The translations under genes and the position numbers were made by a program. Source: Candidatus Aceula meridiana (GTDB taxonomy: Bacteria; Omnitrophota; Gorgyraeia; Zapsychrales; Aceulaceae). From it: a stretch of DNA of 64,000 nucleotides. Positions 1-64,000 of this stretch are shown piece by piece. The notes beneath the pieces were generated by a model, which worked only from the letters and a program-made list of their open reading frames with translations, did no database searches and was not told the origin of the DNA. Each line of letters opens with the position of its first letter. Position 1 is the first letter of the stretch. The DNA lies in contig JAVCDE010000018.1 of NCBI GenBank assembly GCA_030765185.1, positions 2-64,001 of the forward strand, in the 5' to 3' direction.

Positions 1-208
1 TTCCTTAAAATCTTTAAAAGAGAATTTTGCCTGGCACCTCTCCTATACTTTGAAACTGAGGTAAAGTGTGCGTGCAAATTCCTTAAAATCTTTAAAAGAG
101 AATTTTGCCTGCCACTTCTCCTTAAGAAATCTTTTGTTTGTAGAGGAAAGTGTGCGTGCAAATTCCTTAAAATCTTTAAAAGAGAATTTTGCCTGCCACT
201 TCTCCTTA
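1..208. repeat. Tandem direct-repeat array, truncated by the window start. Three near-identical copies of ttccttaaaatctttaaaagagaattttgcctgccacttctcctt lie at 1-45, 79-124 and 163-208. The intervening segments share a conserved 3' part (aaagtgtgcgtgcaaa) and a variable 18-23 bp 5' part.
   Basis: Direct inspection shows periods of 78 and 84 bp. Copy 1 differs at two positions (ctggcacctctcct versus ctgccacttctcct). An AT-rich stretch follows at 209-340. Confidence 0.8.
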
Positions 209-538
209 AATAAATAATGTTAATTATATATAAATATTATAACATAATACTATTTTCGCCTGCTGTAGTCAATTTTTAAAATTAAAAACCTCAAATCGAA
301 ATTTCTCCTTTTTTTGTAACCCTTTTGAGGACACCTTGTTTTATCGCTAAAAATATGCTACACTTGATAAAATTGCCTTAGAATAAACATTTAATCAAGA
401 GTGTTTTTAAAAATATCGAATAAATTCCTTGGCATAATAAAATACTTTAAATACATATTATTCACAAGTATACTCAAAAATTAATACACCGCAAACCATT
501 CGCATATAAAGATATGGAATAAACAAGGAGAAACTGTT

Positions 539-1735
539 ATGAAAATTAGAAATTTAGCAACATGCCTCATCAGCATGTGTTTTCTTTTAATTTCGACATC
601 ACAAGCTAATGCTCAAGCTAATGCTGAAAAAGAAAAAGCCTGGATCTATCCGACATTCTCAACAATCCAAGAGTACGATAGCAATGTCTTTCTAGATTCA
701 GAAAATCCTAATGATGATTGGGTTACGACCGTTGTCCCCGGAATAGCCTTAGAGCCAAAATTAGTCGATCACAAGCTTAAAATTAATTACAAGGCAAAAT
801 ATGAATTCTTCGGAAAATATCACAAACAAAACAACGTCTCGCATATTGGCCAGCTCGATTCTACCTTAAACTTCACAAACTGGAAAATGGATCTTAATGA
901 TTTTTATATCAAAAGCTCTGACCGAAGTGGCGCTGAAATCACATCCCGCATCCCTAGAACAATGAATAATGCTGACCTTAAGCTAACCCATTTCTTTAAC
1001 AAAATGGACTTAGGAATTAAATATGTCAACCGTTTCGAAACTTATCACAGCGATGACGCCATTGGGTCATACCAAGGAAAATCTCTTACCTACCGAGACC
1101 TTAAGACGGATGACCATTCCGGCGAATTAGAATTTGCGTTAAAACTTTGGCCAAAAACTTCCCTACTAGTATCCGAAAGAATTGGATCGCTAAACTATCT
1201 TACAGGCAACAAAAGCGACTCGAGATACTATGACACATTAGTTGGCCTTAAGGGAGCTTTAACTGGCAAGAGTATCGCGGAATTTAAGATAGGTTACCGT
1301 CATCAAAATTATGAAGACTACGGAGAAGATTACAAGGGCCTTATTGCCCTAGGAACCATTCTTGAAAGCTTCAATGACCGCAATACCCTACAGTTTAGTT
1401 TTCAAAGAGAAACAAACCCAACAAATTATACGGACAATGCCTACTATCTCAGCACTTTTCTCTTTACCGAATATGTTCATGGCTTTACCAAGCGATTTAG
1501 AGGAAAAACAAACGTATCATATCAGCTTAATGAATACCCAACAGCAACAGCAGAAGAAGGAAAAAACATAAATCGCGCAGATCAGCTTTGGATTTTAGGC
1601 GCAGGGTTAAGTTATGAATTAGTCAAATGGGGGACAGTAAATCTTGATTATACATATGGGGCTAAGACATCGAATTTTGACGCATATGACTATCAAGATA
1701 ACCGAATCAGGCTTGGATTTGTTCTTGATTTCTAA
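539..1735 (+). CDS. Outer-membrane beta-barrel protein associated with a polysaccharide locus
   Basis: N-terminal signal peptide (MKIRNLATCLISMCFLLISTSQANA). Alternating amphipathic pattern throughout. C-terminal RLGFVLDF with a terminal Phe, typical of OMP beta-barrels. Directly upstream of wza. Confidence 0.6.
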   Translation: MKIRNLATCLISMCFLLISTSQANAQANAEKEKAWIYPTFSTIQEYDSNVFLDSENPNDDWVTTVVPGIALEPKLVDHKLKINYKAKYEFFGKYHKQNNVSHIGQLDSTLNFTNWKMDLNDFYIKSSDRSGAEITSRIPRTMNNADLKLTHFFNKMDLGIKYVNRFETYHSDDAIGSYQGKSLTYRDLKTDDHSGELEFALKLWPKTSLLVSERIGSLNYLTGNKSDSRYYDTLVGLKGALTGKSIAEFKIGYRHQNYEDYGEDYKGLIALGTILESFNDRNTLQFSFQRETNPTNYTDNAYYLSTFLFTEYVHGFTKRFRGKTNVSYQLNEYPTATAEEGKNINRADQLWILGAGLSYELVKWGTVNLDYTYGAKTSNFDAYDYQDNRIRLGFVLDF

Positions 1736-1806
1736 TTTATGATCAATTTAAAGCAGACATAAACACGCTTAAAGAAATACTTCAGATTTCTCTGATAAAC
1801 AACAAT

Positions 1807-2385
1807 ATGCTTAAAAATATTCTTATCGCAACTCTTGTTATTTCTATTGTTTTTTGTGCTTCCTCTGTATTTGCGCAAAAAAGCGATTATATTATCCAGC
1901 CAGAAGACGTCCTTGACATTACAGTCTATGAAAATCCTGATTTAAAAACACAAACCCGTGTTTCATCCGAAGGCGATATCCCTTTTCCGCTTCTAGGTAA
2001 TGTTAATGCCTCAGGGCTAACCGTGCGCAAGCTTAAGGATAAGCTTACCAAAGCGCTTGAAAAAGATTACCTTGTCAGCGCCCAAGTCAACATTTTTATC
2101 AAAGAATACCATGTCAAACAAGTGACTGTTTTAGGATCTGTTATCAAGCCAGGAAAATACGACATGTTCCCGGAGAAGGAAACAACCGTGCTTGACGCCA
2201 TTGCCCTGGCTGGCGGCTTTAGCAAAATTGCTCAAATTAACGGAACCCGCATCATTCGCACCGAAGACAATGAAGAACAGGTTATCCCGATTCGGGTGAC
2301 CGATATCACAAAAAAAGGTTTAAATGAGAATAATATCCCCTTAAACCCCGGGGACATCGTATTTATTCCCGAAAGTTTCTTTTAA
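1807..2385 (+). CDS. wza: Wza-type polysaccharide export protein (Poly_export + SLBB domains)
   Basis: Signal peptide. Conserved Poly_export block DYIIQPEDVLDITVYENPDL...GDIPFPLLGNVNASGLT, then an SLBB-like VTVLGSVIKPGKYDM...TVLDAIALAGGF, and C-terminal NPGDIVFIPESFF. Confidence 0.85.
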   Translation: MLKNILIATLVISIVFCASSVFAQKSDYIIQPEDVLDITVYENPDLKTQTRVSSEGDIPFPLLGNVNASGLTVRKLKDKLTKALEKDYLVSAQVNIFIKEYHVKQVTVLGSVIKPGKYDMFPEKETTVLDAIALAGGFSKIAQINGTRIIRTEDNEEQVIPIRVTDITKKGLNENNIPLNPGDIVFIPESFF

Positions 2386-2405
2386 TCTAAAAAAACGGAT
2401 TCTCC

Positions 2406-4046
2406 ATGCCAGAAAATCTCCAAGCATCAGAAGCCCATTTAAGTGATTATTTCAAGATTATCAAAAAACAAAAAGCTATTATCATTGTTTTCTTTTGTGT
2501 TGTCGTTGCTACGGTTACAGCCGCGAGCCTACTGATGATACCTATTTATCGCTCAACAGTAACTCTGTTAATAGACCAAGAGGGCTCCAGTGTTTTAACA
2601 ACTTCCGGGAACGTCTCAATCGGAACGCCGGACTACTATGCGTACAAAGAATATTTTCAAAGTCAGCAGTCGATGATCACATCTCGACAAATCATCAAAA
2701 AAGTTTTTGATGAATTTAATCTCAAAGATGCTAAAAAATATAAAAAATCAGTCGATCCTATAAGCGACTTCTTAAAAACGATTAAAGTCGAAGCAATCCG
2801 CGATACCCGTCTTTTGCAGTTGCATGTGGATGACAAAGACCCTGTGCTAGCGGCAAAAATTGCAAATCGCATAGCCGAGATCTATGTTCAACGAAATCTT
2901 GTCTACATTAGCAAATCAGAAGCCGCGGAACTTTTAAAAAATGAATATTTACGCCTCCAGGCAAAGCTTGGAGAATTATCAAAGATTTACAAAGACAAAC
3001 ACCCGCAAATTATCCGGCTTAAACAAGAAATCAAAGACATGGTTTCCCGCATCGAAGGACAAACTACACCTGGAACAGATAATTTTGGAATCAGCGAAGA
3101 CATTTTAATCGGCCTTAAGGCTAATAATATCAGTGTTCAGGACTGGGCCGAACCTAACGTAAAACCAATTAGACCTAAAAAACGCCTCAATGTTCTTCTT
3201 GCCATTTTTGCTGGGCTCTTTGGCGGAATTGGACTTGCCTTCTTTTTTGAATACCTTGATGATTCCGTTAAAAATGCAGAAGACACCCAAAAAATCTTTC
3301 CATGGACGTTTTTAGGCTATATCCTTGATATCGGAAAAACTGCTAATTGTAAAAAGATCAATAAGGACCTGTTTGTCCATCATAAACCCAAAGACCCAGT
3401 TGCCGAGGCTTATCGAACTATCCGCACAAGCATCTCTTTTCTATCTACGGATGGCCATCCTCTTAAATGCATTGCTATTACAAGCCCTCGCCCTAAGGAA
3501 GGAAAAACCGTAACGTCTTGTAACTTATCTATTATTTTTGCCCAAAATCATGAAAGAGTCCTTATCGTTGATGCAGATATGCGAAAATCACGGCTACATA
3601 ATACTTTTGGTGCTAAAAATGACAAAGGTTTAGCAAACTACCTTATTAATCAAACATCTTTTGATGAAATCGTTCATCAAACAGAAATCCCGAACTTGTC
3701 AATATGCCCTTGCGGCCCCCATCCACCTAATCCATCGGAATTGCTAAGTTCACAAAGAATGAAAAATTTTATTAAAGAGGCAAAAGATAAATTTGATTTT
3801 ATTATCATTGATACACCACCGATTGCTATTGTAACGGATTCCATTATTCTTTCTCGGCTTGTTGACCAAACCATTATTGTCCTTGAAAGCGAGAAAACTT
3901 CAACCCGAGTTTTGCCTCGCATCAATCAAATGCTTAAAAATTCTAAAGCAGAAAACGTGAGCTTCCTTATTAACAAAAAACTGCCATCAATGAGAAGAAA
4001 ATATGATTATTACTACGCGGCTTCTTCTCCCGAAGAAGACAAATGA
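2406..4046 (+). CDS. wzc: Wzc/EpsB-type polysaccharide co-polymerase with a C-terminal BY tyrosine autokinase
   Basis: N-terminal TM helix plus a Wzz-like periplasmic domain, and a second TM helix (LLAIFAGLFGGIGLAFFFEYL). P-loop ITSPRPKEGKTVTSCN, Walker B FIIIDTPP, and a Tyr-rich C-terminal tail KYDYYYAASS. Confidence 0.85.
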   Translation: MPENLQASEAHLSDYFKIIKKQKAIIIVFFCVVVATVTAASLLMIPIYRSTVTLLIDQEGSSVLTTSGNVSIGTPDYYAYKEYFQSQQSMITSRQIIKKVFDEFNLKDAKKYKKSVDPISDFLKTIKVEAIRDTRLLQLHVDDKDPVLAAKIANRIAEIYVQRNLVYISKSEAAELLKNEYLRLQAKLGELSKIYKDKHPQIIRLKQEIKDMVSRIEGQTTPGTDNFGISEDILIGLKANNISVQDWAEPNVKPIRPKKRLNVLLAIFAGLFGGIGLAFFFEYLDDSVKNAEDTQKIFPWTFLGYILDIGKTANCKKINKDLFVHHKPKDPVAEAYRTIRTSISFLSTDGHPLKCIAITSPRPKEGKTVTSCNLSIIFAQNHERVLIVDADMRKSRLHNTFGAKNDKGLANYLINQTSFDEIVHQTEIPNLSICPCGPHPPNPSELLSSQRMKNFIKEAKDKFDFIIIDTPPIAIVTDSIILSRLVDQTIIVLESEKTSTRVLPRINQMLKNSKAENVSFLINKKLPSMRRKYDYYYAASSPEEDK

Positions 4047-4756
4047 TCGATATTCATTGTCATATCCTCTGGGGTGTTGACGATGGGCCTCAAACATTCC
4101 AAGAATCCCTTGATATGTGCCGCAAGGCCGCTAATGATGGAATAGGTACAATTGTAGCCTCCCCTCATTGCAGAAACGGTGTTTACAACGTTTCTGCAGA
4201 CCAAGTCTTTAGCGGCGTTGAAAAACTTAACAAAGTTCTTAAAAAAGAAAACATTAACACAAAAGTCATCCCCGGACACGAAAACCATATCCATCCTTAT
4301 TCGATTCAAGATATCGAAGACGGAACATCTTTAACGATCAATAATAATAAAAAATATATTTTAATTGAAATGCCTGTTGAATCTGTGCCTTTTTATATAG
4401 AAGCATTTATCACAAGCATGAACAAAAAAGGAATTACCAGCATCATTAGCCATCCGGAGAGAAACACACATATTCAGGCTAACATCAGTATTCTTGAAAA
4501 CCTTATTAAAAAAGGCGCTTTAACCGAAATTACGGCTATGAGTATCACAGGAGACTTTGGCGCAAGCGCAAAGAAATCAGCTATGGAAATGCTTAAAAAG
4601 AATCTTGTACATACGATTGCAAGCGATGCTCACTCTTTAAATAAACGCCCCCCCATTCTTTCCAGGGCTGTTAAAACGGCTGAAAAGATTATTAGCCCAA
4701 AGTTCGTTCAAGCAATGGTTGTTGATACACCGCTAAAAATTATTAACACAATATAA
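4043..4756 (+). CDS. CpsB/YwqE-type PHP-family protein-tyrosine phosphatase
   Basis: N-terminal MIDIHCHILWGVDDGP signature of Mn-dependent CpsB phosphatases. HPERN and ASDAHS motifs. Overlaps the wzc stop by 4 nt. Confidence 0.85.
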   Translation: MIDIHCHILWGVDDGPQTFQESLDMCRKAANDGIGTIVASPHCRNGVYNVSADQVFSGVEKLNKVLKKENINTKVIPGHENHIHPYSIQDIEDGTSLTINNNKKYILIEMPVESVPFYIEAFITSMNKKGITSIISHPERNTHIQANISILENLIKKGALTEITAMSITGDFGASAKKSAMEMLKKNLVHTIASDAHSLNKRPPILSRAVKTAEKIISPKFVQAMVVDTPLKIINTI

Positions 4757-5386
4757 ATGACAAAAAATTTATCTTCTATCTCGCTCAAGCCTCTTATTGT
4801 TGTCCTTCTGTGTATCACTTTATTTTTTATAGCTTATTATATTAAGGGTCGACTAGATATCGATCTTCTGCCAACACGTCATTTTCTTATTTTCAAAGAA
4901 GATTTCCAGGAAAAACATTTTATTGGGCAAAAAGAAAGATTCTTTGAATCCAAGAAAGAAAAAGAAGAACGAAACGCTTTGTTTAAAAAAATCCTAGCAG
5001 AGGCAGCAAAGGGTAAAAATATCGGCTGGATCGGAAAAGCTCGGCAGGGAGACCACGAATATCAAAATGGAACCATGTATTGGAAAGGAAGCGTGCATAC
5101 AGCTGTATTATTACCCAGAGGTGAGGCCATAATTATGCTTGAAGCTAAAGGTTCTAAGGCCAAGAATATTTTTCCTAAAGTCATCATTGAACTTGATAAT
5201 AAAGAAATCGAAAACTTATTTATTCGAAGCGAAGAATGGAAAACTTATCCTTTAAAAGTTAAAACAGACGGCGGGATGAAAATTTTAAGCGTAACATTTG
5301 TTAATGATTCTAATGACGATGGCCCAGGGCAAGATCGAAATTTGTTTCTTAAAAAAATCAAAATATCAAAACCTTCTCTAAATTAA
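4757..5386 (+). CDS. Membrane-anchored protein with a C-terminal CBM-like beta-sandwich domain
   Basis: N-terminal TM helix. C-terminal about 100 aa (NGTMYWKGSVHTAVLLP...AKGSKAKNIFPKVIIELDNKEI...ILSVTFVNDSNDDGPGQDRNLFL) is clearly paralogous to the C-terminus of the 17045-18106 product. The pattern resembles Ca-dependent carbohydrate-binding modules; that assignment is tentative. Confidence 0.5.
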   Translation: MTKNLSSISLKPLIVVLLCITLFFIAYYIKGRLDIDLLPTRHFLIFKEDFQEKHFIGQKERFFESKKEKEERNALFKKILAEAAKGKNIGWIGKARQGDHEYQNGTMYWKGSVHTAVLLPRGEAIIMLEAKGSKAKNIFPKVIIELDNKEIENLFIRSEEWKTYPLKVKTDGGMKILSVTFVNDSNDDGPGQDRNLFLKKIKISKPSLN

Positions 5387-5387
5387 T

Positions 5388-6668
5388 TTATATTTTTCCG
5401 TTAATCAACTTCCACAAATAAGCATCGCTTTTATATTCTACGTCTTTAATGGTAATAGGTTCATCTTCTCGAATGTCTCGCTTGAGCTTACACCCAGGCG
5501 CAGCAGAAACCGGCAAACAATTACCGCTTTTGATATCGCCGTATTTTTGTACAAGCCCATAGAACGTAAACCCTCCAATTTCATCTAACACTTCCCCTTT
5601 ACATAAATCTTTCTTTGCATAAACAGCCACATCCGTTATTTTCTCTTTAAGAGGCTTAATTACGGGCAACTTTAACAAGCATATCTTTGCAATGCCGATG
5701 AGTATTTCAAATTGACACAAATGATACGCTTTATAAAATAAATAGTATGGACCGCTGCCCATTTTTAAATATTTCATATCGTTCATAGATTTTGGATTAC
5801 TATTTTTTCCAATAACAAAGATTGCGCCGGAAGGTTCTGCGCCGCTTATAATTTCAACAACTCCGCTTTGCGATAAAATACCCCCCTCTTGTCCCAACTT
5901 CATAAGCTTGATAACGCTATCAAAAGTCCCTTCAGGACAATGCATTCCCGCAACATCAGGAACAAGCCCGCTGGCATTAGCAACCAACGCCATCTCAATA
6001 TTTGCCTTTGTTCCGTCTGCAAAGGAAGATATCTTAAAGGGATTTTGCTTAAATTTCTCAGCCCAGGGCTTCACGGATTCAGGATTAGCATGTCTGTCTG
6101 TAAAATTCTTAAATTTTCCTGCCGCCACAATTTCAAATTTCATCAGCCGTACATAATTAATCAAATCAAATGTTTCACCCGGCTCATCACCTAAAAAACC
6201 GGAATAAACAACACCCTTGCTTTCAGCCAATTGATTCAAATGAGTTCCAATAGCCACATCCATCTCAGGGCTAGCACAAATATGGACACCACTCTGTATG
6301 GTTTTATAAGCAAGTTCCGCACCAAATTTTGGATCTCCTGTTAAATCAAGGACGATATCAACGTTAGCGGAAAAAATGAGATCGATCTCTTTAACAGCCG
6401 CAACCTTATTTTCTCTAACAGCTCTCTGAACATCCTCTTTTGTGCTGCAAGGAATATATTCAAATCTTCTAGCGCAAGGGCCGAAGGCGTCTTGCAATTT
6501 CATTTCTTTTCGATACAAAACAACAGAAGGAAAAAACGTTTGCACCTTTAACTGTGATAGCTGGCAGAGAACACCACCGGCAACAAACCCAGTCCCTGCA
6601 ATCGCAAGCTTTATCGGCCCGTTTTTTCTGTGATTCCTCTGAAGCTCTTCAAACAAATAGCTATACAC
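5388..6668 (-). CDS. NAD(P)-binding oxidoreductase with a C-terminal SAF domain (homoserine-dehydrogenase-like fold, COG4091-type)
   Basis: N-terminal Rossmann motif LAIAGTGFVAGGVL. C-terminal SAF-like region (GDIKSGNCLPVSAAPGCKLKRDI). It is the last gene of the minus-strand sugar operon. Confidence 0.55.
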   Translation of the reverse strand: MYSYLFEELQRNHRKNGPIKLAIAGTGFVAGGVLCQLSQLKVQTFFPSVVLYRKEMKLQDAFGPCARRFEYIPCSTKEDVQRAVRENKVAAVKEIDLIFSANVDIVLDLTGDPKFGAELAYKTIQSGVHICASPEMDVAIGTHLNQLAESKGVVYSGFLGDEPGETFDLINYVRLMKFEIVAAGKFKNFTDRHANPESVKPWAEKFKQNPFKISSFADGTKANIEMALVANASGLVPDVAGMHCPEGTFDSVIKLMKLGQEGGILSQSGVVEIISGAEPSGAIFVIGKNSNPKSMNDMKYLKMGSGPYYLFYKAYHLCQFEILIGIAKICLLKLPVIKPLKEKITDVAVYAKKDLCKGEVLDEIGGFTFYGLVQKYGDIKSGNCLPVSAAPGCKLKRDIREDEPITIKDVEYKSDAYLWKLINGKI

Positions 6669-7773
6669 TGTTTTTCTCCCGCTCTTCTGTTAATTTATTT
6701 TCTATAATTTTGATTATATCATAGGTAACTCTTTTCGGCGTGAAATGCTCATCAAACACTCGAGCGTTGGACTCTCCTAATTTCTTGAGTCGCTCCGGAT
6801 CATTTAATAATTCTACAGCTCTCTTTACAATTTCTTTCGGACTATCATAAGCAAACTGTTCGTCAAAATAAGGATATTTCATAATGGCTTCTTTATTGTT
6901 TAAGATTGTCTGGCCAACAATCGGCATTCCCAAATATAGCAATTGACTAAATTTAAATGAAAAACAATTATGCACGCCTCTTACATAAATTCCAACTTTT
7001 GCGCTGGTTAAACAATCTAAATACTTTCTTAAAGGAAAAGATGGGACGCGAAATTCACCAAATTTTCCTGGAATTTTCCTCCGACTAACAAACCCAAAAA
7101 CCGCATTAATGTCAGAATATTTTTGCAACTCCTTCATAATTTGATAACGAAATTCATTATGGCCTGCATGAACTTCTTCCCTGTAATAAACAACCATGAA
7201 AAGAATATCAAATCTTTTTTTCTTTCTTCGCATCTTCTTTATGTGGTCTACGGTTAAAGTATAAAAAAAATGTCGGACCATCTTTATAAAATCGACAAAA
7301 GTTCTGTCACCCAGACTATTTTGATAAATTAAAGATATCCAAGAAAGCAAAGCAGACGGTTTTATCGGAGAAAAAGGAAACGCCGGGTAAATTTTCGTCT
7401 TAAAATCTTTTAAATTCAGATCAGCTTCAATCGCTTCTTTGTTATAATTGACCTTAAAATAATATTTTACTCTTTTCAACAAAGGCAAATGATACCCTCT
7501 ATCTTCTTTTTTATGAGAATCGCAACGATCATATGTGTCTATGCAAAAAAAGAACTGTTCGTTACCCTGTTTAACTTTAAATAAGCACATAGAATAACGT
7601 ATCTTTTTACCATCATCATCTTCAAGAGATCCAGACAACTCTTCAGGGATCTCTTTTGATATTCGAAATTTATATCCTAAACTTTCTGAATTTTCCAGGA
7701 ATCCTGTAATAAAAAAAGTTGAGTACAATAAATTGTTAAAATTGTAATGTGTGATCTCAGCTCTTTCTCTCAT
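6661..7773 (-). CDS. Divergent GT-B-like glycosyltransferase or capsule-biosynthesis protein
   Basis: The C-terminal half resembles the GT1 C-terminal region (VGIYVRG...LGMPIVGQT...LLNDPERLKKLGESNARVFDEHF). It overlaps both neighbours, so it lies in the operon. Confidence 0.4.
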   Translation of the reverse strand: MRERAEITHYNFNNLLYSTFFITGFLENSESLGYKFRISKEIPEELSGSLEDDDGKKIRYSMCLFKVKQGNEQFFFCIDTYDRCDSHKKEDRGYHLPLLKRVKYYFKVNYNKEAIEADLNLKDFKTKIYPAFPFSPIKPSALLSWISLIYQNSLGDRTFVDFIKMVRHFFYTLTVDHIKKMRRKKKRFDILFMVVYYREEVHAGHNEFRYQIMKELQKYSDINAVFGFVSRRKIPGKFGEFRVPSFPLRKYLDCLTSAKVGIYVRGVHNCFSFKFSQLLYLGMPIVGQTILNNKEAIMKYPYFDEQFAYDSPKEIVKRAVELLNDPERLKKLGESNARVFDEHFTPKRVTYDIIKIIENKLTEEREKNSV

Positions 7774-8903
7774 CGACGCTCCTTTACATCTCTATAAACC
7801 TTAAAAGTTTCTTGCGCGATATTCTCCCAATTATAATTCTTTCGAATATATTCGATTTGTTCCTTTTTTTCTTCCGCTGAAATAGGATTTTGACAAGCTA
7901 ACTTAAATTTATTCGATAGCCCATCAACATCTCCGTGCTTGAAATAACATCCTTCATCAAGTTTTAAAATGCGATTCGCAGGAATATCTGAAGCAATACA
8001 TTGCAATCCATAACTCATAGCTTCTAAAAGGACAATTGGCAATCCTTCGTAATAAGAAGGTAAAACAAAACATCCTGCATGACTATACAATTCTTCAAGT
8101 GCCCTGCCAGTCAAAAACCCTGTTAACACAATATTTTTGTTGTTGCTTGTGCGTGCTTTTATCATCTGGCTATAAGCATCTTCGTGATCCGAATCCCCAA
8201 CAATGACAAGCTTATATCCGGAAGATATCAACGTGTCCGATACAACAAAAGCATTTACTAAATCATCAAACCCTTTTTCGGGAACAAACCGCCCAACGGC
8301 TAAAAAATACCTTCCCTTTTCAACTTGCTTTTCCTGTAAAAAGTCAGCACCCAGACAAATCCGGGGGATGTTCACCCCGTTTGGAATAACACTGGATGTC
8401 CGACCATACTTTTTCTTAATATCTTCGGCAATCGTTTGCGATATGCAAATAACATGATCAGCAGTTTTAATTCCGACATACTCTCCAAAACGTAAAATAA
8501 TCTTTGCAAACCAATTCCATTTCTTTCTCTTATAATCAGGGCCATGATGAGTCACTACAACTGTTAAACCTAAAATCTTTGCCAAAAGCGTAAACAAAGA
8601 CGGACCAACAGCATGAATATGCAGAATATCGCATCCCAGTTTTTTCGCTTTAAAAACACCGATAAACGTATGAAAAAATGCTTCTAAAAATTTACTGCGG
8701 GAACAAGACAAAGGAAGAATGTCAACTCCACGATATTGATACGACTTTGTCCCTACGTAAGAATGACGGGCGAGAACAACAACCTGACAGCCCAACGAAG
8801 CAAGGACAGGATAAAGATTTTCACAATGTGTCTCAACTCCTCCTTGAACATTCGGAAAACCCCGAGTCCCCAAAACAATAATTTTTATTTGTTTCATTTT
8901 CAA
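7770..8903 (-). CDS. GT4-family glycosyltransferase
   Basis: N-terminal KIIVLGTRGFPNVQGGVETH, and C-terminal EGLPIVLLEAMSYGLQCIASD (an E-x7-E type motif). Confidence 0.85.
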   Translation of the reverse strand: MKMKQIKIIVLGTRGFPNVQGGVETHCENLYPVLASLGCQVVVLARHSYVGTKSYQYRGVDILPLSCSRSKFLEAFFHTFIGVFKAKKLGCDILHIHAVGPSLFTLLAKILGLTVVVTHHGPDYKRKKWNWFAKIILRFGEYVGIKTADHVICISQTIAEDIKKKYGRTSSVIPNGVNIPRICLGADFLQEKQVEKGRYFLAVGRFVPEKGFDDLVNAFVVSDTLISSGYKLVIVGDSDHEDAYSQMIKARTSNNKNIVLTGFLTGRALEELYSHAGCFVLPSYYEGLPIVLLEAMSYGLQCIASDIPANRILKLDEGCYFKHGDVDGLSNKFKLACQNPISAEEKKEQIEYIRKNYNWENIAQETFKVYRDVKERR

Positions 8904-8904
8904 T

Positions 8905-9888
8905 TTATTTAAGGTTTAACTCTCGCCCCATCATTACCTTAAGCTTATTCCTAAAAACCCAAGAAATAGGCTTCAATGGATGCGCATAAATTGCCGGCGC
9001 AGCACTGCCGATCATCCAGCAATTTTTCTTGCAATTTTTGACCATATTTCTAACTTCTTTAGCTCTTGTGCTGTTCCAAATTTCATCCCAGGCTTGTTCT
9101 TTTAGGTTACCCATAGGTTGCTTTTGATCCATTCCGTTACAAGCCAAAATATCACCCCATGGGTCAAGAAAAAAACCATTTTCACCCATCTCGCAAGGCA
9201 AGAGGCGAGAATTACCACGAATAAAATTAATCAACCCGTAATTAAAATAAGCCCGAAACCAATTCTTAATTTTCTTTGATTTTAGAAGCTCAAGAATCAA
9301 TTCTCGAAATTCATCAATGACAGCTTCCTTATTTTTAACCTTGTTATCTTTTTTGCAAAAATAATGCGAATTGTGCACTGTTGCCGTTGCAAACTCATAG
9401 TCGAGATCACATGCCATCTTATAAAGAGTACTCAAATCTTGATAATTAACATCTTGTACAGTCATAGCAAATCCAATATCTTTAAGCCCCATCTCATGCA
9501 GATTCTTTAAAGTATCCTGCGTTCTATTGTATCCATCAGGTATTCCCCGAATCAAGTCATTGGACTCCTGCAAGCCCTCAAGGCTGATGCGGATACCAAG
9601 ATCAGGATATCTTTTACACAATTCGACTATCCGCTCCGTAAAAAACCCATTTGTACTTATTACAATACGTCGTGTTTTTTTTCTTAACGCCTTGATTATC
9701 TCTGGAAAATCCTGACGCACAAACGGCTCTCCCCCGGTTACATTTGTAAAAAACATCTGAGGAAGCTTCTCTATGACCTCAAGGCCTATTTCTTCACTTG
9801 GCTTAGTCGGATGCTTCCAAACATCGCACATGTTGCACTTTGCATTGCATCGATAAGTGACAATTATAGAGCCATGAAGTTTCGACAT
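8905..9888 (-). CDS. Radical SAM / SPASM-domain protein
   Basis: CX3CX2C motif (YRCNAKCNMCD) near the N-terminus. GGEP motif (VTGGEPFV). C-terminal Cys-rich SPASM-like region (LPCEMGENGFFLDPWGDILACNG...PMGNLKEQAWDEIWNS...CKKNCW). Confidence 0.8.
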   Translation of the reverse strand: MSKLHGSIIVTYRCNAKCNMCDVWKHPTKPSEEIGLEVIEKLPQMFFTNVTGGEPFVRQDFPEIIKALRKKTRRIVISTNGFFTERIVELCKRYPDLGIRISLEGLQESNDLIRGIPDGYNRTQDTLKNLHEMGLKDIGFAMTVQDVNYQDLSTLYKMACDLDYEFATATVHNSHYFCKKDNKVKNKEAVIDEFRELILELLKSKKIKNWFRAYFNYGLINFIRGNSRLLPCEMGENGFFLDPWGDILACNGMDQKQPMGNLKEQAWDEIWNSTRAKEVRNMVKNCKKNCWMIGSAAPAIYAHPLKPISWVFRNKLKVMMGRELNLK

Positions 9889-9903
9889 TCTTTTAAGTCT
9901 CCT

Positions 9904-11124
9904 TTAATTCTTAGCTGCATCGTTATAAACTTTTATTAAAGAATCATAATGTAACTGCTCATTAAATCTTTTTTTGTTTAAATCATAAGCATTTTTACTA
10001 AACTGTTTCAGTTTATCTGGATTATCTAATGAATATTTTATTTTTTCACGAAGATCTCCTACTTTTCCTGGCTCAAACAGAAGGCCGGTCTCCCCATTAA
10101 TAACTAGCTCTGGAATGCCCCCTATCCGCGAGCCAATAACTGGCAATCTTAACGCAAAAGCCTCTAAAACAGAAATAGGATTATTTTCATAGCATTCGGA
10201 AGGCATAATCGCAGCAAAACTACTTCCTATTTTATCAAACAAGACATTGCCTTTTAAATAACCTAATAATTTTATATTCTTTATTTTCTTTATTTTTATC
10301 TCCTCCTCTATTTTCCCTCTTAGAGGCCCTTCTCCGATTATTTCAAGATCAGCAGATAAATTCTCAAAAGCTCTGAGCAAAGTGATAACTCCTTTTTCAG
10401 TTGATAACCTCCCCCAATAAGTAAATTTTTTATTCCTGCTGAATCCCGATGGTTTAAAATGTGAAATATCAGTGAAATTCGGTAAATAAACAAAATGGCC
10501 AGCTAATCCCATTTCCTGCATTTTATTCATTATAAACTTACTGGGGCATATAAACCGTTTTATTGGTCGATAGCTGCTTAATATCTGATGATGAAAATAG
10601 CTCTCTAGAGAAGCAAGGAGGCTCTTAGTAAAAGAATTCTTATGACATTTTGTTGTTGCGCAATGATAGAACCTTTTGCCCTTGCAAAGTTCACAAATTT
10701 TTCCGTGATTCAGCATGGAATACGAAGGACAGACTAATTTATAATCATGCATCGTCATAACGATGGGAATATTTTTTCTACGAAGAGCAAATAGAATCGA
10801 AGGCGTAAGTTGATGATTAAAGTTATGAACATGGGCAATGTCCGGCTTAAAATTATAAATCAATTGAGAAATTTTAGATTCAGCCTCTCGAGAACATAGT
10901 GTGTTCTTGAGAATATAAAATTGCTCAGCGATCCCATGCTTTTTCGCGTAATTGATATTTTTGATAAAATACTTACTCCATTCACAAGGCTTATTATCTT
11001 CATGCTCCATAGAAAAAAAAGCAATTTCATGGCCCTTGGATTTCAATAATTCAGACACATTGAACATATACCTCTCAGGTCCGCCTTTTAAATAAAAGAA
11101 TTTATTAATTTGAAGAATTTTCAT
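9904..11124 (-). CDS. GT4-family glycosyltransferase
   Basis: N-terminal GGPERYMFNVSELLKSKGHEI, and C-terminal NPISVLEAFALRLPVIGSRIGGIPELV. Confidence 0.85.
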   Translation of the reverse strand: MKILQINKFFYLKGGPERYMFNVSELLKSKGHEIAFFSMEHEDNKPCEWSKYFIKNINYAKKHGIAEQFYILKNTLCSREAESKISQLIYNFKPDIAHVHNFNHQLTPSILFALRRKNIPIVMTMHDYKLVCPSYSMLNHGKICELCKGKRFYHCATTKCHKNSFTKSLLASLESYFHHQILSSYRPIKRFICPSKFIMNKMQEMGLAGHFVYLPNFTDISHFKPSGFSRNKKFTYWGRLSTEKGVITLLRAFENLSADLEIIGEGPLRGKIEEEIKIKKIKNIKLLGYLKGNVLFDKIGSSFAAIMPSECYENNPISVLEAFALRLPVIGSRIGGIPELVINGETGLLFEPGKVGDLREKIKYSLDNPDKLKQFSKNAYDLNKKRFNEQLHYDSLIKVYNDAAKN

Positions 11125-11213
11125 TATCTATTTTTTATTAATCTTTGATATGCATTTTAAAATTATTTTATCTGAGGTCTAACTTCATTTTTATATAAAT
11201 CAATGAAGTACAT

Positions 11214-12041
11214 TTACCTCTGCCAAAAACTCCCCATACTGACCTTTAACTTAAAAAAACTAAAAGTATCATCTAAGCTAACACCTATACGTCTAAGGCC
11301 AAATCTATTCTTATTAAAATTTATCTTGTTGTTTCCTCCTATTGTAGTCACAGCAAGCTGAAAACAATACTTTTTTAATATTGGAAAACACATCGAAAGA
11401 TTACACTCGCTACTCTTACCCTTAGGATAAGCAAAAGATATAACTTCTTTGTTTATTTTTTTCTCAATTTCATATTTTGATTCAGCAATTTCCTTTTCAG
11501 CGGCTTCTTCACCCAAAGAGGACAAAACTTTATGGTTAACTGTATGCGCACCGATTCCAAATCCGCTATCTGCCATTTCCTTAATTTCATCCCAACTCAT
11601 AAAAAGATTCTCAACATCGTTGTTTACAGCAATCCCCTCAGGAGGAACTATCTTTTTATCAATAAACCCTGTTGTCACAAAAAATGTTGCAGGGACACCG
11701 TATTTCTTTAAAATAGGATAAGCAACTTCATAATTATCTTTATACCCATCATCAAATGTCACCCAAACGGGATGCTTTGGTAAAATCTTCTCCCCCTTTA
11801 AAAAAGCTACGATGTCTTCTTCCTTGACAGGATTATATTCTTCTTTTAAAAACCTCATTTGATCTTCAAAAGAATTCTTTTCAGTGCACATATTATCATA
11901 ACCTACGATTGCTAAGTCTTCTGTTTCAACGACTCTATGATAATAAATAATTACTAATTTTCCCTTATTGATAAATTTGATAAAATTAAAAAAATAATTT
12001 CTGCCAATTATCCCTAATATTTTTTTAACAATTGCTTTCAT
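11214..12041 (-). CDS. Polysaccharide deacetylase (CE4 / NodB-homology domain)
   Basis: VTFDDGYKDNYEVAYPILKKYGVPATFFV motif, and a His-containing GAHTVNH. Confidence 0.8.
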   Translation of the reverse strand: MKAIVKKILGIIGRNYFFNFIKFINKGKLVIIYYHRVVETEDLAIVGYDNMCTEKNSFEDQMRFLKEEYNPVKEEDIVAFLKGEKILPKHPVWVTFDDGYKDNYEVAYPILKKYGVPATFFVTTGFIDKKIVPPEGIAVNNDVENLFMSWDEIKEMADSGFGIGAHTVNHKVLSSLGEEAAEKEIAESKYEIEKKINKEVISFAYPKGKSSECNLSMCFPILKKYCFQLAVTTIGGNNKINFNKNRFGLRRIGVSLDDTFSFFKLKVSMGSFWQR

Positions 12042-12213
12042 TGTTTTTACCCTCTCCTCTGTCGCTCAGCGCCACCTTTTAAATAAAAGAACTTATTCAT
12101 CTTAAAAATCTTTTAAGTTAAAAAGTTCTTCGCACTGAGGCAAAATATAATGAACATCAAAAAACTTTTCTCTTTTATTTCCATACTCACATTTTCTCTA
12201 ATTTACTAAGCGA

Positions 12214-13113
12214 TTATTGTCTCAATATCCGTAATAAAATCCAACTTCCAAATGATTTTTGTGACAAATACTTAAAGTATCTCAAGAAATAAAAACACCT
12301 CAGAAAAAAAGACGTATTTTCTGATGTTATAATCTTACATACATAAGCAGCACGCCTAATCACTTGTTTAAAATCATCACAAAACTTCTCGCAAGATGCT
12401 AATTCCTGCTCATTTAGAATCATTTTAGCCAACTCCTCCTTTATCCCAGCTATGCGAATCACCATATTGGACAAGGTTGTTGGCTGCATGCCGAATTCGT
12501 TATCTGAATGCTGTCTATATTTAACTAGCTGATCAGGCACATAGGTTAGTCTATTTTCATTTAGCGCAAACATCGCCAACCAGTAATCATGGGGAACATG
12601 AGGATTAAAAGGTACCGCCTTTTTAACCAATTCACGCCTAAAAAGTATAGTACATCCATTTATATAATTTCTAAAAGCCATATATTGTATAGCTAGCGCA
12701 CGCCTTAGGTTTACACGATTATATCTACTTGCAGATTTAGCGATTTCTTTCCCATCCTCTGCAACCAGGCTTAAGTCAGAAAAAATTAAAAGATTATGAC
12801 CCAGTTCTTTCATGAGCGTCTCCAGCTTCTGCGGCACCCACATATCGTCCTGGTCGCTCAATGCAACATACTCCCCTCTACACAACAAAACCGCCTTCTC
12901 AAAATTTTTAATATAGCCCAAATTCTTTTCATTACAATACACCCTCAGCCCATGCTTATTTTCGTATTCTTTCAAAATCAGCATAGTCCCATCGGTCGAG
13001 CAATCATCACAAACAACTACCTCAATATCTTTATATGTCTGCCCGTAAATAGAATCTAGCTGTTCCCTCAGATACTTTTCACCATTATATGTTGCCAATG
13101 CGATTGATATCAT
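12214..13113 (-). CDS. GT2-family glycosyltransferase
   Basis: ISIALATYNGEKYL...VVVCDDCSTDGT...LSDQDDMW, the classic GT-A DXD architecture. Confidence 0.85.
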   Translation of the reverse strand: MISIALATYNGEKYLREQLDSIYGQTYKDIEVVVCDDCSTDGTMLILKEYENKHGLRVYCNEKNLGYIKNFEKAVLLCRGEYVALSDQDDMWVPQKLETLMKELGHNLLIFSDLSLVAEDGKEIAKSASRYNRVNLRRALAIQYMAFRNYINGCTILFRRELVKKAVPFNPHVPHDYWLAMFALNENRLTYVPDQLVKYRQHSDNEFGMQPTTLSNMVIRIAGIKEELAKMILNEQELASCEKFCDDFKQVIRRAAYVCKIITSENTSFFLRCFYFLRYFKYLSQKSFGSWILLRILRQ

Positions 13114-14510
13114 TAACTATCCTCAACAAATTCTATTTTTTCTCGAGTCAAACACAATAAAATTATTAACATCAAGAAAAACCCATAAAAAGCTACCATG
13201 TGAGTCAAATTGATAAATGTTAATAGAGGCAGGAAAAGAATGTTTGCCAAGATAAGAACATAAAAAAGCAAAAAAGGTGCGCCTATCGAACTTTTTATAA
13301 ATAAATTCTCGAGTATTCCTGTAATTACCCCAATTAAACCCATTATTAAAGCAACGCCCCAACACCCAAAAGAAGCATACCACTCTCCAATAATCCCTAT
13401 CCTTATTCCTGCATAATGCCCAAAATACCTACCAAAATATGCTGCCGGATTATCATCTAAATAATCAAATTTATTTGCACCAACCGCTGAAAATACTTCT
13501 TTTGGAATAAATGCTGCTAGCGCACCAGCAATAAATTTGCCTCCAACAAATTGCTCTGCTCCACCATGAAATTTATTTACAACATAGCTGTATTCTAGCC
13601 ACTCACCAAAAGTTCTACTAACTACACGCTCAATTGATGACAACGACTGAATCTCTCTCCCCGTAGCGGCACGCCAGCCATCAACTGCAGAATACAATAA
13701 GGGCACAATTCCTATAAGCACAACAACACTTAATATTTTTATACTCTTTATTTTGACCCTTAGCAAAAAGAATGCCGCTGAAGCAACCAACGCATACTGT
13801 CTTTGCCCGTAAAGTAGTAGTCCGAAGATTGCAACGAAAACCCAAACAAGATAAAATTTGCGTTTTTTTACAAAATACAACAACGATGATAACAACGCAA
13901 CAATTAACCACATGTGAGAAAACTTAACAATATTGTCTCCCGCTATGTCTCCAAACGAAAAACGGACTGATTCAATATCTGGCCTTAATATAGGCACATA
14001 ACCGATTCTCATAATAGCGACAATAGTGCACAAAAATGATATAAAAGCGAAAAGAAATAAAAACTTTTCTAGCTTATCGTAGTCCAATCTAAACAACGGT
14101 ATACGACGCACTCCATTGGTAGTTCTTCTCGCAGCGTTACTCATTGATACCCCAACGATAAATGAAAAAACCCCTAGATACCAAACAAATGTTGGATAAC
14201 CAAATGAAAGAGTCCCTCCCATGTAATTGTGATACACCTTAATAAATATTAAATAACTCCAGACACCGAGGGGAGGAACTAACAACATAGTCAGAGCAAC
14301 GAATAATGATATGAATCGCTTACGATCACTTACCTTTGTAAAAAACAAAATCACCAACAAAGAAATCGATAAAACAATCAATAAGCAAATCAAACCAACA
14401 TATGGCTTAATCAGGAAAGGAATAACGATCTCTATGGTAGGGAACAAAATAATTCCTACTAAAATTGCTAAAATTACAGAAAAAACAAATTTTACTAAAT
14501 CACTCCACAT
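13113..14510 (-). CDS. wzy: Wzy-type oligosaccharide repeat-unit polymerase (polytopic membrane protein)
   Basis: About 12 predicted TM helices with a large loop. Its position between the GT2 gene and wzx suggests this role. There is no strong sequence signature, as is typical for Wzy. Confidence 0.55.
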   Translation of the reverse strand: MWSDLVKFVFSVILAILVGIILFPTIEIVIPFLIKPYVGLICLLIVLSISLLVILFFTKVSDRKRFISLFVALTMLLVPPLGVWSYLIFIKVYHNYMGGTLSFGYPTFVWYLGVFSFIVGVSMSNAARRTTNGVRRIPLFRLDYDKLEKFLFLFAFISFLCTIVAIMRIGYVPILRPDIESVRFSFGDIAGDNIVKFSHMWLIVALLSSLLYFVKKRKFYLVWVFVAIFGLLLYGQRQYALVASAAFFLLRVKIKSIKILSVVVLIGIVPLLYSAVDGWRAATGREIQSLSSIERVVSRTFGEWLEYSYVVNKFHGGAEQFVGGKFIAGALAAFIPKEVFSAVGANKFDYLDDNPAAYFGRYFGHYAGIRIGIIGEWYASFGCWGVALIMGLIGVITGILENLFIKSSIGAPFLLFYVLILANILFLPLLTFINLTHMVAFYGFFLMLIILLCLTREKIEFVEDS

Positions 14511-14534
14511 ATGCGTTAAGATTTCTCCTTTTTT

Positions 14535-15842
14535 TTATAAAATAAAATTTATCTTCCTCCTCTTCAGCACCTTCCACATACATATCATTAATACCAGCTC
14601 AGTTAAAACGCTGGACCATGCCGCGCCAACACCACCTAAATGAAATACCCCCAGAAATAAAAATAAAAAAACTACATTGATAAGGCCGCCGCTTAAATAT
14701 ATGCCTAAAAAATGCTTATCAAGTCGAAATGACAATAATCCCAAATTCGCAAAAATATATGAAGCAGGAATAATCACCAATAGGAGCGACAAAATTCTTA
14801 CAATAATTAAAGACTCGCTAAACTGCGCACCCAGCACTATTCTTACAATAGCGCTTGAACATGTTAAGAAGACTATAAATATAAAAATCGAAATTAAAAA
14901 AGATATCTTGAATACTTTTCTCAATGTTTGTATTGCAAGCTGCTGGCTCTCAGCTACTTTTTTTGTAATATAAGGATACGCCGCACGAAAACCAGGTTCA
15001 AGCATTCGCGTAAGCATACGTACAATCCTATCGCCAGCAGCATAGTACCCGACAACTGTATTGTTTAAAAATAAACCTAAAACAACTGTATTAGTCGTAG
15101 TGTAAAGACTAATCGCTAATCGTGACACAAATATATGCCATCCACTCCCAAGTTGTCTACGGATATCTTCTAAGCGAGGCCTCCTAAACGATAACCCAAA
15201 GGAAAAAAACACCGGTATTGCCCCAATTATCCCAGAAACGATCATGCCCAATGAATTAATAAGCGGCACCTTCAAATAATCACTTTGTTCACGAATAAAA
15301 ACAAAAATAAGCAATGTAAACACAAGCTTCGCCACAACGTTACGGATGGTGATGTACTTCATATTCTCAATGCCCTGAAAGAACCAAACAGGAAATAGCA
15401 CATTATCAAATACTATACCGAACGAAAACACATAAATCAGCCAATCCATCCGAAACTTTGGCACCATAAGCAGTACAACTGCCAAGATAACCATGCTAAT
15501 GATCAAAAATAAACTTTTAATCACAAACACTGATGAGACAATTACTGATAGTTTTTCTTTGTTTCCACGATGGATCGAAACTTCGCGCGTTGCTGAAAGA
15601 TCAAATCCATAATCAGTGAGAACAACAAAATATTGTATAAACGCCTGTGCAAATGCAATAAGCCCAAATTTCTCTACTCCCAGAACACGCACAAGATACG
15701 GCAAAGTAATAAGCGGCAAGATATAGCTTGCCGCTTGTAAAAAAGAGAGTGAAAAAAAGTTCTCCAATAGCCGCCGTCTCTCATGTGTGCGAGTAAGCGT
15801 ATGAATAATATTCTTTATCATAGCGCCAGCTGCCATTTCCAC
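14535..15842 (-). CDS. wzx: Wzx-type flippase (MOP/PST family polysaccharide biosynthesis protein)
   Basis: N-terminal LLENFFSLSFLQAASYILPLITLPYLVRVLGVEKFGL signature of the PST family. 12-14 TM helices. Confidence 0.8.
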   Translation of the reverse strand: MEMAAGAMIKNIIHTLTRTHERRRLLENFFSLSFLQAASYILPLITLPYLVRVLGVEKFGLIAFAQAFIQYFVVLTDYGFDLSATREVSIHRGNKEKLSVIVSSVFVIKSLFLIISMVILAVVLLMVPKFRMDWLIYVFSFGIVFDNVLFPVWFFQGIENMKYITIRNVVAKLVFTLLIFVFIREQSDYLKVPLINSLGMIVSGIIGAIPVFFSFGLSFRRPRLEDIRRQLGSGWHIFVSRLAISLYTTTNTVVLGLFLNNTVVGYYAAGDRIVRMLTRMLEPGFRAAYPYITKKVAESQQLAIQTLRKVFKISFLISIFIFIVFLTCSSAIVRIVLGAQFSESLIIVRILSLLLVIIPASYIFANLGLLSFRLDKHFLGIYLSGGLINVVFLFLFLGVFHLGGVGAAWSSVLTELVLMICMWKVLKRRKINFIL

Positions 15843-16837
15843 GCATTTTTAAGTGATTCTTCAATTGTATATTTTGCCTTCCATCCCAAAACGAGCTCGG
15901 CTTTTTTTACATTAGCATAAAGCTTTGCAATGTCGCCAAATCGTCTTTTTCCGATAACAAAATTTACTTTAACATTATTGATTCTCTGAAAGGCTTCAAG
16001 AACCTCCGCAACGCTATGTCCTTGCCCTGTGCCAACATTAATAGCATCGAAACAGTTGTCCTCTTTTATTCTTTCTAAATAAACCAGTGTGTCAACATGC
16101 GCTTCAGCTAAATCCATAATATCGATATAGTCTCGGACGCATGTCTTGTCCGGCGTATCATAGTCATTGCCAAAAACAGTTAGTTTTTCGCGAATACCGG
16201 CAGCTGTTTGCGTAATAACAGGAACAAGATTGTTTGGCATTCCAAGGGGCAATTCGCCAATAAGCGCCGACGGATGAGCCCCAATTGGATTAAAATAACG
16301 TAAAGCAATAGATTTCAATGGCATGCCACTTTTAGCAGCATCCTCAATAATTTTTTCGCAAATTTGTTTTGTATTACCATACGGCGAAAGTGCTAGTTTT
16401 TGGGGGCTTAACTCGGTTACCGGAAGCTCATCGGGTTCTCCATAAACAGTAGCCGAAGATGAAAAAACTAAATTTCGGCACTGACTTTCTTGCATTGCCT
16501 TGATAAGAAATATTAGCGAACCGATATTATTATGATAATACTCAAGAGGCTTATCAAACGATTCTCCAACAGCTTTAAATGCCGCAAAGTGCATAGCCCC
16601 TACGACGACACCTTCTTTTTCAAAAACTTTTATCAAAAAATCCTGATCTGCACAATCACCCTCATGCAAAACAACATCTTGCCCTGTAATAGATTTTATT
16701 CCATCAATGATGCGATGCTCAGAATTAGAAAAATTATCGATAATAATAGGCTCATATCCTGCCTGCCAAAGGGCAATGGCTACATGAGAGCCGATGTATC
16801 CTGCGCCACCGGTAACAACAATTTTCTTTCTTCCCAT
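15818..16837 (-). CDS. galE: UDP-glucose 4-epimerase
   Basis: KKIVVTGGAGYIGSH Rossmann motif, SSSATVYG, and YGNTK (a YxxxK catalytic motif). Confidence 0.9.
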   Translation of the reverse strand: MGRKKIVVTGGAGYIGSHVAIALWQAGYEPIIIDNFSNSEHRIIDGIKSITGQDVVLHEGDCADQDFLIKVFEKEGVVVGAMHFAAFKAVGESFDKPLEYYHNNIGSLIFLIKAMQESQCRNLVFSSSATVYGEPDELPVTELSPQKLALSPYGNTKQICEKIIEDAAKSGMPLKSIALRYFNPIGAHPSALIGELPLGMPNNLVPVITQTAAGIREKLTVFGNDYDTPDKTCVRDYIDIMDLAEAHVDTLVYLERIKEDNCFDAINVGTGQGHSVAEVLEAFQRINNVKVNFVIGKRRFGDIAKLYANVKKAELVLGWKAKYTIEESLKNAWKWQLAL

Positions 16838-17044
16838 TTCTTCCTCAAGGTATCATATTTAAATATATTAATATAAATAATATGGTATTTTAATCTTAAA
16901 TATAGCACATTTATTGCAAATATTCCAAAATCAATAGGTTAGAAAGAATTTCTTTCTTGTGTTTTTTCGCCCATTACCATATATTATATGATATCATAAA
17001 AATAAAATCTGCTTTTAGAAAAGTCAGCTTATTTTAAATGTAAA

Positions 17045-18106
17045 ATGAAAATAAAGAACCTAATGGTCAAAATATTTTTGCTGTCTGCGGCTGCTATTTT
17101 GATAACTTTTTTAATAAAATTGCTTGCGGCTGATATTTTCTTTATCCAAGCTCAAAAATATGAAAAAAAATACCTTTTTGAGAAAGCAATAAATCACTAT
17201 CAAAAAGCCATTGACCTTGCCCCCTTATCTTCTGAATATTTAGGCTCATATGGAAAATTTCTTACCCGCATAAGCAAATACAATAAAGACAAATTTTCTA
17301 TTCTAAATAAAGCAGAAAAACTCTGCAAAGATGCTATTCAAAAAAATCCCATGGATTCAAAATTTTGGATTCTTTTAGGAAAAATTCAACTAGAACAATT
17401 TTCCGAAACTTCTGGCCCTGTATTCCTTAAATTAGCGATAAAATACTTCAAACAAGCTTTTAAAAACGACCCAAACGGAGAAATAACGACAGAAGGCATT
17501 GCATACAATTTAGCAGAATTTCTACTTCCTTTAAATAAGCCAGATTTTGACTGGGCATTGAATAAAATTAAAAAAACCCTTCAAGTCGATTACCCAGAAG
17601 TAGAATACCTCTATGTATCAGTATGGAAAAGTACTAAGAATATAAGTCTTTTAAAAGAATTAGCCGAAACTAGGTGGAAAAAACAAAAAAAAATAAAAAA
17701 GTCTCAAGAAAATGCGCCTATCGACCCATCTTTATTATCAAAAAAACAGTGGTATGAAAAATCTTTTGAAGGAAAGAATTTTTACAGCGATGGAAACATG
17801 TACTGGAATGGAACCGCGCATCAGTTTGTAGAAATTCCGGGACAAGCAAATGCCATCACCATTCAAGCGAAAGGTTCTTCAGCTTACGGTATCTGGCCCT
17901 ATATGGTCGTTTCCTTAAACGGAAAAGAAATCGGGGCTGATTTTATTCAAAACGTAGAATTTAAAAATTACGCTTATCCTATAGCAGCAGATAAAGAAAC
18001 AACGACAAAAATTATTAGTGTTACCTTTACAAACGATGGTGGCAACAAAATTGAAGACCGCAACCTTTATGTCGGCGAGGTAACAGCCTTATCAACTTCT
18101 CAATAA
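17045..18106 (+). CDS. Membrane-anchored TPR-repeat protein with a C-terminal CBM-like domain (paralogue of 4757-5386)
   Basis: N-terminal TM helix. TPR-like helical repeats (YEKKYLFEKAINHYQKAIDLAP...). C-terminal NGTAHQFVEIP...AKGSSAYGIWPYMVVSLNGKEI...ISVTFTNDGGNKIEDRNLYV. Confidence 0.5.
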   Translation: MKIKNLMVKIFLLSAAAILITFLIKLLAADIFFIQAQKYEKKYLFEKAINHYQKAIDLAPLSSEYLGSYGKFLTRISKYNKDKFSILNKAEKLCKDAIQKNPMDSKFWILLGKIQLEQFSETSGPVFLKLAIKYFKQAFKNDPNGEITTEGIAYNLAEFLLPLNKPDFDWALNKIKKTLQVDYPEVEYLYVSVWKSTKNISLLKELAETRWKKQKKIKKSQENAPIDPSLLSKKQWYEKSFEGKNFYSDGNMYWNGTAHQFVEIPGQANAITIQAKGSSAYGIWPYMVVSLNGKEIGADFIQNVEFKNYAYPIAADKETTTKIISVTFTNDGGNKIEDRNLYVGEVTALSTSQ

Positions 18107-18109
18107 AAT

Positions 18110-19363
18110 ATGAAGAGCGAAACCTTTAAAAATATTATTTTCTTTACACTGTCCGCTGTTATGCTATTTGCGCCTATGTTTAAAGGGTCTGTCACCCTTT
18201 GGTCAATCGCATCAATTCAAATTATCGTCTTTCTTTTAACATGTTTCTGGCTATGGCAAAAAAGCAATGAGAAGCAGTTGCGCTTTAAAACAACAAAGCT
18301 CGATAAGCCCATCCTGATTTTCTTTGTACTCGCCCTTGTTTCAGCGATTTTTAGCATTTATCCCTATGCAAGTGCCCTAGAATTACTTCGTTTAGCCATG
18401 TATGGAGCTATTTATTATCTACTTATCAATAACTTCGGAAGAACCCTTCAGATACGTTTTTGTAGCCTCATTATTATGATAGCTTGTGCCCTTTCGCTTT
18501 TCGGCCTTGGCCAATACTTCTTTGGCCTTAATCATTCTTGGTGGAAGCCGGCTGAATTTCTTGCTTCAACTTATGTTAATCATAACCATTTTGCAGGCTA
18601 CCTTGAAATGGCAATTGCCCTCTGTTGCGGTTTTTTGCTGGGGCTAGACAAACGCGAACACATTAGCCCTTTTCGTAGAAAAATGTGGAAAGTTCTCTTA
18701 ATCATAGCCGGCTGCCTGTTGCTGTTTGCTTTTGTATTGACACAATCACGTGGAGCCTGGCTGTCCCTGTCTTTGGCATTCTTAGTATATATTATTGTTT
18801 TAGTTCAAAAAAAGAAATTCAAGAAATGGACACTTTTCGCCTATTTAGTTCTTCTTGTGGTCGGAACAATCTTTTTATATGTTGGCGACGACAGCGTTGC
18901 CAAACGCGTCCAAACAATTAAAACCAAAGGCGCTGAAGCTTCTTGGCAAACCCGCCAAAGAATTTGGAAAGGAAGCATAACGATGATTAAAGATAATCCC
19001 CTATTAGGCACAGGAGTTGGAACCTTTGTCTGGGGATTTCCATCTTACCAGCCACAAGGAATCACTGGTCGCGCTCATTATGCCCATAATGATTATTTGC
19101 AGTCAGCTTGCGAAATGGGTCTGTTTGCCCTCCCTCTTATTTTTTGGATGATATATGTTATACTTAGCAAAGGATTTTACAGAGACAAAAACGACTCCCG
19201 TTTGATTCGCAATATTCGGCTAAGTGCCGCAATAGGTTTACTAAGCTTGATGATCCACAGCGCTGTTGATTTTAATCTTCATATCCCTGCGAATATGATA
19301 GCCGCAGCAGCTTTGGCAGCGATTGTCATGCGGACTTCTAAAAAAAATATTGAAAAAGATTAA
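18110..19363 (+). CDS. O-antigen ligase family protein (Wzy_C / WaaL-like)
   Basis: Polytopic membrane protein with LTQSRGAWLSLS and a large periplasmic loop (GTGVGTFVWGF...HYAHNDYLQSACEMGL). Confidence 0.75.
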   Translation: MKSETFKNIIFFTLSAVMLFAPMFKGSVTLWSIASIQIIVFLLTCFWLWQKSNEKQLRFKTTKLDKPILIFFVLALVSAIFSIYPYASALELLRLAMYGAIYYLLINNFGRTLQIRFCSLIIMIACALSLFGLGQYFFGLNHSWWKPAEFLASTYVNHNHFAGYLEMAIALCCGFLLGLDKREHISPFRRKMWKVLLIIAGCLLLFAFVLTQSRGAWLSLSLAFLVYIIVLVQKKKFKKWTLFAYLVLLVVGTIFLYVGDDSVAKRVQTIKTKGAEASWQTRQRIWKGSITMIKDNPLLGTGVGTFVWGFPSYQPQGITGRAHYAHNDYLQSACEMGLFALPLIFWMIYVILSKGFYRDKNDSRLIRNIRLSAAIGLLSLMIHSAVDFNLHIPANMIAAAALAAIVMRTSKKNIEKD

Positions 19364-19394
19364 GAATTAGGAAACGCGAAAGGAGAAGCAAATA

Positions 19395-20846
19395 ATGATT
19401 AATGAACGCAGAAAAGTTTTTTATACGCTCTTAATCATTATTGATGCTTTTGTCATTACAGCTGCGTTTCTCGCGGCTTACTTTTTAAGAAAAAATTTTC
19501 ATGCCTTTTACACATTCGACTTATTCCCGCATGCAGAAATTGTTAACGAAATCTCTCTTGAGGAAGGCCTCTACGCAAATGTCTACCTCTTAGGATTAAT
19601 AACGTGGATTCCTGTTCTTTGGGTTGTTGGCTTTTACAATTCTTTCCGCACAAGCTCCTATCTCAAAGAAGTCTGGCTGCTCTTTAAAGCATCCATTTTG
19701 ACGATATTAACTTTCGGAAGCTTGGCATTTATCTTTAAAGTAGAATTTGTCAGTCGCATGTTTTTGGGAATTTTTATTGCAACAAGCTCGTTATTTTTAC
19801 TCATAACCCGCCTCGTCGTCGTTAAAATCACCCGCTCCCTTCGCCGTCGCGGGCGCAACTATCGACAGATTTTACTTGTCGGAACAGGTCCCCGGGCAAA
19901 AAAATTTATCGGTCTTCTCTACAAACACGCCGAGTGGGGGTTAAAAATCAAAGGACTCTTGGATATTGACCCCGAAAAGGTCGGAAAGAATTTCTTCGGA
20001 ATTAAATGCATCGGAACAATTGATGATATCTCAAAAATTCTCGACAGGTGCGTTATCGATGAAGTCGTTGTTGTTGTGCCAAGGTCTTGGCTAACATCAA
20101 TCCAAAATCTTGTATCTATCTGCGAACTCCGCGGCATCCAAGTTAACGTCGCCAGTGACCTGTTCGATCTTAATATTGCACGGGCAACTCAACGAGACTT
20201 AGACGGCTTTCCTTTAATGACGTTTGAAACAACTTTCGTCCACGAATGGGATTTGATTATTAAACGTATGTTTGATATTCTCTTTTCGCTTTCTGGAATT
20301 TTCTTCTTTTTTCCCTTATTTCTCCTTGTTGCCATAATCATCAAAATCACATCTCCGGGCCCTGTTTTCTTTCAGCAAAAACGTGTTGGCCTAAACGGCC
20401 GCCCCTTTTATTTACATAAATTCCGCTCAATGAATAAAAACGCCTCAGCGCAACTAGAAAAAGTCCAACATCTTAATGAGATGGACGGACCAGTCTTTAA
20501 AATTAAGAATGATCCGCGTGTTTTTCCATTTGGAAAAATTTTACGTAAAACAAGCATTGATGAGCTGCCACAATTACTTGATGTTTTAGTGGGAAACATC
20601 AGCATCGTTGGGCCTCGCCCTCCTCTGCCGAAAGAAGTTGAACAATACGAGCCTTGGCAGAAAAGACGCTTAAGCATGCGACCTGGGATTACATGCTTGT
20701 GGCAAATTATGGGTCGTAACAAATTAAGTTTTAAGCAGTGGATGGAACTAGATCTTCAGTATATTGATAATTGGTCTCTGTGGCTGGACTTTAAAATTTT
20801 AATGAGAACGATTCCTACTGTCATTTTTGGCGATGGAGCAAGCTAA
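19395..20846 (+). CDS. Polyprenyl-phosphate sugar phosphotransferase (WbaP/EpsZ-type initiating transferase, Bac_transf domain)
   Basis: 4-5 N-terminal TM helices. C-terminal FFFPLFLLVAIIIKITSPGPVFFQQKRVG...KFRSM...DELPQLLDVLVGNISIVGPRP. Confidence 0.85.
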   Translation: MINERRKVFYTLLIIIDAFVITAAFLAAYFLRKNFHAFYTFDLFPHAEIVNEISLEEGLYANVYLLGLITWIPVLWVVGFYNSFRTSSYLKEVWLLFKASILTILTFGSLAFIFKVEFVSRMFLGIFIATSSLFLLITRLVVVKITRSLRRRGRNYRQILLVGTGPRAKKFIGLLYKHAEWGLKIKGLLDIDPEKVGKNFFGIKCIGTIDDISKILDRCVIDEVVVVVPRSWLTSIQNLVSICELRGIQVNVASDLFDLNIARATQRDLDGFPLMTFETTFVHEWDLIIKRMFDILFSLSGIFFFFPLFLLVAIIIKITSPGPVFFQQKRVGLNGRPFYLHKFRSMNKNASAQLEKVQHLNEMDGPVFKIKNDPRVFPFGKILRKTSIDELPQLLDVLVGNISIVGPRPPLPKEVEQYEPWQKRRLSMRPGITCLWQIMGRNKLSFKQWMELDLQYIDNWSLWLDFKILMRTIPTVIFGDGAS

Positions 20847-20977
20847 TACTCTTTGATCTCAATTAAAAAACAACTTATCGAACCTATATTGCAATCTGGA
20901 TCATTAGCTGTTAACATGAAAAACATGATTAAGGCCTCATGCGAAAATAAATTTAATATTCTTTCGGAGGAAGAAAT

Positions 20978-21463
20978 ATGAAAAAAAAATGGATACTTAT
21001 TATTTTGATTGGGTTAATTGCTTTGGGGGCCGGGCTATTCGGCTACCAACAAGACCGCAAGCCAGATCAAGCCCTAGCACGCATCAATAACTACAGCATG
21101 TCCGTTAAAGACTTTGAAAATGAACTCGAGTATACTGGCTACGGAATTGACACCTCAGCTGACCCCCGATATATTATGGATGTCATTATTGATGAGCAAT
21201 TGCTTGTTCAAGAAGCACAGCGTCAGGGGCTACATAAGCGAAAGAGCTTCTTAATCACCATTGAGCACTATTGGAAGCAAACGTTAATTAAAGAACTTAT
21301 GGACAAGGAAACCCAGCGTATTCAAAAAGAACTTGCTCCCGCTGATCAAGAAAAAGCCTTTCAGGACTGGCTTGATAAATTGCGCAGCAAAGCCCACATC
21401 CAAATTAACCAAGAGCTTCTGGAGAAAACAATAAAAGATAAATTCCAAAAAACAATTCAATAA
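20978..21463 (+). CDS. Hypothetical exported or membrane-anchored protein. It may be a SurA-N-like chaperone domain, but this is tentative.
   Basis: N-terminal hydrophobic helix MKKKWILIILIGLIALGAGLF. A GGAGG RBS lies upstream. There are no diagnostic motifs. Confidence 0.4.
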   Translation: MKKKWILIILIGLIALGAGLFGYQQDRKPDQALARINNYSMSVKDFENELEYTGYGIDTSADPRYIMDVIIDEQLLVQEAQRQGLHKRKSFLITIEHYWKQTLIKELMDKETQRIQKELAPADQEKAFQDWLDKLRSKAHIQINQELLEKTIKDKFQKTIQ

Positions 21464-21500
21464 CGCCTTTTAAATTCCTTAAAAAGTTGGGGAGGTAAAA

Positions 21501-22115
21501 ATGTCGACCGGAAAAATCATTAGACGCAAAAATTATTTTATTAAGAAGAAATTTCAAACAAACTTTATCATTAAATTCTGCATCCTGGTCATTCTAAGTA
21601 CAATTATTTCAGGTGTCGTCCTGTATTCTTCATCGCTCAATACAGCAACGACAGCCTTTGTGAATTCACGCCTAGAAATCGTAAGGACTTCAGATTATAT
21701 CATCCCAAATTTAATGCTATCAAGCTTTGTCAGTATTGTTCTTGTCGGATTGGCAACGATTGTTGTTGTTATTTTTCTTTCTCACCGCATTGCCGGTGCT
21801 TTATTTAATATCGAGAGAAGTGTTTCTGATGCCGCAGACGGAGATTTAACGCGTCGCATCCACCTGCGATCTAAAGATGAAGTTACCGCCTTAGCTGACT
21901 CATTTAATAGAATGATCCAAATAACCCATGAAAAAATTCTAAAAATTAAATTTCACTCTGATAGCCTGCAGCAGGATCTTGATGAAATCTCAAAGGCTTT
22001 ATCGGAAGATAACAAAAAGAAAGAAGAAGAAATTCTCGCTATCCTAAAAAGACTTAAAGATAAAAAAAGCTCACTTGATAGTGTTATCCGGGCCTTTAAG
22101 ATTAATGACGTATAA
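21501..22115 (+). CDS. Membrane protein with a HAMP domain and a C-terminal coiled coil (no output domain)
   Basis: Two TM helices followed by the HAMP-like segment LSHRIAGALFNIERSVSDAADGDLTRRIHLRSKDEVTALADSFNRMIQ. Confidence 0.55.
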   Translation: MSTGKIIRRKNYFIKKKFQTNFIIKFCILVILSTIISGVVLYSSSLNTATTAFVNSRLEIVRTSDYIIPNLMLSSFVSIVLVGLATIVVVIFLSHRIAGALFNIERSVSDAADGDLTRRIHLRSKDEVTALADSFNRMIQITHEKILKIKFHSDSLQQDLDEISKALSEDNKKKEEEILAILKRLKDKKSSLDSVIRAFKINDV

Positions 22116-22142
22116 ACATAAGAATAAATTTCTCAATTACTT

Positions 22143-22742
22143 ATGAAACATAAAATTTTATTTTGCGTAATTGCCTTTTGTCTTTTGCTTGGCTCTGCCG
22201 TCTTCGTAGGCGCCATGCCAATTGGTTCTGAACCCGATCAAAGACAAAATGCAGACAGCGATGAACTTTCATTTACATCCCCTCACCTTACGATAAAATA
22301 TTCTCCGAATATTCGCCTAAGGACTGTGAACAAACGCCTATCCCTTTATTTTCGCGACTTTGTTTTAGATCGTAAACGACCAAGAAAATTTGAGAATGAC
22401 GAAATCGAAATTGCTTTTAAGCTTAACAAAATCCGAAGAAAAGTCATGAGTATTCTGGACATGCGCCCTCCTGAGATGAAAATCTCTGTAAAAATTTTTA
22501 AGAATCAAAACGAACTTGATAATTTCTATTATTCGCTTTTTCATTCTAGCAACACCCGGCGTATTATTTCTTTTTATATTCATTCCCATAAAACGATTTA
22601 CACGACCGAAAGAGCCATCTCATCTGAGCTTATTGCTCATGAAATGGCGCATGCGGTTTTGCGACATTATTTTCGTGTCCGCCCCCCGACCAACGTAGAT
22701 GAGCTAATGGCTCAATATGCCGAAACGCATCTCCATGATTAG
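22143..22742 (+). CDS. Secreted hypothetical protein with an HExxH motif (possible zinc metallopeptidase-like)
   Basis: Signal peptide. HEMAH at ELIAHEMAHAVLRHYF. Confidence 0.4.
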   Translation: MKHKILFCVIAFCLLLGSAVFVGAMPIGSEPDQRQNADSDELSFTSPHLTIKYSPNIRLRTVNKRLSLYFRDFVLDRKRPRKFENDEIEIAFKLNKIRRKVMSILDMRPPEMKISVKIFKNQNELDNFYYSLFHSSNTRRIISFYIHSHKTIYTTERAISSELIAHEMAHAVLRHYFRVRPPTNVDELMAQYAETHLHD

Positions 22743-22922
22743 GCTAAAAATTAACAATTTTTGCATAAAAAAATGGAATTTTAAGCCATTTTTAAAGCTA
22801 AATTCACCCCAAAAATAAATTTGTCATTTGTCAAAAAATATGCTATCCTTGAAATACGAAACCACGAAGAATAATCTAAAAACCATCTAATAACCATATA
22901 TAATATAAACCAAGGAAAAAAA

Positions 22923-23429
22923 ATGAAATACCTGAAAATCAGCGTTGTAATATTGGTAGTATCTCTCTTTTGTTTTGGGCTTTCAGCGTCTGTCCAAGCT
23001 CAAGCAGAAAGAGACGAAGAACAAATCTGTTCCGATATGACATATGCCCAACTGGCAACTATCATTATCCAAACTCTCGACCTTCCTTTTCCTGAAGGAT
23101 TTAACGAGATGACAGAAGGAGAGCAATTCGAAGCTCAGATTAATCTCTTGGCCGAACAAGGCGTTACAGATTTTGACGGTTACGAACCTAACGGTAAAGT
23201 TACCCGAGGATTTGCTGCTGAAGTTATGGTAAAGGCTTTAAGAATTCCTCAGAAATTTGAGTCAATTGATGATCAAATTGGCTATTTAGCTAATCTTGGC
23301 TATATCTCAAGAGGCGGCGTTGAAGAAATTATAACAGATTGCGACATGGAAGCTTATACACCTCCGCCTGCACCTTCACTACCTGATCAACCAGATCCTG
23401 TTCCAGAACCAGTAAGCAGTGTTCAATAA
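22923..23429 (+). CDS. Secreted hypothetical protein with a Pro-rich C-terminus
   Basis: Signal peptide MKYLKISVVILVVSLFCFGLSASVQA. A sigma70-like promoter with an extended -10 lies upstream (TTGTCA...TGCTATCCT at about 22821-22849). The terminator hairpin sits immediately downstream. Confidence 0.45.
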   Translation: MKYLKISVVILVVSLFCFGLSASVQAQAERDEEQICSDMTYAQLATIIIQTLDLPFPEGFNEMTEGEQFEAQINLLAEQGVTDFDGYEPNGKVTRGFAAEVMVKALRIPQKFESIDDQIGYLANLGYISRGGVEEIITDCDMEAYTPPPAPSLPDQPDPVPEPVSSVQ

Positions 23430-23450
23430 TAGCTAAAAAATATTAGGTTC

Positions 23451-23496
23451 AATAGAAGAAGGGCTTGTCCCTTAAGGGAAAAGCCCTTCTTCTATT
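23451..23496. terminator. Bidirectional Rho-independent terminator between convergent genes
   Basis: Perfect 16-bp stem aatagaagaagggctt...aagcccttcttctatt with a short loop, followed by a T-rich tail. Confidence 0.7.
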
Positions 23497-23646
23497 TCTT
23501 TAAAATCTCACTCCCTTACACGTCACCGTTTTACTTTCATAAAGATGGCCACGCCATAAAGGGATGTGGACATCTTTTTAAGGAATCTTATTATTCTGAA
23601 AAGGCGGATAGATATCCCGCAAAGCGGGATTTCTTGATAAAAAACT

Positions 23647-24252
23647 CTATGGCACAAACAGCTGATTAAAACTTGTGCGATAGATATGGGCGGAAACTTG
23701 AGAGGTTTTCTGGAAGAATTCCACAAACGAAAATCCTGCATAGGTCGAATGCAACAAAAGCGCGATAAGCGCAATATTTACAAAATATACAAAAGCCATA
23801 GAAAAAAGATAGTTGGGCTTTACGGGGTTTTCATCCGAAGCACGCAAATCGCGTGCCGTAAAAACGAGATGCATCAAGAACGTAAAACTTGTCAAAAATA
23901 AGAAATAAGGCCCTATTTCATGTTTAATATGAGCAAATTTTAAGAAATAATAGACTACCAAAAGGATAATCGTATAAATCGGTAAAACCAAAGGCGCCAT
24001 GGTAACAAGAGGCTCAAAAAAACGAAACATATCCGAAACAAGCTGCTTGCCATAATTATAAACCACTTCAAGTTCATAAACAAAAAAATGCGTAATCAAA
24101 TACACTAAAATTCCTAAAGCAAAATATCTAGGATACCCATCTCCCTCCAATGACTTAATCTGGCTGGTAAAGGCAACAGTCATCCCTGCAACAAGAGGAA
24201 CAAGTGCTAGAAAAAGTAAAAACTTTATAGCTCCAATAATTCTACTTACCAA
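23647..24252 (-). CDS. Hypothetical polytopic membrane protein
   Basis: 5-6 predicted TM helices. Its start overlaps the serS stop, so it appears co-transcribed with REC-serS. Confidence 0.45.
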   Translation of the reverse strand: MVSRIIGAIKFLLFLALVPLVAGMTVAFTSQIKSLEGDGYPRYFALGILVYLITHFFVYELEVVYNYGKQLVSDMFRFFEPLVTMAPLVLPIYTIILLVVYYFLKFAHIKHEIGPYFLFLTSFTFLMHLVFTARDLRASDENPVKPNYLFSMAFVYFVNIALIALLLHSTYAGFSFVEFFQKTSQVSAHIYRTSFNQLFVP

Positions 24253-25516
24253 TTTTCTTTAACCCTCCCATATAAGGCTGCAAAACTTCCGGAAGAAGAA
24301 TCTCCCCTTCTTTGGTTTGATAATTCTCGATAATCGCAACCATGGTCCGCGCCAATGCGACACCGGAACCGTTTAGTGTATGAACAAAAGAGGTCTTTGT
24401 ATTTTCTTTTCCTTTAAAACGGATACCGGCTCGTCGCGCTTGGAAGTCTTCAAAGTTTGAGCAACTTGAAACCTCTAACCATTTATCTAAGCCGCAAGAA
24501 TACACCTCAAGGTCGTAGCATTTCGCAGCAGCAAAACTTAAATCTCCTGTGGCCAGCATTAACACGCGATACGGCAAGCCTAAAAGCTGCAAAACTTTTT
24601 CTGCTTGGGATACCAAATTCTCAAGCTCATCATAAGAGGTTTCAGGCTTTACAAATTTGACGAGCTCTACTTTATTAAACTGATGCACGCGCATCAAACC
24701 TTTTGTGTCTTTTCCATAAGATCCGGCTTCTCTTCTAAAACAAGCAGTATAAGCCGTATAATAAATTGGCAAGTCCTCTTCCTTTAAAACTTCATCGCGA
24801 TGCAAATTGGTTACCGGAACCTCAGCTGTTGGAATCAGAAATAAATCTTCCTCTTTGACCGCATACATATCCTCTTCCATCTTAGGCAACTGCCCTGTCC
24901 CTGTCATAGATGCACGGTTAACTAAAAACGGCGGAAATATCTCTTTGTATCCATGCTCTCCAGTATGCAAATCGAGCATAAAATTAAAAAGTGCGCGCTC
25001 TAAGCGTGCGCCCGCACCTTTATAAACAATCCAATTGGACCCTGTAATCTTTGAACCACGCTTAAAATCAATGATATCCAATTCCTCAGCCAACTCAAGA
25101 TGTGTCTTGGGTTTAAACTTAAGCTTATTAGCCTTGCCCCAGGCGCGAACTTCTTTATTTTTATCTACTCCTCCGACAGGAACGGAAACATGCGGAATAT
25201 TAGGAATACTGATTAAAATATTTTGAACTTGCGCTGCTGCCTCCTTAGCCAAAGGCTCCAAATCAGAAATTTCTCGAGCGATATCTTTCATGGAGGCGAT
25301 CTTAACTTTAGGGTCTTTTTTATCTTTTAAAAGAGCGCTAATTTCATCATTGGCATCATTCTTTTTTTGCTTAACCTCGTCGAGCTTTGTTAAAAGCTTG
25401 CGTCTCTTTTTATCGAGGTCTAGAAAATTATCAATGTTAATTTTATAACCACCACGTGCAACAAGCGCGCTACGGACAGCTTTTTCATTTTCGCGCACAA
25501 ATTTTAAATCTAACAT
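24242..25516 (-). CDS. serS: Serine--tRNA ligase
   Basis: N-terminal coiled-coil arm MLDLKFVRENEKAVRSALVARGG. Class II synthetase core (FRREAGSYGKDTKGLMRVHQFNKVE...GSGVALARTMVAIIENYQ). Confidence 0.95.
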   Translation of the reverse strand: MLDLKFVRENEKAVRSALVARGGYKINIDNFLDLDKKRRKLLTKLDEVKQKKNDANDEISALLKDKKDPKVKIASMKDIAREISDLEPLAKEAAAQVQNILISIPNIPHVSVPVGGVDKNKEVRAWGKANKLKFKPKTHLELAEELDIIDFKRGSKITGSNWIVYKGAGARLERALFNFMLDLHTGEHGYKEIFPPFLVNRASMTGTGQLPKMEEDMYAVKEEDLFLIPTAEVPVTNLHRDEVLKEEDLPIYYTAYTACFRREAGSYGKDTKGLMRVHQFNKVELVKFVKPETSYDELENLVSQAEKVLQLLGLPYRVLMLATGDLSFAAAKCYDLEVYSCGLDKWLEVSSCSNFEDFQARRAGIRFKGKENTKTSFVHTLNGSGVALARTMVAIIENYQTKEGEILLPEVLQPYMGGLKKIGK

Positions 25517-25531
25517 AATAGTCCTTTTAAA

Positions 25532-25972
25532 TTATACTCGGGGATTTTCAAAACTCGTTTGAATCTGAGAAAGCAACTCTTTAGCATCAACAGGTTTGGC
25601 AAGATGCATATCGGCGCCAAGATCGAAATGCCGGACAACATCATCAGGCGAATCTTGACTTGTCAAAAAAATAATCGGAATCGCCATAGTCGAGGCCTCA
25701 TCTTTAAGCTGGCGGCAAACCTCAATTCCGTCAATATGCGGCATCACAACATCAAGGACAATTAAATCCGGTTTGTGCGCACGAGCCTCGGCTAGGCCTT
25801 GAGCGCCATTTTCTGCCAATAAAGTTTTGTATCCGGCCTTCTCAATAATTTTCTGGATAGCCAATCTTTGCCCTGGCTCATCCTCGACGATAAGAATTAT
25901 CTTTTCCTGCCCCTTAGAAAGCGTACAACAGCAAGATTTCTTTGAAAATAATGACAAAATTTTACAAAACAT
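25532..25972 (-). CDS. Stand-alone response-regulator receiver (REC) domain protein
   Basis: KIILIVEDEPGQRLAIQKII...DLIVLDVVMPHIDGIEVCRQLK...K. The true start may be a non-ATG codon downstream of the annotated Met. Confidence 0.75.
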   Translation of the reverse strand: MFCKILSLFSKKSCCCTLSKGQEKIILIVEDEPGQRLAIQKIIEKAGYKTLLAENGAQGLAEARAHKPDLIVLDVVMPHIDGIEVCRQLKDEASTMAIPIIFLTSQDSPDDVVRHFDLGADMHLAKPVDAKELLSQIQTSFENPRV

Positions 25973-26077
25973 AAATTTCTCCTGATAATCTTTTATGCAA
26001 AAGAATCAACTTCATTATATTAGGAAATGATTAAGCGTGCTATAAAATTCTTAAGGATTTACGAAGTATCGTTAGGC

Positions 26078-27112
26078 TTACCGCAAGGCGTATTCAGACC
26101 CATCAAATGCTAATATTGGCCCAAAAATAAATGGCAAGAAAATCAACCCGAGTCCAAAGAAAGCACCTTTTCCAAAGTTTTTTGCAATACCAATCATAAT
26201 GATAAAATAAAAAATAATACTTACATAAGGAACAAAAAATAGCAACAGCCACCAGCCCGGCTTACCGGCAATCTTACATTGAACATACTGGCCATAAATA
26301 GGAATAAGTTGCGACCATCCCGGATATCCGGCTTTGTTGCAAATTATCCACCAACAAATAATTGTAAAAAAGACAAAAATAGCGCCAAAAATAAAAGGAA
26401 TGATCGAACCAGACTTATTTGATTTTAGAGAGAAAATTTTAGCCGACTGCGCAGATTCATCATTCTCAGCCCGTTCTTTAAAACTCTTGGCTTCTAAAAT
26501 TTTCCGTGCATAAGCTGGGTCACTCTTAGCTCTCGCACGAACGCGATCACCAAAGAAATCTACAATAAAACCTACGAACGGAATCTTCTTGTCTTTAAGA
26601 AACTGTTTCATCTGGCTTAAGTCTTGTTGAATCCTACGTTCTATCTTACTAGCAGGATCAAGATCGTCAAAGTCATCTTCTTGCGGCAATTGTGTCGCAG
26701 AGGCATCTGGGGCTTCCTCTAAAATAGGCTCATCAGAGGCTTCGTCAGAGATTTCTATTTCTTCGGTTTTCTCAAAGAGAGACGTTAGCTTTTTGGAAAC
26801 ACCATAACTCTCGGCAGACTTCTCTCTTGATTTCTCAAAAATTTCCGAATAATCTTCTTCCTCTTGCGGAAAAACTTCTAGCTTCGTCTCTTCCTCAGGA
26901 TAATCTTGCACATTAGGCACTTCACCGTCTACGGTATCAATTTCATCAAAATAAAACTTTAAGTCCACACCCTCAAAATTAATTTTGACGTATCTATTCG
27001 TCTGCTCAACAATTTCGCCCTCAACAGACAGCCCGGACTTCAGCTCAATCTTAGCTGCATAAGCATTTGCCGAAACAAATAATACTAATAAAAAAAATAA
27101 AATTTTTTTCAT
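26078..27112 (-). CDS. Secreted protein with a C-terminal DUF5684-like membrane domain (tandem paralogue 1, with an acidic linker)
   Basis: Signal peptide plus a conserved ~45-aa N-domain (AAKIELKSGLSVEGEIVEQTNRYVKINFEGVDLKFYFDEID). C-terminal CNKAGYPGWSQLIPIYGQYVQCKIAGKPGWWLLLFFVP...NFGKGAFFGLGLIFLPFIFGPILAF. Confidence 0.6.
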   Translation of the reverse strand: MKKILFFLLVLFVSANAYAAKIELKSGLSVEGEIVEQTNRYVKINFEGVDLKFYFDEIDTVDGEVPNVQDYPEEETKLEVFPQEEEDYSEIFEKSREKSAESYGVSKKLTSLFEKTEEIEISDEASDEPILEEAPDASATQLPQEDDFDDLDPASKIERRIQQDLSQMKQFLKDKKIPFVGFIVDFFGDRVRARAKSDPAYARKILEAKSFKERAENDESAQSAKIFSLKSNKSGSIIPFIFGAIFVFFTIICWWIICNKAGYPGWSQLIPIYGQYVQCKIAGKPGWWLLLFFVPYVSIIFYFIIMIGIAKNFGKGAFFGLGLIFLPFIFGPILAFDGSEYALR

Positions 27113-27127
27113 ATTTTGCCTTAATTC

Positions 27128-27856
27128 TTATGTTACAGCTTCTGGAGCTTTTTCGGATTCATTGCTCATATACTGGGAATTATCAAATGCCAATATCGGC
27201 CAGAAAATAAACGGCAAGAAAATCAATCCAAGACCAAACCCAACACCTTTACCAAAATTTCTAGCGATGCCAATATATACGGCAAATGCTACAATAATAC
27301 TCACGATAGGGACAAAAAACAACAAAAGCCACCAGCCCGGCTTACCGGCAATCTTACACTGTACATATACACCATAAAAAGGAACAAGCTGAGACCATCC
27401 CGGATATCCAGCCTTATTGCAAACTTTCCAAGTAGAAACAAGAATAAGAAGTACAAAAATTAAACCAAACACAAACTTCACTATCGCCTCTTGCAAAGAA
27501 ATCTTGCCTTCGCCCTCATTTGTTTTCTGAAGTTGTTTGAGAATTGAAACAAAATCCGCTGGAGCTTTATAAGGTTCAGCAGGCGCTTGAGATGCAGGCA
27601 AAAGTTCCCTACCTTGATCCGGTATTAAAGCCTTTTGAGCCTCAAGGTCAGCATCATTAATAGGGCCTTCTTCAATGCTTTCAATTTCGTTAAAATAAAA
27701 TTTTGCATTGTCACCTCGAAAATTGATTTCAACGTATTGATCTGTTTTTTCGATAATATCGCAAGTGATAACTGCCCCATTTTTAAGTTGAATTTTTGCC
27801 GCGTGTGCGTTTGTGACGATTAATGCAATAATCAAAAATAATAAAATTTTTTTCAT
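27128..27856 (-). CDS. Secreted protein with a C-terminal DUF5684-like membrane domain (tandem paralogue 2)
   Basis: Same N-domain (AAKIQLKNGAVITCDIIEKTDQYVEINFRGDNAKFYFNEIE) and C-terminal CNKAGYPGWSQLVPFYGVYVQCKIAGKPGWWLLLFFVP...NFGKGVGFGLGLIFLPFIFWPILAF. Confidence 0.6.
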   Translation of the reverse strand: MKKILLFLIIALIVTNAHAAKIQLKNGAVITCDIIEKTDQYVEINFRGDNAKFYFNEIESIEEGPINDADLEAQKALIPDQGRELLPASQAPAEPYKAPADFVSILKQLQKTNEGEGKISLQEAIVKFVFGLIFVLLILVSTWKVCNKAGYPGWSQLVPFYGVYVQCKIAGKPGWWLLLFFVPIVSIIVAFAVYIGIARNFGKGVGFGLGLIFLPFIFWPILAFDNSQYMSNESEKAPEAVT

Positions 27857-27963
27857 ATATTCCCTCGTCTTGATTTCAATAGAGCTTGAACAGTCTAAAA
27901 ATTTTCTTGACCTAATGGATTAACTAATTTTATTGTATTAAAAAAACAAGGGAATAACCAGAG

Positions 27964-28001
27964 GATTTTCAAAAAAGAAAGCCAAGGCCTTTAGACCTTG
28001 G
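27964..28001 (-). terminator. Rho-independent terminator of the toxin operon
   Basis: On the minus strand: hairpin ccaaggtctaaaggccttgg followed by ctttcttttttg. Confidence 0.6.
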
Positions 28002-28030
28002 ATTGGAAATGGTTTAAATTAATTAAATTA

Positions 28031-28417
28031 TTAAGGCTTTATATATTTTACCTTTCCATCGATAAAATAAAAAAAATAACTATATACATAATTTGAAAAG
28101 AATGGAATAAATCCCTTTGAATACTTATAAATCCAAACTTCTTCTGCCGTGGCATATTTACAATCTGACTTTTTGCATCCAGGTGTTAAAAGAACTGGAA
28201 TATCCTCCCATTTTCCATGAGGTTTTCCGAATATTTCTCTGATTTGATCTTTGGTTTTCTCCATGTAACCCTGAAGCTCATAATGCCTTTTTTCCTGATC
28301 TTCAATGTATTTATTTGTCTGTCCTTCTGAAGAGTATTGCACCCAATCTCCATAACCACATCCTACGATTAAGATGGAAAGGCTTAACAACAATCCTAAG
28401 CATAAAAGCTTCTTCAT
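28031..28417 (-). CDS. Small lipoprotein, a candidate immunity protein for the upstream RHS toxin
   Basis: The start was refined to the internal Met (MKKLLCLGLLLSLSILIVGCG, a lipobox IVGC) with an AGGAAG RBS 9 nt upstream. It begins 14 nt after the RHS stop. Confidence 0.5.
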   Translation of the reverse strand: MKKLLCLGLLLSLSILIVGCGYGDWVQYSSEGQTNKYIEDQEKRHYELQGYMEKTKDQIREIFGKPHGKWEDIPVLLTPGCKKSDCKYATAEEVWIYKYSKGFIPFFSNYVYSYFFYFIDGKVKYIKP

Positions 28418-28430
28418 ATTATAATACTTC

Positions 28431-31400
28431 CTAAATTCCATAATTTGAATGGACTGAGAATCCAAACATTGCTCCTGCTCCAACAGCCCCGCCTGCAATA
28501 TTGATTGGATTTAAATTTGGCCCGACTAAATTAATTGGATCAAAAATATGATTCATACATCCTGTCATGTTGGCACCACCCATCCAAGAAGATAAAGCCG
28601 CCATGGGCTGGCTGATAGCTGCGGCCATATAGGTTACTGTTGAACCACCAGCTAACTGCCTTCCCGTTAGGCCAAGATTCATCAAGGCATTTGAGGTTGT
28701 TATTGTTCCTTGGCTGTGTGGAATAATGTTTATTGGTCCACCAATTTTTGCTAGGCCATCAGCGAATTGTCTATCCAAAGAGCTTGTTCGAAATATTTTC
28801 TGAAATATACTCTCTGTAAAGTCAGCGATGCTACCTGCTGAAGGATTATAATACAGATAGGAAGCACCATGCTTTTGTAATGCATCTTTGGCAGCATCAG
28901 GAAGCGAAGTATTAACTCCGTTTGTGTAGAGGGTGTTTCCTGACGGGATCTCCGAAGGATCAATGCTTTCATAAACAAGCCCGCTGTCTCCTCCAAAAAC
29001 CCTGTAGAAACCCATTCTTTTATCTTCTTCCGAAATCCAAGCAGCGATTCCTTTGCCAACATTCCACGCGAAGTTTATTGCCGATAATCCCATCGCCGCA
29101 TAAGTGAATCCTTGGCTTATAGTAGGGTCTCTCGACGTTGCACTAGCTACTTGAGAGCCCAGGCTCATCCATGCAGAAGCCTTTAAAAGAACCATTCCTT
29201 GTGCAGTCGATCCAATAGTTCCTCCGGACATGCCTCCCATTACAGCTCCGATCAAAACACTCTGCCATTGAACCTTTCCGGTTTGTTGATAAGAAGATAC
29301 TGCTCCGGCAATGGCACCAATAATCGCTCCAATAATTAACCAAGGAAAATTTCCACTCGGATCGGTATAGCACAACGGTGAATTATAAACATAGCTATAA
29401 CGATTCAAGGACTGTGAATTCGTCGGATTAGGCATCATCGGATCTGCAGTCAAAAACCTGCCAATGAGCGGATTATAATACCTAGCTCCATAATAGTATA
29501 GGCCTGTCTCATCATCAAGCTTTTTACCTGTGAAATAAAAATGAGAAACTTGTGATGAATCTCCGTACATCTCATGGCGAGAAAAAAGACCAAACGGTAA
29601 ATATTCACAAAGCTCTTTAACCTCTCCCTGAGCGTCTGTTGTTGCGTTGATGCTGCCAAGATGATTATTAAAATAGTACATAATTTCACCATTCTTAACA
29701 CTAGCGATACGCCTATTTCCCAAATAAATATATGTTAATGGCCCATCTGAATTCTCTTCGTAAAGCGACCCTATGTATTGAGTTGTTTTCTTTCCAATAG
29801 CTATGCTGACGGATGAATTAACATGGGAATCCCCGGCGAATTTTCCTAGATCGAAGAACTTGTTCTTTCCATTATTGTCATAACATTGAGCACCTCCTTG
29901 ATAAACTATTTTCTGAGTTCTCCCTCCCTCTCCGTCGTAGACATATTGAGCTTTAAGCGCAGAATTTTTCTTGACTTCAACAAGCCGGTTCTCAGCATCA
30001 TAATTATATTGCCAAAACTTACCTTCATCATCTATCATTTCAATCATATTGCCGTTTTCATCATAAGAAAAAACAGTTCCATCTGATAATGACGTTACCG
30101 CGTGTGGTCCAGCGCCATTTTCTCCGTAGGCATACGCTTTTCCATCTTTCTCAATAATATTTCCAATCGCATCATATTGATAAGTTTTTATTCCATAATT
30201 CCCTTGTGCTTGAATCAAACGATTCAATGCGTCGTAAGAGAAATATTGAGAATCTGTATTTACGCTATCGACAATCATCTTGATGTTGCCAACACTATCA
30301 TACGAGTATTCTAAGTCCTGGATTGCTTCGCCTTCAGGGTTAATTGTCAAAATTTTCTGAAGACGTAATGTATCCTCCTCATAGGTATATGTTGTCATCA
30401 TTCCATTCTCGTATTCAATCTTTGTTATCTGCCCGGGCGCGTCATATTCAACATTACGGATAAAAATCTCATCACCTAAATCTTTGCCCGGGACAGAATC
30501 ATAGCAATGAACAAGAGTAATATAATCCGTTGTATTATTTTTAGGATAGCGCCGGATCTCTCCTTTCCAAGCAAAAGTATTTGTGTTTTGCTGCCAGCTT
30601 TCATTATTAATAATTGTTAAATTCTTATTAATACTTATCGTCCCCGGGCTACCATCGGTAACAAAGCCTTCTTCTTCCCACCAATTTCCCTGATCATCTA
30701 ATGCCGCCAATTCCATTGAATCTTCATCAACAATAGAAAAATAATATTTATAATCATAATCATCATTATTAAAAGTTGGGATAGGGTCTGTCCATGAAAA
30801 ACTAACTTCATAGCTATCTTCACGATCAACAAGTGGATGATAATGATTTGTTGTCATCTCGACATGAAGCCCTGTTCCGACCTCAACCGGAAATTCTAAT
30901 GAAAGCGGAGTAAAAAAACTCCAAGAATTAAAAGGATTATACGAACGTCCAGGATGAACACGCCTTAACTGGGCAACCCATACATAGTCAGTAATCAAAT
31001 CGCCATTATATTCATCGTATGCGATAAGCTCTTTTGACTCAATATAATCTCCGTTTGGCTGATCACTTGGCATATTAACATCACCGTACCAATTACCATA
31101 GGATTCTGGATCTGCGGCTGCTAAATTTTGATATCCTGAGATATTTTCTTTTAATGCATAAAACAACCGATAATCTTCTGCAGGCACAACAGGAAGCCCA
31201 TTCCATGAAATATCAAAATCATATTCAGCGCGAACTCCTGGATGAGGATTTTGAGGAGAAACAGAAAAATTAAACTCAGGTGGCTCGGCAGCTGTCGTAT
31301 CGATTAAAATCTGAAAAGCAGTCGTGTAGGTTCCGCTATCAAACTGGTTATATGTTTGACCTGGAACAATGTGGCGAACCTCGACTATCCACCAATAGTT

Positions 31401-40198: not shown

Positions 40199-41800
40199 AT
40201 GAACCCTATTACATTTTTTCAGCTTCTATGCTCTCTCATAATCCTAGGAGCTGGTGTATTTGTTTTAATAAAAGATTATAGGTCGCGCATAAATCAAATA
40301 TTCTTTCTTATGTGCAGCTCGACCACGTTATGGCTTTCATATTGCTCCATTATGTTTTGGAAAGGAATAGAACATACAGAAATTCCTTTTTTTGTTAAAC
40401 TTTCTTATTGTGGAATAACTTTTATTCCAGTTTTTGTCAATCACTTCAGCTGTCTTTTTACGAATAATCGCTATATAAAGAAAATTCTCCCCTTTACGTA
40501 TTCCTATGCCTTTCTTTCCTGTTTTTTAATATTAAAAACAAAATTTATTATAAAAGATATCAAGCACTTTTCGTGGGGACCTTATCCACAAGCTGGTATT
40601 TTTCACCCCATCTATCTAACAATTTTTATAGGAATAATTATACATACGGTCCTGACCTTATTCTATTCTTTGAAAGACCCAAGAAGATATTCCTCAAAAT
40701 CAGTTCAAGAAAAACACATACTACTGCTTGGATTCATGCTTTTTAGCCTAGGTTCTTTAGATTTTATCCCTAATTACGGAATTAGTATGCGTCCGCTAGG
40801 GTTTATTCCAGCAACAATTTTTATTTTTATATTTGCTTATGCGATAATAAAACATCATATCTTAGATATAAATCTTTTTATAAAAAAAGGGATTATCTAT
40901 TCTTTTTTAATTGTTTTTATCACATTCTTATATTTTGCTTTAATACTGATTGCTGAAAAAATACTGCAAGGAATCGTTGGGTATCGGTCTTTTTCAATCA
41001 GCGTCTTAACGGCATTTACCTTAGGTATATTATTTATTCCTTTAAGAAATAAGATTCAATATTTTGTTGATCGCATATTTTATAGAGGCTCTCAAGAAGA
41101 AATTGCCCGAGAAAATGAACTCTTACGCCAAGAATTAGCGCAAACAGAAAAACTTAAGGCAGTTGCTGCTCTAGCCAGCGGAATGAGTCACGAAATCAAA
41201 AATCCGTTGACGGCGATCAAGACTTTTACAGAATATCTGCCCGAAAAAAAAGACGATAAGGAATTCTTGGATAAATTTGCAAAAATTGTGGGAAAGGAGG
41301 TCGACCGCATTGACGATATTGTCCACCAACTCTTAGAGTTTGCAAAACCTTCTCCCTTTTCCTTTAAGGAAACCAATATTCATAAACTCCTTGATGAGAC
41401 AATAGACTTCTTAAACAGCAAGCTAATTAAGAATAAAATTAAAATTTTAAAAAAATATTCAGAAAATAGCGCGCCCCTTGAAGCTGACCCTGGCAAGCTT
41501 AAACAAGCATTTCTAAACATCCTTCTTAATGCTATTGAGGCCATGCCTATTGGTGGTATTCTTGAAATTCACACGGAAAGCAATAGCGATAAATTGACGA
41601 TCAGTATAGTAGATATAGGCCCCGGCATCTCTAAAAAAGATCTTAAAAATATCTTTGATCCTTTTTATACAAAAAAAGATGGCGGAACAGGATTAGGATT
41701 ATCTATTACTCAGAGAATTATTTCGGAACACAACGGAAGAATTTGGGCGGAAAGCAAAACCGGGCAGGGCGCAAAATTTGTAATCGAATTACCTCTTTAA
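40199..41800 (+). CDS. Sensor histidine kinase with an N-terminal 7TM sensor domain
   Basis: Seven N-terminal TM helices. HisKA H-box (AALASGMSHEIKNPLTAIKTF). HATPase_c N, G1 and G2 boxes (LLNAIEAM, VDIGPGI, GGTGLGLS). Confidence 0.8.
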   Translation: MNPITFFQLLCSLIILGAGVFVLIKDYRSRINQIFFLMCSSTTLWLSYCSIMFWKGIEHTEIPFFVKLSYCGITFIPVFVNHFSCLFTNNRYIKKILPFTYSYAFLSCFLILKTKFIIKDIKHFSWGPYPQAGIFHPIYLTIFIGIIIHTVLTLFYSLKDPRRYSSKSVQEKHILLLGFMLFSLGSLDFIPNYGISMRPLGFIPATIFIFIFAYAIIKHHILDINLFIKKGIIYSFLIVFITFLYFALILIAEKILQGIVGYRSFSISVLTAFTLGILFIPLRNKIQYFVDRIFYRGSQEEIARENELLRQELAQTEKLKAVAALASGMSHEIKNPLTAIKTFTEYLPEKKDDKEFLDKFAKIVGKEVDRIDDIVHQLLEFAKPSPFSFKETNIHKLLDETIDFLNSKLIKNKIKILKKYSENSAPLEADPGKLKQAFLNILLNAIEAMPIGGILEIHTESNSDKLTISIVDIGPGISKKDLKNIFDPFYTKKDGGTGLGLSITQRIISEHNGRIWAESKTGQGAKFVIELPL

Positions 41801-42981
41801 ATCTCACCTTTTTTCAGCAGCTTGGCAAAAGCTTCAGCAACAAAAGGATTAAACTGTATTCCGGAATTCTTGGAAATCTCTTCTCTTGCCTCGTCGTGGC
41901 TTAAGGCCTTTCGGTAGGGTCGGTCTGTGGTCATAGCATCAAAAGTATCTGCCACGGCAATAACCGCAGCCATTAATGGAATTTCTTCACCTTTTAATCC
42001 GGCCGGATATCCCTTGCCGTCGTATCGTTCATGATGATGTTTCACACCTTTTAAGGGTTCTTCAAATTCAGGAAGGGTTTTAAGAATCTCAGCCCCTCTT
42101 GCCGGGTGCTCCTTAATCTGATCATATTCTTCATCAGTGAGTTTATCTGTTTTGCAGAGAATCTGCTCCGGCACAGCAATTTTTCCAATGTCATGTAAGA
42201 GCCCTGCGATATATAAATTCTCAAGAAACTTCTTAGGGAGATCAACTTTCCCGCTCTTTGAAAGCTCTTCAGCAACAGCCATAGAATACTTTGTAACACG
42301 CTCTGTGTGACCGCGCGTATATTTATCCTTGGCCTCAATGGTTGAGGCTAGAGAAAGCGTTGTGTTAATAAACAAAATCCTGTTCCGCTCGACTTCTTTG
42401 CGCAGGTCATCGATAAGCTGAGAATTCTGAAGAGCCATTGCCACATTAGACGCCAAGGCCGATAAGAAATCAAGCTCCTCTTGATCGTATCCTTCATTGG
42501 TAGATTTTTCGCCTAACAAAAGAAGCGCTAAAAGGTTGTTATGAAAATATGACGGAACACACGTTAAAACATTAAACATTCCCATTTGGCGGATAACGCT
42601 ATTTAAAAATTCCTTTTTTTCCTTTTCGCTGGCTAAAACGCTCTCTTGCCAAATCAATTTGTTTAAATCCGAGACAACTAAATACCCTTTTTTGGCAAAT
42701 TGCTCCCGGTATTGCTTTTCAGTAAAAAGTTTTACCAAAGGATTATCTTTTTTAAACTTCGCAAAACCAGGTGGGATTTTCATCCCTTCTTTTCCGCCGG
42801 AGATGGTTAGAACATAGCAATCCTTTTCAGGCTGATAAAGCAAAACACCGGCATGCTTGGCATGAACCTTGCGTACAATCAAGCGAATAATCAGCTTAAT
42901 CAAAAGATTAGGATCATGAATCAAAATCATGCCCCTTGAGGCGTTTTCAAGTTCTTTTTTGTAGTTAAGTTTTGTTAGCAT
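41797..42981 (-). CDS. HD-GYP domain phosphodiesterase with an N-terminal GAF-like domain
   Basis: HTERVTKYSMAVAEEL...IAGLLHDIGKIAVP...HHERYDGKGYP. Confidence 0.85.
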   Translation of the reverse strand: MLTKLNYKKELENASRGMILIHDPNLLIKLIIRLIVRKVHAKHAGVLLYQPEKDCYVLTISGGKEGMKIPPGFAKFKKDNPLVKLFTEKQYREQFAKKGYLVVSDLNKLIWQESVLASEKEKKEFLNSVIRQMGMFNVLTCVPSYFHNNLLALLLLGEKSTNEGYDQEELDFLSALASNVAMALQNSQLIDDLRKEVERNRILFINTTLSLASTIEAKDKYTRGHTERVTKYSMAVAEELSKSGKVDLPKKFLENLYIAGLLHDIGKIAVPEQILCKTDKLTDEEYDQIKEHPARGAEILKTLPEFEEPLKGVKHHHERYDGKGYPAGLKGEEIPLMAAVIAVADTFDAMTTDRPYRKALSHDEAREEISKNSGIQFNPFVAEAFAKLLKKGEI

Positions 42982-43131
42982 AATAAAATAGGGTTAGAGA
43001 ATTAAAGGACTAAAGGGTTAGAGTATTTAGTCATTAGTGTATAGAAGATGGTATTTAATAAAAGCTAAAACAAAATGACCACTACATACTCTATGCCACA
43101 TACTAAAGACTATTTAAAAGCTCACTTATCC

Positions 43132-43506
43132 CTACTCTTTCCTTCCCAATTCCTTCATCACAATCTGCTCAAGTTCATCTAACGCTAAGGGCTTATGGAC
43201 ATAGCCTGTAACACCTAGGCTTTCAACTTCGCTGATAACTTCTGGGTCTTCAACTCCGGTTACCATAATAATCTTAACTTGATTCCCTTGTTTGCGCAAG
43301 GTCCTTAAGGTATCTACCCCACTTAACTCTCCCATGCGCACGTCTAAAAGCATAAGGTCCGGTGTTTCTTTTTCAAGGATGCTAAGCGCTTCTTTCCCGC
43401 CGGAAGCTGTTAAGACATCGATTTTTCGTTTTTGAAAGAAGTTTTTTGCAAACTCCCGAACATCTGATTCGTCATCAACAATAAGTAATTTTGGCATCGT
43501 AGTCAC
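43132..43506 (-). CDS. Stand-alone response-regulator receiver
   Basis: KLLIVDDESDVRE...DLMLLDVRMGELSGVDTLRTLR...VKIIMVTG...TGYVHKP. Confidence 0.8.
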   Translation of the reverse strand: MTTMPKLLIVDDESDVREFAKNFFQKRKIDVLTASGGKEALSILEKETPDLMLLDVRMGELSGVDTLRTLRKQGNQVKIIMVTGVEDPEVISEVESLGVTGYVHKPLALDELEQIVMKELGRKE

Positions 43507-43607
43507 CTCCTGTGACAGTATTTAGTATGTAGTATTTGGTATACAGCACGTAGGGTTTCTTTATTTTTGCTAAATGCTACATACGAACGACTAAATATTT
43601 AATTTTC

Positions 43608-45800
43608 TTATTTCTTAACAATTGGCACTTTTATAACAGTTAAAGTTCCTACCATATATTCACTCGACATAAAAACACGTCCATGGTGGTTTTCTTCGAC
43701 GATCTTTCGCATAACATACAGGCCTAATCCGGTACCTTTCTTGCTAGATAACTTTGTTGTAAAGAATGGTGTAAAAAGCTTAATTTGATCCTCATCCTTG
43801 ACGCCAATCCCATTATCTAAAACATTGATTTCTAAAAAGCCGTCTGTCTGGCGCGTTGAGACTTTAATTTTTCCTTTATAATTTGAATCATCAACCTCTG
43901 CTTTTCTCTGCTGAACTGCATCATAGGAATTGTCAATGATGTTAAAGAAAACTTCTTGAAGTTGTGTAAAATTACCATAAATCTTAGGAATATCTTTCAA
44001 ATAATCTTTAACAATCGAAAGCTGATCTTTTTTAATCTTAAACTGTGCCATTTCAACTGATGCGTCAACAAGCTTATCAAAGTCAACAGGGCCAAAACCT
44101 TCCTCGCCTTTTCGCGTATAACGCAAAAGACCTTGGACAATCTCGCCACCTTGTCGGACATTATCCTGAATTTTTAAAAGCGCGCCCATGATATCGCGTA
44201 AAAGATCGCGAATCCCCTCTGGGGCAATTTCTGCTTCTTTGCTCTTTAGCTTTATAGAATCTAGCGCATCACCTGCAATAAACCCCAGAGCGTGCAAACG
44301 GTTATTAATCTGATGTGATAGACCATCTGCCATTGTCCCGATAGTAGCCATTTTTTCAGCCTGAAAAAGCTGTGCCTGAGTCTTCTTTGATTCTTCGTAA
44401 AATTGAGCATTCTCAATAGCAAGTGCTACCTGATTTCCTAAAATAGCAAAAACTGCTAAATCGTCTGGAGTATACATTTCCTTAGATTTTTTCTTTCCCA
44501 AAATACCAAAAGCAATCAGACTTTTATCTGTGGCGATAGGGACCACAACCTCAGCCTCTAATTCTCTTAATTTTAATTCAACTTCTTTAAGTTTTTTATC
44601 GCTGAAGTCGTGCATCTTCTGTTTTATCTCTTCATAAACAATAGGGACGCCGGCTTTGTCCAAATATTTTATAAACGGTGAATTCTCAGCAATAAAACTA
44701 TTCTGCTCTTCTCTTTCTTTTCCTCTTGTGGCCTCAAGTACGTATTCTCTTTTATTCTCATCATAAAGATAAATCAAGCAATGGTTAAGATTAATCGCGC
44801 GTGATAAAATATAAACAATGAGATTAAGCAGCCTTTTTAAATCTTTAATGCGAGACATGCCCGCAGATGCCTGACGCAAAGTCGACTGATACCGCCTTTG
44901 ATCCCGCAAAAGTCGGTCTTCTGTCTTCTTTTGAAGAAAAAGATAAAGGAATGGGCCGGCTGTGGCTAAAGCGGTTGAACTGATCAGTGGCACTGTCCAC
45001 CAATTCTGGCCCATCAGCTCAATGAGCTTCTCCCTCCAGCCAAAAGCAATAGCAAAAGGGGTACCGAGAACAAGAGAGTAGACAGCAATAAATATTCCAG
45101 TACGGGTAATTGCAATAGATACATCCATTAATCTATATTTCAAAATCGCATAAGAAAAAACTAGTGGATACGCTGTCATGCAGAGAAATCCTATGGGTGG
45201 GAAATTAATTCCATAGCTTGGCAAAAAATCAAGAATTGACGTTGATCCAACTAAGGTGCCGGCAAGAACATATTTTACCCTCTGAAATTTTGTTGATCCT
45301 GATTCATGCCTCATTTTAAATAAATAAACCGCCATCAATGCCATAGAAATCCAGAAGAGAAGAACTAAATATATTAGAAATAGCACATGGATTAGGTGTC
45401 GCGTGTTTGGGAAGAAACCCCACCAATCATAATAATAAAGATCCAAAATAAGTGATTTCTTAAAGACATGAATTATCAAGAATATTAAAGCAATTGTCCA
45501 ATTAAAAACTTTTAATATTTTATCCCGTTTTATCCCAATTAAAACGGAAGTAAAAAAATAGAAGCTAGCCGGCATAAAAATAATGCCATAATAGCCAAAA
45601 TTAAACCATTGCAATTTTATAGTTGGATTATCTGCTTTATATGCAATTGCAAATGAGAATAACCATAAAAAACTAGAAAAACCAAAAGCTGCGAATGCTT
45701 TATTGATTAAACTTTTACGATTTTTTAAAAATACAAAGAAATTAAAGAATAAACTTATCAATGCGGCTAAAAAGAAGAATATATACTTATATTTTAACAT
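43608..45800 (-). CDS. Sensor histidine kinase: N-terminal 7TM sensor, GAF, HisKA and HATPase_c
   Basis: The 7TM region is paralogous to 40199-41800 (LDFLPSYGINFPPIGF versus LDFIPNYGISMRPLGF). GAF-like middle region. H-box ADGLSHQINNRLHAL. Classic G-boxes (VLDNGIGV, GTGLGLY). Confidence 0.8.
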   Translation of the reverse strand: MLKYKYIFFFLAALISLFFNFFVFLKNRKSLINKAFAAFGFSSFLWLFSFAIAYKADNPTIKLQWFNFGYYGIIFMPASFYFFTSVLIGIKRDKILKVFNWTIALIFLIIHVFKKSLILDLYYYDWWGFFPNTRHLIHVLFLIYLVLLFWISMALMAVYLFKMRHESGSTKFQRVKYVLAGTLVGSTSILDFLPSYGINFPPIGFLCMTAYPLVFSYAILKYRLMDVSIAITRTGIFIAVYSLVLGTPFAIAFGWREKLIELMGQNWWTVPLISSTALATAGPFLYLFLQKKTEDRLLRDQRRYQSTLRQASAGMSRIKDLKRLLNLIVYILSRAINLNHCLIYLYDENKREYVLEATRGKEREEQNSFIAENSPFIKYLDKAGVPIVYEEIKQKMHDFSDKKLKEVELKLRELEAEVVVPIATDKSLIAFGILGKKKSKEMYTPDDLAVFAILGNQVALAIENAQFYEESKKTQAQLFQAEKMATIGTMADGLSHQINNRLHALGFIAGDALDSIKLKSKEAEIAPEGIRDLLRDIMGALLKIQDNVRQGGEIVQGLLRYTRKGEEGFGPVDFDKLVDASVEMAQFKIKKDQLSIVKDYLKDIPKIYGNFTQLQEVFFNIIDNSYDAVQQRKAEVDDSNYKGKIKVSTRQTDGFLEINVLDNGIGVKDEDQIKLFTPFFTTKLSSKKGTGLGLYVMRKIVEENHHGRVFMSSEYMVGTLTVIKVPIVKK

Positions 45801-45802
45801 AA

Positions 45803-46891
45803 CTAAATTTTATCAGCCTTCGTTATATACCCAGCATTATGACAATAAGAAAATATTTCTAGAAAATACCGATTGTTAATTCTTGGATAAAAGAAATTAT
45901 ACCTACCTAATACTTCCCGAGTGTGTTCCGAACAAAAAATACATTTAAAATTAAAATAGTGAATGTACGGCTCTACCATTCTTTTTTGTACGAAAGTTAT
46001 TTCTTTGAAATCAAATTTCTCTATAGGTATAAACTTAGGATTTCTAAAATTAAAGAAGATTGCAGCTAAGTCAAGGAATTTTCCACAATGAGAATTATTT
46101 GGACTCATGATATGAAATACGTTATTTTCCTCTACGTTCTTGCTTAAAACAAAGATTGCTTTTGCCGCAACATCTACTGGTATAAAATTATGGATAGTCT
46201 GCCTATTTGCGGGAACTTCTTTTAAAATTCCTTTCGAAAATATCCGCATGGGTTCATATATCATTTTAAATTTATTAATTTTCCCATCTTTATAAGATCC
46301 CATGATAACGCTCGGTCGGAAAATTAAATAACAAAACTTATTGTTCACATTCTTTCTGACTAACTTTTCTGCCTCAAACTTACTATACTCGTAATAATTA
46401 CCGAATCGCTGGTCAACATCAAAATCGCGCTCTGAAAATCTCCCATCGTGATTACCTGCGATGAAAGCTGTACCGATATAATTAAATTTCTCAATTACTT
46501 TTGAATTGTTAGCTAGCGATAAAATATTCCGCGTAGTATCTATATTAGATTTAATTGCTTCTTTTTTACTTATACGAAAATCTGTAGCAGCAGCACAGTG
46601 ATAAATAGAATTTATCTTTGAAGCCAATTTGGAATAATTAAACTTATTTAATCCTAAATCCCGATCGGATAGATCCCCTCGAAGCACAACAATCCTATCT
46701 AAGAATTTCTCGCATCCGATGCTACGCATGAGAACAAGGCCCCGCTTCTGGGCTTGCTTTTGATTCTTAGCTCTAATAATTAAATTTATAATAGAAACGG
46801 TTTCGTTAAGAAGTACTTTTAAAATCTGCGCTCCGAGCACACCAGTTGCGCCCGTTAACAAAATATTAGAAAAGCACGATTTCTTGCCCAT
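45803..46891 (-). CDS. NAD_binding_4 (thioester/fatty-acyl reductase-like, male-sterility family) oxidoreductase
   Basis: LLTGATGVLGAQILKVLL...VLRGDLSDRDLGL...INSIYHCAAATDF...YSKFEAE, a YxxxK-type extended SDR of the acyl-reductase family. Confidence 0.6.
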   Translation of the reverse strand: MGKKSCFSNILLTGATGVLGAQILKVLLNETVSIINLIIRAKNQKQAQKRGLVLMRSIGCEKFLDRIVVLRGDLSDRDLGLNKFNYSKLASKINSIYHCAAATDFRISKKEAIKSNIDTTRNILSLANNSKVIEKFNYIGTAFIAGNHDGRFSERDFDVDQRFGNYYEYSKFEAEKLVRKNVNNKFCYLIFRPSVIMGSYKDGKINKFKMIYEPMRIFSKGILKEVPANRQTIHNFIPVDVAAKAIFVLSKNVEENNVFHIMSPNNSHCGKFLDLAAIFFNFRNPKFIPIEKFDFKEITFVQKRMVEPYIHYFNFKCIFCSEHTREVLGRYNFFYPRINNRYFLEIFSYCHNAGYITKADKI

Positions 46892-46924
46892 TTAGCACCT
46901 ACAACAGTATCTAACGTTGTTCTA

Positions 46925-48364
46925 TTATATGCTTTTACGCTTTAGTATAATTGCCTTCGCAACCTTTTTCCCAGAAGATGCAGCCATAGCAACGCCGCCG
47001 TTTCCGTATTTTTCTGTTACCCAATGTCCAACAAAGAATAAATTTTTAATAGATTCAAAATTGCTATGTGCGGGATTATTAACATTTTCAACTGTGTTCA
47101 TCCACCCGCAGACCGCACCATTTTTATTCCATGTATATTTTTCAAATAATAAAGAATTGGCATGCCCCTTACAAATTATATGTTTGTGCACATCCGGGAT
47201 TATATTCTTTGCCTGCTCAACTAATCGGTCAGACAACATAGAATTATAATCTTTCCAATAACTTAAGCCATGATGATTTGTACTAGTCATCAGGCGAATA
47301 ATATCCTGACCTGAGGGCATCAAGCTGTCATCTAATTTTGAAGATATCGAACAAAACATTCCTCTGTCCGGGCTTTCTGCCTCATCCGCATCTTTAGAAG
47401 AATATAAACAACGTTTGTTAGGAACATACCAAATCCCTGGGCCTGTATCTAAAGCCTTTTTATATTGCTTGTCTAAAGTCAAATATAAAACAAAATTTGA
47501 ATAAGTTGTTTCTAAGTTTTCTATTTTTCTCAAAAAACGAGAATCTGCTTCTTGCCTTCCTATTAAGTTGATAATTGTGCGAGAAAAATCACAATTTGAT
47601 ACAACGATTTTAGAAAAATAACTACCGCCGTCCTTCAATCTAACGCCATAACATTTCTTATTCTTAATTAAGATCTTAGCCACTTCCTTATTTAGAATAA
47701 CATTGCCCCCTGCCCCAATAAAGGCCTCAAAAAGAGAATCTGGAATTCTCTGTATACCTCCTTCAGGATAATATCCTCCATCGATTATAAACTGCCTAAT
47801 CAAAACAATGGCTGCTACGGCGGAAGTCTTTCTCGCAAAAGATCCTATATTTCCAAGAAAAACTTCGAAAATCGCTTTTAATTGTTCCGACTTAAAGAAA
47901 ATGTTTAGAACGTCTAAAAAAGTATTTCTACGATATCTAAAATATAAAGAAATTAAGCTTTCGCTATATAGTAAATTAAAGAAATCTTGGAGAGACTTCT
48001 TTTCAGTTGGAAATACATTCTGAAAATTATTTATCGTTTTATTTTGATCATTAAAAATATGAAGTTTTCCACTACGAAATATTATTGTATCAGTTGGATC
48101 AGATCGGTTAAACTTTAATTTATTGCTTTTTATTAATTCAGAAAAAATTATATCCAAGATTGATCCACGAGAACAACTTTGTACCGCATGAACTGCCGCA
48201 TCAAAAAGACAGCCTCTTCTTTTAAAAGATACGCAATACCCACCCGGTTGAGGATTTTTCTCGACAATAAGCACCTTCATCCCAGCTTTTGCTAAATAAC
48301 AACCGCATACTAAGCCGCCGATCCCCGCCCCAACGATTATTGCATCATAATTATTCTTTTTCAT
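46925..48364 (-). CDS. FAD-dependent oxidoreductase, phytoene-desaturase-like (CrtI/COG1233 family)
   Basis: N-terminal dinucleotide-binding motif YDAIIVGAGIGGLVCGCYLAKAGMKVLIVEKNPQPGGYC, and a C-terminal amine-oxidase-like region. Confidence 0.7.
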   Translation of the reverse strand: MKKNNYDAIIVGAGIGGLVCGCYLAKAGMKVLIVEKNPQPGGYCVSFKRRGCLFDAAVHAVQSCSRGSILDIIFSELIKSNKLKFNRSDPTDTIIFRSGKLHIFNDQNKTINNFQNVFPTEKKSLQDFFNLLYSESLISLYFRYRRNTFLDVLNIFFKSEQLKAIFEVFLGNIGSFARKTSAVAAIVLIRQFIIDGGYYPEGGIQRIPDSLFEAFIGAGGNVILNKEVAKILIKNKKCYGVRLKDGGSYFSKIVVSNCDFSRTIINLIGRQEADSRFLRKIENLETTYSNFVLYLTLDKQYKKALDTGPGIWYVPNKRCLYSSKDADEAESPDRGMFCSISSKLDDSLMPSGQDIIRLMTSTNHHGLSYWKDYNSMLSDRLVEQAKNIIPDVHKHIICKGHANSLLFEKYTWNKNGAVCGWMNTVENVNNPAHSNFESIKNLFFVGHWVTEKYGNGGVAMAASSGKKVAKAIILKRKSI

Positions 48365-48366
48365 TC

Positions 48367-49593
48367 TTAGTTAGCCTGCCTTAATATTAAACACGCATTA
48401 TTCCCGCCAAAAGCCTGAGAATTATTTAGCGCTGTTTTTACTTTATGATTTTTGGCTTTATTTGCAACACAATCGATGTCACATTCCTCATCTTTTGTTG
48501 TGAAATTTGTAGTTGGCGGAATCTTTCCTTTTTTTATAGATAAACAGCATACAACCGCTTCTATGGCGGCGGCAGCCCCTAGGGTATGACCCAGCATAGA
48601 CTTGATTGAGCTAATCGGAATTTTCTTTGACCTTTGCCCAAAAACATCAAAAATTGCCCTGCATTCAGCACTATCGTTTTCCTTAGTACCTGTGCCATGG
48701 GCGCTAATATAATCAACCTGATCCGGACTAATAGCAGAATTTTTAAGCGCTTTTCGGGTAGCTTTTAATATCTGCTCGCTGGCAGAAGCTGTCATGCTGT
48801 TGGCATCGCAAGAAAGCCCATAGCCTAAAATCTCTGCATAAATATTTGCCTTACGTTTCTGAGCGCTTTCTAGCGATTCTAAAATTAGCATTCCTGCTCC
48901 TTCACCTAACATCATGCCTTTTCTGTTTTTATCAAAAGGTTGACATTTTTCCGGTGCCATAGCTAATAGGCGATGAAAGCCTGTAAAAGCAATCATAGAA
49001 AATGCATCCACTCCACCCGCAAGCATCATGCGTGCTTCACCTTTTCTAATAAGATCGTACGAATAGCCTGTCGCATAATTTCCGGCTGAACACGCATTAC
49101 CAAAAAGCAAACTATCTTTACAAATTTTAAGCTCATGAGAAACATTTAACGTGATTGAATTTGATGGATACGTTAAAGCTGAAATGCTGTCTGCCTTTAA
49201 TCTTCCTTGCGGCATAGAATTGATAATAGCTTCCTCTAGGATCTGAGGCTCCCCCATCGTAGTCCCAAGACAAACACCGGTCCGCTCTTTTGGCAAGGAT
49301 TTAACAGTGAGTCCTGCATCTTTAATGGCTAGCTTTGCTGCGGCAATCGCCATTTGCGACGCGCGGCCCATTTGATTGACTTTTCTCCTATCAATAAATT
49401 GGCACGGATCAAAATTCCTAACCTCTCCGCCATAATGGCGGTCGTATTTCGAAGTATCAAAGCTTTCGATCTTGCTAATACCAGATTTTCCGGCTAAAAG
49501 ATTTTTCCAAAAATCCTGCCAGCCAATGCCGATAGACGATACAACGCCAAGACCGGTTACGACAACTCTCTTTGAATCTGGAATTTTAATCAT
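48367..49593 (-). CDS. Beta-ketoacyl-ACP synthase of the KAS I/II (FabB/FabF) type
   Basis: VVVTGLGVVSSIG. Active-site Cys (NACSAGN) and both His (SAHGTGT; LGHTLGAAAAIE), giving a Cys-His-His triad. Confidence 0.85.
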   Translation of the reverse strand: MIKIPDSKRVVVTGLGVVSSIGIGWQDFWKNLLAGKSGISKIESFDTSKYDRHYGGEVRNFDPCQFIDRRKVNQMGRASQMAIAAAKLAIKDAGLTVKSLPKERTGVCLGTTMGEPQILEEAIINSMPQGRLKADSISALTYPSNSITLNVSHELKICKDSLLFGNACSAGNYATGYSYDLIRKGEARMMLAGGVDAFSMIAFTGFHRLLAMAPEKCQPFDKNRKGMMLGEGAGMLILESLESAQKRKANIYAEILGYGLSCDANSMTASASEQILKATRKALKNSAISPDQVDYISAHGTGTKENDSAECRAIFDVFGQRSKKIPISSIKSMLGHTLGAAAAIEAVVCCLSIKKGKIPPTTNFTTKDEECDIDCVANKAKNHKVKTALNNSQAFGGNNACLILRQAN

Positions 49594-50030
49594 TTTTGCT
49601 TTATGCTATAGAAAATTTTAATTTTTGCAACCGAATCTTCAGAAGCATGAACAGAAATATCAGCATAACCACCGGTTTTAAGCATCTTGCCGGGCAAAAC
49701 TTTCAAGGTAAGTTGATCTCCAATTCTTACTGCAGATATAAATTCTGCCTCGACTTTTCCTATTAAATATAAATTCTTACTTGGTCCTTTTTCTAATTGT
49801 GAAGTCAATAAAAGTGTCGCTTGCGCAGCCGCCTCAATCACAAGCGTTTCCGGAAAAGCTGCTGAACCGCTATCGTTTTCGTTAACAGCCCATTCATTGC
49901 CCGTAATATTTTTAACGGCAACAAGGCTTTCATTTTCTTTATAATCAACGACCTTATCAATCAGCAAAAAAGGATATCTTTGCGGTAAAATTTCTTGAAT
50001 TTCTTTAAAAGTGAGTGTTTTGTCTTCCAT
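49590..50030 (-). CDS. FabZ-like hot-dog fold protein with the canonical catalytic His substituted
   Basis: LPQRYPFLLIDKV...NITGNEW aligns to FabZ. The expected GHFPGNPVMPG block instead reads SAAFPETLV (His to Ala). It overlaps the KAS start. Confidence 0.6.
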   Translation of the reverse strand: MEDKTLTFKEIQEILPQRYPFLLIDKVVDYKENESLVAVKNITGNEWAVNENDSGSAAFPETLVIEAAAQATLLLTSQLEKGPSKNLYLIGKVEAEFISAVRIGDQLTLKVLPGKMLKTGGYADISVHASEDSVAKIKIFYSIKQK

Positions 50031-50112
50031 ATTATGTTAAATATATAAATATATATATTATATATATAGTATATAAGGAAACTATACTGGTTTCATCAAA
50101 AAAGTAGGATTT

Positions 50113-50174
50113 TTAAATGAGTGCCTGATTTGTGAAGCATGAACGACGCTTAGTCAGTCGCACGAATCTATCCC
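50113..50174 (-). promoter_or_regulatory. Conserved ~60-nt leader element, copy A, upstream of the hot-dog/KAS operon
   Basis: About 80% identical to copy B at 53359-53418 (ttaaatgagYgcctgaYtt..gaag...acgacg...agtcagYcgc..tgaatYtatcc). It contains an imperfect hairpin. Confidence 0.5.
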
Positions 50175-50205
50175 AGGAGTGCTTTAAAAACGACGTGGGG
50201 TTTCC

Positions 50206-51129
50206 TTACAGAAAAAGGCCTTCAATATCTGCCGGAGTAGCAATATTATAAACTTTTAATGAGGAATCGATCTTTCTTGCCAAGCCTTTTAAGACTTTTC
50301 CAGGGCCGATTTCAATAAAAGTAGTGACACCTTGCGATGCCATAAACTTTATGGAATCTTCCCAAAGCACGGATGAGGTAATTTGTTTATAAAGATTATC
50401 ACGCACAACATCTGCGCTTGATTGAGGCGCGGCATCAACATTGCCCACAACAGGAATTGCAAGGTCAGAAATAGCAGCACCATTTAAAGCTTGTTTAAAT
50501 TTATCCGCAGCCGACTGCATCAAGCTCGAGTGAAAAGCCCCTGCAACTGTTAGAGGAATAACGCTTTTAGCACCTGCCGCTGTAATCATCTCACAGGCCT
50601 TAACAACTTTTTCTTCTTCGCCTGAGATAACAATCTGCACCGGAGAATTAAAATTAGCAACCTCTACCCCTGCCTGAGCACAAAGCTCTTTTAATTTTTC
50701 CTTATCAAATCCAATAATTGCAGCCATAGAACCTTTTTGTGCCTTGCAGGCCTCATCCATGGCAGAACCTCTTTTTTCTACTAACGAAATCGCATCTTCA
50801 AAAGAAAACGCACCGGAGGCAATAAGCGCAGAATATTCGCCAAGGCTTAAGCCCGCGGTAAATCGCACGTTAAGACTAGAAAATTTTGGATGGGCTTTAA
50901 GAGCAGCAAGCGCCGCGCAAGAAAAACTTACAATCGCCGGTTGGCAGTAACTAGTTAATTTTAATTTATCTTCCGGACCATTAAAAATAACATCCAGCAA
51001 ATCATTGCCAAGCACACTTTGTCCTTTATCAAAAATAACTTTGGCCTCAGGCGAACTATCATAGAGCTCTTTGCCCATTCCAACAGTTTGAGCACCTTGT
51101 CCCGGAAATATTAAAGCTACGTCTACCAT
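50206..51129 (-). CDS. fabD: Malonyl CoA-ACP transacylase
   Basis: IFPGQGAQTVGMG, and the nucleophile elbow G(L)SLGEYSAL. Confidence 0.9.
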   Translation of the reverse strand: MVDVALIFPGQGAQTVGMGKELYDSSPEAKVIFDKGQSVLGNDLLDVIFNGPEDKLKLTSYCQPAIVSFSCAALAALKAHPKFSSLNVRFTAGLSLGEYSALIASGAFSFEDAISLVEKRGSAMDEACKAQKGSMAAIIGFDKEKLKELCAQAGVEVANFNSPVQIVISGEEEKVVKACEMITAAGAKSVIPLTVAGAFHSSLMQSAADKFKQALNGAAISDLAIPVVGNVDAAPQSSADVVRDNLYKQITSSVLWEDSIKFMASQGVTTFIEIGPGKVLKGLARKIDSSLKVYNIATPADIEGLFL

Positions 51130-52100
51130 TTTAAAACCATCGCCCCTGAAACCAAGCCTGCCCCAAATGCCACTAAAATGACATAATCACCTTTACGAAT
51201 ACGCTCAACTTCGATCGCTTCATAAAGTGCAACCGCGGCTGAGGCCGCAGACATGTTTCCATATTTTTCAATGTTAATAAAAAACTTCTCCTTTGGAATT
51301 TTTAATTTCCTGGCAACACCGCTAATAATTCTATCGTTAGCTTGATGCGGAACAACACAGGCAACATCTGAAATCTTTATTTTTGCTTTTTTAAGTGCCT
51401 GTTCGACGCAGTCTGCCATAGAATTAACGGCGATCTTAAAGAGCTCAGGCCCTCTCATACGGATATAGGGTAACTCTCCTGAAGAATGTTTTGGCTTAGA
51501 CGGATGACGCGTCTCAGGCGTAATGACCTTCATAAGCTCTCCGAACTCACCAAAACTTTCTAAATGCTCGGATAAAATTCCTTTTCTTTTGCCGCATGCT
51601 AGAATGCACGCCCCTGCTCCGTCGCCAAATAAAACACATGTTCCTCTGTCTTGCCAATCAATCATAGTCGTCAATTGGTCTGCGGCAATAACAAGCGCAT
51701 TTTTATACATACCTGTTAATAAAAATTGATGCGCTACCGACATCGCATACACATATCCGCTGCAGGCTGCCGAAATATCAAAAGCAACAGCTTGCTTGGC
51801 ACTGATAGCTTTTTGAACAAGGCACGCGACCGATGGAAAATTACTGTCCGGTGAGGTTGTGGCAACAATGATAAGTTCAATTTTTGATGCAGCAAGCTTT
51901 GCGTTATGCAAGGCTTCTTTGGCAGCTTCAATGGCTAAATGTGATGTCTTTTCATGTTCTCCGGCGATACGGCGTTCTTTGATGCCTGTGCGCGTTACAA
52001 TCCACTCGTCTGAAGTCTCAACTATTTTTTCTAAATCTGCATTGGTAAGCTTCTTTTTAGGAACATACTTCCCAACAGAAACAATTTCAATATTTTTCAT
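51123..52100 (-). CDS. fabH: Beta-ketoacyl-ACP synthase III
   Basis: VTRTGIKERR; DISAACSGYVYAM (Cys); HQANDRII (His); YGNMSAASAA (Asn). Confidence 0.9.
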   Translation of the reverse strand: MKNIEIVSVGKYVPKKKLTNADLEKIVETSDEWIVTRTGIKERRIAGEHEKTSHLAIEAAKEALHNAKLAASKIELIIVATTSPDSNFPSVACLVQKAISAKQAVAFDISAACSGYVYAMSVAHQFLLTGMYKNALVIAADQLTTMIDWQDRGTCVLFGDGAGACILACGKRKGILSEHLESFGEFGELMKVITPETRHPSKPKHSSGELPYIRMRGPELFKIAVNSMADCVEQALKKAKIKISDVACVVPHQANDRIISGVARKLKIPKEKFFINIEKYGNMSAASAAVALYEAIEVERIRKGDYVILVAFGAGLVSGAMVLKW

Positions 52101-52103
52101 GAA

Positions 52104-53090
52104 TTAATTAACCTCTCTGATAAGTTCACTGATGATGTTGTTTTCAACTTCGTGGATGGTTGCACGGATGGCATTTTTAATTGCCTTGGCATTAGAGCGG
52201 CCATGACTAATCATAACAAGACCATTAACGCCAAGTAAGGGTGCTCCACCATACTCAGAATAATCAGCATGTTTTTTAATATGGCTAAGACGTGTCTTCA
52301 TAAGAAAAGCACCCCACATTGCAAGAGGGACTTTTCTAACCTCCCTCTTAATAAGGCTGCCTGCAGCCTCCATGAGGCTTTCAGAAATCTTAATAACGAT
52401 ATTGCCAGTATATCCATCAGTAATAATGCAATCATATTCCCCTTTATAAATCTCATTAGCTTCGACATTGCCGGAAAAATTTGGAAGATTCTCCGAGAAA
52501 AGTTTATGCGTCTCTTTCATGAAATCACTTCCTTTTGTCTCTTCCGCGCCGATGTTCAAAAGTCCAATACGTGGATTCGTAATATTGAGAACTTTCTGCG
52601 CATAAACATTAGCCATTAATGCTGAATGTAAAAGATGCTTTGGCTTTGGATCAATGTTTGCCCCAACATCAATAAGAAAAGAAAACTTCTTTAATGTCGG
52701 CAGAACAAGTCCGATCGCCGGGCGCTCAACGCCGGGAAGCATTCTTAAATAAACAGTCGAAGCAGAAACCACCGCTCCGGTATTTCCAGCGCTGATAAAG
52801 GCGTCGTATTTTTCAGATTCTTTTAGAAGGCGAATGCCAACAGAAATGGAAGAGTTTTTCTTTTTGCGTAGAGAGATGACAGCTGAATCGTGCATGCCGA
52901 TGATATCCGGTGCATGAACAATCTCAATTCGGTCTTTAGGATAATCTTGATGGCTAAGTTCAGCGCGTATGCGCGATTCAATACCGACTAAGGTAATCGT
53001 GACATCAAATTCTTCCAGAGCCTGAACTGCACCTTGGATAATTTCGTATGGGGCGTGATCGCCGCCCATGGCATCAAGAATAATATTCAA
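52104..53090 (-). CDS. plsX: Phosphate acyltransferase PlsX
   Basis: MNIILDAMGGDHAPYEIIQGAV N-terminal signature. Confidence 0.9.
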   Translation of the reverse strand: MNIILDAMGGDHAPYEIIQGAVQALEEFDVTITLVGIESRIRAELSHQDYPKDRIEIVHAPDIIGMHDSAVISLRKKKNSSISVGIRLLKESEKYDAFISAGNTGAVVSASTVYLRMLPGVERPAIGLVLPTLKKFSFLIDVGANIDPKPKHLLHSALMANVYAQKVLNITNPRIGLLNIGAEETKGSDFMKETHKLFSENLPNFSGNVEANEIYKGEYDCIITDGYTGNIVIKISESLMEAAGSLIKREVRKVPLAMWGAFLMKTRLSHIKKHADYSEYGGAPLLGVNGLVMISHGRSNAKAIKNAIRATIHEVENNIISELIREVN

Positions 53091-53148
53091 ATAAAGCTCC
53101 TAATAAACTTCAAGAATAAACTAAAATTTAAAGCTTACAACTTATGCT

Positions 53149-53349
53149 TTATTTAACCTTTTTCTTTTCTTTCACTTTTACTTCAACAACTTGTTTCCCT
53201 TTATAGTGACCACAGAAAGGGCAAACACGATGCGAAATAATTTCTTTCTTGCAGTTTGGACATGGCTTTGAGCCTGGAACGTCAGTTTTCCAATGCGTTC
53301 TTCTCTTGCGACTCCGCTGTTTTGAATGTTGTCTTTTTGGTAGTGCCAT
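53149..53349 (-). CDS. rpmF: 50S ribosomal protein L32
   Basis: MALPKRQHSKQRSRKRRTHW...CPNC...CPFCGHYKG. Confidence 0.9.
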   Translation of the reverse strand: MALPKRQHSKQRSRKRRTHWKTDVPGSKPCPNCKKEIISHRVCPFCGHYKGKQVVEVKVKEKKKVK

Positions 53350-53358
53350 TATTACTCC

Positions 53359-53418
53359 TTTAAATGAGCGCCTGACTTACGAAGTTTACGACGTCAAGTC
53401 AGCCGCGTGAATTTATCC
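53359..53418 (-). promoter_or_regulatory. Conserved ~60-nt leader element, copy B, abutting the rpmF RBS
   Basis: See copy A. Hairpin ctgacttgacg-tcgtaaactt-cgtaagtcag on the transcribed strand. It ends at the AAGGAG RBS of rpmF. Confidence 0.5.
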
Positions 53419-53454
53419 TTTTCGGCTCGCGCCCTAGCGGGGCGAAGCAGAAAT

Positions 53455-53868
53455 CTACTTGTTACACTTGCATTTTTCTTCATTTAAATTTATCCCACAA
53501 CTTTGACAAATTCCTTTGCAATCATCGCGGCAAAGTATCTTCATGGGAATTTCTGTAATAATTTCTTGCCGAATATCATCGCCGAGCTCGATATGATTTG
53601 TCGTCGGCTCAATCATATAATTAAATTTAAAATCTTTTTGAATCTCTTTTTCAAAGGACTCAAGGCAACGCGTACAAACAAACGAAAACTTAGCCTTAAC
53701 TTCTGCCGCCACCGTTACCGCATTGGTAATCTTCTCAAGCTTAGCGAAAACCTCAACCGGCTGAATAATACAACTCACTGCATCATCACTAAAATCAAAC
53801 TCGTCCTGGCTTATTACCCCATCTATGCTTACCGGATACGAAGGAATATCTCTAACGGCGATTCTCAT
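53455..53868 (-). CDS. yceD: YceD/DUF177-family protein
   Basis: Cys cluster CTRCLESF...CRDDCKGICQSCGINLNEEKCKC. It sits in the conserved position upstream of rpmF. Confidence 0.8.
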   Translation of the reverse strand: MRIAVRDIPSYPVSIDGVISQDEFDFSDDAVSCIIQPVEVFAKLEKITNAVTVAAEVKAKFSFVCTRCLESFEKEIQKDFKFNYMIEPTTNHIELGDDIRQEIITEIPMKILCRDDCKGICQSCGINLNEEKCKCNK

Positions 53869-54347
53869 CGCTTCATTTTAGCTTTAATATTTTTCTCAAC
53901 AAAGCCAGGAACAAACGATGAAATATCCGCGCCTAAACTGGCTGTTTCCTTTAAAAGCGTTGAAGAAATAAACGAATGGTTTTCTGACGGCATCAAAAAA
54001 ACTGTTTCAATGTCTTCGGCAAAACGGCGATTGGTCAATGCCATCTGAAATTCGTATTCAAAATCGGATATCATTCGCAAGCCGCGTATTAAAATATTTG
54101 TTTTCTTCTTACGCGCAAAATTAACAACTAGTCCGTCAAACGGCTCAACCTTAACCCCCCCCATATCTTTGGTAGCCTGTTTTACCATGTCCAGGCGCTC
54201 TCCACATTTAAAAGTCAATTTCTTCCGGGAAGTTTGTGCCACAGCAACAATAACCTCCGAAAAAATGGCCCTTGTCCTTTTAATAACGTCTAAATGCCCA
54301 TAGGTAATTGGATCAAAGGTTCCGGGATAAATTGCAAGATTGCTCAT
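53865..54347 (-). CDS. coaD: Phosphopantetheine adenylyltransferase
   Basis: LAIYPGTFDPITYGHLDVIKR. Confidence 0.9.
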   Translation of the reverse strand: MSNLAIYPGTFDPITYGHLDVIKRTRAIFSEVIVAVAQTSRKKLTFKCGERLDMVKQATKDMGGVKVEPFDGLVVNFARKKKTNILIRGLRMISDFEYEFQMALTNRRFAEDIETVFLMPSENHSFISSTLLKETASLGADISSFVPGFVEKNIKAKMKR

Positions 54348-54351
54348 ATTT

Positions 54352-54915
54352 CTAAATTTTCCTATAAATAGTTAAAAAGGAAGCGCCGTATTTTCGTCTT
54401 TTAAGAAGGCTTAAAGGCCCCTCGGAGTCAGGCAAAACTTCCCTTTTTTCGTGTTGGAACACAACAATCGAATTGGGCTGTAATATATCATAGCCACATA
54501 GGGTTTTCAAGGCTTTTTTTGCCAGTTCTCGACTATAAGGCGGGTCTATAAAGACAACGTCGAAAAGTTTCTTTTCTTTTAAAAAAATCTTAATAGCGGC
54601 AAAAACATCTGAGTGAACAACGTCTAAATAAGAGTCTTTGCGCTCGCTTGCAGGTGATGCCAACGACATCAAGTTTTCTTCAATAAGGCGTGCGCGCTTG
54701 TAATCTTTTTCAACCCAAAAAACATTTTTTGCGCCCCTAGAAAGCGCCTCAAGGCCAACAGCCCCGCTCCCGGCAAAAAGATCCAAAAAAGATACCCCTT
54801 CTAAATCTTGGCCCAGGGTGTCAAAGAGCGACTTTCGGATGATGTCCGAAGTTGGGCGAATGCCCTGGGGCATGTAAAAATTACGTCCTTTGAGGGTTCC
54901 TGATAGAATTTTCAT
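54352..54915 (-). CDS. rsmD: 16S rRNA (guanine966-N2)-methyltransferase RsmD
   Basis: RPTSDIIRKSLFDTL...LDLFAGSGAVGLEALSRGA...VFIDPPY. Confidence 0.85.
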   Translation of the reverse strand: MKILSGTLKGRNFYMPQGIRPTSDIIRKSLFDTLGQDLEGVSFLDLFAGSGAVGLEALSRGAKNVFWVEKDYKRARLIEENLMSLASPASERKDSYLDVVHSDVFAAIKIFLKEKKLFDVVFIDPPYSRELAKKALKTLCGYDILQPNSIVVFQHEKREVLPDSEGPLSLLKRRKYGASFLTIYRKI

Positions 54916-55030
54916 AAAAAATGTAGTATTTGTTATATAGCGTATAGTCTTAAAATTTTAAAAGTTAGCTCTTAGCGTATAAATTTTTATCTAAACTATA
55001 CGCTATGTGTCATACGCTATACGCTAGTAA

Positions 55031-57121
55031 TCATCCTGATAAAATATTTGCCAAATACGCTGGATACCGATTTAGTATTGCCTCTTTTATAGCAGCATTT
55101 GCCTTGTTTTGCAATGACGGATCTTCTTCAGTTAAGGCAATAGCTTCCTTGCGGGCATCTTCTAGAATATCAAGTTGGATTTGAGGATTGGCGATTTTTA
55201 ATTCGTTAAGTCCGTGCTGATGGCGTCCAAAGAACTCGCCTGGCCCACGAATCATTAAATCTTTTTGGGCAATCTCGAATCCATCTGTCGTTGATAAAAT
55301 GGCCTCAATACGGGCAACCCCCTCTTGTGTTGTCGGCTCTGTAATCAAAAAACAATGGGAATGCTTTGCCCCCCGTCCAATGCGCCCACGCAGCTGATGC
55401 AGCTGCAAAAGCCCAAACCGCTCTGCATGCTCAATAAGCATAGCCGTGGCATTAGGAACATCGACACCAACTTCTAAAACCGTTGTCGCGACAAGAATAT
55501 CAATTTCCCTGTTCTTAAACTTTTGCATAACGTCTTGTGCCTGATTCTTTTTCATCTGGCCATGAATAAGCCCTACCTTAAAATCTTTAAACTCTTTAAG
55601 CTGAAACCTCTTAAACATCTTTTGCGCGCTTTTAAGTTCTAGTTTCTCAGACTCATCAATCACAGGATAAACAATATAGGCTTGCTCACCACGCTCAACA
55701 ATCGCGCGAACAGCTTTATACGCTAGGGCCTCCTCTTCGGGCTTAAAGGCCTGGGTCGTAACTTGTCCTCGTCCCGAGGGAAGCTCGCTTATTGTTGATA
55801 CATCCAAATCACCATACAGCGTTAAACAAAGAGTTCGTGGAATCGGCGTAGCTGTCATTACCAGGACGTCAGGATTCATACCCTTAGCTGATAAAAGTGC
55901 ACGCTGACGCACGCCAAACTTGTGCTGCTCATCAATGACAACAAAACTTAAATTCTTAAAATTAATACCATCTTGAATCAAGGCATGGGTTCCAACAAGA
56001 ATATCTATCTTTCCCTGTTTTATTTCGTTGATAGTTTTTTCACGTTCCTTTTTATCAGTCGTATTAATAAAAAGTTTTATTTTCTTATTTTTAAAATTAG
56101 ATTTTTTAAGAAGTTTTTCAAGAACTTCGAAGTGTTGACGGGCCAGAATTTCTGTTGGCACCATTATTGCAGCTTGATAACCGTTGCTAGCCGCTGCCAA
56201 GGCACCAAAAAAAGCGACAAGGGTTTTTCCGGAACCAACATCCCCCTGCAGAAGACGATGCATAGGATAAGCACAAGAAAGATCCTTTTTGATTTCTTCA
56301 ATGACGTTCTGCTGAGATCCCGTTAGAGAAAAAGGAAAAAGGTCTAAGAAGCTACTACAAAACTTCTCTGAAATTCTATGTGCGGTTCCTTTTTTTCGAA
56401 CAATGCTTAAACGTCTTAACAAAACTGATATTTGGAACAAAAAGAATTCTTCAAATGAAACACGTCGATAAGCTACTTCCTGCGCTTTATCGCTTTCAGG
56501 AAAATGAATATTTAAAAAACTCTTGATAAGATTATCAAGTTTATATCGACGACGTAGATTATACGATAAAAGCTCTTTGGTCTCAGATGAATACTTATCT
56601 AAAGCACGCTTAACCGTTTTTCGAACATACCGCTGAGTCATGCCGCGCGTTAAAGGATAAATAGGGACAATGCGTCCGATGCTTAAAGATTTGTCCTCTT
56701 CATCATCAGAGATAATTTCATAATCAGGTGAGACCAGCTGCAAGCGGTCTTTGTAAATGTCTACCTTGCCGTAAAGAACAACCCTCTGGCCGACTTTAAA
56801 ATAACGGTCAAGATAGGGACGGTTAAACCAAACGCAAAAAATCCGTAAGCTTTTATCTCCTACTTCAATTTCATAAACATGTTTTTTAGTGTGCCAGCTT
56901 TTTCGGCCGCTATTGCTTAAAATTTCTCCTGTGACGGTCTGCCACTTTCCGATTTCAACTTTAGAAAGAGGCGTCATTTTTCTACGATCTTCATAACGAC
57001 GAGGGAAAAGATAAAAAAGATCTTCGACGGTATCAATACCTAGACGCAAAAAAGTTTTTTTGCGTTGAGGACCGACACCTTTAACGTATTGAACTGAAGT
57101 TTGCGATAGATTTCTTTTCAT
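55031..57121 (-). CDS. recG: ATP-dependent DNA helicase RecG
   Basis: Wedge/OB N-domain. Helicase motifs (LQGDVGSGKT, DEQHKFG, and others). Confidence 0.95.
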   Translation of the reverse strand: MKRNLSQTSVQYVKGVGPQRKKTFLRLGIDTVEDLFYLFPRRYEDRRKMTPLSKVEIGKWQTVTGEILSNSGRKSWHTKKHVYEIEVGDKSLRIFCVWFNRPYLDRYFKVGQRVVLYGKVDIYKDRLQLVSPDYEIISDDEEDKSLSIGRIVPIYPLTRGMTQRYVRKTVKRALDKYSSETKELLSYNLRRRYKLDNLIKSFLNIHFPESDKAQEVAYRRVSFEEFFLFQISVLLRRLSIVRKKGTAHRISEKFCSSFLDLFPFSLTGSQQNVIEEIKKDLSCAYPMHRLLQGDVGSGKTLVAFFGALAAASNGYQAAIMVPTEILARQHFEVLEKLLKKSNFKNKKIKLFINTTDKKEREKTINEIKQGKIDILVGTHALIQDGINFKNLSFVVIDEQHKFGVRQRALLSAKGMNPDVLVMTATPIPRTLCLTLYGDLDVSTISELPSGRGQVTTQAFKPEEEALAYKAVRAIVERGEQAYIVYPVIDESEKLELKSAQKMFKRFQLKEFKDFKVGLIHGQMKKNQAQDVMQKFKNREIDILVATTVLEVGVDVPNATAMLIEHAERFGLLQLHQLRGRIGRGAKHSHCFLITEPTTQEGVARIEAILSTTDGFEIAQKDLMIRGPGEFFGRHQHGLNELKIANPQIQLDILEDARKEAIALTEEDPSLQNKANAAIKEAILNRYPAYLANILSG

Positions 57122-57161
57122 CGGCGGCTTTAAGGCGGGTTAATCTTCTAGGGGTCAAAAC

Positions 57162-57560
57162 TTAAAAGTTACGTATCCGGCTAACTTGTTTTTCAAAACG
57201 CTTTCGGTATCCATGGCCAAAAACCTTCTGAAAATCGTAACCATCTTTAAAATCTTTAATAGAATCTTCATCGGTCTTGCTTAAAATTTTATGTTCAACA
57301 AGGTTAAAAACCATATTTCCAAAATCTTCTGTTGTCTTAATTCCCCAATGCTCAAGAACAGTTAGCGTCATAAGCCCAAACTTTTCCTGCAAAAGCTCTT
57401 GGGCCCCTTTTAAAAGTTCTTCTCCGCTAACGTGTTTTGAACGCCTAAATTTCTTTTGAGTAAAATTTAAAGCCTCCATAAGAAACTCATAGGCCTCATG
57501 GCTATAACGCGTGTCTTTAGCGTAAATGGTCTCAACTACGTTGTCGAATTCCTGATTCAT
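57162..57560 (-). CDS. Hypothetical protein
   Basis: The start was refined to MNQEFDNV with an AAGGAGAG RBS. No diagnostic motif. Confidence 0.4.
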   Translation of the reverse strand: MNQEFDNVVETIYAKDTRYSHEAYEFLMEALNFTQKKFRRSKHVSGEELLKGAQELLQEKFGLMTLTVLEHWGIKTTEDFGNMVFNLVEHKILSKTDEDSIKDFKDGYDFQKVFGHGYRKRFEKQVSRIRNF

Positions 57561-57660
57561 AACTCTCCTTTTTCTTTCATTTCTCCATTTATTATCGCAG
57601 AAATAGGGTAAAAATGAAAATAAATTATTGAAATTACTAAAATTATGACATAATAATAGT

Positions 57661-58107
57661 ATGCACAAAAAAACAAGATGGCCCTGGAAGGTCTATTTCT
57701 TTATTTCGACATATATGGGAATAATAAACTTTATGGGACTACTCGCCGGAGATTCCCAAATTGACCAATATTATAAAATTCTTATTGTCTTTAAACGAAG
57801 CTACCTTATCTGGTATGGGTTTAATATTGCCAGTATTTCTACAGAGGCGCTCTGCCTTATTCCCCTCTTTTTGTTTGTCTTTCACAAACGCTTTTTAAGT
57901 CCTTTTGTCTGGCAATCTCTTTTTGGAATACGAATCGTCCTTTTTTTTCTAGGCCACTCGTATGAAGTAAAAATGATAAAATCTTATTTTTATGCTAACT
58001 CTGCTGTTGCTGCCGGATCAATTGTCTTCTTATTTCTCTTAATGCTTCCTGCCTATATCGCACATTTTCAATATGCATTCCGACAGAAAAAATTATTTGC
58101 TACTTAA
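57661..58107 (+). CDS. Hypothetical small polytopic membrane protein
   Basis: Four hydrophobic segments. Support is weak: it is an ORF only, with no recognisable family. Confidence 0.3.
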   Translation: MHKKTRWPWKVYFFISTYMGIINFMGLLAGDSQIDQYYKILIVFKRSYLIWYGFNIASISTEALCLIPLFLFVFHKRFLSPFVWQSLFGIRIVLFFLGHSYEVKMIKSYFYANSAVAAGSIVFLFLLMLPAYIAHFQYAFRQKKLFAT

Positions 58108-61100
58108 GCCTTAGGCATCCCATTTTCTCGGATAGTGGAATGGTGTAAAATTTTCTCAGAAATATCATCAATAATCGCATAAATACACGGGATGATGATA
58201 AGCGTTAGGCCCGTCGCAAAAAACAGCCCCCAAATAATAGCCAAGGCCATTGGTTTTAAGAATGGGTCCCCTCCGCCGATTCCATAGGCAACAGAAACAA
58301 GTCCCATAATTGTTGTGATGCTTGTCATTAAAACAGGCCTTAAACGTATTTGACCAGCCTGAACCAATGATTCTCGCCTAGGCTGACCGGATTTTCGCAA
58401 TTTATTAACAAAATCAACAAGCACGATAGCATTGTTGACAACGATGCCCGTCAGTCCGACCAAACCCATAAGCGCAAAGAAGCTTAGAGGGCGGCCATGA
58501 ATAAAGAACGCAATAATAACTCCCAAAAGTCCAAAAGGAATCGCAAGCATAACCACAAAAGGCTGGATAAGTGATTTAAAAATTGCCGTTAAAATAATAA
58601 AAATAAAGAAGAATGCAAATAAAAAAGACCTCATAAGATTGCGGGTAGATTCTTGCTGGTCTTCGTATTCACCGCTATATTTTACCGTGTATCCAAGGTG
58701 ATCCCTCTCGACATTTTTAAACTGTTTTTGGAGCGCCAAATTGGCGCTTAAGGATGAGGCCTTCTTGCCATCAGCGCTGGCGACAACCCAAATGACACGT
58801 TTTCCGTCTAAATGACTAATGACGTAGATTCCCTCTTCTTGCACAACTTGTGCAACGGCTTTCAAAGGAACCAAAGCTCCTTTGGAGTTAGAAACTAAAA
58901 TTTTATCAAATGTTTCAAAACTTCTGCGGTCGTTATCAGGAAAGCGAACAAGGACATTAATTTCATCTTCCGCTTTTTCAGGCCTTACGGTTGTTGCCAG
59001 ACCTCCTTTAAAAACCGCCCTCACAGTATCAGCAATAGAGCTAACATCTAAATAATATTGACGAGCCTTTTGTTCATCGACAACAATACGTAGCTGTTTC
59101 TTTCCGTATTGATAGGAGGTGTCTGCGTCAGAGATTCCCTCCATACCTTGCAAGTATTTTATAAAATCATCCGCAACCTTTTGGGAAACAGAAAAATCAT
59201 CTCCTTTAATTCCAACCTGTACCGAACGCCCGGTAGGAGGGCCTTCTTTTGCCAAATAAAAATATAACTTCTTAAAACCTTGAATTTTCTCAAGCTGCGG
59301 CCTTAACGATTCGACAATTTGTCCTGGATTTCTTTTACGTTCTTGCATTGGCGTTAAAAAGACCGTAATCTGGGCAAGATGGGTCCCTCGTTTTGCGTTT
59401 TCATCCCAGCCCCCTTCGCGTTCGATACTCCCAATATAGGTGCGATAGCTATCAACTTCACCTTTAGGAAGCGTTCCTATTAATTTTTCAACCGGATTAA
59501 GGAGTTCATTCATTTTCTCAAGAGGCGTTCCTTGGACCGCTTCAGCTCGAACATAAAAATATTCAATTCCCTCGCCTGAAAAAAGAATAATTTTCATATA
59601 CATCGCGGCACTCATGCACACAACAATAAAAGTAATAACAAGACCAGTTAAAACTATATAACGGCGATCTAACGCTCCATTTAAAATTCTAGTGTAAAAG
59701 GCAACTAAATTTTTAAACCATTTCTTTTCTTTTTTCTTTACTATACCTTCTTTATTTTGATGTGAATTATGATGTTTAAATTTTTCAAGAAGGCCAGAAA
59801 GATGCGCTGGCAAAATAATAAAAGCTTCTAGGAGAGAGGCAACGAGGGCGACCATGACGACAATCGGAATTTGCTTGATAAACTTCCCCATAATATCTTT
59901 CATAAACATCAACGGAGCAAAAGCAGCAATGGTGGTTAAAATTGTTGCGGTCACAGGAGCAATGACTTCACTTGTGCCTCGGATAGCAGCTTCGCGCGCA
60001 GGCATCCCTCCTTCAACATAGCGGTAAACATTCTCAGAAACAATAATACCGTCATCGACTAACATTCCAAGCACAATAATTAACCCCAGCATTGAAACAA
60101 GGTTGATGCTAATGCCTAAAATATTCATAACAATAAAAGTTGAAAAAAGAGCAATCGGAATTCCTAGAGCCGTCATCACTGCCGGAATGGGGTCCAAGAA
60201 TAAAAAAAGAACTAAAAGAACCAATGCAAACCCGAGCATACCGTTGTTTCTCAAAACATTCAGCCTTCGCTGAACATAATATGAAAAATCATTGGTAATC
60301 GTAATCTTCACATTATCCGGAAGTGTCTTCTGAAAGGACTCGACAACTTTTCGCACCCTAGAGACAACGCGGATAACATCCGCGGCCTCACTCTTGACAA
60401 CAACCATGCCTAACGCACGCTGGCCGTTAATTAAAGCAATACGTGTCTCATCTTCAAACGTATCATAAACCTTGGAAACGTCTTTAACGCACAAATGATT
60501 GCCCATGTCATTAGCACGAATAATAACCTCAGCAATTTGATCTGCCGTTTTAAAATCACCGGTTACACGAATGTTATACTCTACATCGTCTGTTGTTAAC
60601 AACCCACCAGGCAAAGTAACATTGCGACGGTTAAGCGCGGTCATAATTTCCTGTAGGGAAATATGATATTCATTTAATTTTACAGGGTCAACTTCAACCC
60701 AAAATTCCGGGTCTCTCCATCCTATGCGGCTTATACTGGCGACACCCTTAATATCAAGAATCTGATCTTCTAAAGACTCGGCATATTGGCGTCGTTGTTT
60801 TTCCAAGATGTCTCCGCTTAGTGAGATTTCGATAACAGGGCGGTCTTTGCTACGCAGTTCATAAACATATGGGTCGTCTTTAATTTCGGCAGGTAAATTA
60901 CTAACGCGGTCCACCGCCCGCTTGATATCATCAACAACCTGCCTTTTATCACTAGCTTGGGGGTCAATCGTAATGCCTATAGATGAAAGCCCTTCTTCTG
61001 AACTCGAGTTCATCTGCTTGATGCCGCTTAAACCCTTAATTTCTTTTTCAATGGGGATTGTCACAAGCTTCTCAACGTCTTCTGCCGGAGCCCCAGGATA

Positions 61101-61268
61101 ATAAGTTGTAATCGTAAGGACATCAAGGTCAACAAGAGGAAAAGCATCTCTCTGCAGGCTCATCATGGAAAAAATTCCTGCAAAAATAATAAAAAATGAA
61201 AGCAAATTAATAAGCAATGAATTCTTAACTGAAAGTTCTGCTAGCTTCATTAGATCCCCTCCTGCCAA
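58104..61268 (-). CDS. RND-family efflux transporter permease (AcrB/HAE1-like)
   Basis: 1054 aa, 12 TM helices and two large periplasmic loops. Conserved N-terminal LINLLSFFIIFAGIFSMMSLQRDAFPLVDLDVLTITTYYPGAPAEDVE. Confidence 0.9.
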   Translation of the reverse strand: MAGGDLMKLAELSVKNSLLINLLSFFIIFAGIFSMMSLQRDAFPLVDLDVLTITTYYPGAPAEDVEKLVTIPIEKEIKGLSGIKQMNSSSEEGLSSIGITIDPQASDKRQVVDDIKRAVDRVSNLPAEIKDDPYVYELRSKDRPVIEISLSGDILEKQRRQYAESLEDQILDIKGVASISRIGWRDPEFWVEVDPVKLNEYHISLQEIMTALNRRNVTLPGGLLTTDDVEYNIRVTGDFKTADQIAEVIIRANDMGNHLCVKDVSKVYDTFEDETRIALINGQRALGMVVVKSEAADVIRVVSRVRKVVESFQKTLPDNVKITITNDFSYYVQRRLNVLRNNGMLGFALVLLVLFLFLDPIPAVMTALGIPIALFSTFIVMNILGISINLVSMLGLIIVLGMLVDDGIIVSENVYRYVEGGMPAREAAIRGTSEVIAPVTATILTTIAAFAPLMFMKDIMGKFIKQIPIVVMVALVASLLEAFIILPAHLSGLLEKFKHHNSHQNKEGIVKKKEKKWFKNLVAFYTRILNGALDRRYIVLTGLVITFIVVCMSAAMYMKIILFSGEGIEYFYVRAEAVQGTPLEKMNELLNPVEKLIGTLPKGEVDSYRTYIGSIEREGGWDENAKRGTHLAQITVFLTPMQERKRNPGQIVESLRPQLEKIQGFKKLYFYLAKEGPPTGRSVQVGIKGDDFSVSQKVADDFIKYLQGMEGISDADTSYQYGKKQLRIVVDEQKARQYYLDVSSIADTVRAVFKGGLATTVRPEKAEDEINVLVRFPDNDRRSFETFDKILVSNSKGALVPLKAVAQVVQEEGIYVISHLDGKRVIWVVASADGKKASSLSANLALQKQFKNVERDHLGYTVKYSGEYEDQQESTRNLMRSFLFAFFFIFIILTAIFKSLIQPFVVMLAIPFGLLGVIIAFFIHGRPLSFFALMGLVGLTGIVVNNAIVLVDFVNKLRKSGQPRRESLVQAGQIRLRPVLMTSITTIMGLVSVAYGIGGGDPFLKPMALAIIWGLFFATGLTLIIIPCIYAIIDDISEKILHHSTIRENGMPKA

Positions 61269-62752
61269 GATTCGGTTAACAGAATTCCCTCGCTCATACG
61301 TAGTTTAATCAGTGCAACTTGATAATTAAAAGCCGCTAAAGCCGCACTCTGGTGCGCAAGCGATGCTTCTCTCTGATAGCGGATAAGTGTATCGATATCG
61401 CTTCGCCCATAACTAAAAATCTTTTGAAGCTCAAAAAATTTCTTAGATTCCAACTGAGCGATTTCTTTTTGACCCTTTGCATTCTCACGCAGAATATTGC
61501 ACTCGCGAACTTGATCAACGATTTCAATCATAATTTTACGCTCTAAAAGCTTAAAGCTTAAAAGCGCTTGGGCTTTTTGATATTCGGCCTTTTTTAATTG
61601 CGCTTTTGCGCTTCTATTCTCCAAAGGAAAGCTAACACTTAAAGACGCTAAAAAGTCCGGATTATTTTCCTGTGTAATACTTGTAACCGATTGCTTAAAA
61701 TGCTCACCTAAACCGTTACGCGCCATTGACGCTTTTAGATTAATTTCAGGCCACGTATTATTTTTTTTCATGGAAAGATTGATATTCTTCATCTTAATCG
61801 TGTTTAACGCCTGTCTGTAGTCTCGTCTTTGGCTAAAGGCCTTCTTTAGAGATTCTTCCAACCTCTCATCCCCATCCTGAGTTAAGAACTCTTGGGATGG
61901 CAAGACCTCTGACATGTCATCAGAAATGTTTAATAGAAGCTTTAAGATGTTCTTTTTGGTTTGAAGACTATTTTTTGCGATAGAAGCATTAATGAGATTT
62001 TGCTTATAATTTGTCTCCGAGGCGATAAATTCAGGTTGCTCGACGAGGCCGTCTGCAATCTTTTCTTGGTTGGTATCATAAAGTTTCTTAGCTTGAGCCA
62101 AAACTTCTTTCTCAATCTTTAGAACTTCTTGAGCTAAAACAACGTCCCAATACGCCACCTGAACATCAAAAATAGATTTTTCAATCTTATCTAAAGAAAG
62201 ATATTCACTATTTTTAACATCAAGCTGAGTAATTTTGACATCCCCTCTGTCTTGAATACCAAAAAAGTTTTTACCAAGATTTTGTTCAACTGTTAAGCCT
62301 AGCGAAGAGTTGTGCGACGGGTTCATTATAACGGCTGTCGAGTCAGTCCACTGGCGGTTATTCGTTTGGTCAATGCTAACTGTTGTGCCAGTTGGAAGTT
62401 TTTTACTTAATCCAACATCATAGTCGTTGTTAACCGTTTTTCCAGCAGCCAAAGAAGACGCGCTCGTACTTTTATCTTTGCGGAAGCTAACTTCGGCATT
62501 AAGATAGGCGTCATAGATAGAAACAGCTTCTTGATTGCGTGTGCGGGCGATCTTGGCATCAAATTTGGCAAGTTGGATATCAAAATTATTTTCAAAGGCA
62601 AGCCTTGTGACTTCTTCTAAAGAAAGCCGGCGGGCTTCTGCGGTCGCTATGCTATTTTGAATAATGGTCTCGATATCAGTTTGGGCAGCAGCCAAAGCAG
62701 GATAACAAACCGCAGAAAAAATGAGAATATAAATTAGCCTTTTTTTCATCAT
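61250..62752 (-). CDS. TolC-like outer-membrane efflux protein (OEP family)
   Basis: Signal peptide. Two repeated OEP halves with coiled-coil helices. Overlaps both the marR and the RND genes. Confidence 0.8.
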   Translation of the reverse strand: MMKKRLIYILIFSAVCYPALAAAQTDIETIIQNSIATAEARRLSLEEVTRLAFENNFDIQLAKFDAKIARTRNQEAVSIYDAYLNAEVSFRKDKSTSASSLAAGKTVNNDYDVGLSKKLPTGTTVSIDQTNNRQWTDSTAVIMNPSHNSSLGLTVEQNLGKNFFGIQDRGDVKITQLDVKNSEYLSLDKIEKSIFDVQVAYWDVVLAQEVLKIEKEVLAQAKKLYDTNQEKIADGLVEQPEFIASETNYKQNLINASIAKNSLQTKKNILKLLLNISDDMSEVLPSQEFLTQDGDERLEESLKKAFSQRRDYRQALNTIKMKNINLSMKKNNTWPEINLKASMARNGLGEHFKQSVTSITQENNPDFLASLSVSFPLENRSAKAQLKKAEYQKAQALLSFKLLERKIMIEIVDQVRECNILRENAKGQKEIAQLESKKFFELQKIFSYGRSDIDTLIRYQREASLAHQSAALAAFNYQVALIKLRMSEGILLTESWQEGI

Positions 62753-63192
62753 TTAACTTCCTTCATCTTTTCATCAAATCCTTTAATAATCTTTTTTAAA
62801 AGTTGCACATAGGTCTGCTGATCTTTAACTGACAAAATACTGGCAATAACACCCCATCGCTGCATAAAGGCTCTTTGAAGATGGCCAGACACCTTCTTGC
62901 CTTTCAGTGTCAATGCAATTCGAACAACACGTCGGTCCTTGGTGTCGCGCTGTCTTTTTGCAAGCCCCGAGCGCTGCAACCTATCAACAATACCTGTCAC
63001 CGTCGGAGCTGAAACTTTCATCTGTGTACTTAGTTCGCCGACTGTCTTTTCTTTACGCTCGGATAAAATCATAATGGCAGCCATCTGGGCCGGCGGAACA
63101 TCGATTTTCTCCATTAGGCCTGAGTGTATTCTTTTTAAAAAAGCCGGCAAAATTTGAGAAATTTCTTTTGCGGGGTTTGCTTTTGGGCTCAC
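62749..63192 (-). CDS. MarR-family transcriptional regulator
   Basis: Winged HTH: MAAIMILSERKEKTVGELSTQMKVSAPTVTGIVDRLQRSGLAKRQRDTKDRRVVRIALTLKG. Confidence 0.85.
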   Translation of the reverse strand: MSPKANPAKEISQILPAFLKRIHSGLMEKIDVPPAQMAAIMILSERKEKTVGELSTQMKVSAPTVTGIVDRLQRSGLAKRQRDTKDRRVVRIALTLKGKKVSGHLQRAFMQRWGVIASILSVKDQQTYVQLLKKIIKGFDEKMKEVK

Positions 63193-63220
63193 TAAAAACT
63201 CCTTTTTTTGCTAATTATTT

Positions 63221-63245
63221 AGCTAGGCTAACTGTTAGCCTAGCT
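63221..63245. promoter_or_regulatory. Perfect 12-1-12 palindrome upstream of marR, a candidate MarR operator
   Basis: agctaggctaac t gttagcctagct, 29 nt upstream of the marR start codon. Confidence 0.5.
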
Positions 63246-63391
63246 AAAGTTTAGCATGGCAAACTAAAATGTCAAGAAAATATTTATTGAAATTTTTCAA
63301 AGAAGAAGTGACCCCGGAAATTTAAAAAATTTTATTGGGGTTCTTTCGGACACATAATTTATAGAGCTCTAGCGCTCCATAAGTTATGTCC

Positions 63392-63430
63392 TTATGAAAA
63401 ACCCCGCGTCATCAAAAGATGACACGGGGT
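63392..63430 (-). terminator. Rho-independent terminator downstream of the 5S rRNA
   Basis: Minus strand: accccgtgtcatc-tttt-gatgacgcggggt followed by ttttcat. Confidence 0.6.
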
Positions 63431-63436
63431 AAATTT

Positions 63437-63555
63437 AAGCCCAGCAACGTTCTACTCTCCCACGGCCTTGCGACCGCAGTACCATCGACCTAGAAGAGTT
63501 TAACGGCCGTGTTCGGAATGGGAACGGGTGTGGCCCCTTCAGTAATGTTACTGGA
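63437..63555 (-). rRNA. rrf: 5S ribosomal RNA
   Basis: The reverse complement reads gtccagtaac...ccacacccgttcccattccgaacacggccgttaaactc...gggagagtagaacgttgctgggc. Helix I pairing between the termini. The conserved CCGAAC and GAGAGUAG boxes are present. Confidence 0.85.
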
Positions 63556-63619
63556 CATATCCTAAAATATACAATTATGGCAAAGTCGGCAAAAATGAGC
63601 CGATTTTTATATGAAAAAA

Positions 63620-64000
63620 TGGCAAAAAAGGTCAAGCATTTGACAGATTAGTACTGCTTAGCTAAAACCCTCACAGGTCTTACACATGCAGCCTATCAAC
63701 CTTGTTGTCTACAAGGTGTCTTCATTCCCGAAGGAAAACGATACCTTATCTTGAGGGGGGCTTCGCACTTATATGCTTTCAGTGCTTATCCTTTCCGGAC
63801 GTGGCTACCCAGCTATTACCCTTGGCAGGATAACTGGAACACCAGAGGTCCGTCTCTCCTGGTCCTCTCGTACTAGGGAGAGATCCTCTTCAAGTATCGT
63901 GCGCCCACACCAGATAGAGACCGAACTGTCTCACGACGTTCTAAACCCAGCTCGTGTACCGTTTTAACCGGCGAACAGCCGGACCCTTGGGACCTTGTAC
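63620..64000 (-). rRNA. rrl: 23S ribosomal RNA, 3' part (continues beyond the window end)
   Basis: The reverse-complement orientation matches the conserved 23S 3' domain (gagaccgaactgtctcacgacgttctaaacccagctcgtgtacc; ctcctggtcctctcgtactagg). Confidence 0.9.

Follow-up and report, generated by a model that had tools for sequence, protein, structure and literature searches.

The locus described here raises two questions: what the C-terminal cargo of a large RHS protein does, and how the small lipoprotein encoded immediately downstream relates to it. The window, by which we mean the whole 64,000-nt stretch that was analysed, belongs to a contig of Candidatus Aceula meridiana (Omnitrophota; GCA_030765185.1 JAVCDE010000018.1:2-64001). 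A first-pass annotation of this DNA had taken the cargo for a hypervariable toxin, possibly an esterase or lipase, and the lipoprotein for its candidate immunity partner. The transcription unit has the following features.

36093..36167, minus strand: N-terminal signal peptide of the RHS protein, MRYQKFFIILFVAMFIGLSTVNLSA/KG cut, read from the sequence
28431..36167, minus strand: RHS/YD-repeat cocoon protein (2578 aa), a TcB/TcC-like fusion, from the ORF and domain matches
29352..29603, minus strand: Rhs-associated core spanning aa 2189-2272 and containing the aspartyl autoprotease motifs DDETG...RYYNPLIGRFLTADP, from TIGR03696
29352..29363, minus strand: terminal DPSG, marking the cargo boundary, from the sequence
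28427..28432, minus strand: AGGAAG, a Shine-Dalgarno-like sequence that overlaps the RHS stop codon, read from the sequence
28031..28417, minus strand: lipoprotein, 128 aa, with signal peptide and lipobox IVGC, a candidate periplasmic immunity protein, from sequence and gene pairing
27982..28001, minus strand: intrinsic-terminator-like hairpin (8 bp, 5 GC) and T-run, from the sequence

The RHS protein was found to consist, in order, of a Sec-type signal peptide, SpvB, TcdB_toxin_midN, an FG-GAP propeller, the RHS shell, the Rhs core and the toxin cargo; its GTG start and signal-peptide cleavage site were read off the sequence without a prediction tool. Searches with domain models matched the RHS/YD repeats with PF05593 in eight stretches (E = 1.7e-38) and with TIGR01643 (E = 1.4e-20). 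TIGR03696 matched the Rhs core with 72.3 bits against a cut-off of 32.5, covering profile positions 1-75 of 76, and the motif series runs DDETG...RFLTADP...YTDPSG. No PAAR domain was matched in this protein, whose gene is the sole ORF of more than 1100 aa in the window. The lipoprotein had been described as a 129-aa protein starting 14 nt past the toxin stop. Its ORF and its lipobox (Cys20 at 28358..28360) were recovered, together with a conserved CxxxxC pair, but the ORF has 129 codons only if the stop is included, and it is the 14th nt past the RHS stop that begins the ATG, so that the spacer measures 13 nt. AGGAAG stands 9 nt upstream of this ATG. The terminator that had been placed directly after the lipoprotein gene was also found, as the hairpin begins 29 nt past the lipoprotein stop; with its T-run it probably closes an RHS-lipoprotein transcription unit, and the short spacer with its Shine-Dalgarno-like sequence was counted for co-transcription.

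The cargo comprises the last 302 residues of the RHS protein (aa 2277-2578, window 28434..29339), opens with LIIGAIIGAIAGAVSS and falls into two parts, as listed here with the motifs of the second.

29025..29339, minus strand: cargo part 1, aa 2277-2381, a helical region rich in Gly/Ala/Ser (43%), from composition, hydropathy and model
28434..29024, minus strand: cargo part 2, aa 2382-2578, predicted alpha/beta-hydrolase core (~195 aa), from alignment, profile, AF2 and Foldseek
28980..28997, minus strand: FGGDSG, aa 2391-2396, turn of the N-terminal beta-hairpin, from alignment and model
28917..28922, minus strand: N2416-G2417 ('TNG' after the first core strand), candidate oxyanion-hole turn, from the alignment
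28821..28823, minus strand: D2449, invariant residue of the ADxxES motif, whose E2452 occurs in 50/55, from the alignment
28704..28727, minus strand: IIPHSQGT, predicted nucleophile elbow, with the Ser2485 codon at 28713..28715, from alignment, profile and model
28539..28541, minus strand: Asp2543 (FDPIN), candidate catalytic acid, invariant and located in the loop that follows the last core strand, from alignment and model
28449..28451, minus strand: His2573 (SVHS), candidate catalytic base, invariant and 5 residues away from the C-terminus, from alignment and profile

The first part begins with a TM-like helix (KD15 = 2.4), the only strongly hydrophobic one, which is followed by three amphipathic helices. 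The sole Pfam match of the cargo, to Gly-zipper_YMGG, fell below threshold (17.3 vs 28.9 bits) and, together with this first helix and the sequence itself, agrees with the earlier statement that a Gly-zipper hydrophobic helix opens the cargo after the DPxG site. We propose that this part is a membrane-association module. In the second part, G141, D173, S209, G211, D267 and H297 (cargo numbering) were invariant among 55 aligned sequences with a mean column identity of 18%. Three of these, S209 (S2485), D267 (D2543) and H297 (H2573), make up the candidate triad and follow each other along the chain as nucleophile, acid and His. The elbow has the form [AGP]-[HYF]-S-Q-G, with S and G invariant and Q in 52/55 sequences; in the N2416-G2417 turn, for which we infer an oxyanion-hole role, G is invariant and N is present in 49/55. 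The bare motif small-x-S-x-small is not above chance, occurring 3 times in the cargo vs 4.6 +/- 2.1 times in shuffles, and HSQG stands out only because of family conservation and the structure model.

The AlphaFold2 (AF2) model used here was built on the family alignment and reached a mean pLDDT of 83.8, with 163 residues at or above 90 and the core above 90, as compared to a pLDDT of 35 with the cargo as single sequence. In this model, the core consists of a beta-hairpin and five further beta-strands with alternating helices, and Ser209 sits at a strand-helix junction, between strand 204-208 and helix 210-224. The best 50 matches in a Foldseek search of the PDB were alpha/beta-hydrolases, mainly cutinases, PETases, esterases and thioesterases, with one peptidase (DPP-IV), and were weak even at their best values (probability up to 0.91, E = 4.6e-3, TM <=0.43). 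A search of PDB sequences with the single cargo gave 0 matches at E<=10; a profile search returned CE5 cutinase, acetyl-xylan esterases and lipases, aligned exactly at G-[HY]-S-Q-G with E = 0.003-0.04, and aligned His2573 with the catalytic-region His of the cutinase-like enzyme 7cc4. The profile alignment did not place the invariant Asp on the cutinase acid, though Ser and His align in these marginal matches; in the AF2 model, no strand separates Asp from His, and their 30-aa spacing is unlike that of cutinases. Against Pfam and NCBIfam, the window's cargo gave nothing at E<=1 except the Gly-zipper, and no model covers this copy. The check for remote homology led, weakly, to alpha/beta-hydrolases (cutinases, esterases, lipases) and, among the matches listed, to no non-hydrolase toxin fold. 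None of the structural or profile matches is strong; the alpha/beta-hydrolase fold class of the core, judged from alignment and model, is well supported, but a specific enzyme family is not. The earlier reading of IIPHSQGT is borne out by the Ser found in all 55 sequences, by its position in the model and by the PDB profile alignment; on this evidence, HSQG is the predicted nucleophile elbow of a real alpha/beta-hydrolase with a single Ser-Asp-His site.

From the sequence, the model and the analogy with Tle/Tli pairs, we consider it probable that the locus encodes a periplasm- or membrane-acting esterase/lipase toxin that is neutralised by a periplasmic lipoprotein. The RHS protein would be exported by Sec, with its shell enclosing the last 302 residues, and the Rhs aspartyl-protease core would, judging from its motifs, cut at the DPSG boundary. 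The ~105-aa Gly/Ala/Ser-rich region of the released cargo, with the TM-like helix first, probably brings the enzyme onto or into the membrane. The most likely activity of the ~195-aa core, with its candidate triad Ser2485-Asp2543-His2573 and N-G oxyanion turn, is that of a phospholipase or esterase which reaches the envelope of a Gram-negative-type target from the periplasm and cleaves ester bonds in its lipids. The co-transcribed 128-aa lipoprotein, in the producer's periplasm, probably neutralises the enzyme by direct binding and would in this way shield the producer and its kin. The analogy with Tle/Tli drawn in the first-pass annotation was judged apt, as periplasmic or lipoprotein immunity is known for lipase-type toxins.

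The fold, the triad and the immunity function of the lipoprotein could all be right with a different substrate, namely another periplasm-exposed envelope component such as peptidoglycan-linked or O-acetyl esters, lipoprotein or LPS acyl chains, or protein (by peptidase or thioesterase chemistry). We regard this as unlikely, though as a possibility of some weight. Carbohydrate esterases and cutinases (CE5, acetyl-xylan esterase), not phospholipases, make up the nearest PDB profile matches. Thioesterases and peptidases occur among the fold matches, and Tox-ABhydrolase-2 cannot be assigned to lipids according to Zhang et al. (PMC3482391). The hydrophobic, TM-like pre-domain is missing from one third of members (19/51), so membrane targeting is not universal; it is present, however, in the window and in 32/51 members, and G-H-S-Q-G is the kind of elbow typically seen in lipases and cutinases. 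The weak Pfam matches of family members, all to alpha/beta-hydrolase families (Tle3, DUF900, DUF676, Abhydrolase_1/6), also point to lipase-type enzymes through Tle3, DUF676 and DUF900. One member, P0081, exceeded the DUF900 gathering score (21.2 vs 20.5 bits), and the Tle3 model matched four members below threshold and only at the elbow, with a best E of 5e-4 and scores shown of ~14 bits vs a cut-off of 27.

An exhaustive HMMER search placed the cargo in a family of at least 129 cluster representatives (clusters at 50% identity), 52 of them at E<=1e-10, from Omnitrophota, Planctomycetota and Gammaproteobacteria. Among the first ~120 matches listed, P0107, P0109 and P0121 are the only ones in which the domain does not end <=~90 residues from the C-terminus. 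Of the 29 members that exceed 600 aa, 24 have the RHS core with DPxG upstream of the domain. The databases label these proteins only as 'RHS repeat-associated' or 'hypothetical'. The description of the cargo as hypervariable did not hold in this lineage: relatives with the same shell bear the same cargo, without swapping among the related shells examined, cargo and shell diverge at the same pace (28-45% identity each), and tblastn of cargo and Rhs core against the window detected no orphan cassettes, finding only the gene itself. The family presents a case of cargo and shell co-diverging instead of recombining. We conclude that the cargo is a new family of a known kind, as alpha/beta-hydrolase polymorphic toxin domains have already been described, and that it is set apart from Tox-ABhydrolase by description only. 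The label "undescribed module" is apt to the extent that no Pfam or NCBIfam model exists, but it overlooked that alpha/beta-hydrolase toxins, and T6SS lipases with lipoprotein immunity, are already in the literature.

Gene pairing and localisation signals make a cognate immunity protein the most likely identity of the lipoprotein. At 10/10 loci examined, the toxin gene is directly followed by one for a small protein that carries a Cys near its N-terminus in addition to a hydrophobic leader, usually at a spacing of overlap to 36 nt; the lipobox is canonical in 7/10, atypical in L005, L007 and L009, and the start of L010 appears truncated. These proteins belong to two or more families that are unrelated to each other and follow the toxin subfamilies; six can be aligned as one family, of which five are joined by BLASTP matches and L005 is marginal (E about 0.1). 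Between the window and its closest orthologue (L001), identity is 48% for the lipoprotein and about 85% for the toxin, so the partner diverges faster, and it behaves as a cognate partner of this toxin family. The sole database relative of the window's lipoprotein, from one search queried from the lipoprotein side, adjoins the orthologous RHS gene, and a housekeeping protein found without RHS neighbours was therefore rejected. Lipoprotein-side scans of contigs, with the single protein against genome contigs and with alignment A5 against metagenome contigs, returned no relatives, and a Pfam search gave no match. A profile of the six homologues gave non-significant PDB matches to BamE chains (E = 0.25-0.31) and a BLIP-like protein (E = 1), and the pattern 'GKxKxxVxxxFGxP ... 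EEWxY ... FxF' in common with BamE/SmpA_OmlA is only suggestive.

We think it very unlikely that the lipoprotein is instead an export, release or anchoring factor (a bacteriocin-release lipoprotein, a spanin or an outer-membrane dock) or a cargo chaperone. Small lipoproteins do act as release factors in colicin operons, and this precedent, the outer-membrane route that a Sec-exported RHS protein needs (none is evident) and the non-significant likeness to the outer-membrane assembly lipoprotein BamE (E = 0.25) speak for such a role. However, the much faster evolution of the lipoproteins, compared with the toxin, and their split into separate families are common among immunity proteins but would be unusual in machinery. 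Their sizes of 92-225 aa, with patterns that suggest a folded domain, are unlike lysis peptides of about 30-60 aa, and neither a holin nor an endolysin gene was seen among the ORFs scanned immediately around the RHS gene.

A shade less likely again is that the Gly-zipper N-terminal part of the cargo kills as a pore-former or depolariser, like Tse5-CT, with the hydrolase as an accessory. The TM-like helix at the start of the cargo and the 43% Gly/Ala/Ser over 105 aa fit this idea, and an Rhs shell is known to deliver membrane-inserting, pore-forming cargo (PMC10684867), but family-wide conservation sits in the hydrolase core and its invariant triad, whereas the pre-domain is variable, lacks a hydrophobic segment in the 19 members counted above, has a single strongly hydrophobic helix in the window and gave no sequence match to any PDB chain. 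That FGGDSG, taken for an SGNH/GDSL motif, and HSQG, both of which do occur in the cargo, jointly form an esterase active site can practically be dismissed: Ser2395 is unique to the window's sequence (29/55 gaps in its column, no other Ser, FQGEDG in L001), FGGDSG lies in an indel-rich hairpin turn outside the conserved core of the AF2 model, 'GDS' turns up by chance in 14% of cargo shuffles, none of the best 50 Foldseek matches is SGNH, and SGNH/GDSL identity was rejected on the lack of a conserved block I Ser and on an invariant Asp and His that stand 30 aa apart and not as DxxH.

The favoured reading, of a hydrolase toxin with lipoprotein immunity, leaves room for a wider proposal. In Omnitrophota, which are suspected predators, the RHS cocoon and lipoprotein belong to a conserved cluster with a ~550-aa propeller-like protein and a ~100-aa secreted Cys-rich protein. 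It is conceivable, though rather improbable, that this cluster is a self-contained delivery system without TcA or T6SS that places a membrane-inserting lipase in the envelope of prey or competitors, the cargo being fixed and vertically inherited and not a swappable tip. If so, the cluster could be a predation tool. The toxin family itself provides these uncultured, possibly predatory bacteria with a concrete candidate weapon. The kind of system is well known, both as RHS toxin with immunity and as lipase with periplasmic immunity; what is added is a previously unmodelled, predicted Ser-Asp-His hydrolase toxin domain, accompanied by at least two families of cognate lipoproteins. A profile from the family alignment would allow thousands of metagenomic RHS proteins to be annotated.

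Among known systems, the T6SS Tle1-Tle4/Tli pairs share with this locus an alpha/beta-hydrolase toxin with a G-x-S-x-G-type Ser, an adjacent periplasmic immunity gene and presumed action at the membrane from the periplasm. In AIEC E. coli, the outer-membrane lipoprotein Tli3 neutralises Tle3, which is a PLA1 (PMC9860674), and Tle1 of P. aeruginosa kills when membrane-associated in the periplasm (PMC13133936). In contrast to these, the window's cargo matches no Tle Pfam family (Tle1/DUF2235, Tle3/PF24322, etc.), its core is much smaller (about 195 aa) and its vehicle is a Sec-signal TcB/TcC-like RHS cocoon, whereas Tle proteins are bound to VgrG or PAAR. No Tli3 chain came up when the PDB was searched with a profile of the lipoprotein alignment, and to that extent the Aceula lipoproteins are unrelated in sequence to Tli3. 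In P. aeruginosa Tse5, an Rhs shell likewise encloses, and chaperones, a hydrophobic, membrane-active C-terminal fragment, released by autoproteolysis, and carries it as membrane-inserting cargo (PMC10684867). Tse5-CT is a T6SS-delivered pore-former without an enzyme domain, whereas the Aceula hydrophobic region is a prefix to a predicted hydrolase, and a PDB sequence search detected no Tse5 similarity in the cargo; a lipase-like cargo with such a prefix would join the short list of membrane-directed Rhs cargoes. Tox-ABhydrolase-1/2/3 are alpha/beta-hydrolase domains located C-terminally in classical polymorphic toxins, RHS included, with predicted attack on membrane lipids (PMC3482391). The immunity partners reported for ABhydrolase-2/3 are SUKH, Imm66 and Imm69, and the one lipoprotein immunity family in that 2012 survey is Imm65, for Tox-JAB-1 (PMC3482391); the partners of the Aceula family are lipoproteins, a difference that is drawn by description only.

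Cutinases, CE5 and cutinase-like enzymes (PDB 4psc, 1bs9, 7cc4, 4oyy), the best if marginal matches by profile and fold, resemble the core as minimal alpha/beta-hydrolases with a small parallel sheet, a G-Y/H-S-Q-G elbow and a His near the C-terminus. They differ from it in that the Aceula candidate acid lies 30 residues before the His, that an extra conserved NP..G..AD..ES block is present and that the domain stands in a bacterial toxin context with a probable immunity gene. The shell itself has its counterparts in the TcB-TcC of Photorhabdus and Yersinia Tc toxins and in Sec-dependent YD-repeat toxins such as B. subtilis WapA. With the former it shares SpvB, TcdB_midN, the FG-GAP propeller, the RHS shell and the Rhs core, and with WapA the signal peptide. 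Unlike a Tc toxin, the Aceula protein has no TcA-sized gene (about 2500 aa) beside it within the 64-kb window, and its cargo comes with a probable immunity gene, which argues for a bacterial target rather than an insect.

We analyzed the RHS gene of the window, the C-terminal cargo of its product and the gene that follows, which lie as listed here:

28431..36167, minus strand: RHS protein, 2578 aa (ORF translation)
28434..29339, minus strand: cargo, aa 2277-2578 of the RHS protein, first residues LIIGAIIGAIAGAVSS
28980..28997, minus strand: string FGGDSG in the cargo
28704..28727, minus strand: string IIPHSQGT in the cargo
28031..28417, minus strand: lipoprotein ORF, 128 aa (129 codons with stop), lipobox IVGC
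28001..27982, minus strand: hairpin and T-run 3′ of the lipoprotein gene

The RHS protein begins with a Sec-type signal peptide, as read from its sequence, and contains SpvB, TcdB_toxin_midN, FG-GAP propeller and RHS/YD-repeat domains (Pfam/NCBIfam), with an Rhs-associated core at aa 2189-2272 whose terminal residues are ...YTDPSG. This architecture is that of a TcB/TcC-type "BC cocoon." No PAAR domain was found in the protein, and an ORF scan detected no second ORF of >1100 aa within the 64-kb window; a TcA-sized gene is thus absent from it. The shell carries an insert of ∼550 aa (aa ∼1400-1950; window ∼30300..31970, minus strand) composed of three repeated ∼150-aa modules with the pattern D(I/L)SWN...RRVHPG/RHIVPG.... 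No Pfam model matches this insert, but the same region of relatives matches fn3, Laminin_G_3 or LamG, and the insert may therefore be a surface-exposed binding module. We note that two word-indexed cargo searches of a 5.8-billion-protein collection did not return the 2578-aa protein itself, although the same collection contains the adjoining lipoprotein from the same NCBI contig; the public record may lack an annotation for the RHS gene or treat it as a pseudogene.

The strings reported by the first-pass annotation and their coordinates were all found in the window. As bare motifs, they are not above chance: the cargo has 3 occurrences of small-x-S-x-small versus 4.6 ± 2.1 in shuffled sequences, and "GDS" arises in 14% of cargo shuffles. 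Nothing in the cargo was recognized by Pfam and NCBIfam except a glycine-zipper match below threshold, and a single-sequence search of PDB sequences gave 0 matches. Searched exhaustively with HMMER, 1.84 billion cluster representatives yielded 129 proteins at E ≤ 1e-3, of which 52 reached E ≤ 1e-10 and 9 reached E ≤ 1e-30; they are labeled only "RHS repeat-associated" or "hypothetical" and, where taxa are named, from Omnitrophota, Planctomycetota and Steroidobacteraceae. The portion common to the family is the last ∼170 residues; among the first ∼120 matches listed, the best-matching stretch ended within ∼90 residues of the C terminus in all proteins except P0107, P0109 and P0121. Of the 29 members above 600 aa, 24 have an RHS core and DPxG ahead of the domain, and the long members with fetched loci have SpvB, TcdB and RHS domains. 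These sequence matches indicate that the cargo is a member of a real, widespread protein family.

Six columns were invariant in an alignment of 55 family sequences (mean column identity, 18%; cargo numbering, to which 2276 is added for positions in the RHS protein): G141 (N-G), D173 (ADxxES), S209 and G211 (H-S-Q-G), D267 (F-D-P-I-N) and H297, while N165, E176, Q210 and P278 were kept in ≥90% of the sequences. The AlphaFold2 model built on the family alignment (mean pLDDT, 83.8; 163 residues ≥90) has four helices of lower confidence at residues 2-102, a β-hairpin at 110-126 and then five more strands alternating with helices. Ser209 is placed between strand 204-208 and helix 210-224, Asp267 after the last strand and His297 close to the C terminus. 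The best 50 Foldseek matches listed from the PDB were α/β-hydrolases, mainly cutinases, PET hydrolases, carboxylesterases and thioesterases plus one peptidase (DPP-IV), and were weak (best E = 4.6e-3, probability ≤0.91, TM ≤0.43). Single family members gave weak Pfam matches to α/β-hydrolase families only (Tle3, DUF900, DUF676, Ser_hydrolase, Abhydrolase_1/6), one of them exceeding the DUF900 gathering score. The family profile, searched against PDB sequences, matched a CE5 cutinase at E = 0.003, many lipases, acetyl-xylan esterases and a cutinase-like enzyme, each aligned on the G-[HY]-S-Q-G elbow; the 7cc4 alignment additionally pairs the C-terminal His. The earlier reading of HSQG as a nucleophile elbow is upheld, with S209 and G211 invariant. 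From alignment, model and matches, we predict with high confidence that the core (aa 2382-2578) is a divergent, compact α/β-hydrolase with a Ser-Asp-His triad, and with only moderate confidence that it acts on lipids as a lipase or esterase. The enzymes matched range from lipases to acetyl-xylan esterases and a peptidase; a non-lipid envelope component as the substrate is nonetheless unlikely in our estimation.

For the lipoprotein, the gene, its lipobox and its position stood as first annotated; the length of 129 counts codons including the stop, so that the protein has 128 aa, and the spacer, which contains AGGAAG, is 13 nt. The protein is 100% identical to NCBI P9M07_02800. Its word-indexed search, which covered 5.8 billion proteins, returned only the protein itself and one relative (48% identity), and this relative is encoded immediately 3′ of an orthologous RHS gene whose shell is ∼75-80% and whose cargo is ∼85% identical to those of the window. 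We compared 10 loci, namely, the window, the locus of this relative and eight more chosen from diverse family members. In 10/10, the toxin gene is directly followed by a gene for a small protein that has a hydrophobic leader and a Cys near its N terminus, which supports the proposal of a partner gene. The lipobox is canonical in 7 of these proteins and atypical in those of loci L005, L007 and L009; the start of the L010 protein is apparently truncated. Toxin and partner genes overlap or lie up to 36 nt apart in nine loci; in the remaining locus, the spacing is 273 nt. Among the partner proteins, six (92-136 aa) can be aligned around the pattern GKxKxxVxxxFGxP...EEWxY...FxF, and BLASTP links five of them, the L005 protein being marginal (E about 0.1); they show no significant similarity to BamE or BLIP-like domains (E 0.17-1). 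Three others, of about 200-225 aa, belong to a second family, found with a more distant toxin subfamily. The partners diverge faster than the toxin, their family switch tracks the toxin subfamilies and the gene pair is tightly coupled, three hallmarks of a periplasmic immunity protein. Given the faster divergence, a role of the lipoprotein as an export or release factor seems very unlikely to us. By analogy with known pairs, we infer that the lipoprotein binds the toxin and protects the producer. The closest orthologous locus has IS200/Y1 transposase genes and a PhdYeFM/ParE toxin-antitoxin pair directly 3′ of the lipoprotein gene (L001:4584-5174, 6821-7321; L004:17051-17273), so that the 3′ flank is variable and the RHS-lipoprotein unit conserved.

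The cargo prefix (residues 1-105) is 43% Gly/Ala/Ser; its first helix is transmembrane (TM)-like (Kyte-Doolittle 15-residue mean, 2.4), and the remaining ones are amphipathic. Family-wide, a linker with a median length of 134 aa separates DPxG from the core, and in 32/51 members it includes a TM-like segment. Since about one-third are without it, the prefix is a common accessory of the family and not its conserved toxic principle; its role is plausibly membrane association. An Rhs shell is able to carry a membrane-inserting cargo, as in Tse5 (PMC10684867), yet with that third of the family lacking the segment, a pore-forming prefix is highly improbable. The composite GDSL-plus-lipase active site of the first-pass annotation deserves practically no credence, its SGNH/GDSL half being ruled out because the Ser of FGGDSG, the turn of the modeled hairpin, is found only in this protein, the column is gapped in 29/55 sequences and the L001 orthologue reads FQGEDG.

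The cargo had also been called hypervariable, which the comparison with its shell does not support in this lineage: in semi-global alignments of the window's RHS protein with 13 long family members, shell and hydrolase core each showed 28-45% identity. The window and several of these genes also share a neighborhood of a ∼550-aa propeller-like protein, a Cupin/HTH regulator, a response regulator and SerRS. Because shell and core are equally divergent and the neighborhood is shared, the cargo has been inherited together with its shell rather than swapped; a search of the window for orphan cargo or Rhs-core fragments found none. The upstream features are as follows:

37110..38768, minus strand: ∼550-aa signal-anchored, propeller-like protein (weak Sortilin/BNR match)
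36774..37085, minus strand: ∼100-120-aa secreted Cys-rich protein (motif GxKYHxxxC...PCxxC)
L003:611-2263, L004:1551-3516, L005:219-2175 and L009:798-2348: recurring upstream gene(s) in relatives

The propeller-like gene lies 5′ of the RHS gene in 4/4 other Omnitrophota-type loci (29-40% identity, E 1e-48 to 1e-117) and the Cys-rich gene in two of these (L004, L005). Their products could work with the cocoon during delivery or secretion, or the arrangement could simply be conserved synteny. An ORF6N/KilA-N-type DNA-binding gene (36183..36707, minus strand; E = 7.6e-36), 16 nt 5′ of the RHS start, occurs only in this genome, relatives having SpoVG or other small genes at that place; it may be a mobile-element/phage-derived insertion or a local regulator. 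Just 3′ of the terminator are tandem paralogous membrane proteins (26078..27112 and 27128..27856, minus strand), both of which have a signal peptide, resemble each other over the N-terminal ∼60 aa and carry an acidic linker and, at the C terminus, DUF5684; they were absent from the related RHS loci examined.

In the mechanism that we propose, the RHS protein would be exported via Sec, the cargo would be enclosed in its shell and cut at DPSG (motifs observed, cleavage presumed) and would then reach the periplasm of a diderm target. There, the Gly-zipper prefix would associate with the membrane and the Ser2485-Asp2543-His2573 hydrolase would break ester bonds of envelope lipids; in the producer, the lipoprotein would neutralize the enzyme. 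Omnitrophota are possibly a predatory phylum (10.1101/2023.11.21.568195). It is of secondary interest that the cargo is fixed and has a hydrophobic prefix, and that a cocoon exported via Sec comes with neither a TcA gene in the window nor a PAAR domain.

The toxin-lipoprotein pair parallels in its arrangement the Tle/Tli pairs of T6SS lipase effectors and cognate immunity proteins, in which Tle1 attacks membranes from the periplasm (PMC13133936) and the catalytic cleft of Tle3 is plugged by Tli3, a lipoprotein of the outer membrane (PMC9860674). A 2012 survey listed α/β-hydrolase tips of polymorphic toxins under the names Tox-ABhydrolase-1/2/3, with SUKH, Imm66 and Imm69 as the reported immunity partners; the sole lipoprotein immunity family noted in that survey, Imm65, belongs to a different toxin (PMC3482391). 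Since the domain of the window is in no current Pfam or NCBIfam family, Tle models included, and yet such tips have long been catalogued, we rate it, with Tox-ABhydrolase-1/2/3 compared by description only, as a new domain family with new immunity families in an already known kind of system.

Follow-up and report, generated by a model that had tools for sequence, protein, structure and literature searches.

Results

A Giant RHS Protein Encoded by an Omnitrophota Bacterium

The stretch of DNA analyzed here (the window, 64,000 nt in all) carries a giant ORF at 28431..36167 on the minus strand, encoding a protein of 2578 aa. Its GTG start codon is immediately preceded by a strong Shine–Dalgarno sequence, AGGGAGGGG. 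The source is an uncultured Antarctic-lake bacterium of the Omnitrophota, represented by the MAG Candidatus Aceula meridiana, in which one protein record has the identical sequence. All features described below are on the minus strand.

The N terminus of the giant (aa 1–25, 36093..36167) is built like a Sec SPI signal peptide, MRYQKFFIILFVAMFIGLSTVNLSA, with a basic K/R-containing n-region, a hydrophobic core (KD maximum, 2.65), and a small-residue c-region in which LSA precedes the predicted cleavage point and KGE follows it. All close homologues begin with equivalent N termini, and a crude test identified signal-like N termini in 101 of 120 homologues; the Sec signal predicted by the initial annotation is therefore upheld for the giant and, by this crude measure, across the family. 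Some relatives, such as P0081 and P0109, begin directly at the SpvB domain. The sequence was searched for a lipobox cysteine, a membrane anchor, and a sorting signal and none was found, so that the surface display considered in the initial annotation lacks support. No route over the outer membrane of the producer is evident from the sequence for a cocoon of ∼286 kDa.

The signal is followed by a linker read from the sequence as polar and of low complexity (aa 26–84, 35916..36092), which in homologues has a similar length and a divergent sequence (median start of the SpvB domain, residue 66). The SpvB/TcaC N-terminal domain (aa 87–244, 35436..35909; Pfam PF03534, E 4.7e-30) matched the structures of YenB, TcdB1, and SpvB in a PDB sequence search. 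An integrin-like FG-GAP β-propeller of six repeats (aa ∼360–705, 34053..35090; Pfam FG-GAP_3, E 1e-19, and FG-GAP) comes next, with D-x-N-x-D-G-x-x-D calcium loops at residues 386, 452, 526, 589, 642, and 690, and a TcdB_toxin_midN domain (aa 684–809, 33741..34118; Pfam PF12256, E 1.5e-22) leads into the RHS/YD shell. The first part of the shell (aa 810–1430, 31878..33740; Pfam RHS_repeat, E 2e-38, and DUF6443) ends in YTYNNAGQI and matched the Rhs shells 8qja, 7q97, Tse5, and Tre23. The second part (aa 1906–2188, 29604..30452) has its best RHS_repeat stretch at 2035–2066, and residues 1895–1970 align with YenC2 274–348 and TccC2 257–329. YD_repeat and Rhs_assc_core (2189–2272) were also matched among the NCBIfam models. 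The best solved relative is the TcdB2–TccC3 fusion (6h6e, E 5e-43), and ∼1000 homologues of the giant exist.

Pfam and the motif scan thus confirm the ORF of 2578 aa with SpvB and six FG-GAP calcium loops described initially, and the profile searches that the initial annotation had proposed returned SpvB, FG-GAP, TcdB_mid, RHS_repeat, and the Rhs core. As predicted from its sequence, the giant combines a TcB+TcC-type cocoon in one chain with a Sec-type signal, an insert in the shell, an aspartyl autoprotease, and a toxin of variable sequence.

The Shell Is Interrupted by Three Ig-Like Domains

The two parts of the shell are separated by an insert (aa 1431–1905, 30453..31877). An interruption of ∼475 aa had been noted initially and is genuine: six homologues share ∼471–476 aa at this position, whereas the corresponding site in distant homologues holds 5–20 aa. 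The insert had no match in Pfam or in PDB sequence searches. Comparison by hhalign and AF2 divided it into a linker of ∼66 aa (1431–1496) and three Ig-like repeats of ∼135 aa each (1497–1632, 1633–1768, and 1769–1905), which are homologous to one another (hhalign 99.8%, 96.2%, and 95.1%). The AF2 model (mean pLDDT 82.9) consists of three all-β domains, and in Foldseek it matched integrin leg, macroglobulin, and RbmA-type tandem sandwiches. The insert is accordingly modeled as three tandem homologous Ig-like β-sandwiches. The insert was also considered as the ancestral junction of TcB and TcC; this was ruled out by the position at which the shell resumes, at approximately YenC2 residue 270.

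In most of the best 43 homologues the site is occupied by 226–1204 aa, and the modules found there in sister proteins include LamG, PA14, fn3, Ig, He_PIG, and malectin domains. The variety of these modules suggests that the site behaves as a swappable cassette site for binding domains.

An Aspartyl Autoprotease Precedes a Variable, Lipase-Like Cargo

The shell is closed by an Rhs-associated core, the aspartyl autoprotease plug (aa 2189–2273, 29349..29603; TIGR03696, E 3.4e-20). Its autoproteolysis block contains RFLTADP (D2242) and PLCYTDPSG (2264–2272, D2269), the latter fitting PxxxxDPxG, and D2242, D2269, and the Arg of the GRF motif are kept in every aligned homologue that covers the Rhs core. 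The autoproteolysis block named in the initial annotation is thus present and conserved, and cleavage is predicted from it. Identity among homologues is 45–53% up to DPxG and 5–21% beyond, which bears out the hypervariable C terminus reported initially (∼305 aa in the giant). After the predicted cut the cargo measures 305 aa in the giant and 186–319 aa across 107 homologues, a bounded size that fits encapsulation.

The first part of the cargo (aa ∼2274–2380, 29028..29348) is made up of glycine-zipper hydrophobic helices with a weak match to Gly-zipper_YMGG. Hydropathy is TM-like at 2272–2295, and four helices are modeled by AF2 with low to moderate confidence. A TM-like segment lies no more than 90 aa from the cleavage site in 63 of the 107 homologues.

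The second part (aa ∼2381–2578, 28434..29027) is a compact domain of the α/β-hydrolase (lipase/cutinase-like) type. The residues picked out are G2417, D2449, S2485 within PHSQG, D2543, and H2573, and the Ser-Asp-His triad is invariant in the family (GHSQG). A GxSxG nucleophile elbow, the Ser-Asp-His order, and an α/β fold are all present. The model matched cutinase, acetylxylan esterase, phospholipase A1, and thioesterase folds; on this basis the domain appears to adopt a cutinase- or phospholipase A1-like fold and is predicted to be a lipase-like toxin. No model in current Pfam matched this lipase family. Sub-threshold matches to Tle3 were returned for 10 of 50 family members (best E 5e-4), none of them the giant.

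Members of the cargo family were collected by an exhaustive HMMER search, a word-index search with the cargo alone having yielded one match. The domain forms the extreme C terminus of 129 representatives with lengths of 80 to 3090 aa, several of which have an RHS/YD shell upstream; it is nearly always found at C termini, in many different proteins. In one related locus (L001), an orphan lipase C-terminal domain paired with a small lipoprotein gene follows a Y1 transposase. The loss of identity after DPxG, the occurrence of the cargo on many scaffolds, and the orphan cassette together constitute the signature of a polymorphic toxin.

A Lipoprotein Gene Follows the Toxin Gene

A gene for a 128-aa lipoprotein (28031..28417) starts 13 nt past the toxin stop codon. 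Its product carries a lipobox, MKKLLCLGLLLSLSILIVG followed by C, and matched no Pfam family. It is homologous to the lipoprotein encoded 3′ of the giant P0026 (phmmer, E ∼1e-9 in a set of seven sequences), whose cargo, at 41% identity, is the closest to that of the giant among full-length giants. None of the genes directly downstream of other giants resembled the window lipoprotein in BLAST, and in a more sensitive comparison the neighbor of P0026 was the sole convincing homologue; the lipoproteins adjoining P0010, a giant with the same cargo family, and the orphan cassette of L001 are weakly similar. Because its homologue follows the giant with the closest cargo, the lipoprotein is likely to be an immunity protein and is a candidate for that role. 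The protection given by a periplasmic immunity protein could extend no further than the precursor that the producer itself exports, and it does not imply a bacterial target.

Genome Context and a Conserved Upstream Trio

Genes for TcA, VgrG, PAAR, Hcp, and other T6SS or eCIS components were sought within the 64-kb window and none was found; the sole other ORF of more than 1000 aa encodes an AcrB pump. ORF and profile searches of the window thus agree with the initial statement that it holds no TcA-like or T6SS gene. The fetched flanks (up to ∼10 kb) of ten giant-bearing related loci likewise contained no TcA, T6SS, or eCIS genes, and the giant itself had no match to PAAR, prePAAR, VgrG, DUF4150, TPS, or a T9SS C-terminal domain. 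The MAG is reported to be ∼92% complete, and the paper describing it does not mention the giant (PMC8542988). A literature search combining Omnitrophota with RHS, SpvB, Tc, or polymorphic toxins returned no description of the giant's family.

Upstream of the giant lies a trio of genes (36774..39039), conserved in related loci and of uncertain relation to it. They encode a 93-aa protein (38758–39039), a 552-aa β-propeller protein whose C-terminal domain is highly conserved (37110–38768), and a 103-aa secreted Cys/Lys-rich protein (36774–37085), each conserved 5′ of giants. The full trio precedes a giant in seven related loci (L001, L003–L005, L007, L008, and the duplicate L006), and the two larger genes do so in L010 and L011. 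Of the best 120 homologues of the 552-aa protein, 11 share a contig with a giant. The propeller of this protein is glycan-sensor-like, and its C-terminal ∼170 aa are extremely conserved. A similar block containing a 533-aa homologue of the 552-aa protein occurs without a giant in L012, so that any functional link between the trio and the giant is putative, and the giant P0044 lacks the block. Taken together, these two loci rule out the 552-aa protein as an obligatory export factor. A faint OEP/TolC match was obtained in one of eight members of the 552-aa family and is not significant (E 0.1). By eye, the C terminus resembles half a TolC repeat, a likeness based on that single nonsignificant match and not claimed here.

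Comparison with Known Toxin Systems

The TcB–TcC cocoons TcdB2–TccC3 and YenB–YenC2 (4o9x, 6h6e, and 4igl) share with the giant the SpvB, FG-GAP, and TcdB_mid domains, the RHS shell, and the two-Asp Rhs core, and the hypervariable cargo of ∼300 aa falls within the 201–400 aa reported for Tc cargoes. The giant differs in being a single polypeptide with a predicted cleavable Sec-type signal, where the Tc BC component comprises two polypeptides, and its shell proper is shorter (∼1700 aa against ∼2150 aa). Tc cocoons are assembled in the cytoplasm and have no signal peptide, whereas the N terminus of the giant is Sec-signal-like. Other features unlike Tc are the ∼475 aa of Ig-like domains within the TcC-equivalent part, at about YenC2 residue 270, the candidate immunity lipoprotein gene 3′ of the toxin gene, and the lack of a TcA gene in the window. 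ABC toxins need a T10SS for their release (PMC13018210). The hosts also differ, Tc toxins being products of insect pathogens and the giant of an anaerobic lake member of the Omnitrophota.

Among polymorphic toxins, a counterpart exists in the TcdB/TcaC class (Zhang et al. 2012, PMC3482391), characterized by a signal peptide, SpvB, an integrin-like propeller, RHS, a variable toxin, and an adjacent immunity gene. The giant has the same order of signal peptide, SpvB, integrin-like propeller, and RHS (PMC3482391). The architecture is one already catalogued in 2012 as this class; the particular variant is unstudied. The initial reading of a joined TcB and TcC stands with respect to the domains, the insert, the autoprotease, and the variable toxin; the architecture was not unrecognized, given the 2012 catalogue (PMC3482391). 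That paper predates the cocoon structures and regards the N-terminal domains as a route of export; the phyla listed for the class do not include Omnitrophota, and its passages on the class do not describe a cassette site in the shell. Lipase-like α/β-hydrolase toxin domains, like the cargo of the giant, are also known in polymorphic toxin systems. What is new is the triple Ig-like insert, the lipase-like cargo, and the downstream lipoprotein gene, all absent from the initial annotation, as was the cassette-like nature of the insert site, although the ∼475-aa insert itself had been noted.

The bacterial teneurin-like proteins (TLPs) each combine a Sec signal, a YD shell, and the PxxxxDPxG autoprotease in a single toxin chain, with an immunity gene downstream (Raoelijaona et al. 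2026, PMC13018210), and they carry a polymorphic C-terminal toxin without obvious delivery machinery (PMC13018210). They are defined by an FN-plug, an NHL propeller, and a YD shell; SpvB and FG-GAP occupy the equivalent positions in the giant, which had no Pfam match to NHL or FN-plug. The TLP structures 9pt5 and 9ifo matched the giant within the YD shell and core only. In TLPs the adhesion domains are N-terminal and a TIP domain is present, whereas the adhesion-type domains of the giant sit within the shell sequence, and the TLP cargo averages ∼15 kDa against ∼32 kDa in the giant. The term teneurin-like, applied initially, does not hold in the strict sense because of this difference in plug and propeller (PMC13018210).

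SGS1 (8fjp), a secreted single-chain Tc-like Rhs shell of the mosquito salivary gland surface, has carbohydrate-binding β-sandwiches (CBM and lectin-CRD) inserted in its Rhs repeats and displayed on the outside; hydrophobic helices located after the aspartyl-protease site are kept inside the shell, are proposed to become transmembrane, and are followed by a toxin domain (PMC9935623). It is a significant match to the giant across the Rhs core. SGS1 is eukaryotic, thought to be of Wolbachia-type origin, and its propellers and insert positions are unlike those of the giant. Homology of the postcleavage helices in the two proteins was considered and rejected, since they have no sequence similarity; the likeness is one of organization only.

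The cargo domain also recalls the Tle lipases of the T6SS, which are GxSxG α/β-hydrolases that serve as antibacterial toxins directed at membranes. Tle effectors are neutralized by periplasm-facing Tli immunity lipoproteins. The hydrolase of the giant, at ∼200 aa, is much smaller, cutinase-like, and an RHS cargo, in contrast to T6SS-delivered Tle proteins, and none of the Tle Pfam families matched the cargo at a significant score.

Discussion

We propose, with moderate confidence, that the giant is a Sec-exported, single-chain encapsulation toxin of the TcB+TcC type (the TcdB/TcaC class) that most likely acts independently of TcA. The family-conserved signal suggests that the 2578-aa precursor would leave the cytoplasm unfolded via Sec and lose its 25-aa signal peptide. 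SpvB, the six-bladed FG-GAP propeller, and RHS would then fold as a closed cocoon, as indicated by these domains and by homology to TcdB2–TccC3 and YenB–YenC2. To judge from its motif, the Rhs core protease (D2242 and D2269) would cut after DPSG(N), leaving the ∼305-aa cargo within the shell. The three Ig-like domains may project outward from a shell hairpin as a target-recognition module, as the cassettes of sister proteins suggest. At a target cell the cargo would exit the shell, its Gly-zipper helices would enter the membrane, and the hydrolase would attack ester lipids of the membrane or envelope; the hydrolase fold and triad are evident in the cargo, and we infer the substrate and the trigger for release. 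The translationally coupled lipoprotein would neutralize the lipase in the producer periplasm, a role suggested by its position and its covariation with the cargo family. The toxin is likely to serve the Omnitrophota in attacks on neighboring or host microbes.

Several other readings were weighed against this proposal. Were the giant the BC part of an ordinary ABC (Tc) toxin, with TcA at a split locus and a eukaryotic host as its target, its kinship with TcdB2–TccC3 and YenB/YenC2, the closest solved relatives, would be expected, and its propeller would correspond to the element by which TcB docks onto TcA. Natural B–C fusions are on record, for instance in B. pseudomallei, a Tc-bearing bacterium (PMC7861908 and PMC6425310), and the MAG is incomplete (PMC8542988), so that a distant TcA gene might have been missed. 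This reading is nonetheless improbable. The giant and most of its homologues have a Sec-type signal, P0081 and P0109, which start at SpvB, being among the exceptions; predicted immunity genes are absent from Tc loci (PMC7861908), whereas the giant is accompanied by a coupled lipoprotein, one that varies in step with the cargo; no TcA-sized gene occurs in the window or in the flanks of the ten giant-bearing loci; and receptor-type cassettes are carried on the shell itself, a role that falls to TcA in ABC toxins.

The receptor-type modules invite a different interpretation, in which the giant is mainly a teneurin-like adhesin or contact receptor by which the small Omnitrophota cell attaches to a partner or host, and its C-terminal domain is vestigial or a local esterase. 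The Ig-like insert, the lectin, PA14, fn3, and malectin modules of sister proteins, and the upstream neighbor with its glycan-sensor-like propeller are in keeping with such a function, and bacterial TLPs have been discussed as possible contact or signaling molecules (PMC13018210). We consider it quite unlikely, given that conservation is strict for both the autoprotease motif and the Ser-Asp-His triad, that the C terminus shows the turnover typical of polymorphic toxins, orphan cassettes and candidate immunity genes included, and that no membrane anchor would hold the giant on the producer. Very unlikely, in our judgment, is delivery as an Rhs effector by another apparatus (T6SS, eCIS/PVC, T9SS, or a two-partner-like exporter) with the 552-aa protein as a possible outer-membrane export or docking factor. 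Rhs shells of the T6SS are significant PDB matches, and the 552-aa gene, with its small neighbors, lies 5′ of a giant in nine related loci, is found on giant-bearing contigs for 11 of its best 120 homologues, and encodes the extremely conserved C-terminal region and, in one of eight members, the faint OEP/TolC match. Against this, the giant lacks PAAR, VgrG, prePAAR, and TPS or T9SS C-terminal domains, the window has no such genes, the block without a giant in L012 and the giant without a block in P0044 mean that the link is not obligatory, and the OEP match falls short of significance.

The single-chain, TcA-independent toxin that we favor could also be one member of a broader arrangement: a large Omnitrophota clade of all-in-one Tc-type toxins with no need of TcA, exported by Sec, finding their targets through swappable lectin or Ig cassettes set into one hairpin of the RHS shell, delivering their own cargo by means of Gly-zipper helices kept behind the autoprotease site as a translocation device like that proposed for SGS1, and serving host-dependent or predatory nanobacteria as a weapon, maybe with the upstream propeller protein as a partner for export or docking at the outer membrane. 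This wider scenario is tentative, and as a whole we hold it to be rather doubtful.

Tc toxins are under development as devices for protein delivery, and how cargo could leave an RHS cocoon in the absence of an injector is a standing question. The 2026 study of TLPs raised the question of injector-free delivery and left its mechanism unresolved (PMC13018210). The family of the giant offers a natural test set of ∼1000 homologues, with exchangeable receptor-type modules at a fixed site in the shell, a bounded cargo size, and many helix-led cargos, the leading helices being putatively membrane-active. Should independence from TcA fail, the giant would still be unusual for the known toxin family to which it belongs, and it would contribute a candidate immunity lipoprotein together with two new domain families, those of the compact lipase and of the triple Ig-like insert. 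Omnitrophota are suspected of host-dependent lifestyles, and their experimental biology is almost absent; in these bacteria, the family of the giant points to a weapon of contact or attack.

Architecture and export signal of the giant RHS protein

The giant RHS protein of Candidatus Aceula meridiana is encoded by an uninterrupted ORF of 2578 codons (28431..36167, minus strand), with a GTG start codon preceded by a strong ribosome-binding site (AGGGAGGGG), and is 100% identical to an NCBI record from this MAG annotated as "SpvB/TcaC N-terminal domain-containing protein". The initial annotation had described an SpvB-like segment, six propeller calcium-loop repeats, and an RHS shell with an autoproteolysis block. 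Every one of these elements was recovered in the profile searches it had proposed, with matches to SpvB (aa 87-244), FG-GAP/FG-GAP_3, TcdB_toxin_midN (aa 684-809), DUF6443 with multiple RHS repeats, and the Rhs-associated core (aa 2189-2272). Six DxNxDGxxD calcium loops were located at residues 386, 452, 526, 589, 642, and 690, and the autoproteolysis block, containing D2242 and D2269, reads RFLTAD(2242)P ... P(2264)LCYTD(2269)PSG. Among solved structures, the engineered TcdB2-TccC3 fusion (E 5e-43) ranks best together with YenB/YenC2, ahead of T6SS Rhs shells, mosquito SGS1, and bacterial teneurin-like proteins. The cocoon has a size of ~286 kDa, and the producing cell is a diderm.

The proposed signal peptide was also borne out. 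As in a Sec signal, the N-terminus runs from basic residues through a hydrophobic core to ...NLSA|KGE, and inspection of this sequence revealed no lipobox. About 1000 homologues were found at E <= 1e-10, and those bearing names are mostly Omnitrophota or Omnitrophica. In all close homologues, a comparable signal peptide precedes a polar linker of ~50 aa; a crude test detected a signal-like N-terminus in 101/120 homologues, several of those failing it being truncated or mis-started, and a few begin directly at the SpvB domain, like canonical TcB. Close homologues are ~45-70% identical over the bulk of the shell; the value is 45-53% in the final stretch ahead of (T/I)DPxG(H/N)xW and drops to 5-21% immediately behind it, matching the hypervariable C-terminus described initially. 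On these sequence features, the family is polymorphic and predicted to be Sec-exported.

A variable insertion site in the shell

An insert of ~475 aa had been noted in the shell, and the alignments place it at aa 1431-1905, where, flanked by YTYNNAGQI and YDAPGQI, it splits the YD repeats; it is common to six homologues at ~40% identity. It consists of a ~66-aa linker and three tandem ~135-aa repeats that are mutually homologous (hhalign probabilities 99.8%, 96.2%, and 95.1%). At the sequence level, searches of Pfam and PDB gave nothing significant for the insert. Its AlphaFold model contains three all-β domains (mean pLDDT 82.9), and Foldseek matched the model to tandem Ig/FnIII-like sandwiches, including an integrin leg, macroglobulin domains, RbmA, and pilins. 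Behind the insert, the shell resumes in alignment with YenC2 274-348 and TccC2 257-329. This alignment places the insertion site inside the TcC-equivalent half and rules out a location at the B/C junction.

The length of the site was measured in 97 homologues as the spacing between flanking anchors. Among the 43 closest, most have 226-1204 aa, with a few exceptions (e.g., P0007 and P0025) of only 9-57 aa; the more distant homologues nearly all have 5-20 aa. Seven sister proteins carry recognized binding modules at this position: one or two LamG/ConA-like lectin domains; PA14, fn3, and GLEYA; GH115_C and fn3; fn3 alone; He_PIG, fn3, and PKD; or Big_9 with malectin or galactose-binding-like domains. 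The site is read as an insertion hot spot whose cassettes are exchangeable, face outward, and serve target recognition. A structural precedent is provided by mosquito SGS1, in which CBM and lectin domains inside the Rhs-repeat sequence likewise decorate the shell exterior (PMC9935623).

A predicted lipase cargo and its candidate immunity protein

In 107 homologues, the cargo following the cut motif is 186-319 aa long (median 286). Almost all Tc cargoes are 201-400 aa (PMC7861908), and the cargo lengths of the giant's family fall inside this range; a narrow range is what a size-limited capsule would impose. Residues 2274-2578 of the giant matched no Pfam family. An exhaustive search yielded cargo-domain relatives in 129 cluster representatives, other RHS giants as well as numerous short or fragmentary proteins among them, and the domain almost always sits at most a few residues from the C-terminus. 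The family alignment contains six invariant columns (G2417, D2449, S2485, G2487, D2543, and H2573), and the motif at S2485/G2487 is PHSQG in the giant versus a family consensus of GHSQG. The invariant Ser, Asp, and His columns and the GxSxG-type site point to the nucleophile elbow of an α/β-hydrolase, with the residues in Ser-Asp-His order. Weak profile matches among family members were to Tle3, DUF900, Abhydrolase_6, and Cutinase, and the best PDB matches of the family profile were CE5 cutinase and acetylxylan esterase. The single further hydrophobic segment in the giant lies right behind the predicted cleavage site. We conclude that the cargo is a putative small serine esterase/lipase behind ~100 aa of glycine-zipper hydrophobic helices.

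In 63/107 homologues, a TM-like segment lies no more than 90 aa from the cut, regardless of the toxin type behind it. A near-identical leader, NFFKAIGIAIxGAALTIFSGGAL, precedes unrelated toxins in the homologues P0004, P0009, and P0044, which suggests a reusable pre-toxin membrane module.

A 128-aa ORF begins 13 nt past the giant's stop codon, which its Shine-Dalgarno sequence overlaps. Its product has a canonical lipobox (LIVG/C) and matched no Pfam family. The gene directly downstream of giants varies by locus, encoding a PD40 propeller, a Sel1 protein, or small lipoproteins; cognate immunity genes would be expected to look like this. The closest cargo among full-length giants is that of P0026 (41% identity), and the lipoprotein behind it is clearly homologous to the 128-aa protein (phmmer E ~1e-9 in a set of seven sequences). 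Behind the giant and its downstream gene, relatives carry a Y1_Tnp (IS200/RAYT-like) gene and then further small ORFs (L001 18768-20164; L003 15127-16820; L004 16563-18131; L005 15509-17279; L009 17176-19121). At L001, the Y1 transposase gene precedes an orphan lipase-domain copy (19273-19770) and a small lipoprotein gene (19781-20164), an arrangement that is classic for orphan toxin-immunity pairs at RHS loci; no such orphan cassette is present in the 64-kb window. Because the lipoproteins beside P0010 and beside the L001 orphan are only weakly similar to the 128-aa protein, its assignment as the immunity protein of the giant's cargo is likely rather than certain.

Genomic setting

The giant sits within a block conserved across related loci. 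The block starts with a histidine kinase, a response regulator, and an HTH-cupin regulator, all divergent from the giant, and continues with a ~90-aa protein, a 529-559-aa protein, a ~95-aa secreted protein, a variable slot, the giant, and a variable downstream gene. The upstream trio in the window, all on the minus strand, encodes a 93-aa protein (38758-39039), a 552-aa partner protein (37110-38768), and a 103-aa secreted protein (36774-37085) that contains four Cys and ends in a Lys-rich tail. The complete trio was found in seven related loci, and L010 and L011 carry the two larger of its genes, so that the partner or its large-protein homologue precedes a giant in nine. The partner combines a signal or anchor, a β-propeller resembling Bacteroides hybrid two-component glycan sensors (PDB 3ott, E 7e-15), and a C-terminal stretch of ~170 aa that is extremely well conserved and matched no family. 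Its own family has more than 1600 members, the name-bearing ones almost all Omnitrophota, and 11 of the best 120 partner homologues share a contig with a giant. A role for the partner in export or docking of the giant is only a hypothesis, since L012 has a partner block without a giant and P0044 is a giant without a partner block.

The slot between trio and giant holds a different small gene per genome. It encodes an ORF6N (KilA-N-like) protein in the window (36183-36707, minus strand), and 23S_rRNA_IVP/bAvd-like four-helix proteins, SpoVG, an NTase and NTase_sub_bind pair, or a Y1 transposase in relatives (L001 9104-9505; L005 6131-7847; L010 3747-5337; L011 11679-12787). The slot resembles a landing site for small genes of the mobile or defense type.

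Outside the giant, the window is ordinary chromosome, with an EPS locus, serS, fab genes, plsX, coaD, recG, an RND pump, and rRNA (5S and the 3' end of 23S at the window edge, 63439-64000, minus strand). GC skew is negative over all 64 kb without a switch (cumulative -4.39). Just downstream of the candidate immunity gene lie tandem paralogous membrane proteins (26078-27112 and 27128-27856, both minus strand; 73% identity across 106 aa), each composed of a signal peptide, a short secreted N-terminal domain that is similar in both, and DUF5684 at the C-terminus. Two EPS/glycosylation-locus proteins (4757-5386 and 17045-18106, both plus strand) have a common C-terminal domain of ~100 aa; that of the latter matched CBM60 in Pfam (E 5e-10), and the likeness of the former was judged by eye only. 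The source MAG belongs to Omnitrophota and comes from Ace Lake, Antarctica; the paper that describes the organism as an anaerobic fermenter makes no mention of the giant's gene (PMC8542988).

Relationship to known toxin systems

Natural tcB-tcC fusions have been mentioned but are unstudied (PMC7861908, PMC6425310). Zhang et al. 2012 (PMC3482391) explicitly define a "TcdB/TcaC" polymorphic toxin class, in which a signal peptide precedes SpvB and an integrin-like propeller combined with RHS repeats, and also describe lipase-like α/β-hydrolase toxin domains. The general architecture of the giant was thus already catalogued there, and although the architecture read by the initial annotation holds, its implication of an unrecognized class was overstated. 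Bacterial teneurin-like proteins, which have a Sec signal, YD shell, autoprotease, polymorphic toxin, and downstream immunity gene (PMC13018210), are the best-studied functional analogues. They are, however, defined by FN-plug and NHL domains (PMC13018210), both missing from the giant, and the "teneurin-like" label given initially does not apply. Canonical Tc toxins differ in comprising two chains rather than one, in using a T10SS release route (PMC13018210) rather than a Sec-type signal, and in having no predicted immunity genes (PMC7861908), whereas a candidate immunity lipoprotein is encoded downstream of the giant. They also work with a TcA injector; in agreement with the initial annotation, no TcA-sized gene or T6SS component was detected within the 64-kb window, and TcA independence of the giant is plausible.

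What appears to be new is the Omnitrophota setting of such a toxin, an insertion hot spot in the shell that accepts swappable binding cassettes (among them a triple Ig-like module matching no family), a compact family of predicted lipase cargoes with Gly-zipper leader helices, and a candidate lipoprotein partner for this cargo.

Follow-up and report, generated by a model that had tools for sequence, protein, structure and literature searches.

An Omnitrophota FAS locus with an amxFabF2-type ketosynthase and a variable slot of lipid-chemistry genes

Which enzymes follow fabD in the core FAS locus of Candidatus Aceula meridiana, and what could they make? This uncultured, obligately anaerobic bacterium comes from a cold anoxic Antarctic lake, and the completeness of its MAG is reported as 92% (PMC8542988). 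The window analyzed here comprises 64 kb, nearly the whole of a 64,019-bp contig of this Omnitrophota MAG. A preliminary description of the DNA had proposed that a four-gene cassette replaced fabG-acpP-fabF in this genome and makes a specialized lipid.

Gene order at the locus

The conserved string yceD-rpmF-plsX-fabH-fabD is indeed followed by a 175-bp spacer and the four genes (Table 1). FabD, FabH, and PlsX pass the NCBIfam cut-offs applied. The position of yceD is identical in relatives L083–L092, and in all relatives fabD and the hot-dog gene are separated by a spacer of 100–300 bp. A promoter and terminator scan of the 175-bp spacer yielded nothing above chance.

The four genes had been described as an overlapping operon. 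All four ORFs lie on one strand, but only the hot-dog and β-ketoacyl synthase (KS) genes overlap, the stop of the former and the start of the latter sharing a 4-nt ATGA; these two genes are translationally coupled. The subsequent gaps are 2 nt (KS/flavoprotein), 33 nt (flavoprotein/thioester reductase, TR), and 2 nt (TR/histidine kinase). Since the kinase follows the TR stop as the fifth gene, the unit extends beyond the four genes. The cassette genes are real, as all of them have strong homologs and comparison with the closest relative gives dN/dS values of 0.05 (KS) and 0.16 (hot-dog gene).

No acpP, fabG, fabI, or canonical fabZ was found in the window by tblastn and Pfam scans of larger ORFs. 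The earlier statement that acpP and fabG are missing thus holds for the window, but it does not extend to the genome, because the window is about one contig of a 92%-complete MAG.

Table 1. Features of the locus, in the order of transcription (positions in the window).
Feature	Coordinates	Strand	Profile match or remark
yceD	53455..53868	-	Pfam YceD, 62.7 bits; part of the conserved upstream frame
rpmF (ribosomal protein L32)	53149..53349	-	Pfam Ribosomal_L32p, 75.6 bits
plsX	52104..53090	-	TIGR00182, 336.5 bits (cut-off 243)
fabH	51123..52100	-	TIGR00747, 412 bits (cut-off 292)
fabD	50206..51129	-	TIGR00128, 324 bits (cut-off 261)
175-bp AT-rich spacer	50031..50205	.	(TA)n tract immediately before the hot-dog start
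FabZ-fold hot-dog protein (predicted fold), 146 aa, core gene 1	49590..50030	-	
amxFabF2-type KS (by sequence), 408 aa, core gene 2	48367..49593	-	
CrtI-family FAD flavoprotein, 479 aa, variable-slot gene	46925..48364	-	
Stand-alone TR, 362 aa, variable-slot gene	45803..46891	-	
7TM-GAF histidine kinase	43608..45800	-	Pfam HisKA_7TM, GAF_2, HATPase_c
Stand-alone response-regulator receiver	43132..43506	-	Pfam Response_reg, 101.5 bits
GAF/HD-GYP protein, c-di-GMP phosphodiesterase type	41797..42981	-	Pfam HD_5, 134 bits; HD and GYP motifs in the translation

Affiliation of the four proteins

The four proteins are what the preliminary description took them for, namely a FabZ-like protein, a KAS, a phytoene-desaturase-like protein, and a NAD_binding_4 protein; by profile, none of them reaches the specific curated cut-offs for FabZ, FabF, or CrtI.

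The KS retains Cys168, His299, and His336, that is, the intact Cys-His-His triad expected of a KAS I/II, and the gating Phe. It scores 415 bits with the fabF equivalog TIGR03150 (cut-off 494) and barely exceeds the cut-off of the broader KAS II subfamily PRK07314 (392.7 vs. 387). The top PDB match is amxFabF2 from anammox bacteria (9s5h_B, 439 bits, 52% identity), followed by Iga11 (336 bits, 43% identity) and canonical FabF (about 290 bits). In the neighbor-joining tree, the Omnitrophota KSs and amxFabF2 form a branch with 99% bootstrap support, the addition of Iga11 raises the support to 100%, and canonical FabF stays outside. By sequence, the KS is placed in the amxFabF2/Iga11 lineage. It is strongly conserved, with at least 58% identity in more than 120 clusters.

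The hot-dog protein scores 41 bits with Pfam FabA and 86 and 77 bits with the FabZ equivalogs, below the respective cut-offs of 113 and 155. Its AF2 model (pLDDT 86) superimposes on E. coli FabZ with a TM score of 0.89, and the predicted fold is that of FabZ. The catalytic His had been reported as lost, and it is. The earlier alignment was shifted, however: in the ungapped alignment of NEWAVNENDSGSAAFPETLVIE with E. coli FabZ, the true counterpart of this His is Asn52, the catalytic Glu is kept (Glu66), and Glu61 occupies the place of the helix-cap Gly. The clade of this protein comprises 59 clusters at 90% identity (about 55 at 50% identity); among its 59 members, the catalytic position is never His and Glu66 is invariant. 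The catalytic His is lost, yet the gene is under purifying selection (dN/dS as above). The tie to amxFabZ is weak, being observed at the profile level only; in pairwise comparisons, the protein is equidistant from all FabZs.

The flavoprotein scores 81 bits with Amino_oxidase and 109 bits with crtI_fam (cut-off 238), and it is below every carotenoid family cut-off, by a factor given as 4- to 6-fold. It is 33% identical to kuste3607 of the anammox bacterium Kuenenia and 23% identical to CrtI, and has in common with kuste3607 16 of the 18 family-invariant residues and the PGGYCxSFKRxGxLFDAAVH signature. The nearest fold to its AF2 model (pLDDT 92) is 4rep (TM 0.81), of the CrtI/CrtD type. Its sequence assigns it to a non-carotenoid, kuste3607-like subfamily of the CrtI family; kuste3607 itself makes no lycopene and cannot replace CrtI (PMC4790861). 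In the source annotations, relatives of the flavoprotein are called 'phytoene dehydrogenase-like' or 'prolycopene isomerase'.

The TR matches NAD_binding_4 with 172 bits and TIGR01746 with 141 bits (cut-off 213), and carries the SDR-type motifs TGxxGxxG and Y-x-x-S-K. Its best PDB matches are MxaA, terminal R domains of PKS/NRPS, and carboxylic acid reductase.

A conserved frame with a variable slot

The frame that consists of fabD, the His-less hot-dog gene, the KS gene, a variable slot, and the genes for the 7TM-GAF histidine kinase, the receiver, and the HD-GYP protein is kept in about 16 related loci, and only the slot varies. This is the standard layout across Omnitrophota, not a one-off graft in which a cassette replaced fabG-acpP-fabF in a single genome. 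The hot-dog/KS pair is the fixed core; it follows fabD in most related loci, whereas in L088 it is preceded by sensor kinases. The slot contents are interchangeable, the flavoprotein and TR genes being one of several combinations. In the closest relative, whose KS is 89% identical, the slot contains a methyltransferase and a protein like acyl-ACP reductase (AAR); the frame proteins are 86–92% identical despite the different slot content. Genes for ACP, KR, and ER are found neither in the window locus nor in any related locus.

The slot of the window contains a kuste3607-like flavoenzyme and a stand-alone TR. Of the 16 loci, 8 encode the flavoprotein and 12 an acyl-thioester reductase of one of two types. 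In the relatives, the reductase is either a NAD_binding_4 TR (HMM scores of 409–422 bits) or an AAR/PigE-N-like protein (110–120 bits with TIGR04058, 154–174 bits with PigE). Two unrelated reductase types that swap in the same slot argue for one shared function. The four loci that lack a reductase have a second KS instead. Relatives L090 and L130 contain an amxFabFmut-like chain-length-factor (CLF) gene with the same His-to-Glu change (353 bits to 9s5h_C).

In the relatives, the next gene after the slot always encodes the 7TM-GAF kinase. The kinase of the window is 50–71% identical to these counterparts and 28% identical to the HisKA-type kinase of L090, a locus that also encodes a fused REC/HD-GYP protein. 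The receiver and HD-GYP proteins are 92 and 91% identical, respectively, in L086.

Possible functions and known systems

Of the products proposed earlier, the comparison best supports a fatty aldehyde, a fatty alcohol, or an unsaturated chain, given the NAD_binding_4 or AAR/PigE-N-like reductases in the slot of the relatives. Our tentative reading, which we hold with slightly less than even confidence, is that Omnitrophota have here their own form of an FAS side branch of the anammox or type II PKS type, embedded in the core FAS locus. The branch would be coupled to a membrane sensor and would release a fatty aldehyde or alcohol that is tailored and probably unsaturated. Having no ACP of its own, it would depend on the housekeeping system for malonyl-ACP and acyl-ACP; FabD and FabH are encoded next door. 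The special KS would make or select a particular acyl-ACP, the flavoenzyme may introduce or shift a double bond without O2 on the ACP-bound or released chain, and reductive release by the TR would yield a fatty aldehyde, which may be reduced further to the alcohol. The His-less hot-dog protein most likely no longer dehydrates; it may instead be a partner that binds acyl-ACP or has a gating role, or it could possibly be a Glu-dependent thioesterase. As for the product, it might serve as a building block of membrane lipids, e.g., of ether lipids, or as a lipid signal that the co-transcribed kinase reads. The cold anoxic lake, where O2-dependent desaturases would be useless, favors the O2-free flavoenzyme step, and the 2-nt gaps before and after the slot genes favor an operon. 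Four observations count against a side branch: (i) four loci have no reductase; (ii) the window locus lacks the CLF-like partner, without which anammox amxFabF2 is inactive (preprint 10.64898/2026.05.19.726425); (iii) the tie of the hot-dog protein to amxFabZ is weak; and (iv) no locus has ACP, KR, or ER genes, which means that the KS may be no more than the ordinary elongating enzyme of the lineage.

The last observation can be taken further. The KS would then be a divergent Omnitrophota FabF at the usual place of fabF, close behind plsX-fabH-fabD in most loci, the hot-dog protein would be a degenerate or regulatory FabZ paralog, and the flavoprotein and TR genes would be unrelated neighbors. 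The strong conservation of the KS, its score above the PRK07314 cut-off, and the lack of a dedicated ACP fit this explanation, but we consider it rather unlikely: the KS is below the fabF equivalog cut-off and clusters with amxFabF2 and Iga11 rather than with FabF (99–100% bootstrap), 2-nt junctions bind the slot genes to it, the slot contents are always lipid-chemistry enzymes, and the hot-dog/KS/flavoprotein/TR/kinase string also occurs away from fabD in L088.

The downstream genes suggest another scenario, in which the product of the branch is a small, diffusible signal derived from fatty acids, with the slot enzymes setting the 'dialect' of a species, and the 7TM-GAF kinase senses it and acts via the receiver and the HD-GYP c-di-GMP phosphodiesterase, by a logic like that of DSF/Rpf. 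In every locus whose sequence extends far enough, the biosynthetic genes are followed by genes for the kinase, the receiver, and the HD-GYP protein; the last of these has intact HD and GYP motifs, and the fused REC/HD-GYP protein of L090 has the RpfG architecture. Furthermore, complete turnover of the slot between close relatives, within a frame that is 86–92% identical, is typical of specialized metabolites. We nevertheless regard this scenario as unlikely, since an RpfF-type crotonase is absent, two-component neighbors are common in these genomes, with several other kinases nearby, lipid binding by the kinase is only putative, and the gene order would be the same if the kinase were a sensor of membrane homeostasis.

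The proposal made for the anammox clusters, synthesis of ladderane-like or polyunsaturated chains, is very improbable here. No closer relatives of amxFabF2 and kuste3607 are known than this KS and flavoprotein, whose genes occur in the same order, antiSMASH has called 'ladderane' clusters in Omnitrophota MAGs (PMC9902471), and anaerobic PUFA synthesis is what Rattray et al. proposed for similar clusters of cold-adapted anaerobes (PMC2649909). However, the locus lacks amxACP, the CLF-like amxFabFmut, and the B12 radical SAM enzyme, the sole radical SAM gene in the window is of the SPASM type and belongs to a polysaccharide cluster 37 kb away, KR is lacking, and a polyene would need a dehydratase, whereas the hot-dog protein is predicted to be catalytically dead. 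It is hardly credible that the flavoprotein truly desaturates or isomerizes carotenoids and lies near FAS genes by coincidence: CrtD-like and CrtI enzymes are its best matches in solved fold and in sequence, but it misses the carotenoid cut-offs, its homolog kuste3607 fails to replace CrtI, the window contains no crtB, crtE, or other isoprenoid gene, and in all 8 loci the gene is tied to the KS and kinase.

The side branch that we favor can be compared with several known systems. Canonical FAS II fabZ/fabF have the same folds, KS triad, FabZ Glu, and location in a FAS operon, but in the window both proteins miss the equivalog cut-offs, the FabZ His is absent, the KS is outside the FabF clade, and fabG and acpP are not adjacent. 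Chain-releasing reductases, namely the terminal R domains of PKS/NRPS (MxaA), carboxylic acid reductase, cyanobacterial AAR, and the PigE N-terminal domain, have counterparts in the TR, with its SDR-type R-domain motifs, and in the AAR/PigE-N-like slot proteins of the relatives; the TR differs in being a stand-alone protein below the TIGR01746 cut-off, with no ADO or aminotransferase encoded nearby. Coupling of lipid-making genes to a membrane histidine kinase is known from DSF/Rpf (RpfF, RpfC, RpfG), with HD-GYP output, and from DesK/DesR. These are analogies only, and the window appears to have neither an RpfF crotonase nor a Des-type desaturase.

The highly reducing type II PKSs (ishigamide Iga10-16 and cispentacin Amc) are closer. 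There, too, a FabZ-like DH adjoins a KS, the locus has weak NCBIfam matches to AmcE and AmcF, and in metagenome loci L111 and L125 a dehydratase of the same KNITGNEW type, with intact His, is encoded beside KS/CLF pairs. In contrast, the window has no CLF, ACP, or KR, its DH is predicted to be dead, and the module is a conserved part of the primary FAS locus, not of a secondary-metabolite island. The FAS clusters of the anaerobic Deltaproteobacteria Desulfotalea psychrophila and Geobacter with phytoene-dehydrogenase homologs (Rattray et al., 2009) and the non-anammox 'ladderane' calls are alike by description only, combining divergent FabF paralogs and an amine-oxidase-family flavoprotein in cold-adapted or anoxic organisms; those clusters differ in including radical SAM enzymes.

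Anammox 'Cluster I', Kuenenia kuste3603-3608, is a candidate ladderane cluster that encodes amxACP, amxFabZ, amxFabF2, amxFabFmut, a phytoene-dehydrogenase homolog, and a B12 radical SAM enzyme. The window lacks the dedicated ACP, the CLF-like partner, and the B12 radical SAM enzyme; its hot-dog protein has lost the catalytic His that amxFabZ keeps, and the module, embedded after fabD, additionally contains the TR and the sensor kinase. In both, a FabZ-like, a FabF2-like, and a flavoprotein gene occur in this order, with the KS 52% identical to amxFabF2, the flavoprotein kuste3607-like, and the CLF-like gene present in L090 and L130. Omnitrophota and the phylum of the anammox bacteria both belong to the PVC group. 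The antiSMASH 'ladderane' calls in Omnitrophota were already published. The preliminary description had recognized neither the kinship of this module with the anammox cluster and with type II PKS ketosynthases nor its invariable link to a sensor kinase.

Gene order of the locus and its relatives

The FAS locus of Candidatus Aceula meridiana is real and well conserved. As stated in the preliminary description, the canonical gene string ends at fabD and is followed by a spacer and four predicted genes, an arrangement confirmed here by ORF analysis and by NCBIfam and Pfam models; PlsX, FabH, and FabD each score above the curated NCBIfam cut-off. The four genes encode a FabZ-fold (hot-dog) protein, a ketosynthase (KS), a CrtI-family flavoprotein, and a NAD_binding_4 thioester reductase (TR). 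They had been regarded as an overlapping operon. The gene count holds, but overlap is limited to the first pair (hot-dog/KS, ATGA), the remaining junctions being 2, 33, and 2 nt long, and the last of these leads to a fifth gene, encoding a histidine kinase.

Features of the window, in order of position
Feature	Position	Strand	Remarks
Capsule/exopolysaccharide cluster	539-20846		Large; porin, Wza-like export protein, Wzz/tyrosine kinase, CpsB phosphatase, several GT1/GT2/GT4 glycosyltransferases, flippase, Wzy-like ligase, priming sugar transferase
Radical SAM/SPASM gene	8905-9888		Within the capsule cluster
DUF5684 proteins	26078-27856	-	Two, adjacent
2578-aa protein	28431-36167	-	SpvB, TcdB_mid, FG-GAP, and RHS-repeat domains
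Second 7TM-HisKA kinase, receiver, HTH-cupin regulator	39265-41800	+	Downstream, convergent
GAF/HD-GYP protein	41797-42981	-	HD and GYP motifs intact
Stand-alone receiver	43132-43506	-	
7TM-GAF histidine kinase	43608-45800	-	730 aa; fifth gene, 2 nt past the reductase
NAD_binding_4 reductase	45803-46891	-	362 aa
Amine-oxidase/CrtI-family flavoprotein	46925-48364	-	479 aa
Ketosynthase	48367-49593	-	408 aa
Hot-dog protein, FabZ-fold	49590-50030	-	146 aa
(TA)n-rich tract	~50040-50080		In the spacer, upstream of the hot-dog start
Spacer after fabD			175 bp, AT-rich
fabD	50206-51129	-	Passes curated NCBIfam cut-off; preceded by plsX, fabH
rpmF	53149-53349	-	Conserved upstream string
yceD	53455-53868	-	Conserved upstream string
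MarR-OEP-AcrB efflux set	58104-63192	-	Upstream

In agreement with the earlier remark that acpP and fabG are out of view, no acpP, fabG, fabI, or canonical fabZ was found by tblastn searches of the 64-kb window or by Pfam scans of its remaining sizable ORFs. Because the window is practically one whole contig of a MAG, the lack of acpP and fabG is uninformative about the genome. No ACP was detected by tblastn in the window and eight related loci with E. coli AcpP as the query, a search that a very divergent ACP could escape. The organism is an obligate fermenter from the anoxic zone of Ace Lake, Antarctica, and its MAG is 92% complete (PMC8542988).

In a scan of the 41.5-53.5 kb region, promoter and terminator counts were at chance level, and no terminator was predicted after fabD. 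The (TA)n-rich tract of the spacer, TATATACTATATATATAATATATATATTTATATA, is common to the equivalent spacers of three related loci (L086, L083, and L091) and may serve as a promoter or regulatory element; beyond it, the spacer alignment contains no clear conserved motif.

About 16 distinct related loci were obtained from contigs encoding homologs and from a metagenome scan for the DNA signature of the KNITGNEW motif, with hits annotated by home-made HMMs. They share a frame, recG-rsmD-coaD-yceD-rpmF-plsX-fabH-fabD, spacer, hot-dog, KS, variable slot, 7TM-GAF kinase, receiver, and HD-GYP, which contradicts the initial view of a unique four-gene replacement of fabG-acpP-fabF. The second-kinase set and the efflux set are also conserved neighbors in the relatives. 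The closest relative is L086, with identities to the window of 86-92% for the frame proteins, 70% for the hot-dog protein, and 71% for the kinase; in its slot, an ICMT/PEMT-type methyltransferase and a divergent protein resembling acyl-ACP reductase (AAR) stand in place of the flavoprotein and TR. In locus L088, the hot-dog/KS/flavoprotein/TR/kinase string of the window recurs apart from fabD.

Small PF05635 genes (23S_rRNA_IVP, or bAvd-like four-helix-bundle) are inserted at varied points of the FAS locus of the relatives (L083, 8425-8775; L091, 9533-9952; L086, 11349-11741; L085, 8387-8749), in one case between the hot-dog and KS genes; the window has none. In locus L090 (GCA_043814605.1), AAA_14/DUF4143 genes and a Y1 transposase (2964-8102 and 13725-14570) lie among the genes for the KS, a chain-length-factor-like (CLF-like) protein, the reductase, and the flavoprotein. 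This interspersion suggests that mobile-element activity reshuffles such clusters. Elsewhere in the window, the 2578-aa protein is a polymorphic toxin of the Tc-toxin B/C-like kind, in keeping with the host-dependent or predatory way of life proposed for Omnitrophota.

The hot-dog protein and the ketosynthase

The absence of the catalytic His from the hot-dog protein is borne out, although the alignment on which it was first based was shifted. In an ungapped alignment of residues 45-66 (NEWAVNENDSGSAAFPETLVIE) with E. coli FabZ, the catalytic His position is occupied by Asn52, the helix-cap Gly position by Glu61, and the catalytic Glu position by Glu66. His is found at the catalytic position in none of the 59 clusters of the clade (90% identity level), whereas Glu66, Trp47 (of the KNITGNEW motif), Pro60, and Gln70 are invariant and 56 of them carry Glu or Gln at position 61. 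A catalytic dyad at shifted positions was considered and rejected: His occurs at position 58, six residues past the catalytic site, in 13 of the 59 members, but the window protein has Ala58, and its sole His (H127) is not conserved.

The AlphaFold2 (AF2) model (pLDDT 86) predicts a FabZ-type hot-dog fold, with TM-scores of 0.89 to E. coli FabZ (6n3p) and 0.87 to amxFabZ (7qv0). The protein nevertheless misses the FabZ equivalog cut-offs (86 vs. 113 bits for NF000582; 77 vs. 155 bits for TIGR01750). In comparison with the closest relative, dN/dS equals 0.16 for the hot-dog gene, 0.10 for fabD, and 0.05 for the KS gene; the hot-dog protein is functional, although less constrained than its neighbors. 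An exhaustive profile search yielded 58 representatives (50% identity clusters) at E <= 1e-30, and about 55 of the top 150 representatives carry the NEW motif without GHFP. Canonical His-bearing FabZs (P0060-P0085) are present in Omnitrophota as well. In two metagenome loci, L111 and L125, KNITGNEW dehydratases with intact GHFPG adjoin KS/CLF-like pairs and appear to be catalytic ancestors of the His-less clade. We found no description of this clade in the literature searched. A His-less FabZ-fold family of about 55 clusters (50% identity), always coupled to a KS, provides a clean case of a pseudo- or repurposed enzyme inside FAS.

The best solved matches of the hot-dog profile are the anammox-specific amxFabZs (110 vs. 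88 bits). Despite this ranking, a specific kinship with amxFabZ is not supported by pairwise scores (74-100 bits), by which the protein is no closer to amxFabZ than to the FabZs of E. coli and Omnitrophota. The equivalent of the amxFabZ tunnel residue Ile69 is a bulky Leu, and the catalytic His is missing.

The KS retains the Cys-His-His triad ascribed to it (Cys168, His299, and His336), as well as the Lys and the gating Phe. It misses the fabF equivalog cut-off (TIGR03150, 415 vs. 494 bits) and passes only that of the broad PRK07314 subfamily. Its best solved relative, by a wide margin, is chain B of 9s5h (439 bits), ahead of Iga11 of the ishigamide type II PKS (336 bits) and canonical FabFs (~290 bits). 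We take 9s5h to be the amxFabF2/amxFabFmut heterodimer from Brocadia fulgida reported in a 2026 preprint (10.64898/2026.05.19.726425), whose text gives no PDB code, because the structure contains two KSs, with the triad mutated in chain C, and ranks first. Sequence identity equals 52% to amxFabF2, 43% to Iga11, and 38-39% to Firmicutes FabFs. In the neighbor-joining tree, in which canonical FabF is represented by two Firmicutes sequences, the Omnitrophota KSs and amxFabF2 form a clade with 99% bootstrap, joined by Iga11 with 100%, and FabF falls outside. At 58% identity or more, the KS is conserved in >120 clusters, and those with labels are nearly all from Omnitrophota.

In anammox bacteria, amxFabF2 without its CLF-like partner is inactive (10.64898/2026.05.19.726425). 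Such a partner is absent from the window. The CLF-less KSs paired with the hot-dog protein form a derived clade (100% bootstrap, neighbor-joining) and may have reverted to homodimers; the net charge of their dimer-interface helix-loop-helix is -2 to +2, compared with -3 in amxFabF2 and 0 to +1 in FabF. The CLF-like protein of L090 best matches amxFabFmut (353 bits vs. 255 for the next match), and this protein and its counterpart in L130 carry the amxFabFmut changes Cys-to-X, His-to-Asn/Cys, and His-to-Glu. We found no account of amxFabFmut-like genes in Omnitrophota in the literature searched.

Contents of the variable slot

The assignment of the last of the four genes to the acyl-reductase-like NAD_binding_4 proteins is confirmed by its family score (171.6 bits, cut-off 20.1) and by the motifs TGATGVLG (TGxxGxxG) and YEYSK (Y-x-x-S-K), as in SDR-type thioester reductases. 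The best solved relatives of TR are chain-releasing R domains (those of MxaA, PKS/NRPS, and carboxylic acid reductase). The AAR-like proteins that fill the slot elsewhere score 110-120 bits with the model of the cyanobacterial long-chain acyl-ACP reductase (TIGR04058) and 154-174 bits with the N-terminal part of PigE.

Gene content of the slot between the KS and kinase genes in the window and related loci
Slot content	Loci
Flavoprotein + TR	Window, L088, L092
TR + nitroreductase + flavoprotein	L090
TR alone	L098/L122/L134, L102, L103
AAR-like alone	L085, L131
SDR + AAR-like	L091
Flavoprotein + AAR-like	L101
Methyltransferase + divergent AAR-like	L086/L087
Methyltransferase + second KS	L083
Flavoprotein + methyltransferase + second KS	L114
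Flavoprotein + second KS	L133
CLF-like + KS + second KS + flavoprotein	L130

One of these two unrelated acyl-thioester reductases is present in the slot of 12 of the 16 loci. No other observation argues as strongly for a reductively released chain as the common output. Family membership together with the alternation with AAR-like proteins indicates that TR probably converts acyl thioesters to aldehydes or alcohols. The original guess at the product, an unsaturated chain or a fatty alcohol or aldehyde, is supported in part. The alternation offers genome mining a useful functional marker, and neither the two alternative reductases nor a fixed core with a swappable slot is described in the literature searched. 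In a Black Sea survey, "ElbD homologues" were counted in 93 of 267 Omnitrophota MAGs (PMC11868695). These might be TRs of the present type, a lead by which the alternation of slot reductases may explain the published counts.

A second, very divergent KS fills the slot in exactly the reductase-less loci (L083, L114, L130, and L133). In L083 (12889-14193) it is 434 aa long, has an intact Cys-His-His triad, and is 27% identical to the core KS.

For the flavoprotein, the proposed similarity to phytoene desaturases is confirmed at the level of fold and cofactor motif: it contains the GxGxxG FAD-binding motif, and its AF2 model (pLDDT 92) has a predicted CrtI/CrtD-like fold (TM-score 0.81 to the CrtD-like 4rep). 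A role in carotenoid synthesis is rejected, since the protein scores 109 bits against a cut-off of 238 for TIGR02734 and lies further below that of every other carotenoid model (put at 4- to 6-fold), and the window contains no crt genes. The closest similarity is to the anammox protein kuste3607 (33% identity and 195 bits, with a truncated sequence used in the comparison), followed by kuste3336 (27%) and Pantoea CrtI (23%, 91 bits). Among 18 family-invariant residues, 16 are present in kuste3607, including the PGGYCxSFKRxGxLFDAAVH signature, compared with 12, mostly generic FAD-binding glycines, in CrtI. Kuste3607 itself was unable to replace CrtI in lycopene synthesis (PMC4790861).

Proposed pathway and comparison with known systems

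The most likely scenario for the branch is as follows. It would draw on housekeeping malonyl-ACP and acyl-ACP, as it lacks a dedicated ACP and lies next to the genes for FabD and FabH. The KS would make or select a specific acyl-ACP, the flavoenzyme would introduce or shift a double bond without oxygen, as proposed in view of the strictly anaerobic life of the organism in a cold lake, and TR would free the chain in the form of an aldehyde or alcohol. The hot-dog protein, with Glu61 and Glu66 at the N-terminus of its central helix, would no longer dehydrate; we speculate that it is an acyl-ACP binding or gating partner or a Glu-based thioesterase. The product could either be built into the membrane or act as a signal that the co-transcribed kinase and the HD-GYP circuit receive; the invariable kinase link has no description in the literature searched. 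The locus is a concrete, testable candidate for O2-free chain modification in Omnitrophota, a very widespread uncultured phylum.

A broader scenario, which we consider improbable, is that Omnitrophota rebuilt the end of the core FAS operon around an anammox-type KS, a dead FabZ partner, and reductive release, so that the main membrane chains exit as aldehydes or alcohols for ether-type or unusual lipids, with species-specific tailoring by the slot and feedback through the 7TM kinase and HD-GYP protein. If true, it would identify both a producer of the non-isoprenoid ether lipids of anoxic waters and the pathway to them, and it would provide a natural minimal control for telling which anammox genes are ladderane-specific.

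Similar FAS clusters with phytoene-dehydrogenase homologs were noted in Desulfotalea and Geobacter, and a role in anaerobic PUFA synthesis was proposed in 2009 (PMC2649909). Calls of "ladderane" clusters of "unknown function" were made by antiSMASH in Omnitrophota and other non-anammox MAGs (PMC9902471); hence, ladderane-like clusters in this phylum are known at the level of automated annotation.

The proteins of the window differ from canonical FabZ and FabF by failing the equivalog cut-offs and, for FabZ, by the absent His, and from the CrtI family proper, whose fold the flavoprotein has, by score and the lack of a carotenoid gene context. The nearest described system is anammox Cluster I, the candidate ladderane cluster kuste3603-3608 of Kuenenia, and the next nearest the highly reducing type II PKSs. 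With the latter the locus shares only the KS lineage; CLF, ACP, and KR are absent, and the dehydratase lacks its His. With Cluster I it shares the amxFabF2-type KS and the kuste3607-type phytoene-dehydrogenase homolog. It differs in the lack of amxFabFmut, found in relatives L090 and L130, of a dedicated amxACP, and of a cobalamin-dependent radical SAM enzyme; the sole radical SAM gene of the window is of the SPASM type and lies in the glycan cluster. True ladderane synthesis is rejected, as the locus lacks the ACP, CLF, and radical SAM enzyme of Cluster I.

To our knowledge, the enzymes of Cluster I have been described as unique to ladderane producers. The occurrence of amxFabF2, amxFabFmut, and kuste3607 homologs, reduced and recombined, in a non-ladderane phylum provides a comparative control: amxACP and the B12 radical SAM enzyme, both missing here, are the better candidates for ladderane-specific chemistry.
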